Assembly (NCBI GenBank): GCA_048013815.1
Contig: CM106586.1
Coordinates: 11,656,001-11,720,000 of the forward strand
Direction of reading: 5' to 3'
DNA: 64,000 nucleotides
DNA from: Setoptus koraiensis
Lineage: Eukaryota > Animalia > Arthropoda
This document shows, piece after piece, positions 1 through 64,000 of this stretch; within the stretch, counting starts at the first letter, position 1, and each line of letters opens with the position of its first letter. The translations under genes and the position numbers were made by a program. Under the pieces are notes generated by a model. It did no database searches and was not told where the DNA came from. It saw only the letters and a list, made by a program, of their open reading frames with translations.

Positions 1-190
1 ACTGCGTTTATAACCAACATCGGTCTCTTCGAATGGAGTGTGCTTCCCTTTGGGTTAAAAAATGCACCTGCAATATTCTAAAGATTGATGGATTTTATAT
101 TGAAAGAACTATCAGACTTCGCTAGAGTTTATTTCGATGATATTTTAGTGTTTTCAAAAGACGCAGCAAGTCATGTATCCCATCTTAACA
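1..190 (+). pseudogene. Ty3/gypsy reverse transcriptase fragment, degenerate and truncated
   Basis: Frame 1 reads TAFITNIGLFEWSVLPFGLKNAPAIF*RLMDFILKELSDFARVYFDDILVFSKD, with the LPFGLKNAP and YxDD motifs. In-frame TAA at 79-81 sits where Q is usual. Similarity ends at about 190. Confidence 0.92.
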
Positions 191-257
191 CAACAATAGA
201 CTGTACCACTCGGCTACCCCCGTTACACGCACTTTTACATACAGAATACAGTCTACT

Positions 258-584
258 TCATTTTTCAAAGAGCTGTCGCCTCAGATCATGTACTTGATCC
301 TCCAGTTTTTCACACTCTTTAATTATTTTTTCCTGTGCTAACTGCAGATTGTCCCATTTTTGTGGATCTAACACTTTTTCTTCCAGTGGTAACCTAAGTT
401 CCTTCTGAATATCCATTACTATATTGGAATGTCTTCTCTCGCAATCATAAAATTTACGTTCGGCTGTTTCCAACTGTCCACGTATCATATCCTTTTCATT
501 GAATTCTGCTCTTCCACCGTGTAAAGGCGTCGTTGCAAAAATAACTGCAACTACCACCAAAATTAATGTCAAATATTTGTGCAT
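258..584 (-). CDS. Small secreted coiled-coil protein, 108 aa, unknown function
   Basis: ATG start, hydrophobic signal peptide (LTLILVVVAVIFA), then a charged heptad-like helical body. Confidence 0.7.
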   Translation of the reverse strand: MHKYLTLILVVVAVIFATTPLHGGRAEFNEKDMIRGQLETAERKFYDCERRHSNIVMDIQKELRLPLEEKVLDPQKWDNLQLAQEKIIKECEKLEDQVHDLRRQLFEK

Positions 585-1394
585 ACTACTTGCTGTTCGA
601 AGGATTTTATTTTAATTATTTATTGCAAAAGCTCGAGTCTGAATAGAGAATCGGAGACTTGTCGTCACTGTATTGTTCCTCTTCAGATATTCACAGTTCG
701 CAAGAATATATCGATCTGATCCATTAGTGCAGAAGTATGATATAAAAATAGATGCAACTTGAGCTATTTATAGGTCCATTTTACCTGTATCTACAGTTGA
801 CACCGCTTCAGTTATAACTCATAGAGCTCTAGAAGGTTGGGTGGGCTCTCACCACTTTCAAACATTTCGACCGTTTGGACCACCCCGATTAACTATATGA
901 AACCCGACCTTCAGCCACTTTCGTCCTCCTCCATCTTTTTCTACCATGGACGAAAGCGGCTGAAAGTGGGGATCTCGACTCTTTCGTCCAGAGTATAAAC
1001 CGTTTCATCTAATGAAGGACAAAAGATGATGAAATTTGAACCATGAGTCCGAGCCACCGAGACATTAATCCGCACACTAACAAGGTTGCTAAAAATTGAT
1101 ACACCATGGCGAAGTTTCAAGGTTTGCACACCATTCCATCTGCTCATTTCGAGGTGCAATTTTCTTCATCTAACAAGAGATACTCATCTCCATAGAAGTG
1201 CAAAATCTAATAGCTTAGATCATATGTCCGAATGTGATGGAAATTTCGCAGGGAATTTCCGGCTCTTGATTTATCTAGCTTCAGAAAGAAATATATCATC
1301 GCATTTCTCTTTGTACTTAGAGGTAGTAAGTAAGCGAACTAAATAAGACGTAGATGAAATTTTACAATCGACGCCGGATTTTGCAAAAACGGGA

Positions 1395-1520
1395 GCATTT
1401 CGGGATGTTTTTATTTTCGGTTTTCGATTTGAAATTTGGGTATGGTTGAGAAGGTCTCGATCAGGTGAAGCCAGAAATCTGGTTTATTTCTGTTTCTGGT
1501 TTTTCGTTCATTAGGCGTTA
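1395..1520 (-). mobile_element. Dispersed repeat family R1, partial copy
   Basis: ccagaaatctggtttatttctgtttctggtttttcgttca is the reverse complement of the core at about 54515-54545 and 61965-61990. Confidence 0.85.
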
Positions 1521-1539
1521 GTGCTGTGTGGAAAGGGGG

Positions 1540-1860
1540 CCGCGGGGACCTTGTTTCTTAAAAGTAGTGTCATCCGACGCGGTTTATTTGTTCCAACTGA
1601 TGGTAGTAAAATAAATCGAGAGAAATACTGCCGAGGGCGTCGAGATTGGAAGAAAATCTTCTTACTGATTTAGCCCAGATATTGGGACCCATCGCTCCGA
1701 AACATCTTTCTAGATACAAAGTCCTGTTGAAGCTCGCCCCAAGAGCTATTGAAAACAGTGATTTTAGTTGCGATAAAACTGCGCCAAAGCGAAAAATGCA
1801 AAAAAAAGAGCAACAGTCTGCGAATTTTTTCCAATATCTACATTTTTCAGCAATATTTGG
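1540..1860 (+). repeat. Dispersed repeat family R2, diverged copy
   Basis: gcgccaaagcgaaaaatgcaaaaaaaagagcaacagtc (about 1781) resembles gcgccatatgcaaaaaatgcaaaaggagaagaaaagtc (about 32624). The agtaaaataa...atactg block is also shared. Boundaries approximate. Confidence 0.55.
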
Positions 1861-2375
1861 ATGATGCTATTTTCAGGTTTTCATGACATGGAAGGGGCTA
1901 GTAGGGACTTCTTCGAACGCAACTCAGAAAGGTTTCCAGTTTTTTTTTCGCAACAGTAAATAATAAAAACACGACCGAAGATGCCAAGAACGCTGGAAAA
2001 ACATGAAAATAAACTTTTGAAGCCAAACAACCGATTGATCGTTATAGTAACCATATCTTCTGGTTCTACTAGCCTGGTCTGTACCTAGATTCTTGCTCGC
2101 AGAGGACTATCCAGGTAAGAGAGTCAATGATTGAGCTGATGAGGATGCACGTGATTTGCTTGTTCTGTGCTGAGAGTGGTTTGACTGAGTGACAACAATG
2201 TATCATCAATACATTACTAGCCGTGTCAATCCAATCATGCCTCTCTTCATGGGGATATCTAATCTAGTAGGCAGATAGAATGTGAATCATCAAAGAATAC
2301 AAGACATGTCAAAATCAATGACCACTATATTTAAGTTTCGTCCTGACATTGAACTTGTTATTGTTTGGCATCTCT

Positions 2376-3236
2376 ATGAGTAATGAAAAAAGTCTTGAGG
2401 ATATCAGCAGCAAAGTATATGAAGGCTCACATGTATCATCGTTTAGCCCTGGCAATCTCAATAGTGTGAATTCAGACCCAACCAGCAATCATATCCCAAC
2501 TCGTTCCGATAAGCAGAGATCTAAATTAGAGAACGCGGATCTTACAGAGCGAATAAAAGATTACGTAAAATTAGTTGGAAAAAAATCTATCAAGCATACA
2601 AAGGATCTATCAAATCCCACTGAGAAAAAAACAGTCGAAACTCCTCTGGATAATAACTTAGAACTCAAAAATAGTCAAATACCAGAATTCAAGCCAGAAG
2701 ATAGTATTCATAGTTTCAAGAGTTTTGAGAAACCAGAAATTATATACACTAACGAAACGAAAAAAATGGAAAGCAGGGGCAACTGGACAGTTGCAACTGA
2801 TGAGACAAAAACAAGCAACGGACAAACAACAAATTCAGCAAGAACATCAGATGATAGATTTATCGGAAGAATATTGACTATACTAACATTTGTGGTGGCA
2901 TTAATTTATGTAATATTACTAGTGTTACAACAAGCTGATTTACACAAAACACAAGCTCACATCTCAACTCTAGGTTTTATATCTATTGGAGCGTTGTTCG
3001 CTTGCTTGTTGGATACAAATATTGTGTCCAAACCGTATGAAAGATGTATGTTTTGGTTCCGTGCCATCATTTTAACATTGGTTGTACTATGTGTATTAGC
3101 ATATTTTGTTATTTATCGGCAGCCAAACAAAGGCGAGGCTACCAGTCTCAAAAATGATCCTCTTCATATGATGCTTTTTGGTGAATATCTGGCACTCTGT
3201 ATTGCACTCTTAATCTGTCACATGATCAACAGATAG
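2376..3236 (+). CDS. Multi-pass membrane protein with long polar N-terminus and about 4 C-terminal TM helices, unknown family
   Basis: ORF of 295 codons, first ATG at 2376. Four hydrophobic segments starting at ILTILTFVVALIYVILLVL. Confidence 0.8.
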   Translation: MSNEKSLEDISSKVYEGSHVSSFSPGNLNSVNSDPTSNHIPTRSDKQRSKLENADLTERIKDYVKLVGKKSIKHTKDLSNPTEKKTVETPLDNNLELKNSQIPEFKPEDSIHSFKSFEKPEIIYTNETKKMESRGNWTVATDETKTSNGQTTNSARTSDDRFIGRILTILTFVVALIYVILLVLQQADLHKTQAHISTLGFISIGALFACLLDTNIVSKPYERCMFWFRAIILTLVVLCVLAYFVIYRQPNKGEATSLKNDPLHMMLFGEYLALCIALLICHMINR

Positions 3237-3335
3237 AGCAGACGACCTTATGATCTGGATAATTATGATTTGATCAATAGAGTGCCTGCCGAGATTGTTA
3301 TTCATCAATCATTTATTTTTATCACTATTATAGGA

Positions 3336-3578
3336 CTAAATGTAACGTCGGCATTGTTTTATCAACCAGCAAAATAAAAATACTCCCATAGCTACATATA
3401 GAGCTAGATGCCAATCGCTCAATTGCTCCTGGCGTCTTGCGAAATATTTCATTACTCTACCTCTGCCAAATAGCTGTATATAAATGTGCCACCTAAATAT
3501 TGCATACAATTCCTGAATATCCCGTGAACGGTGACGCACCATGGCCATAACAAATGGGTCAGTGGCATTGTCTAGCAT
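3336..3578 (-). CDS. Possible small membrane protein, 80 aa
   Basis: ATG-started ORF with one C-terminal hydrophobic segment followed by KQCRR. No family recognised. Confidence 0.3.
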   Translation of the reverse strand: MLDNATDPFVMAMVRHRSRDIQELYAIFRWHIYIQLFGRGRVMKYFARRQEQLSDWHLALYVAMGVFLFCWLIKQCRRYI

Positions 3579-4014
3579 TTATAGATTTTGCAATGACAAT
3601 GACGATCACTATCAATGATCATTGATTATTTGAGTGATTTTTGTCCAAGTTGAGCTTTCATATCACTTAGTTTGCGGCCACAATGACATGCTATTTTCTA
3701 TTGTCCAGTTTGAATTGGTGCGCCCAATAGAGCCTGCAGTATATATTAATGCATGTATATGCTGACCACGTCGACAACAGAAGGCGTCTTTTGCTTCTAT
3801 TTTAATTGAGGCAAGTGTGTGTATGTGTTATTCAACGTTTGATGAGATAATGTAGTATTAGCCTATGTCTGTAGGCGCGAGACACCGTTTCGCATTGCCG
3901 ATACACCATATGATCTATATCGGGACATAAATCACCACATAATAATTGATTGGCGTCGGCGGTCGTCCATTTATAGGTCCATCTATAGCGTCATTCCTTG
4001 TTGGGAACACAGAA

Positions 4015-4773
4015 ATGGTCCCATTCGTCATGATGGATCAAGATTTACAAGGTTTGAGTGAATCAAACGAAAAGCAAGTGCATAAAGATCAACTACAGGG
4101 TGGCACACTTTTTCTCGGTAATGAGAGAGCAGCTATTCAAACATATTCAAATAGCATAACGAAAAAAATAATTGGTTATAATGATACAACATCAACAACA
4201 CTGAATAGCACAAATCAAACGACATCAAACATTAGCACTACAACAGCACAAGTTACATCAGATTTTTCAGAAGCATCATGGAATGATGCCTTGATATTCC
4301 TCGGTATATTTGTCTCGATAATAATCTTTGTACTAATAGTGGTGACATTAGTAGTTGTTAGATTAGAGAATAGCGTAAGTTCAACTGCGAGTTGGGGTAT
4401 TTATCAAAAAAAACGTACAAATAAACATTACAAAGAAACTAGCACTGAATCTAGCACTGGTAGTATGTCGGTACCATCTGCGTTATTGTTCGCAAAAGAG
4501 AAATTATTGCATAAAAGCTCATCGGTGCAACAAACAGATAAATCAAAAAAGATTCTTAATGATGTGAAAAATGTACGCAAATCAGCTAAGTTGAAGACTG
4601 TGAACATCGGCGAAATTTCTAAAGGCCTCACTACGAAAGGCTCCTCGTTGATGGAATCCATCAAAGCTGAAAAGTCCAAATCAGTCATGGGACAACGATT
4701 CGGAGCAGCAAAGAGCAATTCAGCTGCAAATCAGGCTAAATTAGATAGAACCCCGAACTCTTTATCTGACTAG
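4015..4773 (+). CDS. Orphan single-pass membrane protein with Thr/Ser-rich stalk and basic Lys/Ser tail
   Basis: T/S-rich run, then TM ALIFLGIFVSIIIFVLIVVTLVVV, then a K/S-rich tail. First ATG at 4015. Confidence 0.8.
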   Translation: MVPFVMMDQDLQGLSESNEKQVHKDQLQGGTLFLGNERAAIQTYSNSITKKIIGYNDTTSTTLNSTNQTTSNISTTTAQVTSDFSEASWNDALIFLGIFVSIIIFVLIVVTLVVVRLENSVSSTASWGIYQKKRTNKHYKETSTESSTGSMSVPSALLFAKEKLLHKSSSVQQTDKSKKILNDVKNVRKSAKLKTVNIGEISKGLTTKGSSLMESIKAEKSKSVMGQRFGAAKSNSAANQAKLDRTPNSLSD

Positions 4774-6135
4774 AGCATGGCAGGAAGATAAATCTCTAAC
4801 AACTTGTGCAATCTTCTGATTTAGAAGTTCTGGATTGCTTGAGTTCGATCTGCAGACATTTTTCAGGCCCGATTGACGGAGAACGAGACAAATCCGTCCA
4901 GAAAATAGTCTTCAGTTATATATGTACAGGTCTTGTTTTGCATGCCGAGATTTGCGTAGGTCTCTGGCATCCGATGTCTCACTTGATTCCAATTTTTTTT
5001 ATCTAACACAACCGAATGGAGCGTTACATGTATAAAAATAACAAACAACCAACTAGACAATCACAGATTATCCAAGTCATATTCATTTTGTCGGTCTATA
5101 TTACTGGTCCCCAAGATTTTTTTTCTTTCGCCGTTAGATTTATCAGGCACGGTAATTGATAAGGCCGATGGGATCGGTTACTCACCGATTTATCTCTAAC
5201 CTGGTGAAAATTATCAAAATTCGTATGTAAGCAAGCCATACTTAAACGCGTCGCTTGGGGCGCAGTTGTTTCCAACCGAAATACCGAACTCAGCAGCTTT
5301 TTCTTGTTGGGAATAGGAACATGATGGAATTGAGAATTTTTTCGCAATGGACAAGTGATCTTTGGAGAGAGATGGTGTTAGTAGATCCAAAAAATATGCA
5401 GTATGAATTATAATATCAGATAATTCAGATGTCTGTGAGTGCTGCTCGGTGGTCAACTTTAAGCTTTAGTTTAATTGAGTTGACTGTACACTTTGTTTCA
5501 TAATCGTGTCTACCGAATATCACCTATCCACCGAAAAAGGCCAGGTTTAAGCATAATTTTTAGCAAAAATAACCACCGATTCTGTTGGCCTTACTAATTG
5601 GCAATCATGATGATCCATCATGGATGAATTGTGGGGAGTGAGGACTGTGCATACCATGTGCTAGACATGAATTTGTTCTGGATACGGTCACCATGTGAAG
5701 TCGCACCGGATGACAATGTAATGCTCTTACGAACTATATGGACATTTAAATATATTTATATGTGAAGAAGATGTAGAGACCTTTGTAATCACTCGAAGCT
5801 ACTTAACCGTGAAAAGTTGAGTTTGATACCATCTAAAAACATCTTAGTTTCATAAAGAGCGCTTTCTCAGCGCTCTTTCGAGCACAAGTCCTACATGTAT
5901 TTTGTACAGTATAGGTCACAATTAGTGCTTCAAATAAGTCGGTGAAACTGCGAACTTCTCCGCTCGTTTCTTCTGGTCATCGTCCTACTCAACTCGGAAC
6001 GATCGGCAATTATTGATTTCAGTAACAAAGACATGACTTATGCAACTCACAGGGTGGAGACCGAAAGCTCATTCTAAAAAAATAAGCCGCAATTCTTAGA
6101 ACTATAGATCAATAAAGCGAAGTAGATAAAATTTT

Positions 6136-6954
6136 CTAATCCCTCGGAATGAATATCAATTCATGGAATTTATTTATATATTGAAATTCTATTAGATAAT
6201 ATGCCCGTATTCTTCTATTTCCCGGTCTTGATATTAGTAGACACTCTAGTTCGGCCTGTTTCGCCGCTTTTGCTTCCTGGCCGGAATCGGTTATAAAAAC
6301 AATTCTGTCTGGGCTGGTTTTTAGTAGCTCTTTTGAAAATTTTACATAAGTTTCTTTCTGTAACTTTTGACCTCCTCTGACCGTCACAAAATCAGTTATG
6401 AGATGCCTAATATCTCCGTAACTTGTATTCTCAAATAGCAACCGCATCAATTCTCTATCTAAGGACGAGATCACATAGACACGGATATCACATTTGTGCC
6501 ACTGTTCTAATGATTGTAAGACGTCATCAAACAGGGGTGTTTTAACAAGCTTTTTTTTGTATCCATCCAGCCAGACCATACGCTCAATGATCTGCGTTTC
6601 TTTAGTTTCTTTTTTGTTTTTTATTTGCCACAATACAAATTCACCCGTTTGTTCAGCTTGCATGCGCAAATTATCTGCCCGCCGATCTAGTGTGGCCTCA
6701 TCAATTATCGGAGCCTCCTCGTACTTATGACGAAAATGTTGCTCAAACGATTCGTTACGTAATCCAGGTAGACAATTCTGTATTGTGTCATTTTCCCAGT
6801 TGACTATGACAAATTCAATTACATTCTTACGAACATATTCAAAAATAGTGGCGTCTTCCCAACGTCTCTCGCTGATAGTGCCATGGAAATCTAACAAGAT
6901 TGCCTCTGGTTTGAATAATCTTACAAATGGCTCATGTTTGAACGTGAGAGACAT
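6136..6954 (-). CDS. Enolase-phosphatase E1 (MtnC)-like HAD protein, divergent paralog 1
   Basis: ILLDFHGT (E1 has LLDIEGT), WLDGYKKKLVKTPLFDDV (E1 W..GY..G.LK..VF.DV), VYVISS, FITDSGQEAKAAKQA, ISRPGN. Likely start M-SLTF at 6954; the frame is open to 7101. Confidence 0.88.
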   Translation of the reverse strand: MSLTFKHEPFVRLFKPEAILLDFHGTISERRWEDATIFEYVRKNVIEFVIVNWENDTIQNCLPGLRNESFEQHFRHKYEEAPIIDEATLDRRADNLRMQAEQTGEFVLWQIKNKKETKETQIIERMVWLDGYKKKLVKTPLFDDVLQSLEQWHKCDIRVYVISSLDRELMRLLFENTSYGDIRHLITDFVTVRGGQKLQKETYVKFSKELLKTSPDRIVFITDSGQEAKAAKQAELECLLISRPGNRRIRAYYLIEFQYINKFHELIFIPRD

Positions 6955-7227
6955 CTCACATACGAAGGGATTGCGATCGTCAGGGATGAAAATGTCTGCT
7001 TCGCGGTACTGTATTTTTGCATAACGATGTAAATACATACGATGTATGATTCGGTATATTGAATTTAATTGCGCACGTGACCTCAAATCATTTGAAATCA
7101 ACAGAACCCGCTAACCGAATAAGCTATCAGTCAGTCTGGTTAGTCGAAAACTTTGACAAGGTGTTTACATGTCTCGCCATACATTAGAAATACATGTAAT
7201 CTTGAGTTTTTTGTAGAAGCTCACTAA

Positions 7228-7301
7228 GGTGAGGAGCTTGTGCAATCAATTCTTAAGAATCTACGACAGTCGATTTTTTATCAGGATGCGCCGAAGATAT
7301 T
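7228..7301 (+). repeat. Left arm of long-range inverted repeat (partner 11786-11859)
   Basis: 63/74 identity to the reverse complement of 11786-11859. Weaker similarity extends to about 7197-7320. Confidence 0.9.
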
Positions 7302-7496
7302 TGATGCCGATCAAACACAAGTAGAAGTGTTGTGCTCAGTCATATTTCACATTTAATATTTATTGATCTGAATCAAAACGAAACATTCTGGTTATCGTCT
7401 GATCAGAAAGCTCTGTTTGAATAAGCATGCGGCGCAACCGATATAAAGGCCTACAAATTAACGAAATGTACGCTGACGAAAACAAAGTCAACAAAG

Positions 7497-9854
7497 TCAG
7501 TCGATTGTGCCCGTCGGAGAGTCCATCTGGGAGCGCCAAATACATTGTGCTTCTACAGTCTTCTCTCTTTTCGTTAGAACTCTTGCTAGCCACGGATGTA
7601 GAAACCATTCATGGAGAAGCTTGTACATATCTGAGGACGCAGGAGGCATTGCAGACTGATAGTTGTTGGGACAATCGTCGTTCAATGACAATTCGGTGTA
7701 TTCTTCGGGGATCACGAATAGATTCTGTAATGTTGATTGATCGCATTGTGTGGGAAGCATTGTGAATTTGGTCATTTTCATTTCTAGACAGTCACTGTCG
7801 GTGCCCTTTTTTTCTAGCGATAAATCATGCAAATTGTTTCTTTCCTCGCTCATCCCAACTGTTTGTCGTTCTTCCCGATTGCTACCCCTTGGTGTCGAAG
7901 AATGAATTTCTTCTCGATTCTGACAGCTTGGATTTTTGAGACCAGCCAATCTCAACGGTATATGGGCAATCTTAAGAGGAAAACCACCCTCTGTAGTATT
8001 TGTGAGTTTCAAAGCAGCCACAAGTGACTCAAGATCGTCAAAAAAATAACTACATATGACATTGAATGGTTTCAGTCGCGTGAGTAACTTGATAAACCAC
8101 TCAATATTCAACGGGAATTCCGGGCACAATTTTACGTCTATCTCCACATTGTAACAAGCATCGTTTGGCATTTCGCTTGCACTTGCACTAGAACTAAAAC
8201 TAGAATCCAATTCTACATGAGAAATATCTGAGGTAGATTTGCTTATGCTGTTGGATTGTTCAATTGCGCTGATCTCACAACATTCGTTGTGACGGTATTT
8301 TTTCATCAGGGTCATCTTCAACAGTTTCCTCTCAATGGAACGTCGTATTATTGCTGAGTTTTTCCTTTCATTGCAATTTTCTTCTATGCCGAATTCGACA
8401 AATTCTTTCATCGTTGGAGTGTCTTTGCCGGAAAACATTTTCTGTACAGAACCTATCAAACGAGATATACCTGTTTTTCGTTGCGATAGGTTGCTGCTGT
8501 TGTTTGATTCATGATGTTGCTTCACTTCCGAGTGGGGAACAATTTTAATAGAGTTGCCAACTATCACAGTTCTGGACAAGTTATTGGCCTGAAGCATCAA
8601 GGATTGTACCTGTTGATCAACTATTTGATCATAGCTATTTATCGGCACATGTTGTGGCGTAATAAAAAAGGTTGGTCGCCTGAAATCAAGACCGACATAT
8701 TTTGCGGATATTGTACGATTTATGAATGCTGCACTGTTGCTGTCGGGACACTGGGCTATAATGTCATCATTGTTATTGGCCTCATACAAATATTCAAATT
8801 GCTTTCTCTTGTGATACATTGCCACCATGCACAGTCTGTTGATAACGTTGTCCATAAATACAATGCTCATATCTGACTCAACACAATCAATGTAATTTAT
8901 ATCAAATCGTATATTATCACCCAATTTTGTTATAGTGATGATAGTTGGAGTGATCGGATCATTGGCAGGATTAATCATCATGAATTTTTTCCAAATGAAT
9001 GACATCCACGAATGATGTCTAACTGAAATCTTGAATTGTATAACGAAATTGTGTGGTTCTTGATGTAAGCATGTGTACAATCTGATACAATCCACCGAAT
9101 CAAACGTTGCGTCGCTCTTGAGCCGGCCATTCAGATTGTCCACCAGTATCTTAACAATTCTGTAACGGTGTTTCAAAATTTGTTTCAAGTCTGCTAACAG
9201 TTTACGGTTGCCGTCCTTGACTCTTTTGCGAACATCCTCGACGATCACAACAGTTCGGTTGCCAGTGTTTTTAGTTGCTACTTCCACGATATTAGAAGAT
9301 GACTGGCTGGCTACATTATCGGCATTGTTGATGTTTTTGGGATCGGTCGGTGGCTTCTGAGAACTAACACGATGAAGCTGATGCAGACGATCGTTTGTGT
9401 CTCGATAATGGTACAGTGCATCATCAAGACTTGACCAGCCTAAATTGTTTTGAAGTAGTATCTTCGACCCATAATTGATTAGGTATTGTATGACCTGCAA
9501 TGATGATGCCGATTCGACGGCACAATGAAGCAATGTTATTCCATGGTGGCCAAATTTCATATTCACATCAATGTTTGGATTGTTTTCAAGCAATTTATTA
9601 AGCTCGGTGAGATTTGATTTTACAACGCACCCTATAGCTATTTCATGTGAATCGAGAGAGAGCCGACAGCCGCTGACTTGATCAACCCGGGCCTCAATCG
9701 CACCATTGATGCTGGGACCTATGAGGTATTTTTCCGTGGTGTTGCACACATCAGATTTATCCAACTTTACAATTGTTGTCTGAGCGGCGTTCCCAGCCTC
9801 ATGTTGCTGGTTCAAGTCTGGTATTATTTGTGAAGACAGTTCTGTTGTTGCCAT
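7497..9854 (-). CDS. ANKRD13: ANKRD13-family ankyrin repeat / GPCR-chaperone-domain protein, divergent
   Basis: N-terminal ankyrins (GITLLHCAV, NNLGWSSLDDAL); NFVIQFK...SW...KLGDNIRFD block; LCPEFPL...GFPLKIAHIPL; FVIPEEY. This matches the ANKRD13 block order. Single exon, 785 aa. Confidence 0.82.
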   Translation of the reverse strand: MATTELSSQIIPDLNQQHEAGNAAQTTIVKLDKSDVCNTTEKYLIGPSINGAIEARVDQVSGCRLSLDSHEIAIGCVVKSNLTELNKLLENNPNIDVNMKFGHHGITLLHCAVESASSLQVIQYLINYGSKILLQNNLGWSSLDDALYHYRDTNDRLHQLHRVSSQKPPTDPKNINNADNVASQSSSNIVEVATKNTGNRTVVIVEDVRKRVKDGNRKLLADLKQILKHRYRIVKILVDNLNGRLKSDATFDSVDCIRLYTCLHQEPHNFVIQFKISVRHHSWMSFIWKKFMMINPANDPITPTIITITKLGDNIRFDINYIDCVESDMSIVFMDNVINRLCMVAMYHKRKQFEYLYEANNNDDIIAQCPDSNSAAFINRTISAKYVGLDFRRPTFFITPQHVPINSYDQIVDQQVQSLMLQANNLSRTVIVGNSIKIVPHSEVKQHHESNNSSNLSQRKTGISRLIGSVQKMFSGKDTPTMKEFVEFGIEENCNERKNSAIIRRSIERKLLKMTLMKKYRHNECCEISAIEQSNSISKSTSDISHVELDSSFSSSASASEMPNDACYNVEIDVKLCPEFPLNIEWFIKLLTRLKPFNVICSYFFDDLESLVAALKLTNTTEGGFPLKIAHIPLRLAGLKNPSCQNREEIHSSTPRGSNREERQTVGMSEERNNLHDLSLEKKGTDSDCLEMKMTKFTMLPTQCDQSTLQNLFVIPEEYTELSLNDDCPNNYQSAMPPASSDMYKLLHEWFLHPWLARVLTKREKTVEAQCIWRSQMDSPTGTID

Positions 9855-10344
9855 GCTATTTGTTATTTGTGTTATTGTAATTGAAAATTTGACGTTACCT
9901 TAGTAGTTTACAGTGTTTTATATCCTGTGATTATAACAATTACCATAAGGTTCAATCTAGCCTACGCTGGATTTGAATTATATAATTGAGTGGCCGTAGT
10001 AACAATCGGCATCAGTTTAGCTTGTGCAGGGGAAGTAAATTAGTTTCGCGAGACCAATAAATATCTGAGATGCATTTCTTCGTGTGCGACTCATCTGGGC
10101 TTGAAACGAGACCAATATGCCTGTGCTCATCAACGATTTCTTTCTCTGGAATAAGCTTACAGTTGATGAAAAACTGCATCAAATTTACAGCCTATATTAT
10201 TGCTCAATCAATGATTTCTTCCTCATCTAGTGTGCAGCATGGTCCTTTCATAAGTCTTTTATCCATTGATTCGACAAGCATTGATATTGCTCCAACTACC
10301 AATATGTCACATTCACTTTAGACACGAGTCTGGGTATCCATAGT

Positions 10345-11592
10345 ATGAGCAGCAGATCGACAGGAAACCAAATGAAGGATCCTGCTACAGGCTCAAAGGC
10401 TTCAGTTCGGGTGCCCGCGAAGAAAATTAGCACAATTCACGATGTTTCTGAAATTTCGTCCAAGACAACAGACGCATTACAACCAAAGAGCGTGCCAAAA
10501 ACTTCTAGTGGCAAAGCAGTGGAAAAGAAAGATGCATCATTAAGCCTCGACATAGACAGCCAAAAAACGATTTCCAGCAAGGACAATGCAGCCCCTACCT
10601 TGCCCCCCACTCCAGTCCCTTCCACATTGACCTCTCGGCTGGCCAAAGTATTCGGTTTTGCTGGCTCGTCTTCAAAAACTCCAGGCATTATCAGACGGCC
10701 CAGCTTTGCAAGAATCAGTTTGACTGCGCGAGAAGTAGACGAAAAATCATCAAAAATGCCAAAAACAATGAATGAACCGACAGCACATATCGGCAACGCT
10801 AAAGTTGCAAAAAAATCCAAAACTGTGACAAAAATATGTAGCAATACTAAGCCTCCGAGCGTGGGTCAAAGTTTCATTTCGCCGGAATCATCGACGATAT
10901 CGACGGCCTCATCGATATCATCAGTACCGCTTAAACAAGAGGCTATACATCAGGTGGCAATTGTTCAAGATACGAGACCTAGCATGAAATATTCATTAGA
11001 ATTTCAGCAAAAATTCAAAGATACAGGCCAGACAACACCAATTACTTTAAGTGAGGCCATGGTGATGCTAGATCCGGATATTACACGTGGTGTGCACGAT
11101 GTAGATGAGTTTAGACGGTTGGCGGCCGCTCGCAGTTTCACCGTGCCATCTTATAAGCAATCCTACGCGACAGCTCGAGGAGTTGCACCTAATCACGAAT
11201 TTCCACTGAACACGGACAAAATTCTCGGCTTGTCTACTCTAAGTAGCGGCACTAGCAATACTGACTCAATAATAAGTTCGCTAATTAGCGACCAGCCACA
11301 GGACAGCAACCAAATGACTAAAGAACTTGTTACAGCGGCCAAAACTGTGATAATATCGACAGCAATTAAGCAAGCAAAGAAAATTCCTGCACAGCAAAAT
11401 CCTACAAGTAGATTAGCGAAGCCCACTAACCAACAGTCAAGAAGCCTCGCTAGTGTAAAAAGTGACAAATCCGACACTGATAATACAAGTTCCGTCCTCG
11501 AAGGCACACTTAAAGTTGCTAAAGATAATGATGCAACTCCAAATTTACCATTGAAAGCACCCCCCCAAATCAAAAAAGAAGAACATAACTAA
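10345..11592 (+). CDS. Basic Ser/Thr/Lys-rich low-complexity protein, 415 aa, unknown
   Basis: Long ATG ORF with a short ordered-looking core MKYSLEFQQKF...DVDEFRRLAAARSF. Confidence 0.8.
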   Translation: MSSRSTGNQMKDPATGSKASVRVPAKKISTIHDVSEISSKTTDALQPKSVPKTSSGKAVEKKDASLSLDIDSQKTISSKDNAAPTLPPTPVPSTLTSRLAKVFGFAGSSSKTPGIIRRPSFARISLTAREVDEKSSKMPKTMNEPTAHIGNAKVAKKSKTVTKICSNTKPPSVGQSFISPESSTISTASSISSVPLKQEAIHQVAIVQDTRPSMKYSLEFQQKFKDTGQTTPITLSEAMVMLDPDITRGVHDVDEFRRLAAARSFTVPSYKQSYATARGVAPNHEFPLNTDKILGLSTLSSGTSNTDSIISSLISDQPQDSNQMTKELVTAAKTVIISTAIKQAKKIPAQQNPTSRLAKPTNQQSRSLASVKSDKSDTDNTSSVLEGTLKVAKDNDATPNLPLKAPPQIKKEEHN

Positions 11593-11785
11593 AACATAAT
11601 AAATTAAAACTCTTTAATTAATTTAAACTCTTTTTTTTTCAAAGCTCTTTTATCCGACGAATTTCGAGATTGAGAACCCCTCTTTCTTTTCATGTCTCTG
11701 AACGGCAGAATTGATAGAAATCAGTCAAAATTCCAATTCAAATCTATTCATGCGTGTTTTTTTCGTTTGTGCCCGATTGTCATTC

Positions 11786-11859
11786 AATATCTTCGGCGTA
11801 TCCTGATGAAAAATCGGCCCTCGAAGATTCTTAACAATTGATTGTACAAATCCCTCACC
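11786..11859 (-). repeat. Right arm of long-range inverted repeat (partner 7228-7301)
   Basis: See left arm. Weaker similarity spans about 11766-11893. Confidence 0.9.
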
Positions 11860-12213
11860 CCCACCAATTTCACATAGAATTCAAGATAGTACCACCAAAG
11901 TCCAGCAATGTGGCTTTGGGTTTTTTCATTCTAACTAATTTAACTTAACCATTGTGGAATGGCAACAATTAGGAAGAGCAGATGAAAATAATCAATCATT
12001 CGGATGATCTAAAATCTGTTTATCGATGATAATCTTTGAATAAGATTCTTTAGCACAACGACTTGCTCGCGCTATCAGTTCAGATACAACCGAAGCGACG
12101 TTTCAGTGCATCACTGGCGGAGGGGGCAAGAAAGATTCAATTCTTGTCAATTCTGGAGAAAAAAAAACAATTAAATTGATATACAAATGTACTAAGCAAT
12201 GATAAAGTGATAA

Positions 12214-12237
12214 ATACATGTAACTAGTTACATGTAT
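12214..12237. repeat. Perfect 24-bp palindrome containing two TACATGTA octamers
   Basis: atacatgtaactagttacatgtat equals its own reverse complement. Confidence 0.95.
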
Positions 12238-12840
12238 GAGTAGACTGTAGGCTTTTTCCATCAGCATTAAACAGTTGGCATGTTTTGATAGTGCTAACAA
12301 TAGATAATTTTAGTCTACATGATGAGTATTTATCCCGTAATTCATTCCACTTAGTCTCGTGAAACTAATTGAATTTTCACACAAGAGCTGTCGCTTGTTA
12401 CTACAGTCGTTTGACGCAATTTTCCAGGCATGTCATACTAATACACGTCTTACAGGTACGGTTTTTTTTTATAATTGCAACACTAATTGGACATCGTCAG
12501 TCTGTTGTAGACTGAAATGCGCCAGATTTTCTATGACAATAGCAAGTAACATACAGCATGGCATTAGCAATCGGTACGCGCTTAGGAGCACTACCTTTGC
12601 TAAGCGCTCCTATCACTGCTGGCCGGTCGGATGCTGAGTTGTTTCTTCTAGAAAACAGAATATCAGAAGAAATAGGTACTTCATCAAGTTACCTGTTCAA
12701 CGGAAACTGATTATTCAACTATAAGAGGCATCGACAAACACTTTTTGGCATACTGAGATCAAGTACAAATATTTGAGATCTGTACTCAAATATTAGCCGT
12801 TGAGGTTGGTCCTTAATGAATGACCCCGATTCACAGTCTG

Positions 12841-13340
12841 NNNNNNNNNNNNNNNNNNNNNNNNNNNNNNNNNNNNNNNNNNNNNNNNNNNNNNNNNNNN
12901 NNNNNNNNNNNNNNNNNNNNNNNNNNNNNNNNNNNNNNNNNNNNNNNNNNNNNNNNNNNNNNNNNNNNNNNNNNNNNNNNNNNNNNNNNNNNNNNNNNNN
13001 NNNNNNNNNNNNNNNNNNNNNNNNNNNNNNNNNNNNNNNNNNNNNNNNNNNNNNNNNNNNNNNNNNNNNNNNNNNNNNNNNNNNNNNNNNNNNNNNNNNN
13101 NNNNNNNNNNNNNNNNNNNNNNNNNNNNNNNNNNNNNNNNNNNNNNNNNNNNNNNNNNNNNNNNNNNNNNNNNNNNNNNNNNNNNNNNNNNNNNNNNNNN
13201 NNNNNNNNNNNNNNNNNNNNNNNNNNNNNNNNNNNNNNNNNNNNNNNNNNNNNNNNNNNNNNNNNNNNNNNNNNNNNNNNNNNNNNNNNNNNNNNNNNNN
13301 NNNNNNNNNNNNNNNNNNNNNNNNNNNNNNNNNNNNNNNN
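12841..13340. other. Assembly gap of 500 N, typical fixed-size scaffolding spacer
   Basis: Exactly 500 n characters. Confidence 0.99.
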
Positions 13341-13479
13341 TTTTGGAGTTGAATACTTGTGTTGATCATTTCTAAGCCATTTAAGATTGCCTTGAGGACG
13401 GAACATTTATTATCAGTTTTCGGAATATGTCTTTTTACACTATCGAGTCTTCTTGATGTTATGTTTAGTTGGTTGTAAA

Positions 13480-16400
13480 CAACAATTATTTATTTTTATA
13501 TTAAAAAAATATTATCAAACAATTTACTAATAAAAATAAAATTCTCTATACACTTTCTATAGAAAATTAATTACTCAATTATATTTACTCACAAAATTAC
13601 AAAAAAATATATACCATACATACTATTCAACTTATCGCACTTCTCCAAAATATCATAAACCTATTAAATATCAACTTATCAACACTATCATATTCTTCTT
13701 AACACCTCATTCTTATCCCATTTTTCACTAAACCCCACCTAACAAACTATACCCCTATAAAACATTCCCAAATCAACCATTACCAAAAATACCAATTATA
13801 ATAATTTTACACAAATCAAAAATTATATCAAAACAATAAATAATACTAATACATAATCAACTATACATCATAAAATTAATAAAATCGTAAATATAAACCT
13901 AATCTTTTATAATTACTATCATCTTCTAAATACCCAATTACCATACTTATTAAATCAAAATCACCAACAAAAATAACCTAATTTAAAAATATAATTCACA
14001 AACTTAATTTAATATCATATTATAACAATAAAAATTAAAAAATATTCTAATTAACCAACTTCCCATACCATCAACAATACTATTTTCTTAATATCAATTT
14101 TCTAAAAATCTCCTCTCCCTCAACAATCAAACATAATTCCATCTTATTCCTTACAAATTCTTTAATTTGATTTTTTTCTTAATTTATCAATACAATATTC
14201 CTATAAAAAATTATACAAGACCTATTCAACATAATAACAACATAACACATCAATCACTCATAAAAATTAGTCAACTTATTACAATCTTAATTATACTATT
14301 TCCAAACCATCAACATATTTCAATTAAAAAAAGCATTTTCACTACGACTCATTTATCAATAATATCAACCTTAAATTATATCTATTCTAATTATTTTTTC
14401 CAAACTATTTAAAATCTCTATTAAACCTATAAATATAATAATATTTATTATTTCCAACACAATTATAATTGAAAACATACAAATAAAAATCAATTCCATA
14501 GACTCTCTTATTAATAAATTCATATAATTCATAAAATATTATAACCAAATTAATCCTAATATATCAAACAAATTCTAAATTCCTATAAATAAATCGTTGA
14601 TGAGACCTGCATATATGTTTATATCAATTCCATAATAGACTACACGAATAAAATGATCTAGATATATATTGTCACGCGAAAAACAAAAATACTACAATCA
14701 AATCAAAACTGATGCCGATTGAATCAATCACTCCTATTATATAATTCAAATCATCTAATTAAGCTATAACTAAATTAACAATTTAAATCAATTAAAAAAC
14801 CCATACCCCAACCTTCCTACAAAAAACAAACCCAAACCCCAAACAACCATAATTAACACCTAAAGACATCACACCTCATACATATATACCATAACTTATG
14901 ATTTCATTAATAGCAAAATTTTTACTATTCAACTAAAACTTAATTTTAACCACGTTCAACAAACACACTTACCAGTCAATGTAATTGCTATTTTTTGGGT
15001 ATATATACATCTGATTTTTTACAACTTTAACTTAAATATCACTATGTTTCGATATTACAATCCCATATCACCCTTCTATAATAATTGCTTGAAACAATCC
15101 AAAACCTTGCAGTGAATCATACCTATTGCCCATGTACAAACATTGTTAATTGTGCTGTCGTAAATCGGCCTCATCAATGATCTGTCCAACCCAATATATC
15201 TAATTGTACTAAAGAAATACTTAAAAAATATAGGTCTTGGTAAATTTTTAAGATAGCACTTGAACAATATCGAGACAAAAAACGATGTCTGCAACCTTTA
15301 TCGTATGTAAGTTTCAGAAGCATCCCGATCCCACAAAAAACCAAGGAAAATGTAGAGATTCATCTTTCTACTATGTGAAGGTAGAACTAAAACACTGGCA
15401 CCGACCTTTTTTTATACTACGAGTGATGTTCTAAACATATATACGTATTCAACTACCAATAAATCCTACAATAAGAACCCAAAATCACCCTAACCTCCAT
15501 TAACCTCAATTTATTCCACATATCATTTTACACATATCTTCTCCATTTATAAACTTATTTATAAACTAATTAACCATTACCACACATCCCCCCCAAAATC
15601 TAAATCCACATCATAAAACTAACTCACATACTTTCATTAAAACCAAATATCAAACAACATAATAAACCACATCCAATCATAACCACCAACACCAAAACAC
15701 ATTTTATTAAAAAATCCTCAAATATATACAAATAATATAAATATAAATACTCACATCTCAATACAAACATTCCTAAAACCCTCATATATTATTCCTATCC
15801 CTCTTCCCCCCAAATCACACAAATACAATTTCCATCCCATCATCCTACACTCCTATATCCTCCCCTATTCAACAACCATAACCCACATCCCAACATACCT
15901 TAAATCAAACTTTCCAAAAAAACAACTCCCCATATTACCAATACATCACCCCAATAAATACACCTTAAACCAAAATCATAAACATTCACCAATACTCCCA
16001 TATACTTAATTCAACAACCCCAATACCACTTCCTATTCCTACCAACCATTCCACCCCACTCTCCCACACTCTTCCCACCTTAAAAACATAATCAATTAAT
16101 AAATCACATAAAATTCAATCCCACACTACTTCCTTAAAAATCATCAAATTCAATACTACCAATCCATCCCTTACAACACAACTCCACCACTCCTACATCT
16201 CTTCCCTTAATAATCATCCATAATCACCCCAATACCATAATAATATCTAACTTCCCTATCCCCCAACACCTAACCTCCCAACAATCACAAAACCATAATC
16301 CAATTCAACACTAAAACTAAACTTACTATACTTCCACATCACCTCATTAATAACCCATATTTCACTTACCCAATATCTTCCAACTAATACAAAAATCTAT

Positions 16401-19400
16401 TAAACACCATAACATTCACCATCCCCCAAACCTCATACACATACTATCAAAAAATATTCTCAAATCTTACCAAATTATTATAAAGCCACCCATCAACTAT
16501 TTATAAAAAAAACCTAAATCAAAACCTATCTCAATTAATTACACAACACCTACTCATACATACATCTCCTCCAAAACAACTCCCTTTTAATACTTTCCTC
16601 CCTCCCTAATTTCCATCATTTTCCCTCCCCCCACAAATCAATCAAACATACTCCCCAACTTTACTCTATAATAAACTATCCCATCCCATCCCCCAACCCA
16701 TAACCCCCATTCACCACAACCTCCAAAAATATCATCCTCCACCTCAATACATCCTCTCAATACCCACACCTAATCCATCAATTAACTACATAACCTAAAA
16801 CTCATTAAAACCACCAAAATTTAATAATTTACTCCTTTAAACCCCCCTCCCTCTCTCTCATACTCGCTCCCATACAGAAATTCCCTACTCATTCAATCCT
16901 TTCCCCCCCTATCAAATAATCCAAATAAAAATACTTACCATACTAACAAATACTTCAACACACTATCATTCCTATAACAACCCCTCTAAAATCACTACTA
17001 AACCCTCCATAATAAAATCAACTAACCACCCACAACCCATATCCCAATCATCTCCCCAAAACAATATAAATACTTCCACCCCACAAATTTTCAATAACCA
17101 CTCATACTATACACTCCATCAATCCCTCAATACCCAATACTAAACACCCCCCCCCACCTTCAACCATACAAAACCATAATTTCTCATACCCTAATACCTA
17201 AAACTCACCTCATCAACACTAACAATTACATTAAATAATCACAACCCATAATCTTACTATTCCAACACAATCCACACCATACATCAACATAACATCCCCA
17301 CATACTCTCTTTACAAAAAATCTCAACCAATTCATATATCATAAACTAACCCATCTCAAAATACCTCAACAAACCCTCTTCCAAATAACTCAAACAATTC
17401 ACTCAATCTCCTCTATTTCCTCTCACAAAAACACATACACCACAACACACACACATATAATAATAATAATCTCTCTCAACACATACACCCACATATCACT
17501 ATTAAACCTAACACTATCACTATCCATTCCACACCCTCAATCAATTAAATCCACCAACCACCCATTACATAAATTCCTATCTCATACAACCCACCTCTTC
17601 AATCTCTACTTTCCTCCCATACATACTTCTCTTAAATCACAATCTACATCATACATCCCTACTCATACATCAACTAACAATGACTAAATCTCACTATCTA
17701 CCACCACAAATCACCACCATACTCACCTACCTACTACAACATCACTCATTACTACTCACCAATTACCTTATAATACCATACAGCTACCATACTACCACCA
17801 TCCACAATCTAAAAATACTCACTCACACACTTTCTTCTCAATATCACCAAACAACATCACACCTCTACCCTCAAAAACACACTTCTTCTCTACCTCACAA
17901 ATCACTTCACACACCCTAATCCTATAATATCACTTACACTACACCAAACACAAACAATCACATCCACCCCTCCCCAACATAACATAATCACCTCCTCACA
18001 TATTCCTATCCTCTTCCCCTCACACCTCACCCCAACACTTCCATACTCATCTCACTACCCCTACCTACTCAATTCTACTCTCTACAATTTCTCTCCACAC
18101 CAATATCAAACCATACAACAAAAAATATTCCACAATCACTATTCATACTCCCAACCATTCTCACTCATTATCACAATCTTCTCTTCTTCCCAATTCTCAT
18201 CACTATAATTCCCATACTAACATCCCACTGTACAAAACTCACCTCACTCAAACTTACCATAATCATCATCCATATATTTCCTCAATATCATATTACAAAA
18301 CGCAAAAATCTACCTACATACCTTATCCCCAAAAAACACTTCACCCAAACATCCAATAAACAAACCCACTACCCCATAAATTTAAATCATCACCATTATA
18401 CTCCTCCATCCAAACAAACATCAATCCTAATCAAAAATCTTCCTCCACACCCTTACACATTTTCAAACCTCTACAATACTACAAATATCTAAACCCTCTC
18501 CTATCACCTCACTACACACCTACCACATCCAATCATTAAACCTATCTATCTACATCACCCCACACAAACCTTTCCAACTTTCCCCAAAATTACTAACAAC
18601 CCAATACACCAATTCACTATAATTCAAATATTCAATCACTCCACCCACTCCACAAACATCTCCCACAATTTACTCAATACATATAATTCAATAACCAATT
18701 ATAACCCCAATAATATCTTACAAAAAACACTTTAACAACCCTAAAAACCATTCCTATACAACAATATCTAAAAAAACCAATCAAAAAACATTCCAACTCC
18801 CCCAACAAACATAATTCTATAAAATCTTCCCCCAAAAATACCTCCCACACCCTTCACACATAAAAACTATTCACTTAATATATAATAAATCAACATCATA
18901 ATAACAACTCTATTTTCCCCAAACCATCTAATCCACACCTAACATTCCCTACAATTCATCATCACCTTCATACATAATCACCAAAATCACACTACAAACA
19001 CCTTCCATAATATTCCACCCCCCTTAATTATCATCCCACCTCCCTCCACAAATCTTCACAATACCTCAAATCCATATCATAATATACTTTCCATTTACAC
19101 TACCAACAATAACAATTACCACCCACAACCCAATAAAACAATATCCACCAATCCATCCCTAATATCACCTAATACACCCACCCATACACAATCCACACAT
19201 ACCAAACACACCCATAACAACACCCCAAAATAACACTATCATCACTAATTCTATCATTCAATTCTTCAACACACACATCCAAAACCCCCATCCATCCACT
19301 CATCATAACCATCACACAATCCCAATACACCTCCCATATATTAAAATCATACCTATATACCAATCACCCCCACCTCCACCCCCTAATTATACAATCTCTT

Positions 19401-22400
19401 TCCAACATCAATACCCTACAAAACCCCAAAATACCCTTATAAACCCCAAAATAAACCTAACATAAACCTTAATCTAACAATCAAAAATCTCCACTATCCT
19501 CACCCCCTAATTAATCCTATAAAACTAATAACAACCTAAAATCCTCATCATTATTAACAAATTAATAATCATAAAATATATTATTTTAAGTTTCATATAC
19601 AACTAATCAATATCATATATCACTTATATAATAATAAATTAACCTATCAAACCTCATTTACCGCACAAATATAATAAATATACTTAAAATAAAAAAAGAA
19701 GTAAAATTTAATACATCATTAATCTTCTATACTAGTACACATACTACATTTAAACCTTTTTTGTCCAACATTTCCATAATCAACACATATTTTAATAAAT
19801 CAATTCACAAAAAAAATGTCTTTTAGATTTTAATAAACACTCACCATTATTAAATCTTTAATCTATATATATCCTCATCTATTACATAACCCTTCACAAA
19901 CTCACCAATTTATTCTTTTTACCAATGTATAATATAACTTTTTAATCACACATCATATTAAAACCAACTAACAAATTTTTTATATCCTTCTTTCATCAAC
20001 ATATCAGGTTACAATTTATTAATAAATATATAATCCATAAATAATAATCCATAAATATAAATATTTAACTTTACAATAAAATAATTCCTATAAAATAATA
20101 ATAATATAAATAACAAATATAAAAACCAAAACCACATTAACAACTACCTATTCAAATAAAACACAAATTTATTTCTAATACCCCATTCACTAAACTCAAT
20201 ATATTTTCATACCCAACTAAATTCTTCCACAACCACAATATCTCATTCAACAATATATTTAAAAAATTTAATCCTTCACATATATCACACCTCAAAAAAA
20301 CATTACACATCAATAATAATAATCCAAACTCAAAAAAAAATTACACAACAATAACAACACTTCAAAAAAATATATATCATTAAAAAAACACTAAAAAACA
20401 CAAATACACTCCATCAAATAACAATACCACACATTAACAAACAAACTCCTCTAATTTAAAAAATACATCTCTATCCACTCCTTCCCCCATACCTTCAATA
20501 ACTTACCCCTTATCCTAATTTATCCTCTCCTAAACAATACCAACCCTAATAAAATCCAAACTACCTCCCTCTAACCCTCTTATCCCCCCACAAATATTCT
20601 TCCCCCCCCCCCTTTTCACATCAATAATAAAAAACTCCATACACTACTCCCCCCTAAAAATCACTTCCAAATCTACAATCCCACTACAACCAATCAATTA
20701 TTCCCCATACAATTAAATATTACTGAACACCCACTTCAACAACTCCTCTAAATCCTCCACTAAATCTTCTTCTTTATATCTACCCACCACCACAATCCCC
20801 CCCCCATCCATCCCCTCCTCAATTTCCTCACCCTAATCCCCACCACCCCAATATCCCCCCAATAAAACAAAAACCCCCAAAAAAAAAAAAAAAAAACCCC
20901 CAACCCCCCCCCCCACAAACAACACAAACAAAAAAAACAACCACCAAAAACAAAAAACCAACCCAAAAAATCCACAACTCATCTTATTTACCCCTAAACA
21001 AATTTCCACATCTCACACTCTTCACCACTCACACACTACTAACCCTCTTACACAACTTATTCCAATAACCCTAACTCCACTCATCCACAACATCTCAAAC
21101 TCCCCAACCACTACCTTCTTCCCCCCCTACAAAAATATATTCAATTAATCATAATAATTCACACCCTATTATATTATACTATATATACTATTTAATTCTT
21201 CTATCATAAACCTATAAAAACCTCACTCCTTCCCTCATCTTCTAATCACACTCACAACAATCATTCCCCCAACTTAATAAACAACCTACTTCATCCACAT
21301 CACCACCCTAATACCAACTCTCTCCCCTTTCTCCCCATCACCCTCCCAATAAACTTTCCCCCCCCATATCACCACATCTCCACTCTCCCCTCCCAAATCC
21401 TCCCCCAAACCATACTCAACTTTCTCCTCACCCACACTACATCTCCTTTCTATACCCCATTTCACCCAACTCCCATAACCTCCCTAATACATCTCACAAT
21501 AATCAACCTCACCATCATCCACCCAAACCAATTCCCTCCCCCACCCACCCACTCCTAACCACCCACAACACACACAAACCAAATACAATAATTAAAACAC
21601 TTATAATTACAAATCACAAATAATTCTAAAATCTCTCAATCTAAAAAAAATCAATATCTTAATCCAGAATATCATACTGACTCCTAACCCTACCATTACA
21701 CCACCACATACATACTAGATAATTATATTTTAGCCTCTTTAATCAAATATACTTCTAAATGCATAAAATCGTCTCTAATCTTCATTAACAAATGATTTAT
21801 AAAATACCTCACCCCCACCAATTTACATCGACTTCATCTATTCCCACCACAATTCCCTCAAAGTTTAATTTTAAAAAACAACACCACCAAACCAACCCCC
21901 CAATATTCCATTACCCAACTTCTCTCCTCATCCCAACCACCCACAATTCATCAACCCCAATAAACATCATAAACCACAATCCACTAAAAATCCCCTCAAT
22001 CATTACCTAAATCCCACCTCCTTCCTAAACTATCACCATTCTTTCTTTTTCCCTCCTAACCAAATACCCAAAATTCTCACCCCCACCAAAACCCAATAAC
22101 ACCCCTAAACCTCCCATCAAAATATAACACACAATACACAATAAACATAATATATCTCATCTTCAAAAACCACATCCAAACCACCTAATTCCATAAAATC
22201 ATATAACCCCACTCACCAAAACTACCCCATCATCTACAAACACCTACCAACCAACCCCCAACTAATATCCCCACCAATCCAAAACCCTCTATATAATAAC
22301 ACCTATAAATCTCCAAAACTTCAAACACACCACCTAAAACCTAACTTAAAAAAAAAAAAACACCCAATCCCCCACTTCCCACTACCTAATAATACTCATC

Positions 22401-23480
22401 CATTCCATCAAAACACATCCCACTCCCTACCACCTCATTCAACTCACCGTCTCCTAATTATCCAACAAATCCTCTACACACATCATTCCTTACTTCATAT
22501 CTTATAAAAAACACTACCCCATCCCACACTCATCAACTTACCAACCACCCTAATAACACTTCAATAAACAACCCCAAACATCTTCCACTACCACACCAAT
22601 AATTCAAATCTAACCATAACCCCAAAAATTAAATCCCACCCCACAACTTATTTAATTACAACCATCATCCCTCAACCATAATTTCTCCCCCCCCCTCTCT
22701 CCCTACCCATCACCCAACCCCCTCCCCCACCCCCCCCCCCCCCCCACTCCCCCCCCCCCCCACCCCCCACTATAACTCTACTACCCACCCCTCAACTCCT
22801 TCCAAATCTCCTCTCCTTCCCCCATTCCTTTCTTTCGCCTCTTCTACTCTATTACTTCCCCCTTCTCTTTAACTCCTTCAAACCACATTAACTTATAATT
22901 AAAACCACTAAAACACAAAAAATCCTCCCCGCCTCTCCCCCCTTACCCCCCTAACTCCAAAATCACTCACACCTCCCCTACCCTACCACCCATATACAAA
23001 CTCCCACCACAACCTCAATCTTCAATACCCAACATAATACAATATACCAACCTCACACTTCATCTCAAATTAACACTTACACCTCCTTCTCTATCTTTCT
23101 CATATAACTCCTCCACTTACTACCAATATTCATTTTCCGCTTAACCTCTTAACTAATAACTCCATAACCAGTCTTTACCACACCATCACAAAACACACCA
23201 ATACTTCCCCAATCAATTTTTCACTAATCAACAACCACCCATACTAACTAGTCCCACCTCTTCTTCCTACTTATCTTATCCTGCATCCTTATTATTCTTC
23301 TTTTTATTTCCTTCAGTTATCAAAAATTCTTCCAACCGCCTAAAATTCCAAAATATTGCAAATTCTCACATACACACTTATTTTTCTCAAAAATTTTCCA
23401 CATAGAATTATTTCCTTTAATTTCTAATTTACACCAAACACATCCACTATACACTTATCCTCTTCAAATTACACACAATC
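13480..23480. other. About 10-kb tract almost lacking G on the + strand; probable sequencing/assembly artefact at a contig end
   Basis: Only a few dozen G between about 15440 and 23150. G-containing islands at about 14590-14720 and 15080-15430. Directly follows the N gap. Confidence 0.95.
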
Positions 23481-23486
23481 AGACAT

Positions 23487-24830
23487 TTGTTGAGCGATGG
23501 CAGTTATGAGACTATAGAAATTTCCAGAGCTGAGATATTGGGTCGCAAGATAAACGAAACTCATTCAATGTTGATGCTGTTGTTCACTGTAATAACTCAT
23601 TCGCTGTTGCCGGAAATAACCGGTATTATAACCGAATTGGACACAATAGCGACAGATATGGATGTTCCTACAACTAATTCGCGCGCTCGAGCTGCAGCGG
23701 CGGCCGCAGCCAACGGTAGTGGCTCGGATAGCGATGATAGCGACATGGATAGCCGTCATCGTGACGATAGCGACAGCAGCGACGCGACAGCAGCATCGTC
23801 GCCAACTAACTTGAATCCGTTTCGACGCCTGAATCAGCGCCGTCGACCATCGAATACCGTAGGCCCCGCCACCGACCAAAGGGCACGTCGAGGAATCTCT
23901 CTATTGATGCCACCCGCAGGCAGAAATAGTGGTCCGTTTTCTGGTCCAATTAACGCTAACAATAGTAATACGACTGGCAGGGCTTCGGATGCTGTGTCAA
24001 CTGCGAACTTGTTGCAAACAACAATACTCGGAAATCTTGCAACTAGACCTGCCGGCGGCGCTAGAGTGGGCTCGTCGATGATGCCGTCGTCGGACGTCAA
24101 CAACAATAACATTTCGGCGTCATCGGGACAAGAGACACTTCAGACAGGGGCCAATCCGCCAGCCACTAGTGGCATAGGAGGTGTCTCGACTGGGCTGCAG
24201 AGCGGTCAACAACTGCGCCCGACAACTTCGCTAGCAACACCAACTGCAGCAACAGGTAGCCCACAAGACCATGTGGGATCTAGATTAGGCGCTGCCGCTA
24301 TTCCGGCACGTATGTCTGGCAGCGTGCCAGCACGAGTTCCGGTGCGAGCACCTCCAGCAACGGTGCCAGTGGCGAATAATACAAGCGGTGCCCCGCTCAT
24401 GAAATCTGTCCTGCCGTCCGTCGCGCAACCGTCGCCTCGCAGAGGACAATGGATAGCTAGAAGTCCCGCCACAGTGAGGGCCGACAATCAAACAAGATCG
24501 CGATCTATCAGCCCGGTGCGAATTAGATGGATTCAAGATAATAGCGCGTCCCCGCCAACAATGGCTACATCAACAACAGGCAACCGGACAGTCGAAAGTA
24601 GCCCGTCAGGATCGAGCAGATCGACGCCATCTAGAGCGAGTGTACTGTTTGGAGCTAGTCAGGCAAGACGACAAAGCAACATGAGATACGATGCAAATCC
24701 GCAACGAGAGGCAGACATTCGTTCGCTAAGTGAATCCTACAGAAAGATAAATCAGGTCTTCGAAATATTGCAAATTTTGCACATCCTAGTGCACAGAAAC
24801 AGCGTAGAATTGGACGGTTCTCCTGAATAG
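23487..24830 (+). CDS. 5'-truncated protein with a long Ala/Ser/Thr/Pro/Arg-rich disordered region between helical segments, unknown
   Basis: 447 open codons with GC-rich coding-like composition. Begins at a TTG exactly where G content recovers, so the true N-terminus is probably obscured. Confidence 0.8.
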   Translation: MLSDGSYETIEISRAEILGRKINETHSMLMLLFTVITHSLLPEITGIITELDTIATDMDVPTTNSRARAAAAAAANGSGSDSDDSDMDSRHRDDSDSSDATAASSPTNLNPFRRLNQRRRPSNTVGPATDQRARRGISLLMPPAGRNSGPFSGPINANNSNTTGRASDAVSTANLLQTTILGNLATRPAGGARVGSSMMPSSDVNNNNISASSGQETLQTGANPPATSGIGGVSTGLQSGQQLRPTTSLATPTAATGSPQDHVGSRLGAAAIPARMSGSVPARVPVRAPPATVPVANNTSGAPLMKSVLPSVAQPSPRRGQWIARSPATVRADNQTRSRSISPVRIRWIQDNSASPPTMATSTTGNRTVESSPSGSSRSTPSRASVLFGASQARRQSNMRYDANPQREADIRSLSESYRKINQVFEILQILHILVHRNSVELDGSPE

Positions 24831-25168
24831 ATCCGTGAACTCATCAAAGCATTAGTAATCATGTGATAATACTCAGGCATTAGCTGGACAAGAGAATTCA
24901 TACATCTCTCTTGCTAATGTGGGAAACACTTGTGCAAGCACATAGCAACAGTTTTGTTTTTGACCAGTCTCGAAGCTATTTGAAACAGAAGGCAAACTTT
25001 TACTTGTAAAAGTTTGTGTACTCATTAGATTGTTTTAATTATTGAGATTAGTTTATTAAATTATTATTCATCATTATAATTTTGATTTCCCGAACACGTG
25101 AATCATGATTTAAATGATTTTAATTCCGGTTTGTTTAAAATAAGATCAGATCAGACAGCGGAGTTCAA

Positions 25169-25620
25169 CCAGCTACATGGCATGTTGATCGGCGTGTCAT
25201 TGTTGGGAAGGTTTCCCTGTCAGCTTACCTCGCACCCAAAATGCATTGGAAGCGTGGCATCGCAGGTTTGGTTGCTTATCTGGCCATAAGCATCTTGGAG
25301 TTTATGGTTGTGTTGGATTATTTAGAGATGAAGATCATGCTGTGATGATAATGATAGAAAAAGGCCAGATCATCCCGCCAAACACAGCGTTAGCTAGACG
25401 CGAACAGAGCATAAGATCTGTTTATGAAGATCGAAGCAATCGAGAAAATCCTGATTTTCTAAGAAGTCTAGCTTACAATCTGAAATTTACTTTTGTCTTC
25501 TCAATAGACGACGATGAAACCGAAGCTGAAATAAACGTTCTCTGAACCATACGTTCTCTGAAATATACGTCTCCAAAGTGTACTTCGCTGAAACTCACGT
25601 CTCTGAAACGACCGTATCCC
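25169..25620 (+). mobile_element. Mutator-like (MULE) transposase C-terminal relic with subterminal tandem repeats
   Basis: PATWHVDRRVIVG (frameshift) LPRTQNALEAWHRRF...HLG...DFLRSLAYNL matches the MULE PRTNNxxEGWH...YLRxIAxNL tail. About six 15-16 bp acgt(t)ctctgaaa units at 25535-25620. Confidence 0.8.
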
Positions 25621-25904
25621 ATCTCGAACATTGCCTCAAAAAACGTCTTTCGCCATTCATCAAGCAGGTCTATGATGTTGATCAAGTTCTATTCTGGTCG
25701 GACTTATACTCATTACGCGACCCAAGTTCAAGAGTGGTTAAATGATGTGAATATTGAGACGGTGGACCGCCAATCAAACCCACCTTATTGGCCTGAAGGA
25801 AGGCCCATTGAAAGATTTCAGCCTTTATGCAAGCGTAAGTATAGTCAGAGGAAGAAGCCAGCAACAAATATCAAGAGATTCGAGCAAATATGGAGAAGCA
25901 AGTC

Positions 25905-26270
25905 TTTCTGGTTTTTCGTTCACCAGGCACGCCCACTTTTCTCAGAATTTCAACTTTGAGGCTCCATTTCACCCCGAGAGAACTGAGATACATGGTTAAT
26001 TTTGGCTCTAAACGACGTCTCTTTATCTGAACTATATGGTGAAATAAAAAAAAATAGTGAGAAAAGTCGCGCAGTCTTGGTTAAAATCACGAAAAACCTA
26101 AGGTTTCGAGACCAATATTTTTTCGTAAGTGCGTCTTATATCATAAAAAACCAGGAACAGAAATAAACCAGATTTTTGGCTCCACTCGGGAGAGACCTTT
26201 CCAAACATACCCTATTTTCAAATATCGAAGACCAAAAATAAAAACACCCCGAAATGAGACATCCCCTTCC
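25905..26270. mobile_element. Repeat family R1 copy with its first half inverted
   Basis: 25905-26088 is the reverse complement of 54340-54520. 26146-26270 matches 54515-54620 in forward orientation. Confidence 0.88.
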
Positions 26271-26394
26271 CATGTTTTGGCCTATCTCAACGGTGACATC
26301 CGGTTCCGATACCCTCACACCTTTCAGAAAATTTTCGCGAGGGGCGCTGCAGGGGATTCTTGGAAGTTCTGATGTCACCCTAGACATAGGCGAA

Positions 26395-26560
26395 AGCATC
26401 CGCGGGTTTTTAAAGCCGTTGATTTTTTTGCTGATATCCGCCGGCTTTTTCGAAAAAAAACCCGACCCAAATCCGCAGCTCAGATCTTCAGAGAGAAAAA
26501 ACCCGACCCAACCTGCCGCGGGGCGGACATCCGCGCGGATAATCCACCAAATGGGCATCC
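26395..26560. repeat. GC-rich block with repeated aaaaaacccgacccaa and ccgcgg motifs; probable DNA-transposon subterminal region
   Basis: aaaaaacccgacccaa occurs at about 26455 and about 26495. Several atccgcg/ccgcgg words. Confidence 0.45.
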
Positions 26561-26783
26561 GTGTCCACCTGGAGATCGACTAGCAAACAAATGATGACTG
26601 GTGCGGTCCAGTCGATTGGGATCAAAATAAAAAAAAAATCAAAAGAATGACTTGAGATCATTTCATAAACTTTGATCTGAAGCAACGAACGCATTTTTCC
26701 CAAAATTTTCTCTGACCCTTAAGGACCTCTGGCGTACTAGCATTGGAAATTCAAACTTGTTTGAGATTATTTCTCACTGGAGC

Positions 26784-27000
26784 GTGTCAGACACCACTTC
26801 CGGTATACCCTTACGCAATTTCGAACTGGTAGTGTCTTTTCGCTTTATCTCTGGATGAAGTTTTCTTAGTTTGCTTCGAAGGAGTCTTCATCAATCCTGT
26901 AAGTCAAAGTGACTTGAATAAAGTATCATTCGATGGAGCACAATCGACAAGGGATCCGAAAATATAAAAACGCTGCAGAAGACGAGAAAAATAATCACCT
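26784..27000 (+). repeat. Repeat family R2 copy
   Basis: 26784-26819 matches 32355-32390 at 31/36, with weaker colinear similarity downstream. Confidence 0.7.
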
Positions 27001-27404
27001 GAAAACCGAAATTTCATAACAATATCCATGTCATACAATTCAATATCTAACGGCAAGTAATCCTAGAAGCTAAAATGAAGTTCATTTTTTTCCGCAAAAA
27101 CCACAAAAAACTGGATTTTTCAGCCGGCCCCTTCTTGATCAGTTAAATTAGGACAGCCGATTTTAGCCATAGTCTATTGCATCCGAGTGTACCCGAATAA
27201 AAGGTACAACTTGTAAGTCCACTAATAATTCTAGTTGCGGCAATTCTTAGCATACATACGCCTGTGTCTGGATACTATTTGCGTTGTTTCGCTATCACAG
27301 GTTTTTCATGCTATTTTATTTCTAATTCATTCTAATAATATAATAAAGAATTAATATCGACTATAATAATTTGTCTCCAATGCCGTGAAGTAAAACAGAA
27401 ATCA

Positions 27405-28079
27405 TTAATTACTGTCGCAACCGACTAGGGATGCCCATAAATTTGTAATATCTTCACTTTTGTTGTGAGACCACCATAATGACAAAGCGTTTAGTTTACA
27501 TTCTCTATCAATGTCTGATTTTTCACTAGTGAAAATATCGTAAATTTCTTCGGCGGACAATTGCTGAAAAGAGCTAGTCATCTGTATTGTTGGTAGCCAG
27601 CTTAATATTAGCGGCTTACAAGTTTCTACAATATCAGAAAGATCTGATTGTTTTGCCCATTTGTAGATATCAACAGCCGTATCAGATTTGAGTTTCCAGT
27701 TAATTTCGCTGGATAGATCTGTGTACAATTGTTTGAAGCAATACTTTTTTGCTAATGACAACAATCTTATGAGTATCTCGATTTCTTCGTTCGAAATACC
27801 ATCATTATCACCTAGGTCATACTCGTATACTCCTTCATGTTCTAATTCTTCATGGTCGTAAAGATAATGAATGAGATCAATGAGATTACTTTCGTCCAAT
27901 TGTAGCTCCTCTAGATCGTTGCCAGTGTTTAGATTATATTTAAACAGTTCGGCAAAATATTCACTTCTTGAGGCAAGTAATGATTTGTGCACCTTTACAG
28001 CTTGGCCTTTGTTATCTAATAGCAACAGGTCAGTTGTCTCCGCGTCATTGATTGTGATACATTGGCGTTTTCTTTTCAT
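27405..28079 (-). CDS. BTB/POZ plus BACK domain protein without Kelch repeats, 224 aa
   Basis: VKVHKSLLASRSEYFAELF; LIHYLY; LLSLAKKY; FQQLSAEEIYDIFTSE...ALSLWWSH. N-terminal KRKR. Confidence 0.9.
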   Translation of the reverse strand: MKRKRQCITINDAETTDLLLLDNKGQAVKVHKSLLASRSEYFAELFKYNLNTGNDLEELQLDESNLIDLIHYLYDHEELEHEGVYEYDLGDNDGISNEEIEILIRLLSLAKKYCFKQLYTDLSSEINWKLKSDTAVDIYKWAKQSDLSDIVETCKPLILSWLPTIQMTSSFQQLSAEEIYDIFTSEKSDIDRECKLNALSLWWSHNKSEDITNLWASLVGCDSN

Positions 28080-28474
28080 TTATATTTCTGTATGTTCAAT
28101 TGTACTGTGTAGCTTGTATGAGGAAAGAAATACGGATCGTCGAATAAAATATTACTAGGAAAATCGAGATGCTAAAACCAAAAATAGGACATAAATTATG
28201 CAGATAATGACAATATACGGGAAAACGAATAGATGGCGATTGCAAACAATCTACTGCCTTAAATTGTGAATCGGAGAGCTAATAATGATCGCGTGCCGCG
28301 GTACTCACTGTGTTTTCTCACGAACACCCAGAAGGGATAAGTACATTTGTAGGATCAAAATAATTATGTAGATCTAGTCCCATGCTGTCCCAAGCTGAAA
28401 TGGCTTCTGGCTGAAGATGAAAGAAATTCTATTCTATATATTGTTTGGAAGATTCGGAAAACTAGAGGCCTCTG

Positions 28475-29155
28475 ATGGTACTCATGCTCGAACAGTCAAC
28501 TACTATAAATACGTCGTGTCAGCCAGGATCTAATTGTGGCAAATCAACTAAACTAGCGAATACATTCTTTACCCATCAAAGAATACCTATCTTCGTAGCC
28601 GTTGCAATTTTGTTGGTGGGATCAGTATTTCTATGTTTTCTATGGAGATGCATGAACAGAAGTGATGATAAACCCGCAAGATCTGAAACTGTTAACAAAA
28701 AATTTATTGAACTAAATGTGACCGAGGAGCCATCAGCTATTGAAGGAAGTGCAGTTATTGGTTCAATACCGACCATTCCAATAAATACTATCAACAGTTC
28801 CACTGGTACGACACTGATTGGAAAAACAGAGAGCCCATTCATAGGTGGGAAATCGGTGAGCTCCGTAACAACTGCTGCAACAGGTACGCAGGATCCAATT
28901 GACGTGAATTCTGGGTTTTTTGCAGCAGACCCAAGTGATCAAAAAGGACGTAGAGACCTCATTGCTAAGATGCCAAAGAATGTATTCAAAGGAACGACGA
29001 GTAGGCTACCACGCCTCAACAGTTTATCACCGTTGCCGATAGGAGGTATTAAGCGTTCTGAGCCTGCTTCAAAGACATACAGGAGTGCCAGGTCAACTAA
29101 GAAAAAAAAGAAAGCCAACCAAAAACCTGTCAAAGACAAGCAAAACCTGAATTGA
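28475..29155 (+). CDS. Orphan single-pass membrane protein with basic tail
   Basis: TM IPIFVAVAILLVGSVFLCFLW followed by RC; K-rich C-terminus. Confidence 0.78.
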   Translation: MVLMLEQSTTINTSCQPGSNCGKSTKLANTFFTHQRIPIFVAVAILLVGSVFLCFLWRCMNRSDDKPARSETVNKKFIELNVTEEPSAIEGSAVIGSIPTIPINTINSSTGTTLIGKTESPFIGGKSVSSVTTAATGTQDPIDVNSGFFAADPSDQKGRRDLIAKMPKNVFKGTTSRLPRLNSLSPLPIGGIKRSEPASKTYRSARSTKKKKKANQKPVKDKQNLN

Positions 29156-29578
29156 GAAAGCTATTATAGTGTTCTTCAGTATAAAACATATATCATACGT
29201 TGATACGATGAACTAATGGATCTGTATTGTATTGTATATTTATATTTATATAAATTATATTATATATTTATATTTATATTGAACATCATTGTATCAGGCG
29301 ATATTGATAATGACAATGAGCGCGCTCGATCCAGTAGATGAAATGCTCCTCGTGCTTTGTTTGTTTTTGTACTACAGTGCTACTGCAACATATTCTAAGG
29401 TTAATTATAAAATTTATACTTTAAATATTTATGCTACCCTGTTCCTCTATACGAATCAGGAAACAGTTGGACTCATTATTAATGCTGTACTACACTGGCA
29501 CTGGTTTATACAGTATGTGAAACATCTGCATTTAAGTTGAGAAATCTATTCTATTTTTCTTTAGTTTCATATACGACT

Positions 29579-30073
29579 ATGCTGTCAAACATGAGCGATA
29601 GAAAGAGCCCTGCTGATTTGCGTAATGGGGCTGATTGTGGTAGCTACAGCTGGTCACAGACATACAAAGATATTGAGATTACCATAAATGTTGGCACTGA
29701 GCAGCCCTGGTGCAAAAAAGACTTTCACGTTAAGGTAGCCCGTAATGGTATAAAAGTTTTTCACAAACCACTGACACAAGAAGGCTCGATATTATTGCAA
29801 GGTGAATTTAGTCACAATGTTGATGTTGATAGCTGCTCCTGGATTATAGATAGCAACACCAATCACTTGATCTTATTCATTGAAAAAACAGACTCACTAT
29901 GGTGGCCGAATCTGATTAAGGGTGAAACACCTAAAATTATGGGCAAACATTTTCGATGTGTATCAGTAAACGAATTGACAGACGAAGATAGGGGTATATG
30001 CAATAAACTGATGCTGCAACAGATAGAGAAATTACACAATAGCAATACCAAAAGTAATCTGTTGCTATCATAA
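29579..30073 (+). CDS. NudC-family CS/p23-domain co-chaperone, short form
   Basis: NGADCGSYSWSQT, LLQGEFSHNVDVDSCSWII, LFIEK..WW, ELTDEDRGICNKLM resemble the NudC/NudCD3 C-terminal half. ATG at 29579 or 29591. Confidence 0.88.
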   Translation: MLSNMSDRKSPADLRNGADCGSYSWSQTYKDIEITINVGTEQPWCKKDFHVKVARNGIKVFHKPLTQEGSILLQGEFSHNVDVDSCSWIIDSNTNHLILFIEKTDSLWWPNLIKGETPKIMGKHFRCVSVNELTDEDRGICNKLMLQQIEKLHNSNTKSNLLLS

Positions 30074-30664
30074 TAACCTGAATCAATCAAGCAATTAGAA
30101 AGAATTAGTCATCAACCTTACAACTGATTTTTAGTTGCGAATTGTCTAAGGAGGAAAGGATTGTCCTGTCAGTTGAAAGAATTAGTGAAAATTGGATTAC
30201 ATATATTTGTCTTCTATTCATTTGGTCCGACAACATTACTAAACATTGTTGCTTACTTGCAAATGTCATCCAATTAATCAACATACGCTTCCTTGATCCT
30301 GCATAAACACACCGATATGTGGCATAATGTGGCATGTTAAATTCAATAAATCAGTCTGTCGCATCATATCAATTCAGTGTCTATTTTGAAAGAATAAAAA
30401 AGCAAGTAAAATGTCCAATGATTCGGGGATCATCAACAAAAAAAGGAGCACATCAAGTTGACATCTATTTTTAACTCGCTAACGATAGAATGAGTTCATC
30501 GAAAGCTCCTTTTTCTTTTTTTAGAATTAATATCAAAGTTTCTATCAATGGGTATTATTATCATCCAATACTGAAATCATTTTTCAGAAAATTGAGCCTC
30601 GAATTGATTTTATCTCAAAAGTCGTCATATTAGCTAAAAGTTGTCAAGATCTCTCGAGCACACC

Positions 30665-31877
30665 ATGCGATCTGCTAGCGTTGCCACATACAATGTTTTA
30701 ATTGTTGTGTGCTCTATGGTGTTACTATCACTAGCGAATGAAAATGTACTATCAGCAATCGATCAAATACCCACTGACAATCTAGAATCGTTAGATGCTG
30801 AATTGCTGGCTGAAGAAGAAGAATTTGGTAAACATTATGCAAAAAACTTTTACGAAATGATTCAAGAGGCCGATAAATTGTCCGAAAAGAAGATATCATT
30901 AGCGTTGTATTCGATGGCTTGGAATCACTTGAAGTACGCTTTAAATAATTATGTGGTACAACGGCGTATGATTGTAGGATTGAAAGTTAATTTTGCTAGA
31001 CAATTCCAAAAGAGTAACGCCTACCATCTGAAAGCTTTGCTGGCTCGCTCGCAGTTACCTGTTGTGTTATCGTCCAAAGTAAATTTGCGTACCAACTTTC
31101 CCGGCATATCAGGTAATGTATTGTAGCATTATTTGATTTATAATGATGACCATAACCAGTAGTATTGTTTAGCGGATGAACATATAAATTGATAGGCTGT
31201 TTTTCTCAAAAATCCAACATGATAAAATCCTAATAGATAATCAACTAGCAAACATGATCAGGTTAATTGAAGTAAGAGCTAGATTTCGTACGCAGGATGA
31301 TGTATTAGCTCTCAGTGCAACAAACATCAAGAAGATCTTTCAGATGATCGAATCATTCGCTCTTGATAAGTCACAGATTTATTCCGCGACTATTGCCAAC
31401 TGGGGTTTCGTACTGCTGGAAGACTACTATCAAAATGTTCTTGAATATCAAATTCTCTTAGCTGTCACATCGGATAAATTATTAGAGGATTCAAACTATT
31501 CTATCAAGTGCGATGATAACGACAACTCTTGTAGTGATGATGACGAAATGATCATGAGTAAAATTGATGGTATAATTAACGATGCTCTTGATATACAATT
31601 GTGTACTGCAGCTCAAGGATTAGAACTGCCCCCAACAATTAATGAGGACATGATAAGCAATTTGGTTGGAGCCTGGCTGCCAAAGGACGTCATCAGGGAT
31701 CATCAAAGAGTACTGGACGTTCTAGTTGAAGCCGGACTAGAATCCAGAGACAGCGAAAAGCGTAATGAATTGGAAAGACAGCTCAATTCCATCCATATTG
31801 ATTCAGATGCAACACTTGACCTGATTGAGAGGCTCGAAATAAAAATGAGCGATGAAAATCAAGATAATCAAGACTAA
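30665..31877 (+). CDS. Putative secreted helical protein, two exons (about 30665-31112 and 31237 or 31249-31877)
   Basis: Signal-like VLIVVCSMVLLSLA. Phase-1 donor tcag|gtaatg at 31113. Phase-compatible acceptors tag|31237 and tag|31249 join the two track ORFs in frame. Confidence 0.65.
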
Positions 31878-32354
31878 GAATGATATATGGAATTGAAGGA
31901 TAATCAAGAAATCGTCGAACTATAGTACATTTCGCGATGTTCACTCTGGCAATCAAACATTGTGAGAGCATCAACTTGAGCAGTGAATTGCCATCATAAA
32001 ACAAATTGAAATCAAATGCTGAAAGACCTACACCCTGTCGGTACCGGTCTTGTCTTGTTTCTTGGTAAAGAATTGAAAATTCGTTCCCCTCTTGTGTGCT
32101 AAGATTCCATTGGGTTCTTAAATGAAACATTCGAAATGGTTGAAAGTGTTCTAATCCATCAAGTTCGAACCGGAATACTACCCCCAGGCGATGCACTTGA
32201 ATTTCCATGTGCAGTGTGATCGAGTCGCAGTTCACCGGCTTAGTTTAATGATGAAACTAAACCAAAATTCAGACAGATGCTTCTCAGATGACCTCTCCCA
32301 TGTGAGCGGTCGAAAGTAAAAAACCTGTTTCAGTTCGAATTTTTTATTCGGGGA

Positions 32355-32700
32355 GTGTCAGGCACCACTTCCGGTACTGCCTGACGCAATCTTTATCCGC
32401 TCAACTCACAACATTTTCGCACTAGGTGTCATTTTCTGATGCGTCTTCGAGGGGGTCCTATCTAAGCTCCTTGTGTCACACAGATTCGAAAAGAGCATCA
32501 ATCGGCGTGGTTCAATCTACTCTTCTAGCAGTAAAATAAGGATGAAAACATACTGTTAAGAGGATCGAAAATGAAAAAAAAAACATTTTTTTTTTATGAT
32601 TTGGCTCCATTTGATGAAAGGTTGCGCCATATGCAAAAAATGCAAAAGGAGAAGAAAAGTCGGCATATTCCGCAGTTATCAACTTCGTGATTTGGCATGC
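32355..32700 (+). repeat. Repeat family R2 copy
   Basis: Shares blocks with 26784-27000 and 1540-1860. Includes hairpin gtcaggca/tgcctgac at 32357-32385. Confidence 0.65.
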
Positions 32701-33107
32701 GACGAATAGTTATGACTAAGGACGATACAACAATACTGTATATAGCAACTTTAGATGAAGCTCGTATCGCCAAAAACACGCCGATTGCTACTCTTCTTTT
32801 GCGAATTCCGCCCTTGCTGAGGAATGGAGCTGATTGAAAAGAAAAAATAATCATCACGCAAGATTCTGACTGACTTCATGAAATTGGTCGAATCAAAGCT
32901 CAAAGGATTTTTTCTTCTCGATTGATTTACTGATTCTTATTGTCGTGAATACTTATAAATGACCCAATAGCAGAGGAGCTCTGGTGTTCAACATATATGA
33001 TCGACTACAGCAAGAGGATATTTGTCGAGGAGGACTATAAGTCGATTCAATTTATTCATCACATTAATTCAAAGCATCGGTGAAACAACCGAGAATGTTG
33101 GGGCTGA

Positions 33108-34400
<1,293 letters not shown>

Positions 34401-34698
34401 CTATTGTAGTAATGTATTGGTGGAGAACTTGACCAGTTCATATATTCATGTCAATTATATAAAATGTCATAGAATCAGACTACTGGTAGTGGGTTCAGAT
34501 TGAAGTGCAATTCTCAGCTGCTTTATGTTGCATCATGAATTTGTGACGCACACAAAACTAGCTGGAATTGAGCGCGTGAAGAGAGCGAGCAGAAGATCTC
34601 GGAAAAATTGTATGAGTGCTTCAAAAACTGGACAAATACTTGAACATGCAAACTGTTAAATGAGTGATCGAATGAATTGTTTTTTATTGTGCTTGCGA

Positions 34699-36315
34699 TC
34701 AGAGGGGCGGCTTCTCGCGGGGACCACTAGACCAAGGGTGACGCAATATCTGCTGACATGTGTACCTTTTGGCGGATTCGGGCTCTAGCATGTTGCTCAC
34801 CAGATCTTTAACAGCATCGCTAAATTCGATAGTATTTTTGAATTTGTAATCTTTTGTCAATTGTTTTTGAATCATTGTCTTCAATTCCTGGAATGGAAAT
34901 GGTAGCTTGTCGTTGAGCATGACGTACAGACAAACGCCCAGTGACCAAACATCGGTCTTTTTGGCGTCGTACGATTGCTGACGAATCATCTCAGGCGACA
35001 AATAAGGCAAAGTTCCACAGAAAGTATCGTTGAATTTCACTGAATTCACCTGATACTGCTGCTGTTGTTTCTTGTGGAAGTTACTCGGCGAAGCCGAGCT
35101 CCATTGCTGCGTCTGGCCCGTTTGGACGGCAGCTGTTGCGGCTACGGGAGGGTTACCTGCGTTTGGATGAAACAGCTGAGCAAAGAAACTTCCGTTTCGT
35201 TTTTTCACGTTCTGTTTGCTGCCGCTTCCGGCAATGTTGTCATTTCGTGAGTCAGTCTTGGGCGTTGTAAGCATCGTGTTAATATCTGAGCCGTTTGTAC
35301 TATTACTGTAAGAGAAATCAGTCAATTTTGGACTGTATTCATTGTCCAACAGAATATTCTCCACTTTGAGATCTCGATGAGCCAAATCAAGCGAATGTAA
35401 ATAGGCCACAGCCTCTGTTGACTTTACAAATATTGGCCTGGCAATTGGTTCGGAGATTGGGCCAAACTTTGCGATCAGATCAGCTATAGTGCCTCTGGAA
35501 CAGTATTGCATCACTATAAATATTCTGTCAACTATTTGCAGTATTTCATATATTTTACAAATGTTTGCGTGACTTACTCTCTTTAATATACTCAACTCTC
35601 TGGGTAAAAATTTGTATCTGTAATTGTCTGAGGTTTTGGTGAGATTTATAGATTTGATGGCCACCTCTTTATTTTGTTGATTTAGGGCCCTGTAAACGCG
35701 CGCATAATTGCCAGTGCCAACCAATTGTACTATTCTGTATTTGCGCAACATCTCGGCATCCTCAACAGTCTCTTGCTGATCCCTGGCTTCGATTTCTGAC
35801 GGCGTCAATTCTAGATCTGCCTGATCTTCTGTGTCCACTAGCAGTTCTCGTCTTTGTTTGGCCGACTCCATTTCTGCCACACCACGTGTGGGCATTTGTG
35901 GTGAAGGTCCTGCCGGAATTGGTGGTCTCTTGATGGCCGGCCGATTGTCGGGTGTTGGTGGGTTGACCGTTGCAGTGACGTTGGTACCTATGGCTGCTCC
36001 AACATTAGCCATCATCTGTGGACCAGCTTGGTGGCGTGAGTATTTGTGTATCCTTTTTGAGTGGGCGGCCGCGGTGGCCTGGATGGCCGGTATTATATGG
36101 TAACGACGATTCGCCGATTGGTTGTGGTCAATGTGAGCTGTCTCGTTGGGGCCTCCCATAGTAGCTGTAGCTCTGTCCCTTTCTTGTTGTTGTTGCTTTA
36201 GTAACTGATCATTGGCAAGTCTGGGTGGTGGCCCAATAAAGTGCGTGAGTAAATTCTTTGGCTCTAACCTAATAATTTTTTTTGTTGTCTCCGGGTTACT
36301 GGTTGATTTCTTCAT
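34699..36315 (-). CDS. TSSK: TSSK-family Ser/Thr kinase with long N-terminus and expanded activation segment
   Basis: VGTGNYARV, VAIK, KFLPREL (TSSK hallmark), HRDLKVEN, DFSYS, TFCGTLPYLSPE, DVWSLGV. Confidence 0.9.
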   Translation of the reverse strand: MKKSTSNPETTKKIIRLEPKNLLTHFIGPPPRLANDQLLKQQQQERDRATATMGGPNETAHIDHNQSANRRYHIIPAIQATAAAHSKRIHKYSRHQAGPQMMANVGAAIGTNVTATVNPPTPDNRPAIKRPPIPAGPSPQMPTRGVAEMESAKQRRELLVDTEDQADLELTPSEIEARDQQETVEDAEMLRKYRIVQLVGTGNYARVYRALNQQNKEVAIKSINLTKTSDNYRYKFLPRELSILKRVSHANICKIYEILQIVDRIFIVMQYCSRGTIADLIAKFGPISEPIARPIFVKSTEAVAYLHSLDLAHRDLKVENILLDNEYSPKLTDFSYSNSTNGSDINTMLTTPKTDSRNDNIAGSGSKQNVKKRNGSFFAQLFHPNAGNPPVAATAAVQTGQTQQWSSASPSNFHKKQQQQYQVNSVKFNDTFCGTLPYLSPEMIRQQSYDAKKTDVWSLGVCLYVMLNDKLPFPFQELKTMIQKQLTKDYKFKNTIEFSDAVKDLVSNMLEPESAKRYTCQQILRHPWSSGPREKPPL

Positions 36316-36714
36316 CTGGACAATCGAAAGCCACCCAGAATCACTTTATTTGCCCTTTAGTTTGAAAGTTTATTGGAGTATCTGTGCTCAGAGTGCTTGA
36401 ATTTACGAATCTCTTCAAATTTTATCATATCACGATTCATTAATCATTGTATTCCAGATGTTGTAGGCAGGTTTAGTAGGGATGGCTCATAGTATCACGT
36501 TTCGTATTAATGACAATCGGCGATCAATCTCAACAGACGGATTGTCAAGCAACACGATTGTGCATATCACGTGATTCAAGTAGACAAGGTGAAAACAAAA
36601 ACTTGTCACTGCCTAATTTGATTGACAACCGATAGTTCAAGCCGGTATAAGCCGTGAGAGACGAAAAAAGAAGCTACACTATAATAATAATCACAAAACT
36701 GCATATCTGTAGCT
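36316..36714. promoter_or_regulatory. Bidirectional promoter region between head-to-head kinases
   Basis: 399 bp between divergent ATGs. TATCACG x3 (36428, 36493, 36565) and TGACA/TGTCA x4 (36511, 36543, 36604, 36623). Confidence 0.6.
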
Positions 36715-37653
36715 ATGGCGGCACATGCGGAATTGGACCCCAAAACTCAGGCTGTACTCAAAAAGAAAGGCTACATCCTGCAGAAGAAACTGGCCGCTGG
36801 CGCCTTTGGTCAGGTCTACTCGGCGATAAAATCTAATAAGGACGGCAAGGAGGAGATGTCTGCAGTCAAAGTTATGGATCTGGAGAAATGTGGCGAGAAA
36901 TTCAAGCAGAAATTTTTGCCTCGCGAATTGAGTGTGCTGATACAGGTTAGGCACGTCAATGTCATCAGGATATTTGATATTTTTCGTATGGGTGGAAAAA
37001 TTTATATCTTTATGGAGTTTGCGCCCAATGGTACAATCGCAGATTTTATTAAAAAAAATGACGCCTTGAGTGAGTCACGAAGTAAAACATGGTTCGTTCA
37101 GACTAGCTTAGCATTGCAATATTGCCACAACAAATTTGGCATTGCACACCGCGATATTAAAGTAGACAACATTATGTTAGATTACAATAATAATGCCAAA
37201 TTAACCGATTTTGGTTTTGCTCGAATCGCCTATGACCCGGACACAGGAAGACTCAATCTAAGTGAGACGTTTTGTGGCACGTTGCCATATTATTGCCCAC
37301 AGATACTACAAAAGAAACCCTATAACCCTTTCAAAGCCGACGTTTGGGCAATGGGAGTGGTTCTATATGGTATGTTGAATAATAAGTTTCCGTTTAAATT
37401 CAAAGATTTACGACTAATGCTAAAGACACAGTTGCAAAGAGTTTGGAAATATAGAGAAGACAAAGAACAAACATTATCTCGAGATGTTCGCGAATTACTG
37501 GCGCGCATGTTCGAACCCGACGAACAGCGTCGGCCCACAATGGATGATGTGATGCGACACCCCTGGTGCTCTGGAACTGGTGCATCTGGCCATGTTTCTA
37601 ATTCAGGGGCGCGTGAACGGTCGGTGGACTCCCGGTCGGAGCGTGACGGTTAG
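36715..37653 (+). CDS. TSSK: TSSK-family Ser/Thr kinase, 312 aa
   Basis: LKKKGY, GAFGQV, AVK, KFKQKFLPREL, HRDIKVDN, DFGFAR, LSETFCGT. Confidence 0.93.
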   Translation: MAAHAELDPKTQAVLKKKGYILQKKLAAGAFGQVYSAIKSNKDGKEEMSAVKVMDLEKCGEKFKQKFLPRELSVLIQVRHVNVIRIFDIFRMGGKIYIFMEFAPNGTIADFIKKNDALSESRSKTWFVQTSLALQYCHNKFGIAHRDIKVDNIMLDYNNNAKLTDFGFARIAYDPDTGRLNLSETFCGTLPYYCPQILQKKPYNPFKADVWAMGVVLYGMLNNKFPFKFKDLRLMLKTQLQRVWKYREDKEQTLSRDVRELLARMFEPDEQRRPTMDDVMRHPWCSGTGASGHVSNSGARERSVDSRSERDG

Positions 37654-38274
37654 CAATGGTCCATTGCCAATGGACATTGCACGGTCAAACAACTCTATAA
37701 TCAGTTGATTTCGAAATTCACAATTGATTAGTGCTGATCGATCTGTTAAGTCTAATCAACATTCAAGAGCTGAACGGAATGGCGCATTGTACATAAATAC
37801 CAGATAGAAAAGTGGAATAGATTACAACTAACAGCAACCAAGTCCAATTCGTATCGCTTTTCTTTAAAAATTTCAGGCGCTGTGAGAATTCCTAGCGTTT
37901 TCATTATGCGCTCTTTCGATGTCTCGATATTTCGGCCTTGCTATAAGAGTGACGAACGGAAACGAAATCAGTTCTGCTTGGAATTCCTGTCTTCGAGCAA
38001 AGACTGATTACATTTGAACCGAAACGTCTGAACACAGTTCATTTAAGGCTACCGATGAGTAGAAAAATGAGTTGATAGGCGTAGGAGTCACAGAAAAATG
38101 ATTTTTTGGTACTTTCGATGATCAATCGATTGAATTGATTTCGTTCTAGAGTTAAACCAAGTTGAACGAACATTTTCCATGTTCAAATCATCGGTAAATC
38201 TCATTGTAATCAACATTTTCAACTACAAAGAGATTTGGAACGGATCGTAAGACGAAATAAGTGGCTAGCGTCAG

Positions 38275-39403
38275 TTAGCAACAAGACTGTCCACCGCTGT
38301 CTAGCTCGAAATGAATATCCTCGAAAGTATTACAAATAAACAGCTTGCCATTCTCCAACCAGGGCCCAATTTTAACGGAAAAATCTAGAATCAGGCAAAT
38401 TGTGTCACAATTAGTTTAAAAAATGAGAAAAATTAGTGTTAGTCAATAAGTTATGAGTTTGAGTGGAGCTAGACTGTATAGTATGACTGTATAATATGAT
38501 GAGTACTATAGATAGGACAATATTACCTTTGTGACAGGCTATGCCGGAGTATTCTTCTGACCGGTTCAACAATATGACACATCTGAGATCCGTGATTTCT
38601 AAACACAACATCGCCTCAACAAGATCATGAGTGATGTAAATTATATTCATTGTTTTGTCCCTCAAGGCATGGGCCAAGCTCCTAAGTAGCTGCGGATTTT
38701 TTTTTCGTTCTCTGCCATCTAAACAATTCGCTATAAAAACCATTAAATCGCCGTGATTTGTTTTGGTCAATAGTAATTTTTGATCTTCACCAGATAAACT
38801 GCCAAAGGTGTAAAGTTTGATGAATTTCTTCTGCCTCCAGTCATGCAATTGCTTTGGAACATCATCATACACAGCTATTCTGAGATGTCCCTCATTGAAA
38901 CCATGCTCTATTAACAATTTCATAAAAAGAGCAGTAATTTGACTAATATTGTTCGTCTGAATTCTCCATTTGATATGTTCTGCAACCATTTTCGGGGTGG
39001 AATTAGCCGATCCTCTCGATTGTGATCGATGCGGCGATAAATTGTCGCTTGGACTTGATAGCCTGGAGCTCCTTTTTTCAGGTTGCGCCTTCATATCGGC
39101 AAAACGATGATCCGCTATTATGGGTAAATCTATGAGTCCAGCTTTGAGCGCAACAAACTGCTCGCGTCTTAGCCTGGCCACAATTCTCATCATTGTTTTA
39201 TCTTGCCACGCTGCTTCAACATAAGTGTAAGTATTGGACAAAATATAATCGACGAATTTCGCCTCTGCTAAATTGTCCTCAATTGCAATAGTTCCGTAGA
39301 AATCCATTATGATGTTATTGGGTGCGGGTAGACTCAGTCTCTTTTGCTTATTGAAGAAAAGTGTCATCTTCGCCCTCGAAGGTGGACTATTTTTGGGGAC
39401 CAT
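38275..39403 (-). CDS. Enolase-phosphatase E1-like HAD protein, divergent paralog 2, two exons (intron 38526-38385)
   Basis: IIMDFYGT, GFNEGHLRIAVYDDVPKQLHDW, KLYTFGS, TNHGDL. Donor aaag|gtaata and acceptor ttctag| give the in-frame end DFSVKIGPWLENGKLFICNTFEDIHFELDSGGQSCC*, stop at 38277-38275. Confidence 0.82.
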
Positions 39404-39731
39404 TTGGTCACTGCTCAAGCAACTATGGCGAAAAGATTGCCTAGTCAACAAGCGTATGGCCAATTAGAGTTTTGTGCTTCATGAGATCAACAGTCATTCG
39501 TAACAAGGACCGGTCAACTTGTTGTAAGAAAAATTTTCTTCCCTGACCATGTCACGTGCTTGAATGCGTCAAACTCACAAGTTTGACAAAACTTCATTGA
39601 TTCTCGCTTGTGCAGAACAGGTCAGGCCGAAACATGATTCCAAGTTATGCCACAATCAGTCGCTAACGAGTTACTTTTTTATGCAATCGAATTAGCCTCA
39701 TGTATTAACTTCAATCCGTAGGCCTAATGAT

Positions 39732-40313
39732 TAGAGTCGGGGTCTTTACATTGAAATCATGAATTAAACCAAGAGAGATGATTAAATCATTTTAGGCTTT
39801 TAAGAATATAGACCATTTTCACTTTAAACCATGATTAAAATAGGCATTTTTCGGACGAAATGATTTTTAATATTTCTTGGCTTCATTGAAATGACTTTTA
39901 CTCAGAGATTCTGGATTGTATGGCTTTTATTAGCAATAAAAACCATTTAGACCAACATTGATTTAAACCATGGTCTGAACCATGTTGATTAGATCGAGCG
40001 ACGATGTATAGTTGGGTGTCAGCGCGAAGTCGATAGGTGTCGCATGCCATAATTTTGCATGTATTTTTAATACAAAATGATTTAAATCATTGATTTTAAT
40101 GGTTTCTACTCCAAATTGGTTTAAACCAACCGACATAAAAATCATATCGTCCATTTCGCGCAATATTAATCATTTAGACCATGGTTTAAATCAGAAAAAG
40201 AATAAGAAAAATGAATTAATCATTTCGTCCAAATAAAAGCCAATGATTTAAATTTTTTGGAATAGACCACGATAAAATCCACAATGGACGAAAAATAAAG
40301 ACCCCCCACTCTA
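39732..40313. mobile_element. hAT-type MITE, 582 bp
   Basis: TIRs tagagtcggggtcttta and taaagaccccccactcta. Flanking 8-mers ctaatgat (39724-31) and ctaataat (40314-21) match 7/8. Internal repeated tttaaaccatg, atgatttaaatcat and ggacgaaa motifs. Confidence 0.88.
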
Positions 40314-41497
40314 CTAATAATCGATGTATATGTTGATGCAATGAATAGATTTGATACAATTCGCTACATCCTACAGGCTAATTGTAACAGCAACGGGGGA
40401 AAGATAAAGATTTCGTGGCGAATCAGAGCCAAAGATCAGCTACCATTGAAACAGACAGTTCGTGGAGCACTGTGTTTGAGTTCAATCACCTTGAGAAACT
40501 TCAGTCAATCTTCTTCCTAATTCAGTGACCCGTCGCTAAACTCACAAGGGATTTTCCTTGAAAGAGACTTGGCTTTTGGAAAAATGAGGAATGGTTTGAG
40601 AAATGCTTTGCATAAGGATTACGAGAATGATATTAAAAATCTCTGAGGACGAACAGTTTCCGAGGAATAGATCTTTTGTTAAACTTTATTCACTCAATAC
40701 TGGAGTTTGATTGTGAAGGGGTAATGTTCGGATGGTATTTGATATCAATCGATTTTGAGCATCAATCAAATAGGAATCTAAAAAAGTCAAATAGATCGAA
40801 GCCGACTGTAAAAGTCCTTTCGTCACCTGATGTAGCAGGCTTTTGGATCGATTTAGTCAACGGAAGCTTTAATGTCAACTCTGGGATGGGCTTTTTTGTC
40901 GTTGCAGAAGACATTGGAGATTTTCTTCGATGAAATCCAGCGGGATAGAAAACATGAGTCACCTGTAGCATCTCCGACCAAGGCACGATTCTCCGAAACT
41001 CTCAAATCTCACTGACCGTGCATCAAGAACCGAGTTTGTGAGTGTTCCTTGTTGGTGTTGAGCGAGTGAATAGGGTCATAGCAACTTGAAACTCTAAGCA
41101 AAGATTTTCATTCCGACTACATTCAAATTTGCTTGCTACAAAAGAAACCCTATAACTACGATGTAATAAAATTAGTAGATTATTGATCATTAATGACAAA
41201 ACAGCCTAAGTTGTGCTCATGTTTAGCACATGCAATAACCGCCAGATACAAAGCGAAGGACAGTTTTGTAGCCTTTATAAATTCGGTACGCACCATAATA
41301 CCAATTAGACAGATTGACTATGGAACGAACTAGACTAGATCTAACCTTCCAAACAGAACAACACCCATGATGAATTATCTAAGAATCAATGAAGAGATAT
41401 CTCGTGTTAACATCTCGTGATGCTCAGATGCTTTTTGCTCCTCTTCTTCGTGGTTGCTTGCAGTTTTCCCTAGATGCTTGCAGAATACCAATAAATA

Positions 41498-42084
41498 TTG
41501 CTAATCTTGATAACTATTATATTCTTTATTTTGGGTGTCATGACTTTGATAGTGGCAAAGGTGATCCACGGATTAGATCTATTTTGCAATTATCTAGAAC
41601 GAACAATGTCAGGCAAATTAGTGGCAAATAGCTTATTGCAAACTAGCGAAAAGATTCAAAAGTTATTATCGGTTCGACCGAGGAAATGTTGATCAGGCAA
41701 CTATCTAACGTCAGAAGAACGCACTTAATTTCATCTGGTGTAATTGTGTCTATCACTATTATCCTATTGATACATTCTGACACAGTAAGAAGGAGCGATT
41801 GCAAGGGTTACTTTAACGAGTGCTATCAAAGACTACCTGCCAGTGAAGCTGGTGATGCTTTAAACATATACTATTGGTCTGATTGGATTGGTATAAATCA
41901 AGTTATTACTTTGATTCTTTTTTCGATTACAATAATTTTCGTCACTTATTCTACCAGATTAACAAACCGACGTTATATTCTAACTGGGTCAACGATTGAA
42001 TTGTTTTTTTTGATTCAGATTGTTTATTTGCACTTTGGTGATGACAGAGGTAAGATAACACGTGTGTGCTTCGCTTGTACCTAA
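41498..42084 (+). pseudogene. Four-TM membrane protein split by an apparent frameshift near 41647-41690
   Basis: Two overlapping ORFs give TM1, then TM2, a Cys-containing loop, TM3 and TM4. 5' end unresolved. Confidence 0.4.
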
Positions 42085-42514
42085 AAATCATACAATGATT
42101 CCGAAAAGATTAATAACAATAAATTACATGTCATTGTTGCTGTTGCACACCAACTTCCTCATCTGTCTGTATGTGAAAAGTTTTTCCCGCAGACCAATAT
42201 AGAGATGCCTATACTTGGGCCATATATTCGCTCATTTACACAAGAGGGTCGTGGTTTTGGATTCTAATTAAGATATCTCTATACTTATATATATGCATAC
42301 AACTAGTAACACTTGTAATCGTCTGCAGTATATCTAGGTATCTTAAACTAGTGAGTATCGACTGGACTTAAGTTGGCTTTCGGATGAAATCCGCAATTCA
42401 AAGTTAATTTATTAATAAGTAAATTTCAGCCATCTCTTTTCATGAAATATACAGATTGATTCGTTCTGACACATCCAACTTTGCAGCCTCGACTCTAAAG
42501 GAATCAGTTTATCC

Positions 42515-43432
42515 ATGCCAAAGTACGCAAGTGCTACTTCGATTAAAAAAGAAAAAAATCAAGATCTCCCCGAAGATTTCCAGCTACTATTAACACCCGC
42601 ATTCTCAGCCATGTCAAAAATAACAGATCACCTATTTTTGACAGGTGTGGGTGGCATGACAAAAGAAAATTTAAAAAAAAATCATATTGACTACGTGGTG
42701 AATGCAACTACAGAGGCTCCATTCTGGGAGGACATTGATTCGCTCAGGGTATCTGTTGAGGACGACAGCAGCGCCAATATTTATCCTTATTTCGATCCTG
42801 TTGTTGATAGAATACAAGATGTAATAAATCGCAATGGCCACGTGCTCGTTCATTGTTTGGCTGGTGTTAGTAGATCCGCCTCAATTGTTATCGCTTGGCT
42901 AATGAAATATAAGAGAATGGATCTCAAGACCGCCTTCAATTATTGTTACAATCAGAGGCCCGTTATCAGGCCCAACAACGGTTTTCTAAATCAATTAATA
43001 GTATACGAAAAACATTTATTCAATAGTAACTCAATACAAATGATAGAGGTTGATGTAGACGGAACACTTATAACAGTGCCTCAATTTTTTATAGAGGAAC
43101 ACCCCAAATTAGTAATGCTAGAAGTGCTAAGGGTAAAAGCTGCGGCCAATATTGGTGAACCAATAACAAATGAACAACAAGAAAAACGACAAGACAAACT
43201 GTCAGAAAATAGTAGATCATCGCGATCACAAGCTAGTCAGAAGATCAGCGCGTCGGAAGTGACTAAAAGAATGCATCAGGCTGAAAAGTCGACTTCAAAG
43301 ATTAAACCGGATCAGGGAAGTCAGGCAGTCGCCGACGATGCCCAGACTAGGCAAACGCAAACCCAGTATGAGTTGTCACGATTCAATAAGTCATGGAAAA
43401 AGCCCACTTCGAAGAAAGCTATAAAAAGATGA
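42515..43432 (+). CDS. Atypical dual-specificity phosphatase (DUSP14/18/21-like) with basic C-terminal tail
   Basis: SKITDHLFL, VSVED, VLVHCLAGVSRSAS, RPVIRPNNGFLNQL. Catalytic CX5R intact. Confidence 0.95.
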   Translation: MPKYASATSIKKEKNQDLPEDFQLLLTPAFSAMSKITDHLFLTGVGGMTKENLKKNHIDYVVNATTEAPFWEDIDSLRVSVEDDSSANIYPYFDPVVDRIQDVINRNGHVLVHCLAGVSRSASIVIAWLMKYKRMDLKTAFNYCYNQRPVIRPNNGFLNQLIVYEKHLFNSNSIQMIEVDVDGTLITVPQFFIEEHPKLVMLEVLRVKAAANIGEPITNEQQEKRQDKLSENSRSSRSQASQKISASEVTKRMHQAEKSTSKIKPDQGSQAVADDAQTRQTQTQYELSRFNKSWKKPTSKKAIKR

Positions 43433-43677
43433 TTGGATAACTATTATAAAAGATAAATCAATAATAGTCATGACTATTTCGTAGCATACGCTCCCAGAAC
43501 TGTTTCTCATGAACGTATACTCATCCTGCTCATCATCACTCTTTTTGGCGATGCCTCTTTACTCTTTTGAACTAATATACAAATCGACAAAAAATTTAGA
43601 CTCTGTCAGTATAATTTTCTGACCAACAAAACCACCATGTTATCTTGATTAATCTAAATCTAAAAAGTACGAGTTGT

Positions 43678-44637
43678 TTACTCACTATCTTGCTCAGGCG
43701 GCCGCCTCTTTTTATTTGTTAATAGATCACCGATAATTTCGGCCGTACGGGCCACCTGTATGGCGGCCGGAGGTGCCTGCCTTGGCAAATCAAGATATTT
43801 CATAGGCCTAGTTTTTCTACCTGCTGTCAACATGCCACCTATGATCGCTTGTGTTTTCGCCATTTGTGCGATTGTCTTTCTCGTGGTTCCCCCTATCTGG
43901 ACCCTGTAGTTATCGTTCTTCGATAAAAGTGATTCGTCGCTCTTGAGTGATTTGCTGGACACACTGGGATCGCTCTCTACACTTTTAGATTCACTCTTAT
44001 CTAGACGATGTTCCAGCCTTCCTCCACGTTGTTGATTCCCTTTTAGTCGCCCTGTCGAGCTAGTTTGCGGTGGTTTGTTTTGCAGCGATTTTGAAAGTCG
44101 TTCAATCGTCAATTGCACATTCGATTGTGAGTCGTCAAATGGCCAGGTGGAATGAGGCGATTTAGGTTCGCTTGAGACTTGTTTCGCGGCTACAAATTTC
44201 GGTCTCATGGGAAATTCGGACAATTTGTAAATTATTGGTGACACGTGATCGGGCTTAATTGATTTTTTACCAATATCCAATGAAAATTGCTTCCCATTGG
44301 ATTTTCGTGAAAAATTTTCTCGTTTTACATGTGATTCTGGCTGCTGGGGGTATATCTCAACCTTGTTGGCCGCCAGCTGGGACTTGCTGAGGGTTTTTGT
44401 GGCGCCTATATAACCTAAGGTATCCTTATTTACATCAAGACCATAGTTCTGTTCAATTCTCTTGCGGAAGCAGCAGCATTGTCGTCGCTTACAACAGCAG
44501 TATATAAATATTATACTAATAGCTGTTAGAAAAGTAGCTGCTATCAACAAATACTCTTGCCAGCCAAATTGTGATGGAGTCTTCAATATATTGTATGCCT
44601 GTTGGGGAGATGTTGATGGTTTCTCATTCGCTACCAT
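43678..44637 (-). CDS. Orphan single-pass membrane protein with juxtamembrane Cys cluster
   Basis: TM YLLIAATFLTAISIIFIY followed by CCCKRRQCCCFRKR, then a basic S/K/Q tail. 319 aa. Confidence 0.82.
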   Translation of the reverse strand: MVANEKPSTSPQQAYNILKTPSQFGWQEYLLIAATFLTAISIIFIYCCCKRRQCCCFRKRIEQNYGLDVNKDTLGYIGATKTLSKSQLAANKVEIYPQQPESHVKRENFSRKSNGKQFSLDIGKKSIKPDHVSPIIYKLSEFPMRPKFVAAKQVSSEPKSPHSTWPFDDSQSNVQLTIERLSKSLQNKPPQTSSTGRLKGNQQRGGRLEHRLDKSESKSVESDPSVSSKSLKSDESLLSKNDNYRVQIGGTTRKTIAQMAKTQAIIGGMLTAGRKTRPMKYLDLPRQAPPAAIQVARTAEIIGDLLTNKKRRPPEQDSE

Positions 44638-45149
44638 TCATGAAAAGCCGACAGGATTTAAAACGAAGGATGTGTTTACCTTGCGCGATCGATTGATGGC
44701 TTTGATGCAGTACAATATTAAGAGTGAATTACCTTTACCAGAATTGATGACAGACACTAGATCTATCATTCAAGAGCTCATTGAAACTTTTACAATATGG
44801 AATCAGCGCGTGATCCTTTTGATCTTTGATTTTTGTACAATAGTTGCACTACAAATACACAATTTCGGTCATACAGTAAAGTGTAGTAAAGTATAATTTT
44901 CTTGTTGGGGCATGCACGAGATCGGGCAGCTAGGAGCATCTTGGAATACAGTAGTGTATGACATAGAGTCTTTAGGGAAATACAGACTTTGCAGATGCGG
45001 TTGTGTTAGTAGAATGACTGAATACAACTATCACCACAGAGAAGAACAGAACCGGTTAGTTTCTGTTTCTGTGAGATCCAAACGCTTGATTTTTCAGATT
45101 TTTCGGTTTTTTTTCAGTCAAGGCGATCAAGGGAGAGGCAGCCAAGAAA

Positions 45150-45641
45150 ATGGATGATTTAAAGAATGCGTTTTATGATAAGTTGGCAACCACTACGTTT
45201 ATAGGATTTGGATCTTGGATAATCAACGATTTGTGGAACAAATACGTCGGGAGTCCAGCGGACGAATATGTGACAGAAAAAGCTAGGAGGGAAAAGTTTG
45301 CACTACAAATGCGCAAAGCAGAATCGGGTCGAACACAGCTAATGGCCTTACAGAACACTATGCCTTACATGTTGAAAGCAACTAAAATGAATTGTTGCAA
45401 ACCAGTCTGTTCTTTCTACTCATTTGTTAGCTACGAAGCGCTACTTCTTATCCTTTTGCAGCTAGCAATCCTCTATTTGGTGATTCTCAGTTTTTTTTGC
45501 GAAAAGAAGAGAATTAAAAGCTATCAAAAAGAAAAGACAGCAACAATCAGCGGTAAGGACAGTCAATCAACTGTGAAAAAACCAGTGCGAGTTATAATCG
45601 GCTCGAAATCAAGAATTGGAGTTTGTGAGCGATCAAAATAA
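45150..45641 (+). CDS. Orphan membrane protein, 163 aa
   Basis: ATG ORF with TM ALLLILLQLAILYLVILSFFC and a basic tail. Confidence 0.65.
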   Translation: MDDLKNAFYDKLATTTFIGFGSWIINDLWNKYVGSPADEYVTEKARREKFALQMRKAESGRTQLMALQNTMPYMLKATKMNCCKPVCSFYSFVSYEALLLILLQLAILYLVILSFFCEKKRIKSYQKEKTATISGKDSQSTVKKPVRVIIGSKSRIGVCERSK

Positions 45642-46908
45642 AGAAGACCTACCTCTGATCCAATCTGCCTTCTAGGTTGAAATCTCAGTTCTTCCTGTTT
45701 TATCAGTTTTTGTCAACCACAATCTCTTATTTTGTGTGATCTTGTTTTTCATGAGATTCAAAACTCAAATATCGGCATCGATTCATGAACATTCAACCAA
45801 AAAGTAGAGGGCAGCTGAGGCGTTTGGATCAGACCATGTTTCACTCAAAAAATGCATTGATTATACCATAGTAAGATAGAACTGCCGGGAGTGATAGGCT
45901 GGAGATGCGGAAAGAGATATCAGGAAGATACTTCTGATCCGAGCAGACGGCCCAGAAACGATGAAGTTCGGCGTCCAGTCTGTGTTTTTTACCTTTATCC
46001 CTATCACTATATCATGATAGAAACTTGATGTTGTGAACGGGTTGCGTTGTCAATCAACTTTTTTTTCCGAAGTTCTGACCAGGGAGAACCAAACCGGTTG
46101 TTAAAACTACTCAGATTCGGTTTCTATAAGATCAAAGCGTTGGATTTCTCGGTATCTTTAGTTTCTACCAGTCAAAATACGTGATTAGGAGGATAGCATC
46201 TCGGAGAAAGACCTCCCAGGTCCAAAGAGGAGCGCACTGTGAGGACACTATTCCACCCGAAAATCCACAAATCAACCTCCTCACTGGACTTCTCGTTGAA
46301 TCATCGTTGTTGTCAGAGAATTGGTGGAAAAATACTTAATTTTTCGGTTTTTTTAACAGAAAAGGTTAAAATAAGGTGTTTTAAGTAGAAAAAAATAGGG
46401 CTCTAGAGACATGTCTCGTTAAGTCTGGCCCTAATACGAAGTTTCAGAGTTTTTTCCATCAACAGAAAAGTTTCGGTAACTAACCGATTCGATTCTCCAA
46501 AGTTATGACACATAGTTCAAGTATCGTATTTACTTGACCAGTATAACCGAACGAGCCTGTTCGAGTGATCAGGCTCGTTAAATAGACTCGTATATACGCA
46601 GATGAACTCCTGATGAGCTGAGAAGAGGCTATTGATTGTAAAATTCGTGGGCAATGATTGTAAACATAATGAACAATGAACGGTATGATCAGAGGAGTCA
46701 ATTAATTGTGTTAAATTGAATTCAGTACACAAAAATATCCAGTACAATTGTCTAGCAGTACACAAAGTACACAAACAGTTTGATGAAAACAATACAAAAA
46801 TAGTACATAAAACACTGAATATACTCGGTGGATCTTCCATTTATTGGTTCATATTATTTTCTTTCGTAGAACCTGGTCACCTATAAATCTAAGCCAGAGC
46901 CACTGAGA

Positions 46909-47088
46909 ATGAGCCAGATAGCACGGCAAGATCTATCTACTGAAGTCGCCCCCAGGCCGTTTAGATGTCCAGGATGCGAAGAATGTGATTGTGCGCCGGC
47001 TTCCGATTTGTTGGTGAGCAACTTTGTGATTATGGGCTTCCTCGCTATAGCAATAATATCGATCTACATAGCGAAACTTAGAATGTGA
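46909..47088 (+). CDS. 59-aa Cys-motif membrane microprotein, below the ORF-track cutoff
   Basis: MSQIARQDLSTEVAPRPFRCPGCEECDCAPASDLLVSNFVIMGFLAIAIISIYIAKLRM*. ctataaat at 46881. Confidence 0.65.
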   Translation: MSQIARQDLSTEVAPRPFRCPGCEECDCAPASDLLVSNFVIMGFLAIAIISIYIAKLRM

Positions 47089-47510
47089 TGATGACGATCT
47101 TACGCTAGACACGGAAGGCCAGCATAAAGCTAAATTAGGTCAGTTCATGAGCCAGTGGTCAGTGCACCACAATGGAAAATCTCGTTCTCGAACTTAGAGA
47201 TCGATCAACTTAGAGATGAAACTAAGGAGAAATGTTCAAATTCGGATGCTCGCTGCTTCAGACTAGGCAAAAACAACTTTCGAACGAAATTGGAATCAGA
47301 TATATAAATCATGCAACTATGTAGTAGATTCAGGTAGCGAAGATATTTAGACAGATCTGATTAGTCTCATTATAAATTAATTGATTTAGAACACTTATAC
47401 TATGAGCATATATCAGATCATTATCATTAAAAGCTTCTTCCGTGAATGTTTATTGTCTCGAAAAGACTATACATGTATTACATGTTCTACATTGTTGTTG
47501 ATGAGCGCCC

Positions 47511-49529
47511 TTAATTTGCTTGATTAGGAGTGTGGTGGCCGAGAAAAGTGTATTCTATTGCGTTTTCCATATTGTTGATGACGATCACTTTCAGACCCGA
47601 TCTGTCAAATTCGATGCTTCTCATATTCACCCAACACCTTTGTGTCTCATCAAACATTTCTACTTTGTTGAACGGCGTCTGACCATTATAACCACCAACA
47701 ACAATTATTCTGTTGTCCACTAAGGCTGCACTGAATGTCGAGCGACTGCTCTTCATTTGACTGTGCAATGTCCATTGTCTGGTGCTGAAACTGTATTGTT
47801 CCACTGAAGACAATCTCTCTGTTCCGTTGTTTCCACCGATCGACAATAGATTACCATGATATAATAACATGGTAAAACTGGTTCTAGGTGACGTCATAGA
47901 CTCAATGAAGGTCCACGTTTTATCTTGTGCATTGTAGAACTCAACAGAGGATTCAATAACTTGATCGTTTAAGCCACCGGCGATGTAAATTGTTTGGTTG
48001 TATACACAAGCTGACGCGTCAGATCTTGACACGTTCATTGGAGCTACTGGGTGCCAAATATTTTGCTGTCGGTCGTATTTCTCCACACTACGCATCCTTT
48101 GCAGGCCATTGTGGCCTCCCATAGCGTACAAGTGACCCTGGATACTGGCCGTAGATACGTAGCATCGGGCCTCGCGCATAGAGGCCTTCTGTTGACACTG
48201 GCCGGTCGATGGATTGAAAACAAACAATTCGTTGAGAATTTCTGCGCCGTCAGTGCCGCCGCATATATACAATATTTTATCTATGATCTCGATGCCGTGG
48301 TAGGCCAGAGATATTGTCATTTTGTGTCTTATCTTAAACCACAAATTACAATTGATGTCGTAACTTTCCATCATGTTTGAAGGTACGCCCGATTTCCAAC
48401 CGCCCAGAGCCAGCAAAACTCCCCTTGGTATTCTCGGTCGCACTTGTTTTGGTGTTGACGCACACGGCAACGAGTAACCGTCACGAAATATCTCCGATTC
48501 GAGCAAATAATCGCGGTGATTTCTATCTAGCAATGCCAATTGTTGTTGGGCGAATCTGTCCTGTTTTATCAGTGGATCCTTCCAGATGATTCTGTCGCTA
48601 AACTCTGGTCCCAAACGCAACCGGGCAAATCGGATACAGGGCAGCAGTTTTGTGACAAAGCTTTTGCGTTCATTGAAGTCATAATGGCACCATCGTCTAA
48701 TGGCGTACCAAACCGTTTCCTCTTGATCAACGTTCAGTCTGTCATTAGATAGAAGCAATTCAAAATGTTCCAATGGCATGGAGGGTAGGTCATCGTTCAG
48801 TTCGAGTATATTTTTGAAATTGAATTTAATAATGTGCCAGGCATGCCTATGGAGACTGTGGTTATATTTGATTCCAATGTGATAATATTTAATACAGTTA
48901 TCCAATGTTAAATGCTCAATCAAGAATGTGCAACATGCCCGAATAACATCGGTCATTTGATAGAAATCGGCCGTTTGCAGCACCTCCCAGATGCCTCGTT
49001 CATCTGTTTGTAGATAGCCAGTATAAGAGCAATCGACGAGAATTCTGAGAACGCGACTATTGAATTGTGGCAACAGAACAGCTTTTAGGCTAGATTTATT
49101 TGGCGTGTATTTTTTGTCTACTAATGGTGGTGCACTTTTGATCTTGTTAGCCACTTCGATGCTGCCACTGCTCGTACCAGCATAAGGACCGTTGGCAGTT
49201 CCAGAAATCTTGTCGTTTTTATCTAGACTGGCCGTTTTTTCTTGCTGCTGTGACGCTGATGAATCATGCATAAATTCAGGAGGAACTTGCTTATGTATAA
49301 ATTCGCCGTGGTTTGCTATGTAATTAGCGAGACTCTCGCTTAAAGCGGAAACCACCTGACAATGGACGAGTTCCCGACCGCCATCCTCGCTCATCAGAAT
49401 GGTGTCAACAAGGGTTCCACTCTTTTTTAAATGCTGCAAAGCTGCCTTCCTATTCTTGTAGATGTCCCAATCGAAGGCGCATCGTTGATGCTGAGGCTTC
49501 ACAGCTACTACTGGGAGCGCCTCATCCAT
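47511..49529 (-). CDS. KLHL10: Kelch-like protein 10 (BTB-BACK-6xKelch)
   Basis: PRIPRGVLLALGGW..G.P.N, AYHG, RCYVS, RSDASA, RSTFSAALVD..IVVGGYNG and final RSGL follow the KLHL10 repeat signatures. Intronless. Confidence 0.9.
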   Translation of the reverse strand: MDEALPVVAVKPQHQRCAFDWDIYKNRKAALQHLKKSGTLVDTILMSEDGGRELVHCQVVSALSESLANYIANHGEFIHKQVPPEFMHDSSASQQQEKTASLDKNDKISGTANGPYAGTSSGSIEVANKIKSAPPLVDKKYTPNKSSLKAVLLPQFNSRVLRILVDCSYTGYLQTDERGIWEVLQTADFYQMTDVIRACCTFLIEHLTLDNCIKYYHIGIKYNHSLHRHAWHIIKFNFKNILELNDDLPSMPLEHFELLLSNDRLNVDQEETVWYAIRRWCHYDFNERKSFVTKLLPCIRFARLRLGPEFSDRIIWKDPLIKQDRFAQQQLALLDRNHRDYLLESEIFRDGYSLPCASTPKQVRPRIPRGVLLALGGWKSGVPSNMMESYDINCNLWFKIRHKMTISLAYHGIEIIDKILYICGGTDGAEILNELFVFNPSTGQCQQKASMREARCYVSTASIQGHLYAMGGHNGLQRMRSVEKYDRQQNIWHPVAPMNVSRSDASACVYNQTIYIAGGLNDQVIESSVEFYNAQDKTWTFIESMTSPRTSFTMLLYHGNLLSIGGNNGTERLSSVEQYSFSTRQWTLHSQMKSSRSTFSAALVDNRIIVVGGYNGQTPFNKVEMFDETQRCWVNMRSIEFDRSGLKVIVINNMENAIEYTFLGHHTPNQAN

Positions 49530-49794
49530 GACTAATAAAATATCAAATATATATTGAAATATGAGTGTATATACAAATTTTCAATTCTTCTTAGTACAGC
49601 GGAAATGAACTTGTTTGACAATTATTTCCAGTTGCACAACAGCGGCAAAAATTTAAAGATCGTTTGGACGTTCACTCTCGTGATCAGCAGAAAACAAAAG
49701 TTGCCTACTATACATTAATCTAGTGTAACTATACATGTATTAATCATACAGCCGGTCGCTCAGATTCCCATGCGTTTCTAGCCTAAGGTAATCA

Positions 49795-50172
49795 ATGATT
49801 ACTAATCATCAGCATGTCAAGATCGCAAAAGTCAATGTCTTATCCCTAGTCTCGGTCATTCGATATTCATCAACGGAGATGGAAGAGCCAGAAAATACAA
49901 GCAATGTTTCGAGGACAGGGGACAGGACACAGGTGAATCAGGTGACTTACGGGATTCTCATTGGCATTTTGGCCGTAGCGGACATGATACTCATTTGGGC
50001 GATCACCTATTCGTTAGTACACTTCGAGAGGCAAAGCTATCAGATATTGAAGACGACTACAAACTTTAACACTAGCAACACTTCAACCACGAAGAGTGAA
50101 GTTAAGAATACCGTAATCAATTCAGATGGACTGATAAAGACATCAGATTTACAAGTGACCCGCAAGGTCTAA
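49795..50172 (+). CDS. Orphan single-pass membrane protein
   Basis: TM VTYGILIGILAVADMILIWAITYSLV and T/S/K tail. Alternative ATG at M-EEPEN. Confidence 0.6.
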   Translation: MITNHQHVKIAKVNVLSLVSVIRYSSTEMEEPENTSNVSRTGDRTQVNQVTYGILIGILAVADMILIWAITYSLVHFERQSYQILKTTTNFNTSNTSTTKSEVKNTVINSDGLIKTSDLQVTRKV

Positions 50173-50399
50173 GGAAGATGATTATTTTTCATGTTTAGTG
50201 TACACAATTAAAAGACGTATCAATTTCTGATGAGGTCCTCGACAATAATTTGAATTCTCACGCATTCACTATTTGAAATTACTGCATCACAAAGTTCATC
50301 ATGATAGACACTTCTGAATTGTCCAAGTGTTCCTCAATGATAAATAATGTTCAATTGATTACAAAAACTATCATTGTCTGAGAAGCATTAAACTTGCAT

Positions 50400-50687
50400 T
50401 TAAACGGGCGCTTTGAGTCGCAGCTCAACCGGAGCCAAAGTTCCACAGCTTCGTTCTTCTTTTTTTAGAATTTGATCAATGGTGGGCAATTTTCCGAGTG
50501 TATCATCGTCGGTGCTATTCTTGATGAGGGAATCTCGAATAATCTCTTCGTCTATTTCCCCCACTACCTTTTTAGTGTTGCAGTATGTCCTACTCAAAAA
50601 CCATATTCCCACAGCCGTTCCCACGACCATGATAGACATAAGTAGTATTACGAATATTATTCCGACCGGTTCTTGAGAGCCATTCAT
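50400..50687 (-). CDS. Orphan type III single-pass membrane protein, about 95 aa
   Basis: MNGSQEP followed by TM VGIIFVILLMSIMVVGTAVGIWFL. First ATG at 50687. Confidence 0.65.
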   Translation of the reverse strand: MNGSQEPVGIIFVILLMSIMVVGTAVGIWFLSRTYCNTKKVVGEIDEEIIRDSLIKNSTDDDTLGKLPTIDQILKKEERSCGTLAPVELRLKAPV

Positions 50688-51417
50688 CGTTTTCTGCGAC
50701 AATAGAACAATAAAAGACCTAGAATTAAGATACTTGCGATTGACGTATGTTCTTCAGTGAATGAATTACATAATATTGCCTGGTATTAATGGTAGCAACA
50801 AGCAGACGCATGATATGCAGAATCAACTATCATGATAAACTCACTTGACTTAATCTCGCGCCCTCATTCAATTAATGTCACAATATCTATTTTATTTTGG
50901 AAAATTTGTGCAATATGACTGGCATAGTTAGTATATCACCGATGATGTGCGCTGTGACCGTCATGTTGAAGCACGTCGAGTAAGTTCGAAAAGATGGGAC
51001 AAAGTTTGTCCGACAAACTGACGATGTTTGAAATGATATTCCATCTTTATTTCTACTTTTCTTGCTACTACTAGATGCCGCTGCTATTGATACTATAGAA
51101 TAAACAATATTGAACCTACTCTCGACATCTCCTCATCCTCTGTTGTATATGCATACGTATCTGAATGAGATTGTGTCTATCAAACGAAGAATGTATAAGG
51201 AGTGTATAATGAATCTATGATTGATATAAATATGATTAGTTCATATAGTTCGCGCGCCCCTCCAAGTCGAATTTGAGGCTCTCTTTCAAGTTGGTCTCGA
51301 ATCCCCTTTCTAACCCATACCCTTTGACCACCAGACCAATATATTAGCTCGTCCATTCGGCGCCCCTCCTTACCGTCTTCTCTGTATACATCGACCATTT
51401 AGACAGCGCCTGGAAGA

Positions 51418-52374
51418 TTAAGCCTCGGCGAGCTCAGCCGCACGCTTATGTGCTGCCTCGATGGCCGCTGCTATTCCGCTGGCCACGTCCGCTTTATCGA
51501 GAACGTGAACGCCATAAATGGCGGCACCGGAGGGAGAGCACACATCGTCACGCAGCTCGCCAGGGTGCTTGCCGGACTCTAGTTGGGTCTGGGCAGCACA
51601 CTGCACTGTCTTGGCGGCAAACTTGAGCGCCATTTGACGCGAAAGGCCCATCTTGAATGCTCCATCGGCCAAGGCGTTTATGAAATAATAAGCAAACGCC
51701 AGTCCTGAGCCACCGATAGCGCAAGCAGCGTCCATTTGACTCTCTGGCACGTACTCCAAGCGGCCAATTGATGATATTAGTGTTCTCAGACAAGGAGACA
51801 ATTTTTTGCTGTCTGGCTCGCAATCTATTGCGCACAAACCGAGGCCATACATGGCGGCTGTATTTATCATGACTCTGTGCTGCTCGATAACATACTTCTC
51901 TGGGTGATCAGGGTTGATTAATGTTTGTTTGATTTGATCCATTGTCGCCCCACTAACCAGCGACAATATGTACAATGGATGACGCATATAGGGCACGTAA
52001 TTAGTGCACAAAGCCGCCGGTCTAGTGCCGCCTGTCTTAAAGCAACGCCTTATGACAGAGCCGTGAACGCAAATAAATATTATGTCGCAATCGTATCGGC
52101 CAAATATGTCGATATTGCGCTTAGTTATGTGGCAACCATAGTTTTTGAAGCTTTCCAAATTTTTCGAAGTTGGTGCCGCTACGTGAATTCTTGTTGCGGC
52201 CACCTTGCCATAGTTTATTAGGCCCTGAACTAGTGCGTCTGCTATTTTTCCAGCGCCGATGATACCAATTTTCGCCTCCTCGGCGGATAGAGCTCCCAAT
52301 TTCCTCGGCTTGCCGCCTGTCTTGCCGGAGGCTCTCTTTGAGCCGCCCGATGATTTATTTGATTTGCTGCTCAT
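51418..52374 (-). CDS. PYCR: Pyrroline-5-carboxylate reductase with basic N-terminal extension
   Basis: IGIIGAGKIA, HRVMINT, ESQMDAACAIGGSG, ALADG..MGLSR, KHPGELRDDVCSPSG. First ATG at 52374. Confidence 0.93.
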   Translation of the reverse strand: MSSKSNKSSGGSKRASGKTGGKPRKLGALSAEEAKIGIIGAGKIADALVQGLINYGKVAATRIHVAAPTSKNLESFKNYGCHITKRNIDIFGRYDCDIIFICVHGSVIRRCFKTGGTRPAALCTNYVPYMRHPLYILSLVSGATMDQIKQTLINPDHPEKYVIEQHRVMINTAAMYGLGLCAIDCEPDSKKLSPCLRTLISSIGRLEYVPESQMDAACAIGGSGLAFAYYFINALADGAFKMGLSRQMALKFAAKTVQCAAQTQLESGKHPGELRDDVCSPSGAAIYGVHVLDKADVASGIAAAIEAAHKRAAELAEA

Positions 52375-53107
52375 AATTTGTTTGCTAATCAACTAATAAT
52401 TTGTGTCTACTAATACTACCTGTTGTTATTTCTTTGCACTTAATACGATATCTTTGTCTGTTATATCTATTATATTGGTCTAAATCGAGTGGTGAAATTT
52501 GCAAGTCTCTGTGGAACCTACTGATATCTATAATTTTATTGTTGCCACTAACAACAGCTCCAATCAATCGAGTGGCGAGTCACTTCGAGTGCGCTCGTAA
52601 CTAACTAACTCAACCTCATAACTATAGGAGGCTGACTATCTCTCTCCCCCTCTATCAAATCGATTTTATTTCCTCATATATTATGTAATACTTGATACTC
52701 GTGGAATAATTATTGCGCGAATACTTCAGCCTGTAGCTAGCTTGATAAAATATTTCCGCGAGGCACTACATGTAACCAAGCAGTTCAACAGATGAGAATG
52801 ATAAAATCTTTATTGTTTATATCTTCACAACTACAGCTAAGTATGAATTGCATCACTATTCAATAGTTGACAAATAAACAAATATTAGTGCTCAGAGGTC
52901 AATCAAATTAAGTCTCCTCAACTGTACTAGATTGTTTTGTACTTTCAAGCACCCTTAGAAGGTTTTTGCTTTCTTACATACTGTGTAATCCTGTGATACT
53001 TAAATTCATTGCAATTGTGACTCAGTCAAATGTCACGATCTCAAATGAGAGAATGACGAAAAGCAAATGAAAGAGATCAAAAAAGAAAGGCCAGACTAAG
53101 ATGTCTA

Positions 53108-53362
53108 ATGGGCGCCAAAAAGAAATCTAAAGACTGCATGAAAATAATTGATGAGTTGGCCTATATGGTGAATAAATTTATAGGTTATAAAATGCACAGT
53201 AAAGAGAATGGTGCCAAATGAATAGAGTACCTTCATGAATTTTATCATCTTAAAATTGGAGATAAACTTGGCTGTTATCCACTCGTCATCGAATTTGATA
53301 TGAAAAATCACGTCTGCTTGAATAAAAAAGTGAACCACCACTTCAAAGGAAAAAGTGAATGA
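53108..53362 (+). pseudogene. Interrupted basic ORF of unknown origin
   Basis: MGAKKKSKDC...ENGAK*IEYLHEFYHL...KGKSE*, with a single in-frame TGA at 53219-21. Confidence 0.25.
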
Positions 53363-54148
53363 AGAGAGTTTCTGTTGTTCACGAAAATACGCATCGTACT
53401 TAACCTATTACCTAATACTATCGTGCTTTCCCATATACTCTAATTGTACTAGAGACTCTTTAACGCGCAGAAGGAGAAGGTTAGAGATTGGCATGATAAA
53501 CCATTTCGGTTAACCAAACCGAATGTTTTTTTCTGACTAAAAACTGAAACCGAACCGAAGCCCAAAAATCCGCCGGCTATTGGCTTTCGTGATTCCGGTT
53601 TATTCAATAACCCAGTCAGCAAGATGACCAGGTGATGTGATAACACAGAGAATCAATTATTAAGGACTGACTTGGGGTCGACTACAATCAAGCTGTTACG
53701 AAGTTTTTCTATCTGAGACAGATTCTATGAAAACTCATATGCGCTCTTAATTGGTTGTTTGTATCTTGTTTTCTACCAAATTTTCTTCCAAATATAATCT
53801 ATGATTATCAAGCTATCCTTGGACGAATTCGCTGTCGTTCGCCTACAACAATTAAATTGTTACTTAATGGTAAGTGCAATATGTGAGTAAATACCATCTT
53901 ATAAGAGGTGGGAACATTTTATTTTGCATTGCGTGAAGGCGAGATGTTTCAAAAATTCATTTTCCATCCACTTGCTTTGAGAATGGATTCCTCAACAAAC
54001 TGCAATCATACACTTGCTAGTCCCTCAGTCTAGGGACTGAGGCAGGGAGATCGTGGGTCGGGAAGGTTCTGTTGATTTTCTTCTTACCACACTCCCAAAT
54101 CTCCAGAAAACTGAAGAAAAAGAAAAACTTCAGCTGACGAGAAAAAAG

Positions 54149-54208
54149 TGTGACCAAAATTGTGACCAAAATTGTGACCAATATCGTGACCAATATTGTG
54201 ACCGATCG
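54149..54208 (+). repeat. Five tandem 12-bp units tgtgaccaa(a/t)at
   Basis: tgtgaccaaaat x2, tgtgaccaatat, cgtgaccaatat, tgtgaccgatcg. Confidence 0.95.
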
Positions 54209-54339
54209 ATAGTGTGACATTTCTCCTTAAAAGTTTAAAGATCTACGTTCGTAACCTCCCTACGATTTGATAAAAATTTACGTTCGTAACCTCACTACGA
54301 TCTAAAATAGTAGTGAAAAATCCTAGTCTTGGTATCCTA

Positions 54340-54620
54340 GATTTTAACCAAGACTGCGCGACTTTTCTCACAATTTTTTCATTTCACCTTATAGTTCGCT
54401 GAAGGAGACGTCGTTTAGAGCCAGTATTAACCTTGTATCTCAGCTCTCTCGAGGTGAAATTGGGCCTCAAAGTTGAAATTCTGAGAGAAGTGGGTGTGTC
54501 TGGTGAACGAAGAACCAGAAACAGAAATAAACCAGATTTCTGGGATAAACTGAGAGGGATCTTTCCAACCATACCCTATTTTCGGAAATCGGAGACGAGA
54601 AATTAAAACACCGTAATTAA
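54340..54620 (+). mobile_element. Repeat family R1, longest colinear copy
   Basis: Colinear with 61830-62090 (gacgtcgtttagag...cctcaaagttgaaattctgaga...cagaaataaaccagatttctgg). Confidence 0.88.
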
Positions 54621-55512
54621 CACGTAAACAGAGAATGTGAATATCAGTGCGAGTCGCACTGTGCGACACGATGATGTAACATCTTATCAAGACTGTCTAT
54701 CACATGTCCGTAATTTTATCATTCAACAGCAGCCGAGCCATAGAGAATAGGGTAATGGAGGTGTGGGGCCATCGGTTGGTGGTGTCCAGACTAACTTGCT
54801 TCCAACAAATATCGGTTGTAAGATATAAGTGAACGAAAAAAAGTGCCACAAATCGGTTATTTCGTTTTCTGTTCTGACGTTCACGATCATTAGATAGTAG
54901 GGAGGTTGCAAACGTAGATCTTCATACTTTTGAGGAGAAATGTCACGATATCGGTTACAATATTAGTCGCACTTTTTTCTTTTTCTTTTGTTTTCAAGAG
55001 ATCTGGAAGACTGGGGCAGAACTAGGCAGTAGCAAATTAACAGCACTGACTGAGAGGTCTGTTGTACAAATTCACTTATTTATCCAGTACAATGAAGCCA
55101 GAATAGATAAAATACAACTTTATGAATGGGCAGAAGGCGTTCAATACTCATGCTGAAAGTATGAAATTGTGCAAGATGACATGCTCAAACCGAAAATGGC
55201 AAAACAAAAAACGAAAGATGAATCATCCAAGATAGTGAACGTTCAAAAACGTCCAAATTATCTATTAATAACTATCTTCCAGTTTTATGAATAAATAAAT
55301 ATCTATAACTTTATGACAAGATCAATTGTGCCAATCGATAATCAACCAAAAGCACATCAATACATGGTCTAATCTGGTTCGATCCGCGTCAGTTGAGACC
55401 AACCACTCTCATTAACTTAATCGGGATAGAACCGATACATGTAACATGCATGCAGTGATAACGCAAACTGACAACTTTTATTACAACTGTGCTCGTGCAT
55501 TAAAGTAGAAGA

Positions 55513-55531
55513 GAGACTTTGACACACAACC
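55513..55531 (+). promoter_or_regulatory. Shared upstream module core gagactttgacacacaacc (also at 56781, 58381, 59580)
   Basis: Exact 19-mer upstream of each A and full-length B gene, preceded by gctcg(t/c)gcat(t/g)aaa..agaagag. Confidence 0.6.
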
Positions 55532-55842
55532 ATTTTAACTTTCACCTGGTGTATTGCAGAACACTTACGTCACGCGCTCAAGTCCATCTGCAACAAACAA
55601 TTCGAGATTTCACATTCACTTCATCAGGCTTCATTATTAATTTGGTGACTTTTACACCACCGACGAGTAAAGAATTGACGTCTCTTGCAAGTTGCTTGTA
55701 TCATCAGTTGCAACAAAAAATCATCCCTCCTATCTACTGAAAACAGCCGGATACAGCAAAAGCGCCCAGGACAATACCAAAGTTATTAATCGAGTCATCT
55801 GCCAGTTTAGGTAGAGTCAAGGGTTCGCCTTGTGCGCTCACG

Positions 55843-56049
55843 ATGGGTGGTATAAATTTATTTGGCGAGCAAAAAAACGACGAAGCATACACACCAGAAC
55901 AAATAGCGTGCTACTCAGAAATTATCACACCGACTGATTGTGGCTGCTTAACTCATATGATCAAGTACATCATGTATATCACGATGGGGGCGAACTTTTT
56001 GTGTTACACGGCGTTATTTTCTATCATTCTGATTAAGGCTCTAAGATGA
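55843..56049 (+). CDS. Array gene A1: 68-aa C-terminal-TM microprotein
   Basis: MGG...CYSEIITPTDCGC...GANFLCYTALFSIILIKALR*. The paralog at 58693 keeps the ATG, Cys residues, TM and stop. Confidence 0.7.
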   Translation: MGGINLFGEQKNDEAYTPEQIACYSEIITPTDCGCLTHMIKYIMYITMGANFLCYTALFSIILIKALR

Positions 56050-56950
56050 GTGAATGTATTGACGAGGCAACGCTCTCAACTATGATCATAGGACTATTTT
56101 ATATCGGGTGAATCAATGATTGGCGTATCTGAATAACATCAGAAAATCTTTATGAATAAAAAGGCTGATGTTCTAATTAGGTAGTGAATTATTCAAGTAT
56201 GCATGTTGTCATGATATGTTGATAAAATTTCTGAGAGGCTAAAATAGAATAGAAATGCTTACATGTATCATGACCAAATTAAGCTGCATTTTTTCTTAAT
56301 TGATGGAACCATATGTTTTGAATGACAAGCTCCACTGAAAGATACGTAATGTCTATATATATTTGCATTAACATTACTTTTATCGTGAATAAAGAGTCAA
56401 TTGATGCAAGGAAAATCAGACTAAAGAGCTCCTCATGTCGGACTTGAACTCAGTTAGTTCCGTGACTATCATTATGACGTCACTATGTCAAAATGAAAAA
56501 CTAACTTCGAGGCATCAGGTGAGTCAGACGATGTCCATCTACCAGTTGGATAATAATCTTAGTTCAATCAAGATTAACAGCACCGTGAAGTTAGACGCAC
56601 ATCAAGTACTTTATTAATCTGTATATCAACGATTGAAATTGGTGAATTAATATCAGAGTAGGTTGATCAGGATTGCATTCTCATCCTCATCAGCTGAATG
56701 AAATTATAAAAGATAACATGCAAATCGGCTGCTTCTATTACGCCCGAGCTCGTGCATGAAAGTAGAAGAGGAAACTGAATGAGACTTTGACACACAACCG
56801 TTCTAACTTTCATTTCTTACATTTGACTTGAAATTGAGGTGGATATCAGAAAATCTCGCACAAATAACAATTGTTTGGTCAGGATTTGTCGAATAATATT
56901 TTTGCATGTTAGTTGACGGAGTGGTTATAATTTATTGAAATTATAGAGCC

Positions 56951-57382
56951 ATGTATCCCCCGAGATGCATCATAGATGAATTCGAGGATAATTATAATTA
57001 TTATTTATTGCAAAATGATTCAATTTTTGTGGGTCGTTATGAAAGATTCAAGGAAAAAATGCATAAGTACGTAACGTACGGGACCGAATGTGATGATAAA
57101 TTGACTGACTGTCTTGAAAAGTCCTTAGATCCCTATTTAGAACATCCCAATATGCGAAGTTCTTGGTCTAAAGGGTACGCTATTATCTTGACGAGTATGA
57201 ACGAAATCAATTGCACCTCGCATTGCAGCACGCAGTGGATCATGATTGCATCTGGTATAATCTTCTTCTTTATTGGTATGGCGTTGATCGCTGTGGTTTC
57301 AACATATTTAGGCAAACGTGGAAAAAAACAAGACGAACTTGCGACTAAGAACGTTCCCACTCGTTTCCCATTCTTTAAGTAG
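56951..57382 (+). CDS. Array gene B1: 143-aa single-pass protein with Cys-containing ectodomain
   Basis: MYPPRC...EF; C..CLE; NCTSHC...W; TM; basic tail. Confidence 0.78.
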   Translation: MYPPRCIIDEFEDNYNYYLLQNDSIFVGRYERFKEKMHKYVTYGTECDDKLTDCLEKSLDPYLEHPNMRSSWSKGYAIILTSMNEINCTSHCSTQWIMIASGIIFFFIGMALIAVVSTYLGKRGKKQDELATKNVPTRFPFFK

Positions 57383-57598
57383 TGGCAGCAACAATTTTGA
57401 CGAAAAATCATCAGTTAGAAGCTCTTTTAAGACTTGAAGCAATATATGAGTGTCAACCATGAGATCAACTCGATCGAAACTCTTTGTCTCTGCATAGAAT
57501 AAAACGTAACCACCTTAATTTTTTGAACACTCTTGGTGTGCTAGCTCATTCATCATAGTGACCGATAGAGCTAACTTGATTATCAAACAGATCCATGT

Positions 57599-57826
57599 AT
57601 GTTCGAAAATATCTCGGGGAAAATGAACGAAAGTAATTGCTCCTGGCATTGCAGAACGCACTGGATCATGATTGCAGTGGGTATGGTCTTCCTCTTCATT
57701 GGTATCGCGATGATCTGTGTGGTTTCAACATTTTTAGGCAAAGGTAGAAAAAAACGAGGTGAAATTGCGACTAAAAACGTTCCCACTCGTTTCCCATTCT
57801 TTAAGGAGTGGCAGCAACAATTTTGA
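57599..57826 (+). CDS. Array gene B2: 75-aa truncated duplicate of the B1 C-terminal half
   Basis: NCSWHC..W, TM and ATKNVPTRFPFFK shared with B1. The B1 stop TAG is GAG here, adding EWQQQF. Confidence 0.55.
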   Translation: MFENISGKMNESNCSWHCRTHWIMIAVGMVFLFIGIAMICVVSTFLGKGRKKRGEIATKNVPTRFPFFKEWQQQF

Positions 57827-57901
57827 CGAAAAATCATCAGTTAGAAGCCCTTTTAAGACTTGAAGCAATATATGAATGTCAACCATGAGATCAACTCGAT
57901 T

Positions 57902-57905
<4 letters not shown>

Positions 57906-57935
<30 letters not shown>
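57906..57935. repeat. (CT)15 microsatellite
   Basis: Direct reading. The paralogous site near 57480 has only ctctttgtctct. Confidence 0.97.
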
Positions 57936-57937
<2 letters not shown>

Positions 57938-58692
57938 GTAGAATAAAACGTAACCACCTTAACTTTTTGAACACCCTTAGTGTGCTAGATCATTCATCAT
58001 GGTGACAGATAGAGATAAGTTAATTATCAAACTGTTCCATGTATGTAGCCGACTAAGAAAAAAAACAAAGGACAATGAGCATTGAACTAAAGTGACACGC
58101 CGATCCAGAAAAATGCTATGTACCTGTATCTTGATGCCACTTGTTCGAGCATGTTGTCAAGAGAGCTTGCGATGTGATATTTCAAATATGAAGAAATGGG
58201 TCATTATCACTCAAACACACGAGTGGAATCGGTGAACTCGTATCAAAATGAGTTGATTAGAATCGCATTTGCACTCCCATCAGCTTTATCGGGATAGAAC
58301 AGATACATGTAAAATGCATGCAGTGGTAATGCAAATCTACAGTTTCTATTATATCAGTGCTCGCGCATGAAAAAAGAAGAGAGACTTTGACACACAACCA
58401 TTTTAACTTTCACCTGGTGTATTGCAGAACACTTACGTCACGCGCTCAAGTCCATCTGCAACAAACAATTCGAGATTACATTTTTCGCTTCATCAGGCTT
58501 CCTAGTCGATATAGCAACTTTCACAACACAGATGGGCAGAAAATCAACATCGCTTTCAAGTTGCTTGTATCATATATCGCTGCAACAGAAAATTCAATTC
58601 AGATACAACAAAAGCACGAAGGACAATATCAGAGTTATTAATTGAGTCACCAACAGTCTAACATACAATCAAGCTGTCGCCTTGCATACACC

Positions 58693-58851
58693 ATGGGCGA
58701 TATTACGGGAACAAAATGCTACGCGGAACTGATTAGCCCGACTGACTGTGGGTGTGAGATACGATATCTGTTTAGGTATATCATGTTTGGAGCGAACTTT
58801 TTGTGTTACACGGCGTTGTTTTATATCATTCTGATTAAGGCTCTGAGATGA
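58693..58851 (+). CDS. Array gene A2: 52-aa C-terminal-TM microprotein
   Basis: MGDITGTKCYAELISPTDCGCEIRYLFRYIMFGANFLCYTALFYIILIKALR*. Confidence 0.68.
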   Translation: MGDITGTKCYAELISPTDCGCEIRYLFRYIMFGANFLCYTALFYIILIKALR

Positions 58852-59770
58852 GTGAATGTATTGACAAGGCAACGCTCTCAACTATGATCATAGGACAATT
58901 TTCAATTGGATGAATTTAATGATTGGCATATCTGAATAACATCGGAAAACCACTATGAATAATAAGGCTGATGTTCTAATTAGGTAGTGAATTATTCAAG
59001 TATGCATGTTGTCATGATATGTTGATAAAATTTCGGACAGAAGTCAATCTAATAAAAATGCTCACATGTATCATGACCAAATTTCCATCATTTCTTGATT
59101 GATGGAACCATATGTTTTGAATGACAAGCTTCACTGAAAGATACGTAATGTCTATATATATTTGCATTAACATTACTTTTATCGTGAATAAAGAGTCAAT
59201 TGATGCAAGGAAAATCAGACTAAAGAGCTCCTCATGTCGGACTTGAACTCAGTTAGTTCCGTGACTATCATTATGACGTCACTATGTCAAAATGAAAAAC
59301 TAACTTCGAGGCATCAGGTGAGTCAGACGATGTCCATCTACCAGTTGGATAATAATCTTAGTTCAATCAAGATTAACAGCACCGTGAAGTCAGACGCACA
59401 TCAAGTACTTTATCAATCTGTATATCAACGATTGAAATTGGTGAATTAATATCAGAGTAAGTTGATCAGGATTGCATTCTCATCCTCATCAGCTGAATGA
59501 AATTATAAAAGATAACATGCAAATCGGCTGCTTCTATTACGCCCGAGCTCGTGCATGAAAGTAGAAGAGGAAACTGAATGAGACTTTGACACACAACCAT
59601 TCTAACTTTCATTTCTTACATTTGACTTGAAATTGAGGCGAATATCAGAACATATCGCACAAACAGCAATTGTTTGGTCAGGATTCGTCGAATAATATTC
59701 TCGCGTGGTAATCGAAGGAATGGTTATTATATATTGAAATTATAGATAACAACACACCTGTAAAACGCTC

Positions 59771-59855
59771 ACACACAAAGACACATAATGACACACAGAG
59801 ACACATAAAGACACACAAAGACACACACACGGAGAAAGAGAGAGAGAGAGAGAGA
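59771..59855. repeat. Five 10-bp acaca(c/t)a..g units plus (AC)n and (GA)n immediately 5' of the B3 ATG
   Basis: Absent at the paralogous B1 position (ttatagagccatg). Confidence 0.9.
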
Positions 59856-59858
59856 ATC

Positions 59859-60266
59859 ATGTTCCCTCCTGAATGCTTAAAAATGGAGTTCGATAGGATT
59901 CAGGCCCGGCCGAATGATAACCCTCACTTTGATCCAAATTGGTGCGATGCTTATGGATGTTCTATAGTGAATAAAGACATGAGCGATGCACAAATATTAA
60001 GTCGGACGGAATTCTTGCGGGAATGTTACGAGGAAATTCTTCCGCTCTTGGGACTAGAACAGGCAAAACGGACTTTCACAGAAATTAATAAATTCAATTG
60101 CGACTCGCATTGCAGCTCGAGCTGGACCCTAGATGCTTTGGTTGTTTTCTTATTCTTTATTGGTATAGCGATGATCATTCTTGTTTCAATGTTTTTGGAC
60201 AAACGTAGAGTAATGCTAAACGGATCCGAGGAAAAAAAGTCTCGATCCCATTCTCCTAAGCGCTAG
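59859..60266 (+). CDS. Array gene B3: 135-aa single-pass protein, ectodomain strongly diverged from B1
   Basis: MFPPEC...EF; ECYE; NCDSHC...W; TM FLFFIGIAMIILVS. Confidence 0.78.
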   Translation: MFPPECLKMEFDRIQARPNDNPHFDPNWCDAYGCSIVNKDMSDAQILSRTEFLRECYEEILPLLGLEQAKRTFTEINKFNCDSHCSSSWTLDALVVFLFFIGIAMIILVSMFLDKRRVMLNGSEEKKSRSHSPKR

Positions 60267-61178
60267 CAATTTTGAAGAAAAAAATCACCAGTTCGAAGCA
60301 CTCTCGAGGCTCGATCCAATATAAATGTCAATTATGAGATCAACTCGATCGAAACTCTTCTTCTTTGCACAGAATAAACCTTATTCATCTTAACTTTTGG
60401 AGCACCCTTAGTGTGCTAGACACATACCGGTATTAACACATATTGACACATACCGATGCATCAATAACCGTGCACTCAAGTCCATCTAACGATTTTATTT
60501 CTCGCGTCATTTCTGATTATCAATCAATTATAAGCAGCCGGTGGATGTATCCCGAAGAGATAGTTTGTATGATGATGGCAGACACCTCTTCGATTCCGAC
60601 TTGTTGTGTTTTTCGAGATCGATCTAAGATCCGAACTTTTCTAGTGATACAAGCGAATCGAATTTCAAGTGAAACTGCAGCCTCTTGAGTATCCTGTTTT
60701 TATACCGGTCTTAGAAACAAAATTATATCGAATGACTCGAGCAGTAACGACAACCTAATGTGGTAGCTTGATGATTGGTTGGTTTCATCTAAGACAATGT
60801 TTTAATCAGATCGTTCATATTTATCAAGGGCACATTAATGATAATTATCAAGTGACTGGTATTTATTATCCTTTCAGAGAGGTGTATTTTTCCTATGTGC
60901 TATCTCACAATCGATTTCTTCATCGCAAGGCGTGGGATCCATCAATGGAAGTGGATGTTTCTTGGTCAGAGTTCTTGAAGTCTCATTTACAGGTGCGTGT
61001 ACGGCATCTTCTATAATAATTTTCTATTGGTTGTGCATATTAAATTGATAATGTTTTGAAGTGTGATCAAAAGGAATTGAAAGGAAAAAAATGATTAGAG
61101 TCCAATAAGTGACATGCTGCAAATAATAAAAAAATACAAAATGCATTGAACATCTAATCTCTGTTTCGTGCTTCGCAT

Positions 61179-61726
61179 TTATCTGTTGATCTGGCGCTTA
61201 ATTTTTGCCGACATAATGAGCCTTGGCTGCAATTTTCTATTTGATTTAACAGAGGTCGATGTGAGAAAAGATCCCTGATTCTTTAGATCCAACGGAGAGC
61301 CCAAAATAGTTTTCGATGATATGTGGCCAGCTTTGCTGTTGCTACTGGCAACTGGAAAGTTACGAAAAGTAGTCACAGTGCAAATTTACAATTGCGCATT
61401 TGTGCAGAAACAGAAAATGGCAGATGGATTAATTGACGCGTCTATTACGACACAACGTGCTTGTATCGCATCATCGATAGACGCATGCACTTACCTGGAA
61501 TGAGTTGGGCCGATGTGTGCACTGTGACACTTTTGACAGGTAGATGTGTTGCAGTTACTGGGTGGACCTGTGTCGTTGTAACAGTTGGTGCTATAGTCGA
61601 TGAAAGTGTTTTTGTGTTTGGGTGTGCAGTTGTTGTGTGTGTTGCGTCGGTAACAGCGGCCGCTACAGCAGCGCTATGTATTGGTGATACAAATGTGTAT
61701 AAGATGGGAAGTCTGATTTCCAGCAT
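61179..61726 (-). CDS. Thr-rich mucin-like protein with basic tail, two exons (intron 61494-61352); 5' end uncertain
   Basis: T/V/H-rich ORF. Phase-1 donor ccag|gtaagt and acceptor tttccag| join ORFs 61445-61735 and 61179-61376 in frame. Confidence 0.6.
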
Positions 61727-61829
61727 GATGACCACTTACTAGCTTGTAAGTTGTTGTTGTTATTGTCTTGTTACCATTCAAATGGCTAACAGTTTGAGAT
61801 GTTGGTGTCTTGGCATTCTCTCCAGCTCT

Positions 61830-62090
61830 TCTCACTATTTTTTTGTTGTAGTTCACTAAAGAAGACGTCGTTTAGAGTCGAAATTATCCTTATATCTCAG
61901 CTCTCTCGAGTTGAAACAGGGCCTCAAAGTTGAAATTCTGAGAAAAGTGGGCGTGTCTGGTCAACGAAAAACTAGAAACAGAAATAAACCAGATTTCTGG
62001 TTCCATCCGAGAGAGACCTTTTCAGCCATATCCTATTTTCAAGAATCGAAGACCAAAAATAAAAACACTCTAAAATGAGACAACCCCTTA
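61830..62090 (+). mobile_element. Repeat family R1 copy
   Basis: Colinear with 54365-54620 and, for the second half, 26146-26270. Confidence 0.88.
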
Positions 62091-62476
62091 TTGCGCAATT
62101 TTTGCGTTCTCGTGATCTTGAATAGAGCGAAAAATGTGCAAATCGTGTATATCGTCTGCAATGCTTATCACATTGGAATCGATGTATTCAAGTCAATGAA
62201 TCGTATACTACTATTATTGTGATGCGCGGCGCTTGGCGGGATAGGTAGAATTCTGTCGATCATGTTCCCAAAATCCGATATCATCTAAATAGAGATACTA
62301 GGCAGAACGGCAGTGGTTGGAGCTAGCGGGACATTCACTGACATTCGACTTTTAAAATCAGATTCATACTGATATGCTAAATCATGTTGTTTCCATCAAA
62401 AACCTTGTAGAGAGGTTCACCGGCAAAAACAAATAAGAAATTTTTCATTTATTGGTAACGTACGTTTCGATCGGTT

Positions 62477-64000
62477 ATGAGTGAAAAGAAACATCGAGTC
62501 TTTATAGATAGTGAGCCAACAAGTGCCACAGACAAAGTGAAATGGAACGCATTTACAAGCATTCACTCTAAAAATAGCGTCAAAGACCTCATTCGTTTAT
62601 GTCACCAACAAAAAAATGGCCATTCTATTTTACAAAAACCAGACAGCAGAGGCCTCTTTCCGATTCATTGGGCCTCAATAAACAATCGACCTGACATGAT
62701 TGAATACATGATCTTGCATAAAATTCCAAGGGATCTCGCCTGCCGTGACGATAGCCTGCATGGAGCCCGACCATTGCACTTAGCCGCTCTCAATGGATCC
62801 ATTGAAGCTGCTTCATCGTTATTATTGAGTGGCCAGGTCAACAAAGACACGGATACCATGGCCAAGAGCATAATATCTATAATTGATAGTCTTGATTCAG
62901 TTGGCCAGACAGCACTCATGCGATGCGCCATTAGTAGAAGTAGTAGCAGCGATTTATGCCCTGATTTTCTCACAGGCAGGAACACCTGGTCTCTTGGAGC
63001 AAGGCCCTCTCAAATGGCGTTGTATCTCATGGTGATGGGAGCAGATTGGCGAATCGTTGACATTCGAACAGGCTTCAACTTGATGCACTTAGCCGTCATC
63101 AACGATTGCCCAGATATAGTCCATTTGTTGTTGGCCATTGATGATAGCCTTGCCAATATGCACAGTGATGCGCCTGTCCACCGATCAAGCAACGGTGCAC
63201 AATTCAATCAAATACATTTAGTTGATGATGATTCGGACACAATAAAAACATTTGACTACTCGACTTTGCTAGGTGGTAGACACAATAGGCTAAAAAGTAA
63301 AAAGTTACAATTAGAGAAGGTGGAGCGCCCTTTGCTGCCCTTTGATTTGGCAATTATTTACAAGCGACCCTATATCTTAAGATTGCTGTGGAAAACAACG
63401 GATCTGAGCAAGTCTGTCATTTACAAGAGGCTGCTTGTCCATAGCAGTTATATGAATAGCAAGCGCACTAGGAACAAATCAGCAGATACTAGTGAATCTA
63501 ATTCGGATGAAATGAATAATCTGATTTTTAGAACTTATTTAACTAGCAGAAAAGAATCAGTTAAATTGTTAAGGTTCCACATAACACGATTCATATTAAT
63601 TATAGAATTGTTATTGGCTGCGCTATGGTGGTATCCCAAATACATGACTGCTTTTTTGAAAGATTCAACGAATGGTGGCAATCACTGGCTTTCGCATGCC
63701 ACATTCATGCTAACGTCGTCGCTCACAATTCTTTTTGGTTGTCGGACAAGTTTTAAAGATCCCGGCTACTTGAAACGTAACACAATACAGTATTTAAATG
63801 AGCTTATTGTGTTGATAAAACGAAATCCTTGTTTTAAAAAGAAACAATTGCATGCCATCGAGGACAACACTAGCGAAACGTTGAAAACGACAAGTAAAAA
63901 CAACAAAAATAATCAACAAATGAATGAAAATGACAGAGAAAGTATTCCAATCGAGCAAAGAGTCAAGTTATTGTGTCATTGGTGCAAATGTTTGAAAAAG
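62477..64000 (+). CDS. Ankyrin-repeat DHHC palmitoyltransferase (ZDHHC17/13, Hip14/Akr1-like), 3'-incomplete; absent from the ORF track because it has no stop in the window
   Basis: Open from ATG 62477 to the window end. PIHWASINNRPDMIEY, PLHLAALNG, GQTALM, LMHLAVIND; two TM segments; KDPGYL; LCHWCKC at the start of the Cys-rich domain. The DHHC motif itself lies beyond the window. Confidence 0.87.
   Translation, partial: MSEKKHRVFIDSEPTSATDKVKWNAFTSIHSKNSVKDLIRLCHQQKNGHSILQKPDSRGLFPIHWASINNRPDMIEYMILHKIPRDLACRDDSLHGARPLHLAALNGSIEAASSLLLSGQVNKDTDTMAKSIISIIDSLDSVGQTALMRCAISRSSSSDLCPDFLTGRNTWSLGARPSQMALYLMVMGADWRIVDIRTGFNLMHLAVINDCPDIVHLLLAIDDSLANMHSDAPVHRSSNGAQFNQIHLVDDDSDTIKTFDYSTLLGGRHNRLKSKKLQLEKVERPLLPFDLAIIYKRPYILRLLWKTTDLSKSVIYKRLLVHSSYMNSKRTRNKSADTSESNSDEMNNLIFRTYLTSRKESVKLLRFHITRFILIIELLLAALWWYPKYMTAFLKDSTNGGNHWLSHATFMLTSSLTILFGCRTSFKDPGYLKRNTIQYLNELIVLIKRNPCFKKKQLHAIEDNTSETLKTTSKNNKNNQQMNENDRESIPIEQRVKLLCHWCKCLKK

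Follow-up and report, generated by a model that had tools for sequence, protein, structure and literature searches.

The A-B array and its gene products

The window, a stretch of 64,000 nucleotides of Setoptus koraiensis DNA (contig CM106586.1), contains a tandem array of two kinds of small genes, designated A and B. The alternating ABAB arrangement proposed in the first-pass annotation is real, and its order is A1, B1, partial B2, A2, B3. The features are as follows.

55404-55610, plus strand: A1 upstream cassette, with a 32-nt module (55513-55544), the exact 19-mer (55513-531) and an Inr-like start placed by inference near 55580
55843-56049, plus strand: A1 coding sequence, 68 aa; AATAAA at 56155
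56299-56839, plus strand: copy 1 of the near-identical core tract, whose partner is 59098-59638; spans the intergenic spacer and the putative B promoter cassette
56781-56812, plus strand: B1 copy of the shared module; probable transcription start at 56848 (atatcAgaa)
56951-57382, plus strand: B1 coding sequence, 143 aa; AATAAA at 57498
57623-58046, plus strand: B2, a partial tandem copy of 426 bp; source 57197-57602 of the B1 unit; ORF 57599-57826
58272-58478, plus strand: A2 upstream cassette; module at 58381-58412
58693-58851, plus strand: A2 coding sequence, 52 aa, counted from the ATG that corresponds by homology to the start of A1; register fixed by a repeat family
59098-59638, plus strand: near-identical core tract, copy 2, with the B3 module (59580-59611) inside, followed by a probable start at 59647
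59771-59858, plus strand: microsatellite block, (ACACACAAAG)n followed by (GA)n, within the B3 leader and flanked by a conserved 'attatag' and the ATG
59859-60266, plus strand: B3 coding sequence, 135 aa, architecture as B1; AATAAA at 60373
60440-60560, plus strand: claimed decayed third A; unsupported, a 16-nt match only

Two elements of the original description were not confirmed. B2 is not an array unit, but a tandem duplicate of B1's 3′ half that has no promoter cassette. It reproduces the juxtamembrane region, transmembrane (TM) segment, tail and 3′ flank of B1 at 85.8% identity (BLAST), with dN of 0.20 versus dS of 0.14, and is probably a dead fragment. The supposed third A comes down to one match (60472-60487 versus 55574-55589) with an E-value of 0.2, out of repeat register.

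Might the duplication itself be an artefact, in which two divergent haplotypes of a single A-B locus were joined in tandem by the assembly? The units do belong to a like length class and their core is identical. On the other hand, short-read contigs from other runs, carrying SNPs relative to the window, cross the unit junction (X1, 58084-58404; X2, 57944-58153), and read depth continues through 58015-58376. In addition, the sequence upstream of A2 is non-homologous to that upstream of A1, and in X1 the depth of the shared core is about twice that of the unit-specific parts. We consider an assembly artefact extremely unlikely.

Gene A encodes a protein with a hydrophilic N-terminus, a conserved core (CY.E.I.PTDCGC in A1) and a TM segment at the extreme C-terminus. 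The best 19-residue hydrophobic stretch occupies residues 46-64 of 68 in A1 and 30-48 of 52 in A2, leaving 4 residues before the stop. The sole TM segment thus falls among the last 30 or so residues, and hydrophobicity gives no signal peptide (no hydrophobic N-terminus), so that A looks like a tail-anchored protein, at least as far as its sequence goes. In that case its variable N-terminal domain is probably cytosolic, and calling it an ectodomain, as was done initially, is doubtful. As originally noticed, A1 and A2 differ by N-terminal indels, while the TM end is nearly invariant (1 amino-acid change in 20 codons). The two genes have dN of 0.197 and dS of 0.79 (dN/dS 0.25), and within the conserved core and TM segment codons with synonymous changes only outnumber those with replacements, 7 versus 4. 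Relative to the window, A1 has an in-frame 15-nt deletion in all four sequencing runs compared.

Gene B encodes a single-pass protein; in B1 the TM segment at residues ~97-119 is followed by a basic tail, KRGKK. Neither B1 nor B3 has a signal peptide or a hydrophobic N-terminus; the N-out, C-in topology is predicted from the basic tail by the positive-inside rule alone. Consistent with the initial observation, the N-terminal domains of B1 and B3 are unalignable apart from M(Y/F)PPxC, NCxSHC..W and the TM segment, with four Cys positions retained. Homology in the central part of the domain is undetectable in either DNA or protein (z below 1.1), B3 residues 7-76 having no detectable counterpart in B1, and third-position identity there is a random-like 0.34; the 3′ flank adjoining this centre gives z = 57. 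Between B1 and B3, dN/dS is 0.51 overall, and in the centre dN reaches 0.81 with dS saturated. In the TM region dN (0.36) is about equal to dS (0.37), so that constraint on B is weakly documented. The leader of B1 has no microsatellite block of the kind found in B3.

No relative of either gene was found in any collection searched. The profile HMM of B had no matches among 1.84 billion proteins, word-indexed searches with A returned nothing, Pfam gave nothing above cut-offs, and the best scores against ESM Atlas clusters (0.62 and 0.77) were below the lead threshold. Predicted structures had pLDDT of 50-57 and no confident fold. Neither A nor B significantly matched a described family by sequence or profile, whether in Pfam, among PDB-scale folds or among ESM Atlas clusters. 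Thus, the early remark that no family could be recognised has been borne out by exhaustive search, and A and B are two unnamed, previously unseen small membrane-protein families.

A shared upstream cassette and transcription

The same exact 19-mer precedes all four full genes, as had been pointed out from the start. It begins at 55513, 56781, 58381 and 59580, whereas 0.02 occurrences are expected, and none of 100 shuffled sequences reproduced the finding. The similarity between A and B upstream regions extends over about 85 nt with significance (BLAST E-values of 7e-5 and 1e-7), within an alignable cassette of about 190 nt, which supports the idea of an ancestral 5′ cassette common to both genes.

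Relative to Inr-like sites, the 19-mer occupies positions of about −67 to −49. Contigs of one sequencing run, X4, start at 56847 (B1) and 59647 (B3), that is, at homologous atatcAga sites 36 nt past the module. Given this position, the 19-mer is probably a proximal promoter element; the start site of A1 was placed solely by the 36-nt spacing found in B. Since A and B each have their own copy of the shared cassette, they are probably co-regulated. Downstream, AATAAA is located 106-116 nt past the stop codon in A1, B1 and B3. X4, whose RNA nature is only a guess (probably RNA) and whose depth is 2-7, covers A1 (55783-56146), B1 (56847-57158, identical to the window, and 57100-57283), A2 (58798-58963) and B3 (59921-60171). 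The four predicted transcription units occupy about 47% of the stretch concerned and contain all seven X4 pieces. In this one run no pieces fall in the spacer cores or B2, and X4 coverage is absent over 57653-58738, which takes in most of B2. Sequence words of B1 are present in three samples of the X4 study. In the explanation that we find best, each gene is a separate transcription unit with its own poly(A) signal.

These data also bear on whether A and B are genes at all. They could instead be chance or decaying frames in a duplicated segment that is non-coding or derived from a repeat, and their transcription might be mere noise. Such a view would accommodate homologues being found nowhere, the TM region of B having dN close to dS, dN exceeding dS between B1 and B2, the weak codon-usage signal and the low recognition scores from language models. 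It is difficult to square, however, with homologous frames of 135 and 143 codons remaining open across saturated divergence (P ~1e-3 to 1e-4). The 5.4 kb contain two stop-free runs of at least 135 codons, whereas shuffled sequences average 0.08, and the unrelated centre of B3 is open and in frame (P ~0.002, estimated from local stop frequency). Moreover, the end motifs are conserved despite synonymous changes, replacements are in the minority in the A core and TM segment, indels are in frame, X4 pieces keep to the predicted transcription units, and poly(A) signals are correctly placed. Non-functional frames are therefore very unlikely.

Near-identical tracts beside diverged coding DNA

Divergence along the duplicated unit is uneven, with segment distances ranging from K of 0.009 to 0.41. 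The first-pass annotation had described the spacers as almost identical; this holds for a core of 541 bp only (56299-56839 versus 59098-59638; 5 mismatches, K 0.009, ~99% identity), while the neighbouring non-coding DNA has K of 0.11-0.41, that is, 10-40% differences. Copy 1 of the core ends about 9 nt short of the B1 start site and has no X4 coverage; the tract has no Rfam match and no excess of RNA folding. A second tract, the A1 cassette at 55504-55610, is 97% identical to its A2 copy (K 0.029) between flanks with K of 0.22 and 0.41. The longest identical run is 259 bp, whereas the maximum in permutations was 96 (n=2000). The near-identical tracts are nested, sharply bounded and situated beside coding segments with saturated synonymous sites. 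They are more alike than the rest of the unit beyond chance clustering, and silent divergence outside them (A dS 0.79; B centre saturated) is much greater than the K of 0.009-0.11 inside.

Bounded tracts beside saturated coding DNA fit the second of two explanations offered initially, in which segmental gene conversion bypasses the variable domain. We consider it probable that A1/A2 and B1/B3 are old paralogues whose flanks have been homogenised by interlocus gene conversion, and that the locus represents a two-gene cassette confined to its lineage, in an animal genome with few introns. Under this scenario, the A-B cassette would have been duplicated long ago, as suggested by synonymous divergence of ~0.8 or saturated, and a 426-bp piece of B1 would later have been copied to give B2. 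Segments that were still similar (the TM end of A, the spacer, the B promoter and the A promoter core) may then have undergone repeated interlocus conversion, the 541-bp tract at 99% representing the most recent event. The N-terminal domains outside the tracts may have been too diverged to pair already, or converted copies may have been selected against, and the microsatellite insertion in the B3 leader would mark one tract boundary.

In both genes, the diverged blocks begin and end where the variable N-terminal domain does. Such coincidence is not predicted by a purely chance placement of tracts, and it counts against the conversion reading.

The B centre is not merely old but unrecognisable, while its neighbours have K of ~0.2-0.3; a replaced segment or a focal acceleration may therefore have contributed. 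In its strong form, replacement would mean that the B centre and the A N-terminus were physically replaced by non-homologous sequence between conserved ends (through indels, microsatellite-mediated rearrangement or exchange with a family member at another genomic site), that the copies are not old and that the flanks reflect their true, younger age. The B centres (z <=1.1 for both DNA and protein) next to segments with K of 0.18-0.32, the microsatellite block exactly at the 5′ boundary in B3, and contigs of other runs with the same flanks but different sequence all point in this direction. Nevertheless, a donor sequence was not found within the window, and the 99% core beside flanks differing by 10-40% is left unexplained. 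The A genes, furthermore, are alignable throughout yet have dS of ~0.8, which argues for real age. Overall, we regard wholesale replacement as quite unlikely.

The remaining explanation, diversifying selection in a recognition or interaction system, was the one initially emphasised. Here, selection would keep the N-terminal domains of A and B distinct between copies and strains, conversion or constraint would keep promoters, anchors and spacer alike, and A1/B1 and A2/B3 might form cognate pairs. Divergence indeed peaks in the N-terminal domains of both genes, with the four Cys positions of B kept. There is also in-frame length variation within the species, namely the 15 nt in A1 and a possible 126-nt in-frame skip in B3 (X2/X3). 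Runs X2 and X3 contain only 0.20 of the B1 words. At >=90% likeness they have almost no depth across the N-terminal domain of B1, whereas its flanks are covered; holes in contig coverage prove nothing. At 55822, 59750 and 60268/60299, X2/X3 contigs also run out of conserved flanks into sequence absent from the window. By the very dN/dS test proposed along with the claim, however, diversifying selection is not indicated, since A has a ratio of 0.25 and that of B does not exceed 1, although only two full copies per gene (A1/A2, B1/B3) are available to compare and the pairwise test is weak where synonymous sites saturate, as in the B centre. Silent sites are saturated as well, and the near-random third positions of the B centre imply that the excess of divergence is not limited to amino-acid-changing sites. 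Exposure of the variable domains is likewise uncertain, given the predicted cytosolic N-terminal domain of A and the N-out orientation of B that follows from the positive-inside rule only, without a signal peptide; homologues and a confident fold are lacking. With dN/dS not exceeding 1 and spacer identity explained by conversion, the claim of a recognition system is unsupported, and we judge this explanation unlikely.

Thus, for a near-identical spacer beside unalignable coding DNA, conversion between old copies fits better than a proven fast-evolving recognition system. Our best guess is that A and B are co-expressed small membrane proteins acting together. A more specific proposal, to which we give little credence, is that they constitute a co-regulated cognate membrane pair, involved in self/partner recognition or toxin-antidote-like in the germline. 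Selection against conversion would then maintain variable domains that differ between A1/B1 and A2/B3 and are hyper-divergent among strains, and the 19-mer would tie their expression together.

Significance and comparison with known systems

If the conversion reading is true, the array is a small and clear-cut case of a duplicated gene pair divided up between conversion and divergence. It would then also illustrate that coding DNA more divergent than a spacer does not alone mean positive selection, and it would add two small membrane-protein families whose shared, putative promoter element is sharply defined. Were the variable domains both hypervariable among strains and exposed, this very small animal genome would harbour a compact candidate for a recognition system.

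A resembles tail-anchored micro-proteins in its size (52-68 aa), in lacking a signal peptide and in its one hydrophobic segment, which stops 4 residues short of the end, but it has no sequence kinship to any known tail-anchored family. Cone-snail toxins and sea-urchin Sp185/333 proteins, which are secreted and have conserved signal peptides, combine conserved 5′ parts with a hypervariable mature part; Sp185/333 genes are reported to have adjacent microsatellites, and conotoxins to show raised silent-site rates in the variable part. The array shares with them the conserved flank beside a hypervariable part, the adjacent microsatellite and the raised silent-site divergence, but A and B are membrane-anchored, lack a signal peptide and have only two copies each here.

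Parallels also exist among tandem duplicates. In the primate L/M opsins, gene conversion is combined with selection against homogenisation (PMC3213168; theory in PMC3924837), and in gibbon L/M genes the mostly intronic placement of conversion tracts has left exons more diverged than introns (PMC3213168). As in our array, non-coding DNA of tandem paralogues is more alike than the functionally distinct coding DNA, and tracts lie mostly outside coding sequence. In contrast, the divergent opsin exons still align well and differ at a few tuning sites, whereas the diverged blocks of the array are saturated or unalignable, and its converted DNA is intergenic spacer and promoter, not intron. Among arthropods, islands of divergence are reported to persist under gene conversion in GOT1 paralogues of the copepod Tigriopus californicus (PMC3728101). 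Both cases are mosaic paralogues in which converted stretches alternate with resistant divergent islands, but GOT1 is a conserved enzyme with clear homologues, while the array genes are orphans and their islands comprise whole N-terminal domains.

Anatomy of a duplicated gene pair

Our results indicate that two orphan genes, A and B, each encoding a small membrane protein and probably co-regulated, are present at this locus as a duplicated pair. The array reads A1, B1, B2, A2 and B3, as delimited with an ORF list and a repeat finder:

Components of the array and its flanks
55843-56049: A1 coding sequence, 68 aa
56951-57382: B1 coding sequence, 143 aa
57599-57826: B2 ORF, within a 426-bp segment that repeats 57197-57602 in tandem
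58693-58851: A2 coding sequence, 52 aa when read from the ATG that corresponds in register to the A1 start
59859-60266: B3 coding sequence, 135 aa
54389-54611 and 61846-62068: direct repeats of 223 bp, outside the array

The B2 copy retains the B1 juxtamembrane motif, transmembrane (TM) segment, tail and 3′ flank at 85.8% identity and is devoid of the upstream cassette. Searching the window with all five proteins (tblastn) returned no further A or B members, and the decayed third A proposed in the first-pass annotation came down to a single 16-nt match, out of register and not significant (E 0.2). The direct repeats were rejected as a component of the array, since they belong to a dispersed repeat that the window carries at 54340-54611, 61846-62068, ~25905-26248 and ~1406-1510 (~100-220 bp, 81-89% identity). 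Two of these copies, in the same orientation, flank the array on either side, and the repeat is probably a small non-autonomous transposon. A 12-nt minisatellite, AAAATTGTGACC, lies immediately upstream of the array in five copies (54144-54203).

Tandem units of this kind might have arisen from stitched haplotypes, an assembly artefact that the first-pass annotation had itself raised. This origin is unlikely: contigs from sequencing runs carrying SNPs relative to the window cross the unit junction, the sequence upstream of A1 is unrelated to that upstream of A2, and the depth of one run, X1, is approximately doubled over the core shared by the two units.

The window as a whole is animal DNA with ~38% G+C and tightly spaced long intronless ORFs. 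Those with Pfam or PDB matches, at 33108-52392, encode GAPDH (extended by 70 aa at its N-terminus), two Ser/Thr kinases, a BTB-BACK-Kelch protein, a dual-specificity phosphatase and P5C reductase; among or near them are single-pass membrane ORFs without an assigned family (28475-29155, 43678-44637, 45150-45641 and 49795-50172). Farther away, some 8-10 kb at 13480-23480 are nearly free of G on the plus strand (GC skew −0.66 to −0.99), contain poly-C and A/C-rich tandem repeats and adjoin a scaffold gap of 500 N (~12840-13340). Its appearance suggests an artefact of sequencing or assembly, or else a very odd satellite.

Orphan proteins and evidence for their expression

Protein A has a hydrophilic N-terminus, starting with MG in both copies, a core conserved between the copies (CY.E.I.PTDCGC) and one hydrophobic segment ending four residues before the stop. 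Such an architecture would be tail-anchored, with the variable N-terminal part facing the cytosol, so that the term ectodomain, applied earlier to this part of A, is doubtful. Protein B has no signal peptide; a basic tail lies directly behind its strong TM segment, from which the well-established positive-inside rule predicts an N-out orientation. Four Cys positions align between B1 and B3. AlphaFold2 models are largely helical and too uncertain for a fold search (pLDDT 49.7 for B1 and 57.4 for B3).

That no family could be recognized was borne out by every search. For the five ORFs, Pfam yielded sub-threshold noise alone, word-indexed searches with the A alignment and with B1 and A1 singly returned no match, an exhaustive HMMER search of 1.84 billion representatives with the B profile returned none, and best scores in the ESM Atlas did not exceed 0.77 for B1 and A1. 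Since an exact look-up found none of ten window proteins in the protein collections, proteins of this genome are missing from the databases, and the lack of a match means the lack of a relative in other organisms.

Are these ORFs genuine genes? Two stop-free runs of at least 135 codons occur in the region, against a shuffle mean of 0.08. The centre of B3, unrelated to that of B1, stays in frame and free of stops from one conserved end to the other (P ~0.002, estimated from stop frequency), and M(Y/F)PPxC at the B N-terminus is preserved despite synonymous changes. In the conserved core and TM segment of A, seven codons differ synonymously only and four by replacement, and in all four runs compared A1 differs from the window in length by 15 nt, in frame. 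Codon usage favours frame 0 for both B1 and B3, by small margins. Coverage in runs X1-X3, which appear to be DNA, extends across the whole stretch. The fourth, X4, comes from a separate study, has a depth of 2-7, and its type, RNA or DNA, is a guess only. All seven X4 pieces fall within four predicted transcription units, with none in the spacer cores or B2; as the units make up ~47% of the stretch, the chance of such placement is ~0.005 by our arithmetic. Two further samples from the same study contain one third of the B1 sequence words. Together, the X4 placement and these samples provide moderate evidence for the expression of A and B.

A shared upstream module

Unrelated as they are in coding sequence, A and B resemble each other in their upstream regions. 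The 19-mer GAGACTTTGACACACAACC occurs exactly at 55513, 56781, 58381 and 59580 (expected 0.02), before A1, B1, A2 and B3, and nowhere else in the 64 kb even at three mismatches. The 32-nt block around it is 94-100% identical across all four copies, the similarity between A and B is significant over ~85 nt (BLAST E 7e-5 and 1e-7), and the alignable cassette spans roughly 190 nt. The proposal of a common upstream module is thus upheld. X4 contigs over B1 and B3 start at homologous positions, 56847 and 59647, 36 nt past the module, at atatcAga, which resembles the arthropod initiator. At equal spacing the A cassettes have gctcAagtc, and their start sites are inferred by analogy with B. AATAAA lies 106-116 nt past the stop codons of A1, B1 and B3. 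The module, the contig starts and these signals suggest that A and B are each transcribed as a unit of their own and have a common proximal promoter element.

Several other readings of the region were rejected. An X4 contig that follows the genome colinearly from 56847 past the ATG, with both ends matched, speaks against trans-splicing of B or a signal-peptide exon farther upstream; minus-strand ORFs across the module do not keep their frames between copies. A metagenome scan for the 19-mer yielded three unrelated contigs, dismissed as chance matches because only a 19-21-mer is shared. A scan for bacterial promoters and terminators, irrelevant to a eukaryote, stayed at background level.

Mosaic divergence, selection and probable gene conversion

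Global alignment of the two units revealed a mosaic.

Divergence between the two units (Jukes-Cantor K by segment)
A distal upstream region: 0.22
A module plus 66 nt: 0.029
A leader, remainder: 0.41
A TM end plus 3′ UTR: 0.11
541-bp core (56299-56839, paired with 59098-59638): 0.009, 5 mismatches
B leader: 0.18
B centre: could not be aligned
B TM: 0.32
B 3′ flank: 0.29

The longest identical run (259 bp) exceeds all 2000 permutations (maximum 96). The reported near-identity of spacers therefore describes one tract and its shoulders, but not non-coding DNA in general. A structured RNA was dropped as the cause of core conservation: Rfam gave nothing across the whole window, and folding of the core is ordinary on both strands (z 0.15 and −1.69). 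X4 coverage of the core is absent. Within the core, at 56533-56592, an X1 contig of depth 105 shows ~11 differences in 60 nt. Compared with window copies that are 99-100% identical, it points to a third, non-homogenized spacer version in that sample, putatively an allele or another copy.

In the N-terminal block, B1 and B3 differ with dN 0.81, dS saturated (not computable) and third-position identity 0.34. Without their end motifs the B centres align at shuffle level (z 0.3-1.1 for DNA, 0.1-0.3 for protein), and the neighbouring 3′ flank aligns at z 57. Values of dN and dS are 0.36 and 0.37 for the TM segment of B1 and B3, 0.20 and 0.14 for B1 and B2, and 0.197 and 0.79 for A1 and A2 (dN/dS 0.25 overall, dS >1 in the N-terminal part). 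With A at this ratio and B saturated, the diversifying selection proposed earlier is not sustained, by a yardstick that the first-pass annotation itself had set. The excess divergence is as strong at silent as at replacement sites, which positive selection on the amino-acid sequence alone could not produce. Either the variable blocks are much older than their homogenized flanks make them look, or they were physically replaced.

A recognition role under diversifying selection, a less likely reading, draws on variant contigs. In X2 and X3, apparently a single data set filed twice, depth almost vanishes at the B1 N-terminal domain while the flanks are covered, and 0.20 of B1 words are present, although holes in contig coverage prove nothing. 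Their contigs leave conserved flanks at 55822, 59750 and 60268/60299 for sequence foreign to the window, and one omits 126 nt inside B3, in frame. An X1 contig joins the B1 flank at 57600 to sequence resembling that after B2 (58040-58066), which hints that B2 varies in copy number and is absent from some haplotypes, or that a divergent B2 flank was placed on that of B1. These contigs are leads to possible allelic or paralogous forms with the same flanks.

The first-pass annotation was thus largely right in what it observed and half right in its interpretation, which offered selection or gene conversion. Gene conversion probably keeps the A and B flanks alike, evolving in concert, and the N-terminal domains are probably old, replaced, or both. 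The A and B gene families are new; the kind of phenomenon is already known. In opsins, conversion tracts are mostly intronic, which leaves the exons more divergent than the introns (PMC3213168; for the underlying theory, PMC3924837), and the A/B locus is similar in that its coding sequence has diverged beyond the adjacent non-coding DNA.
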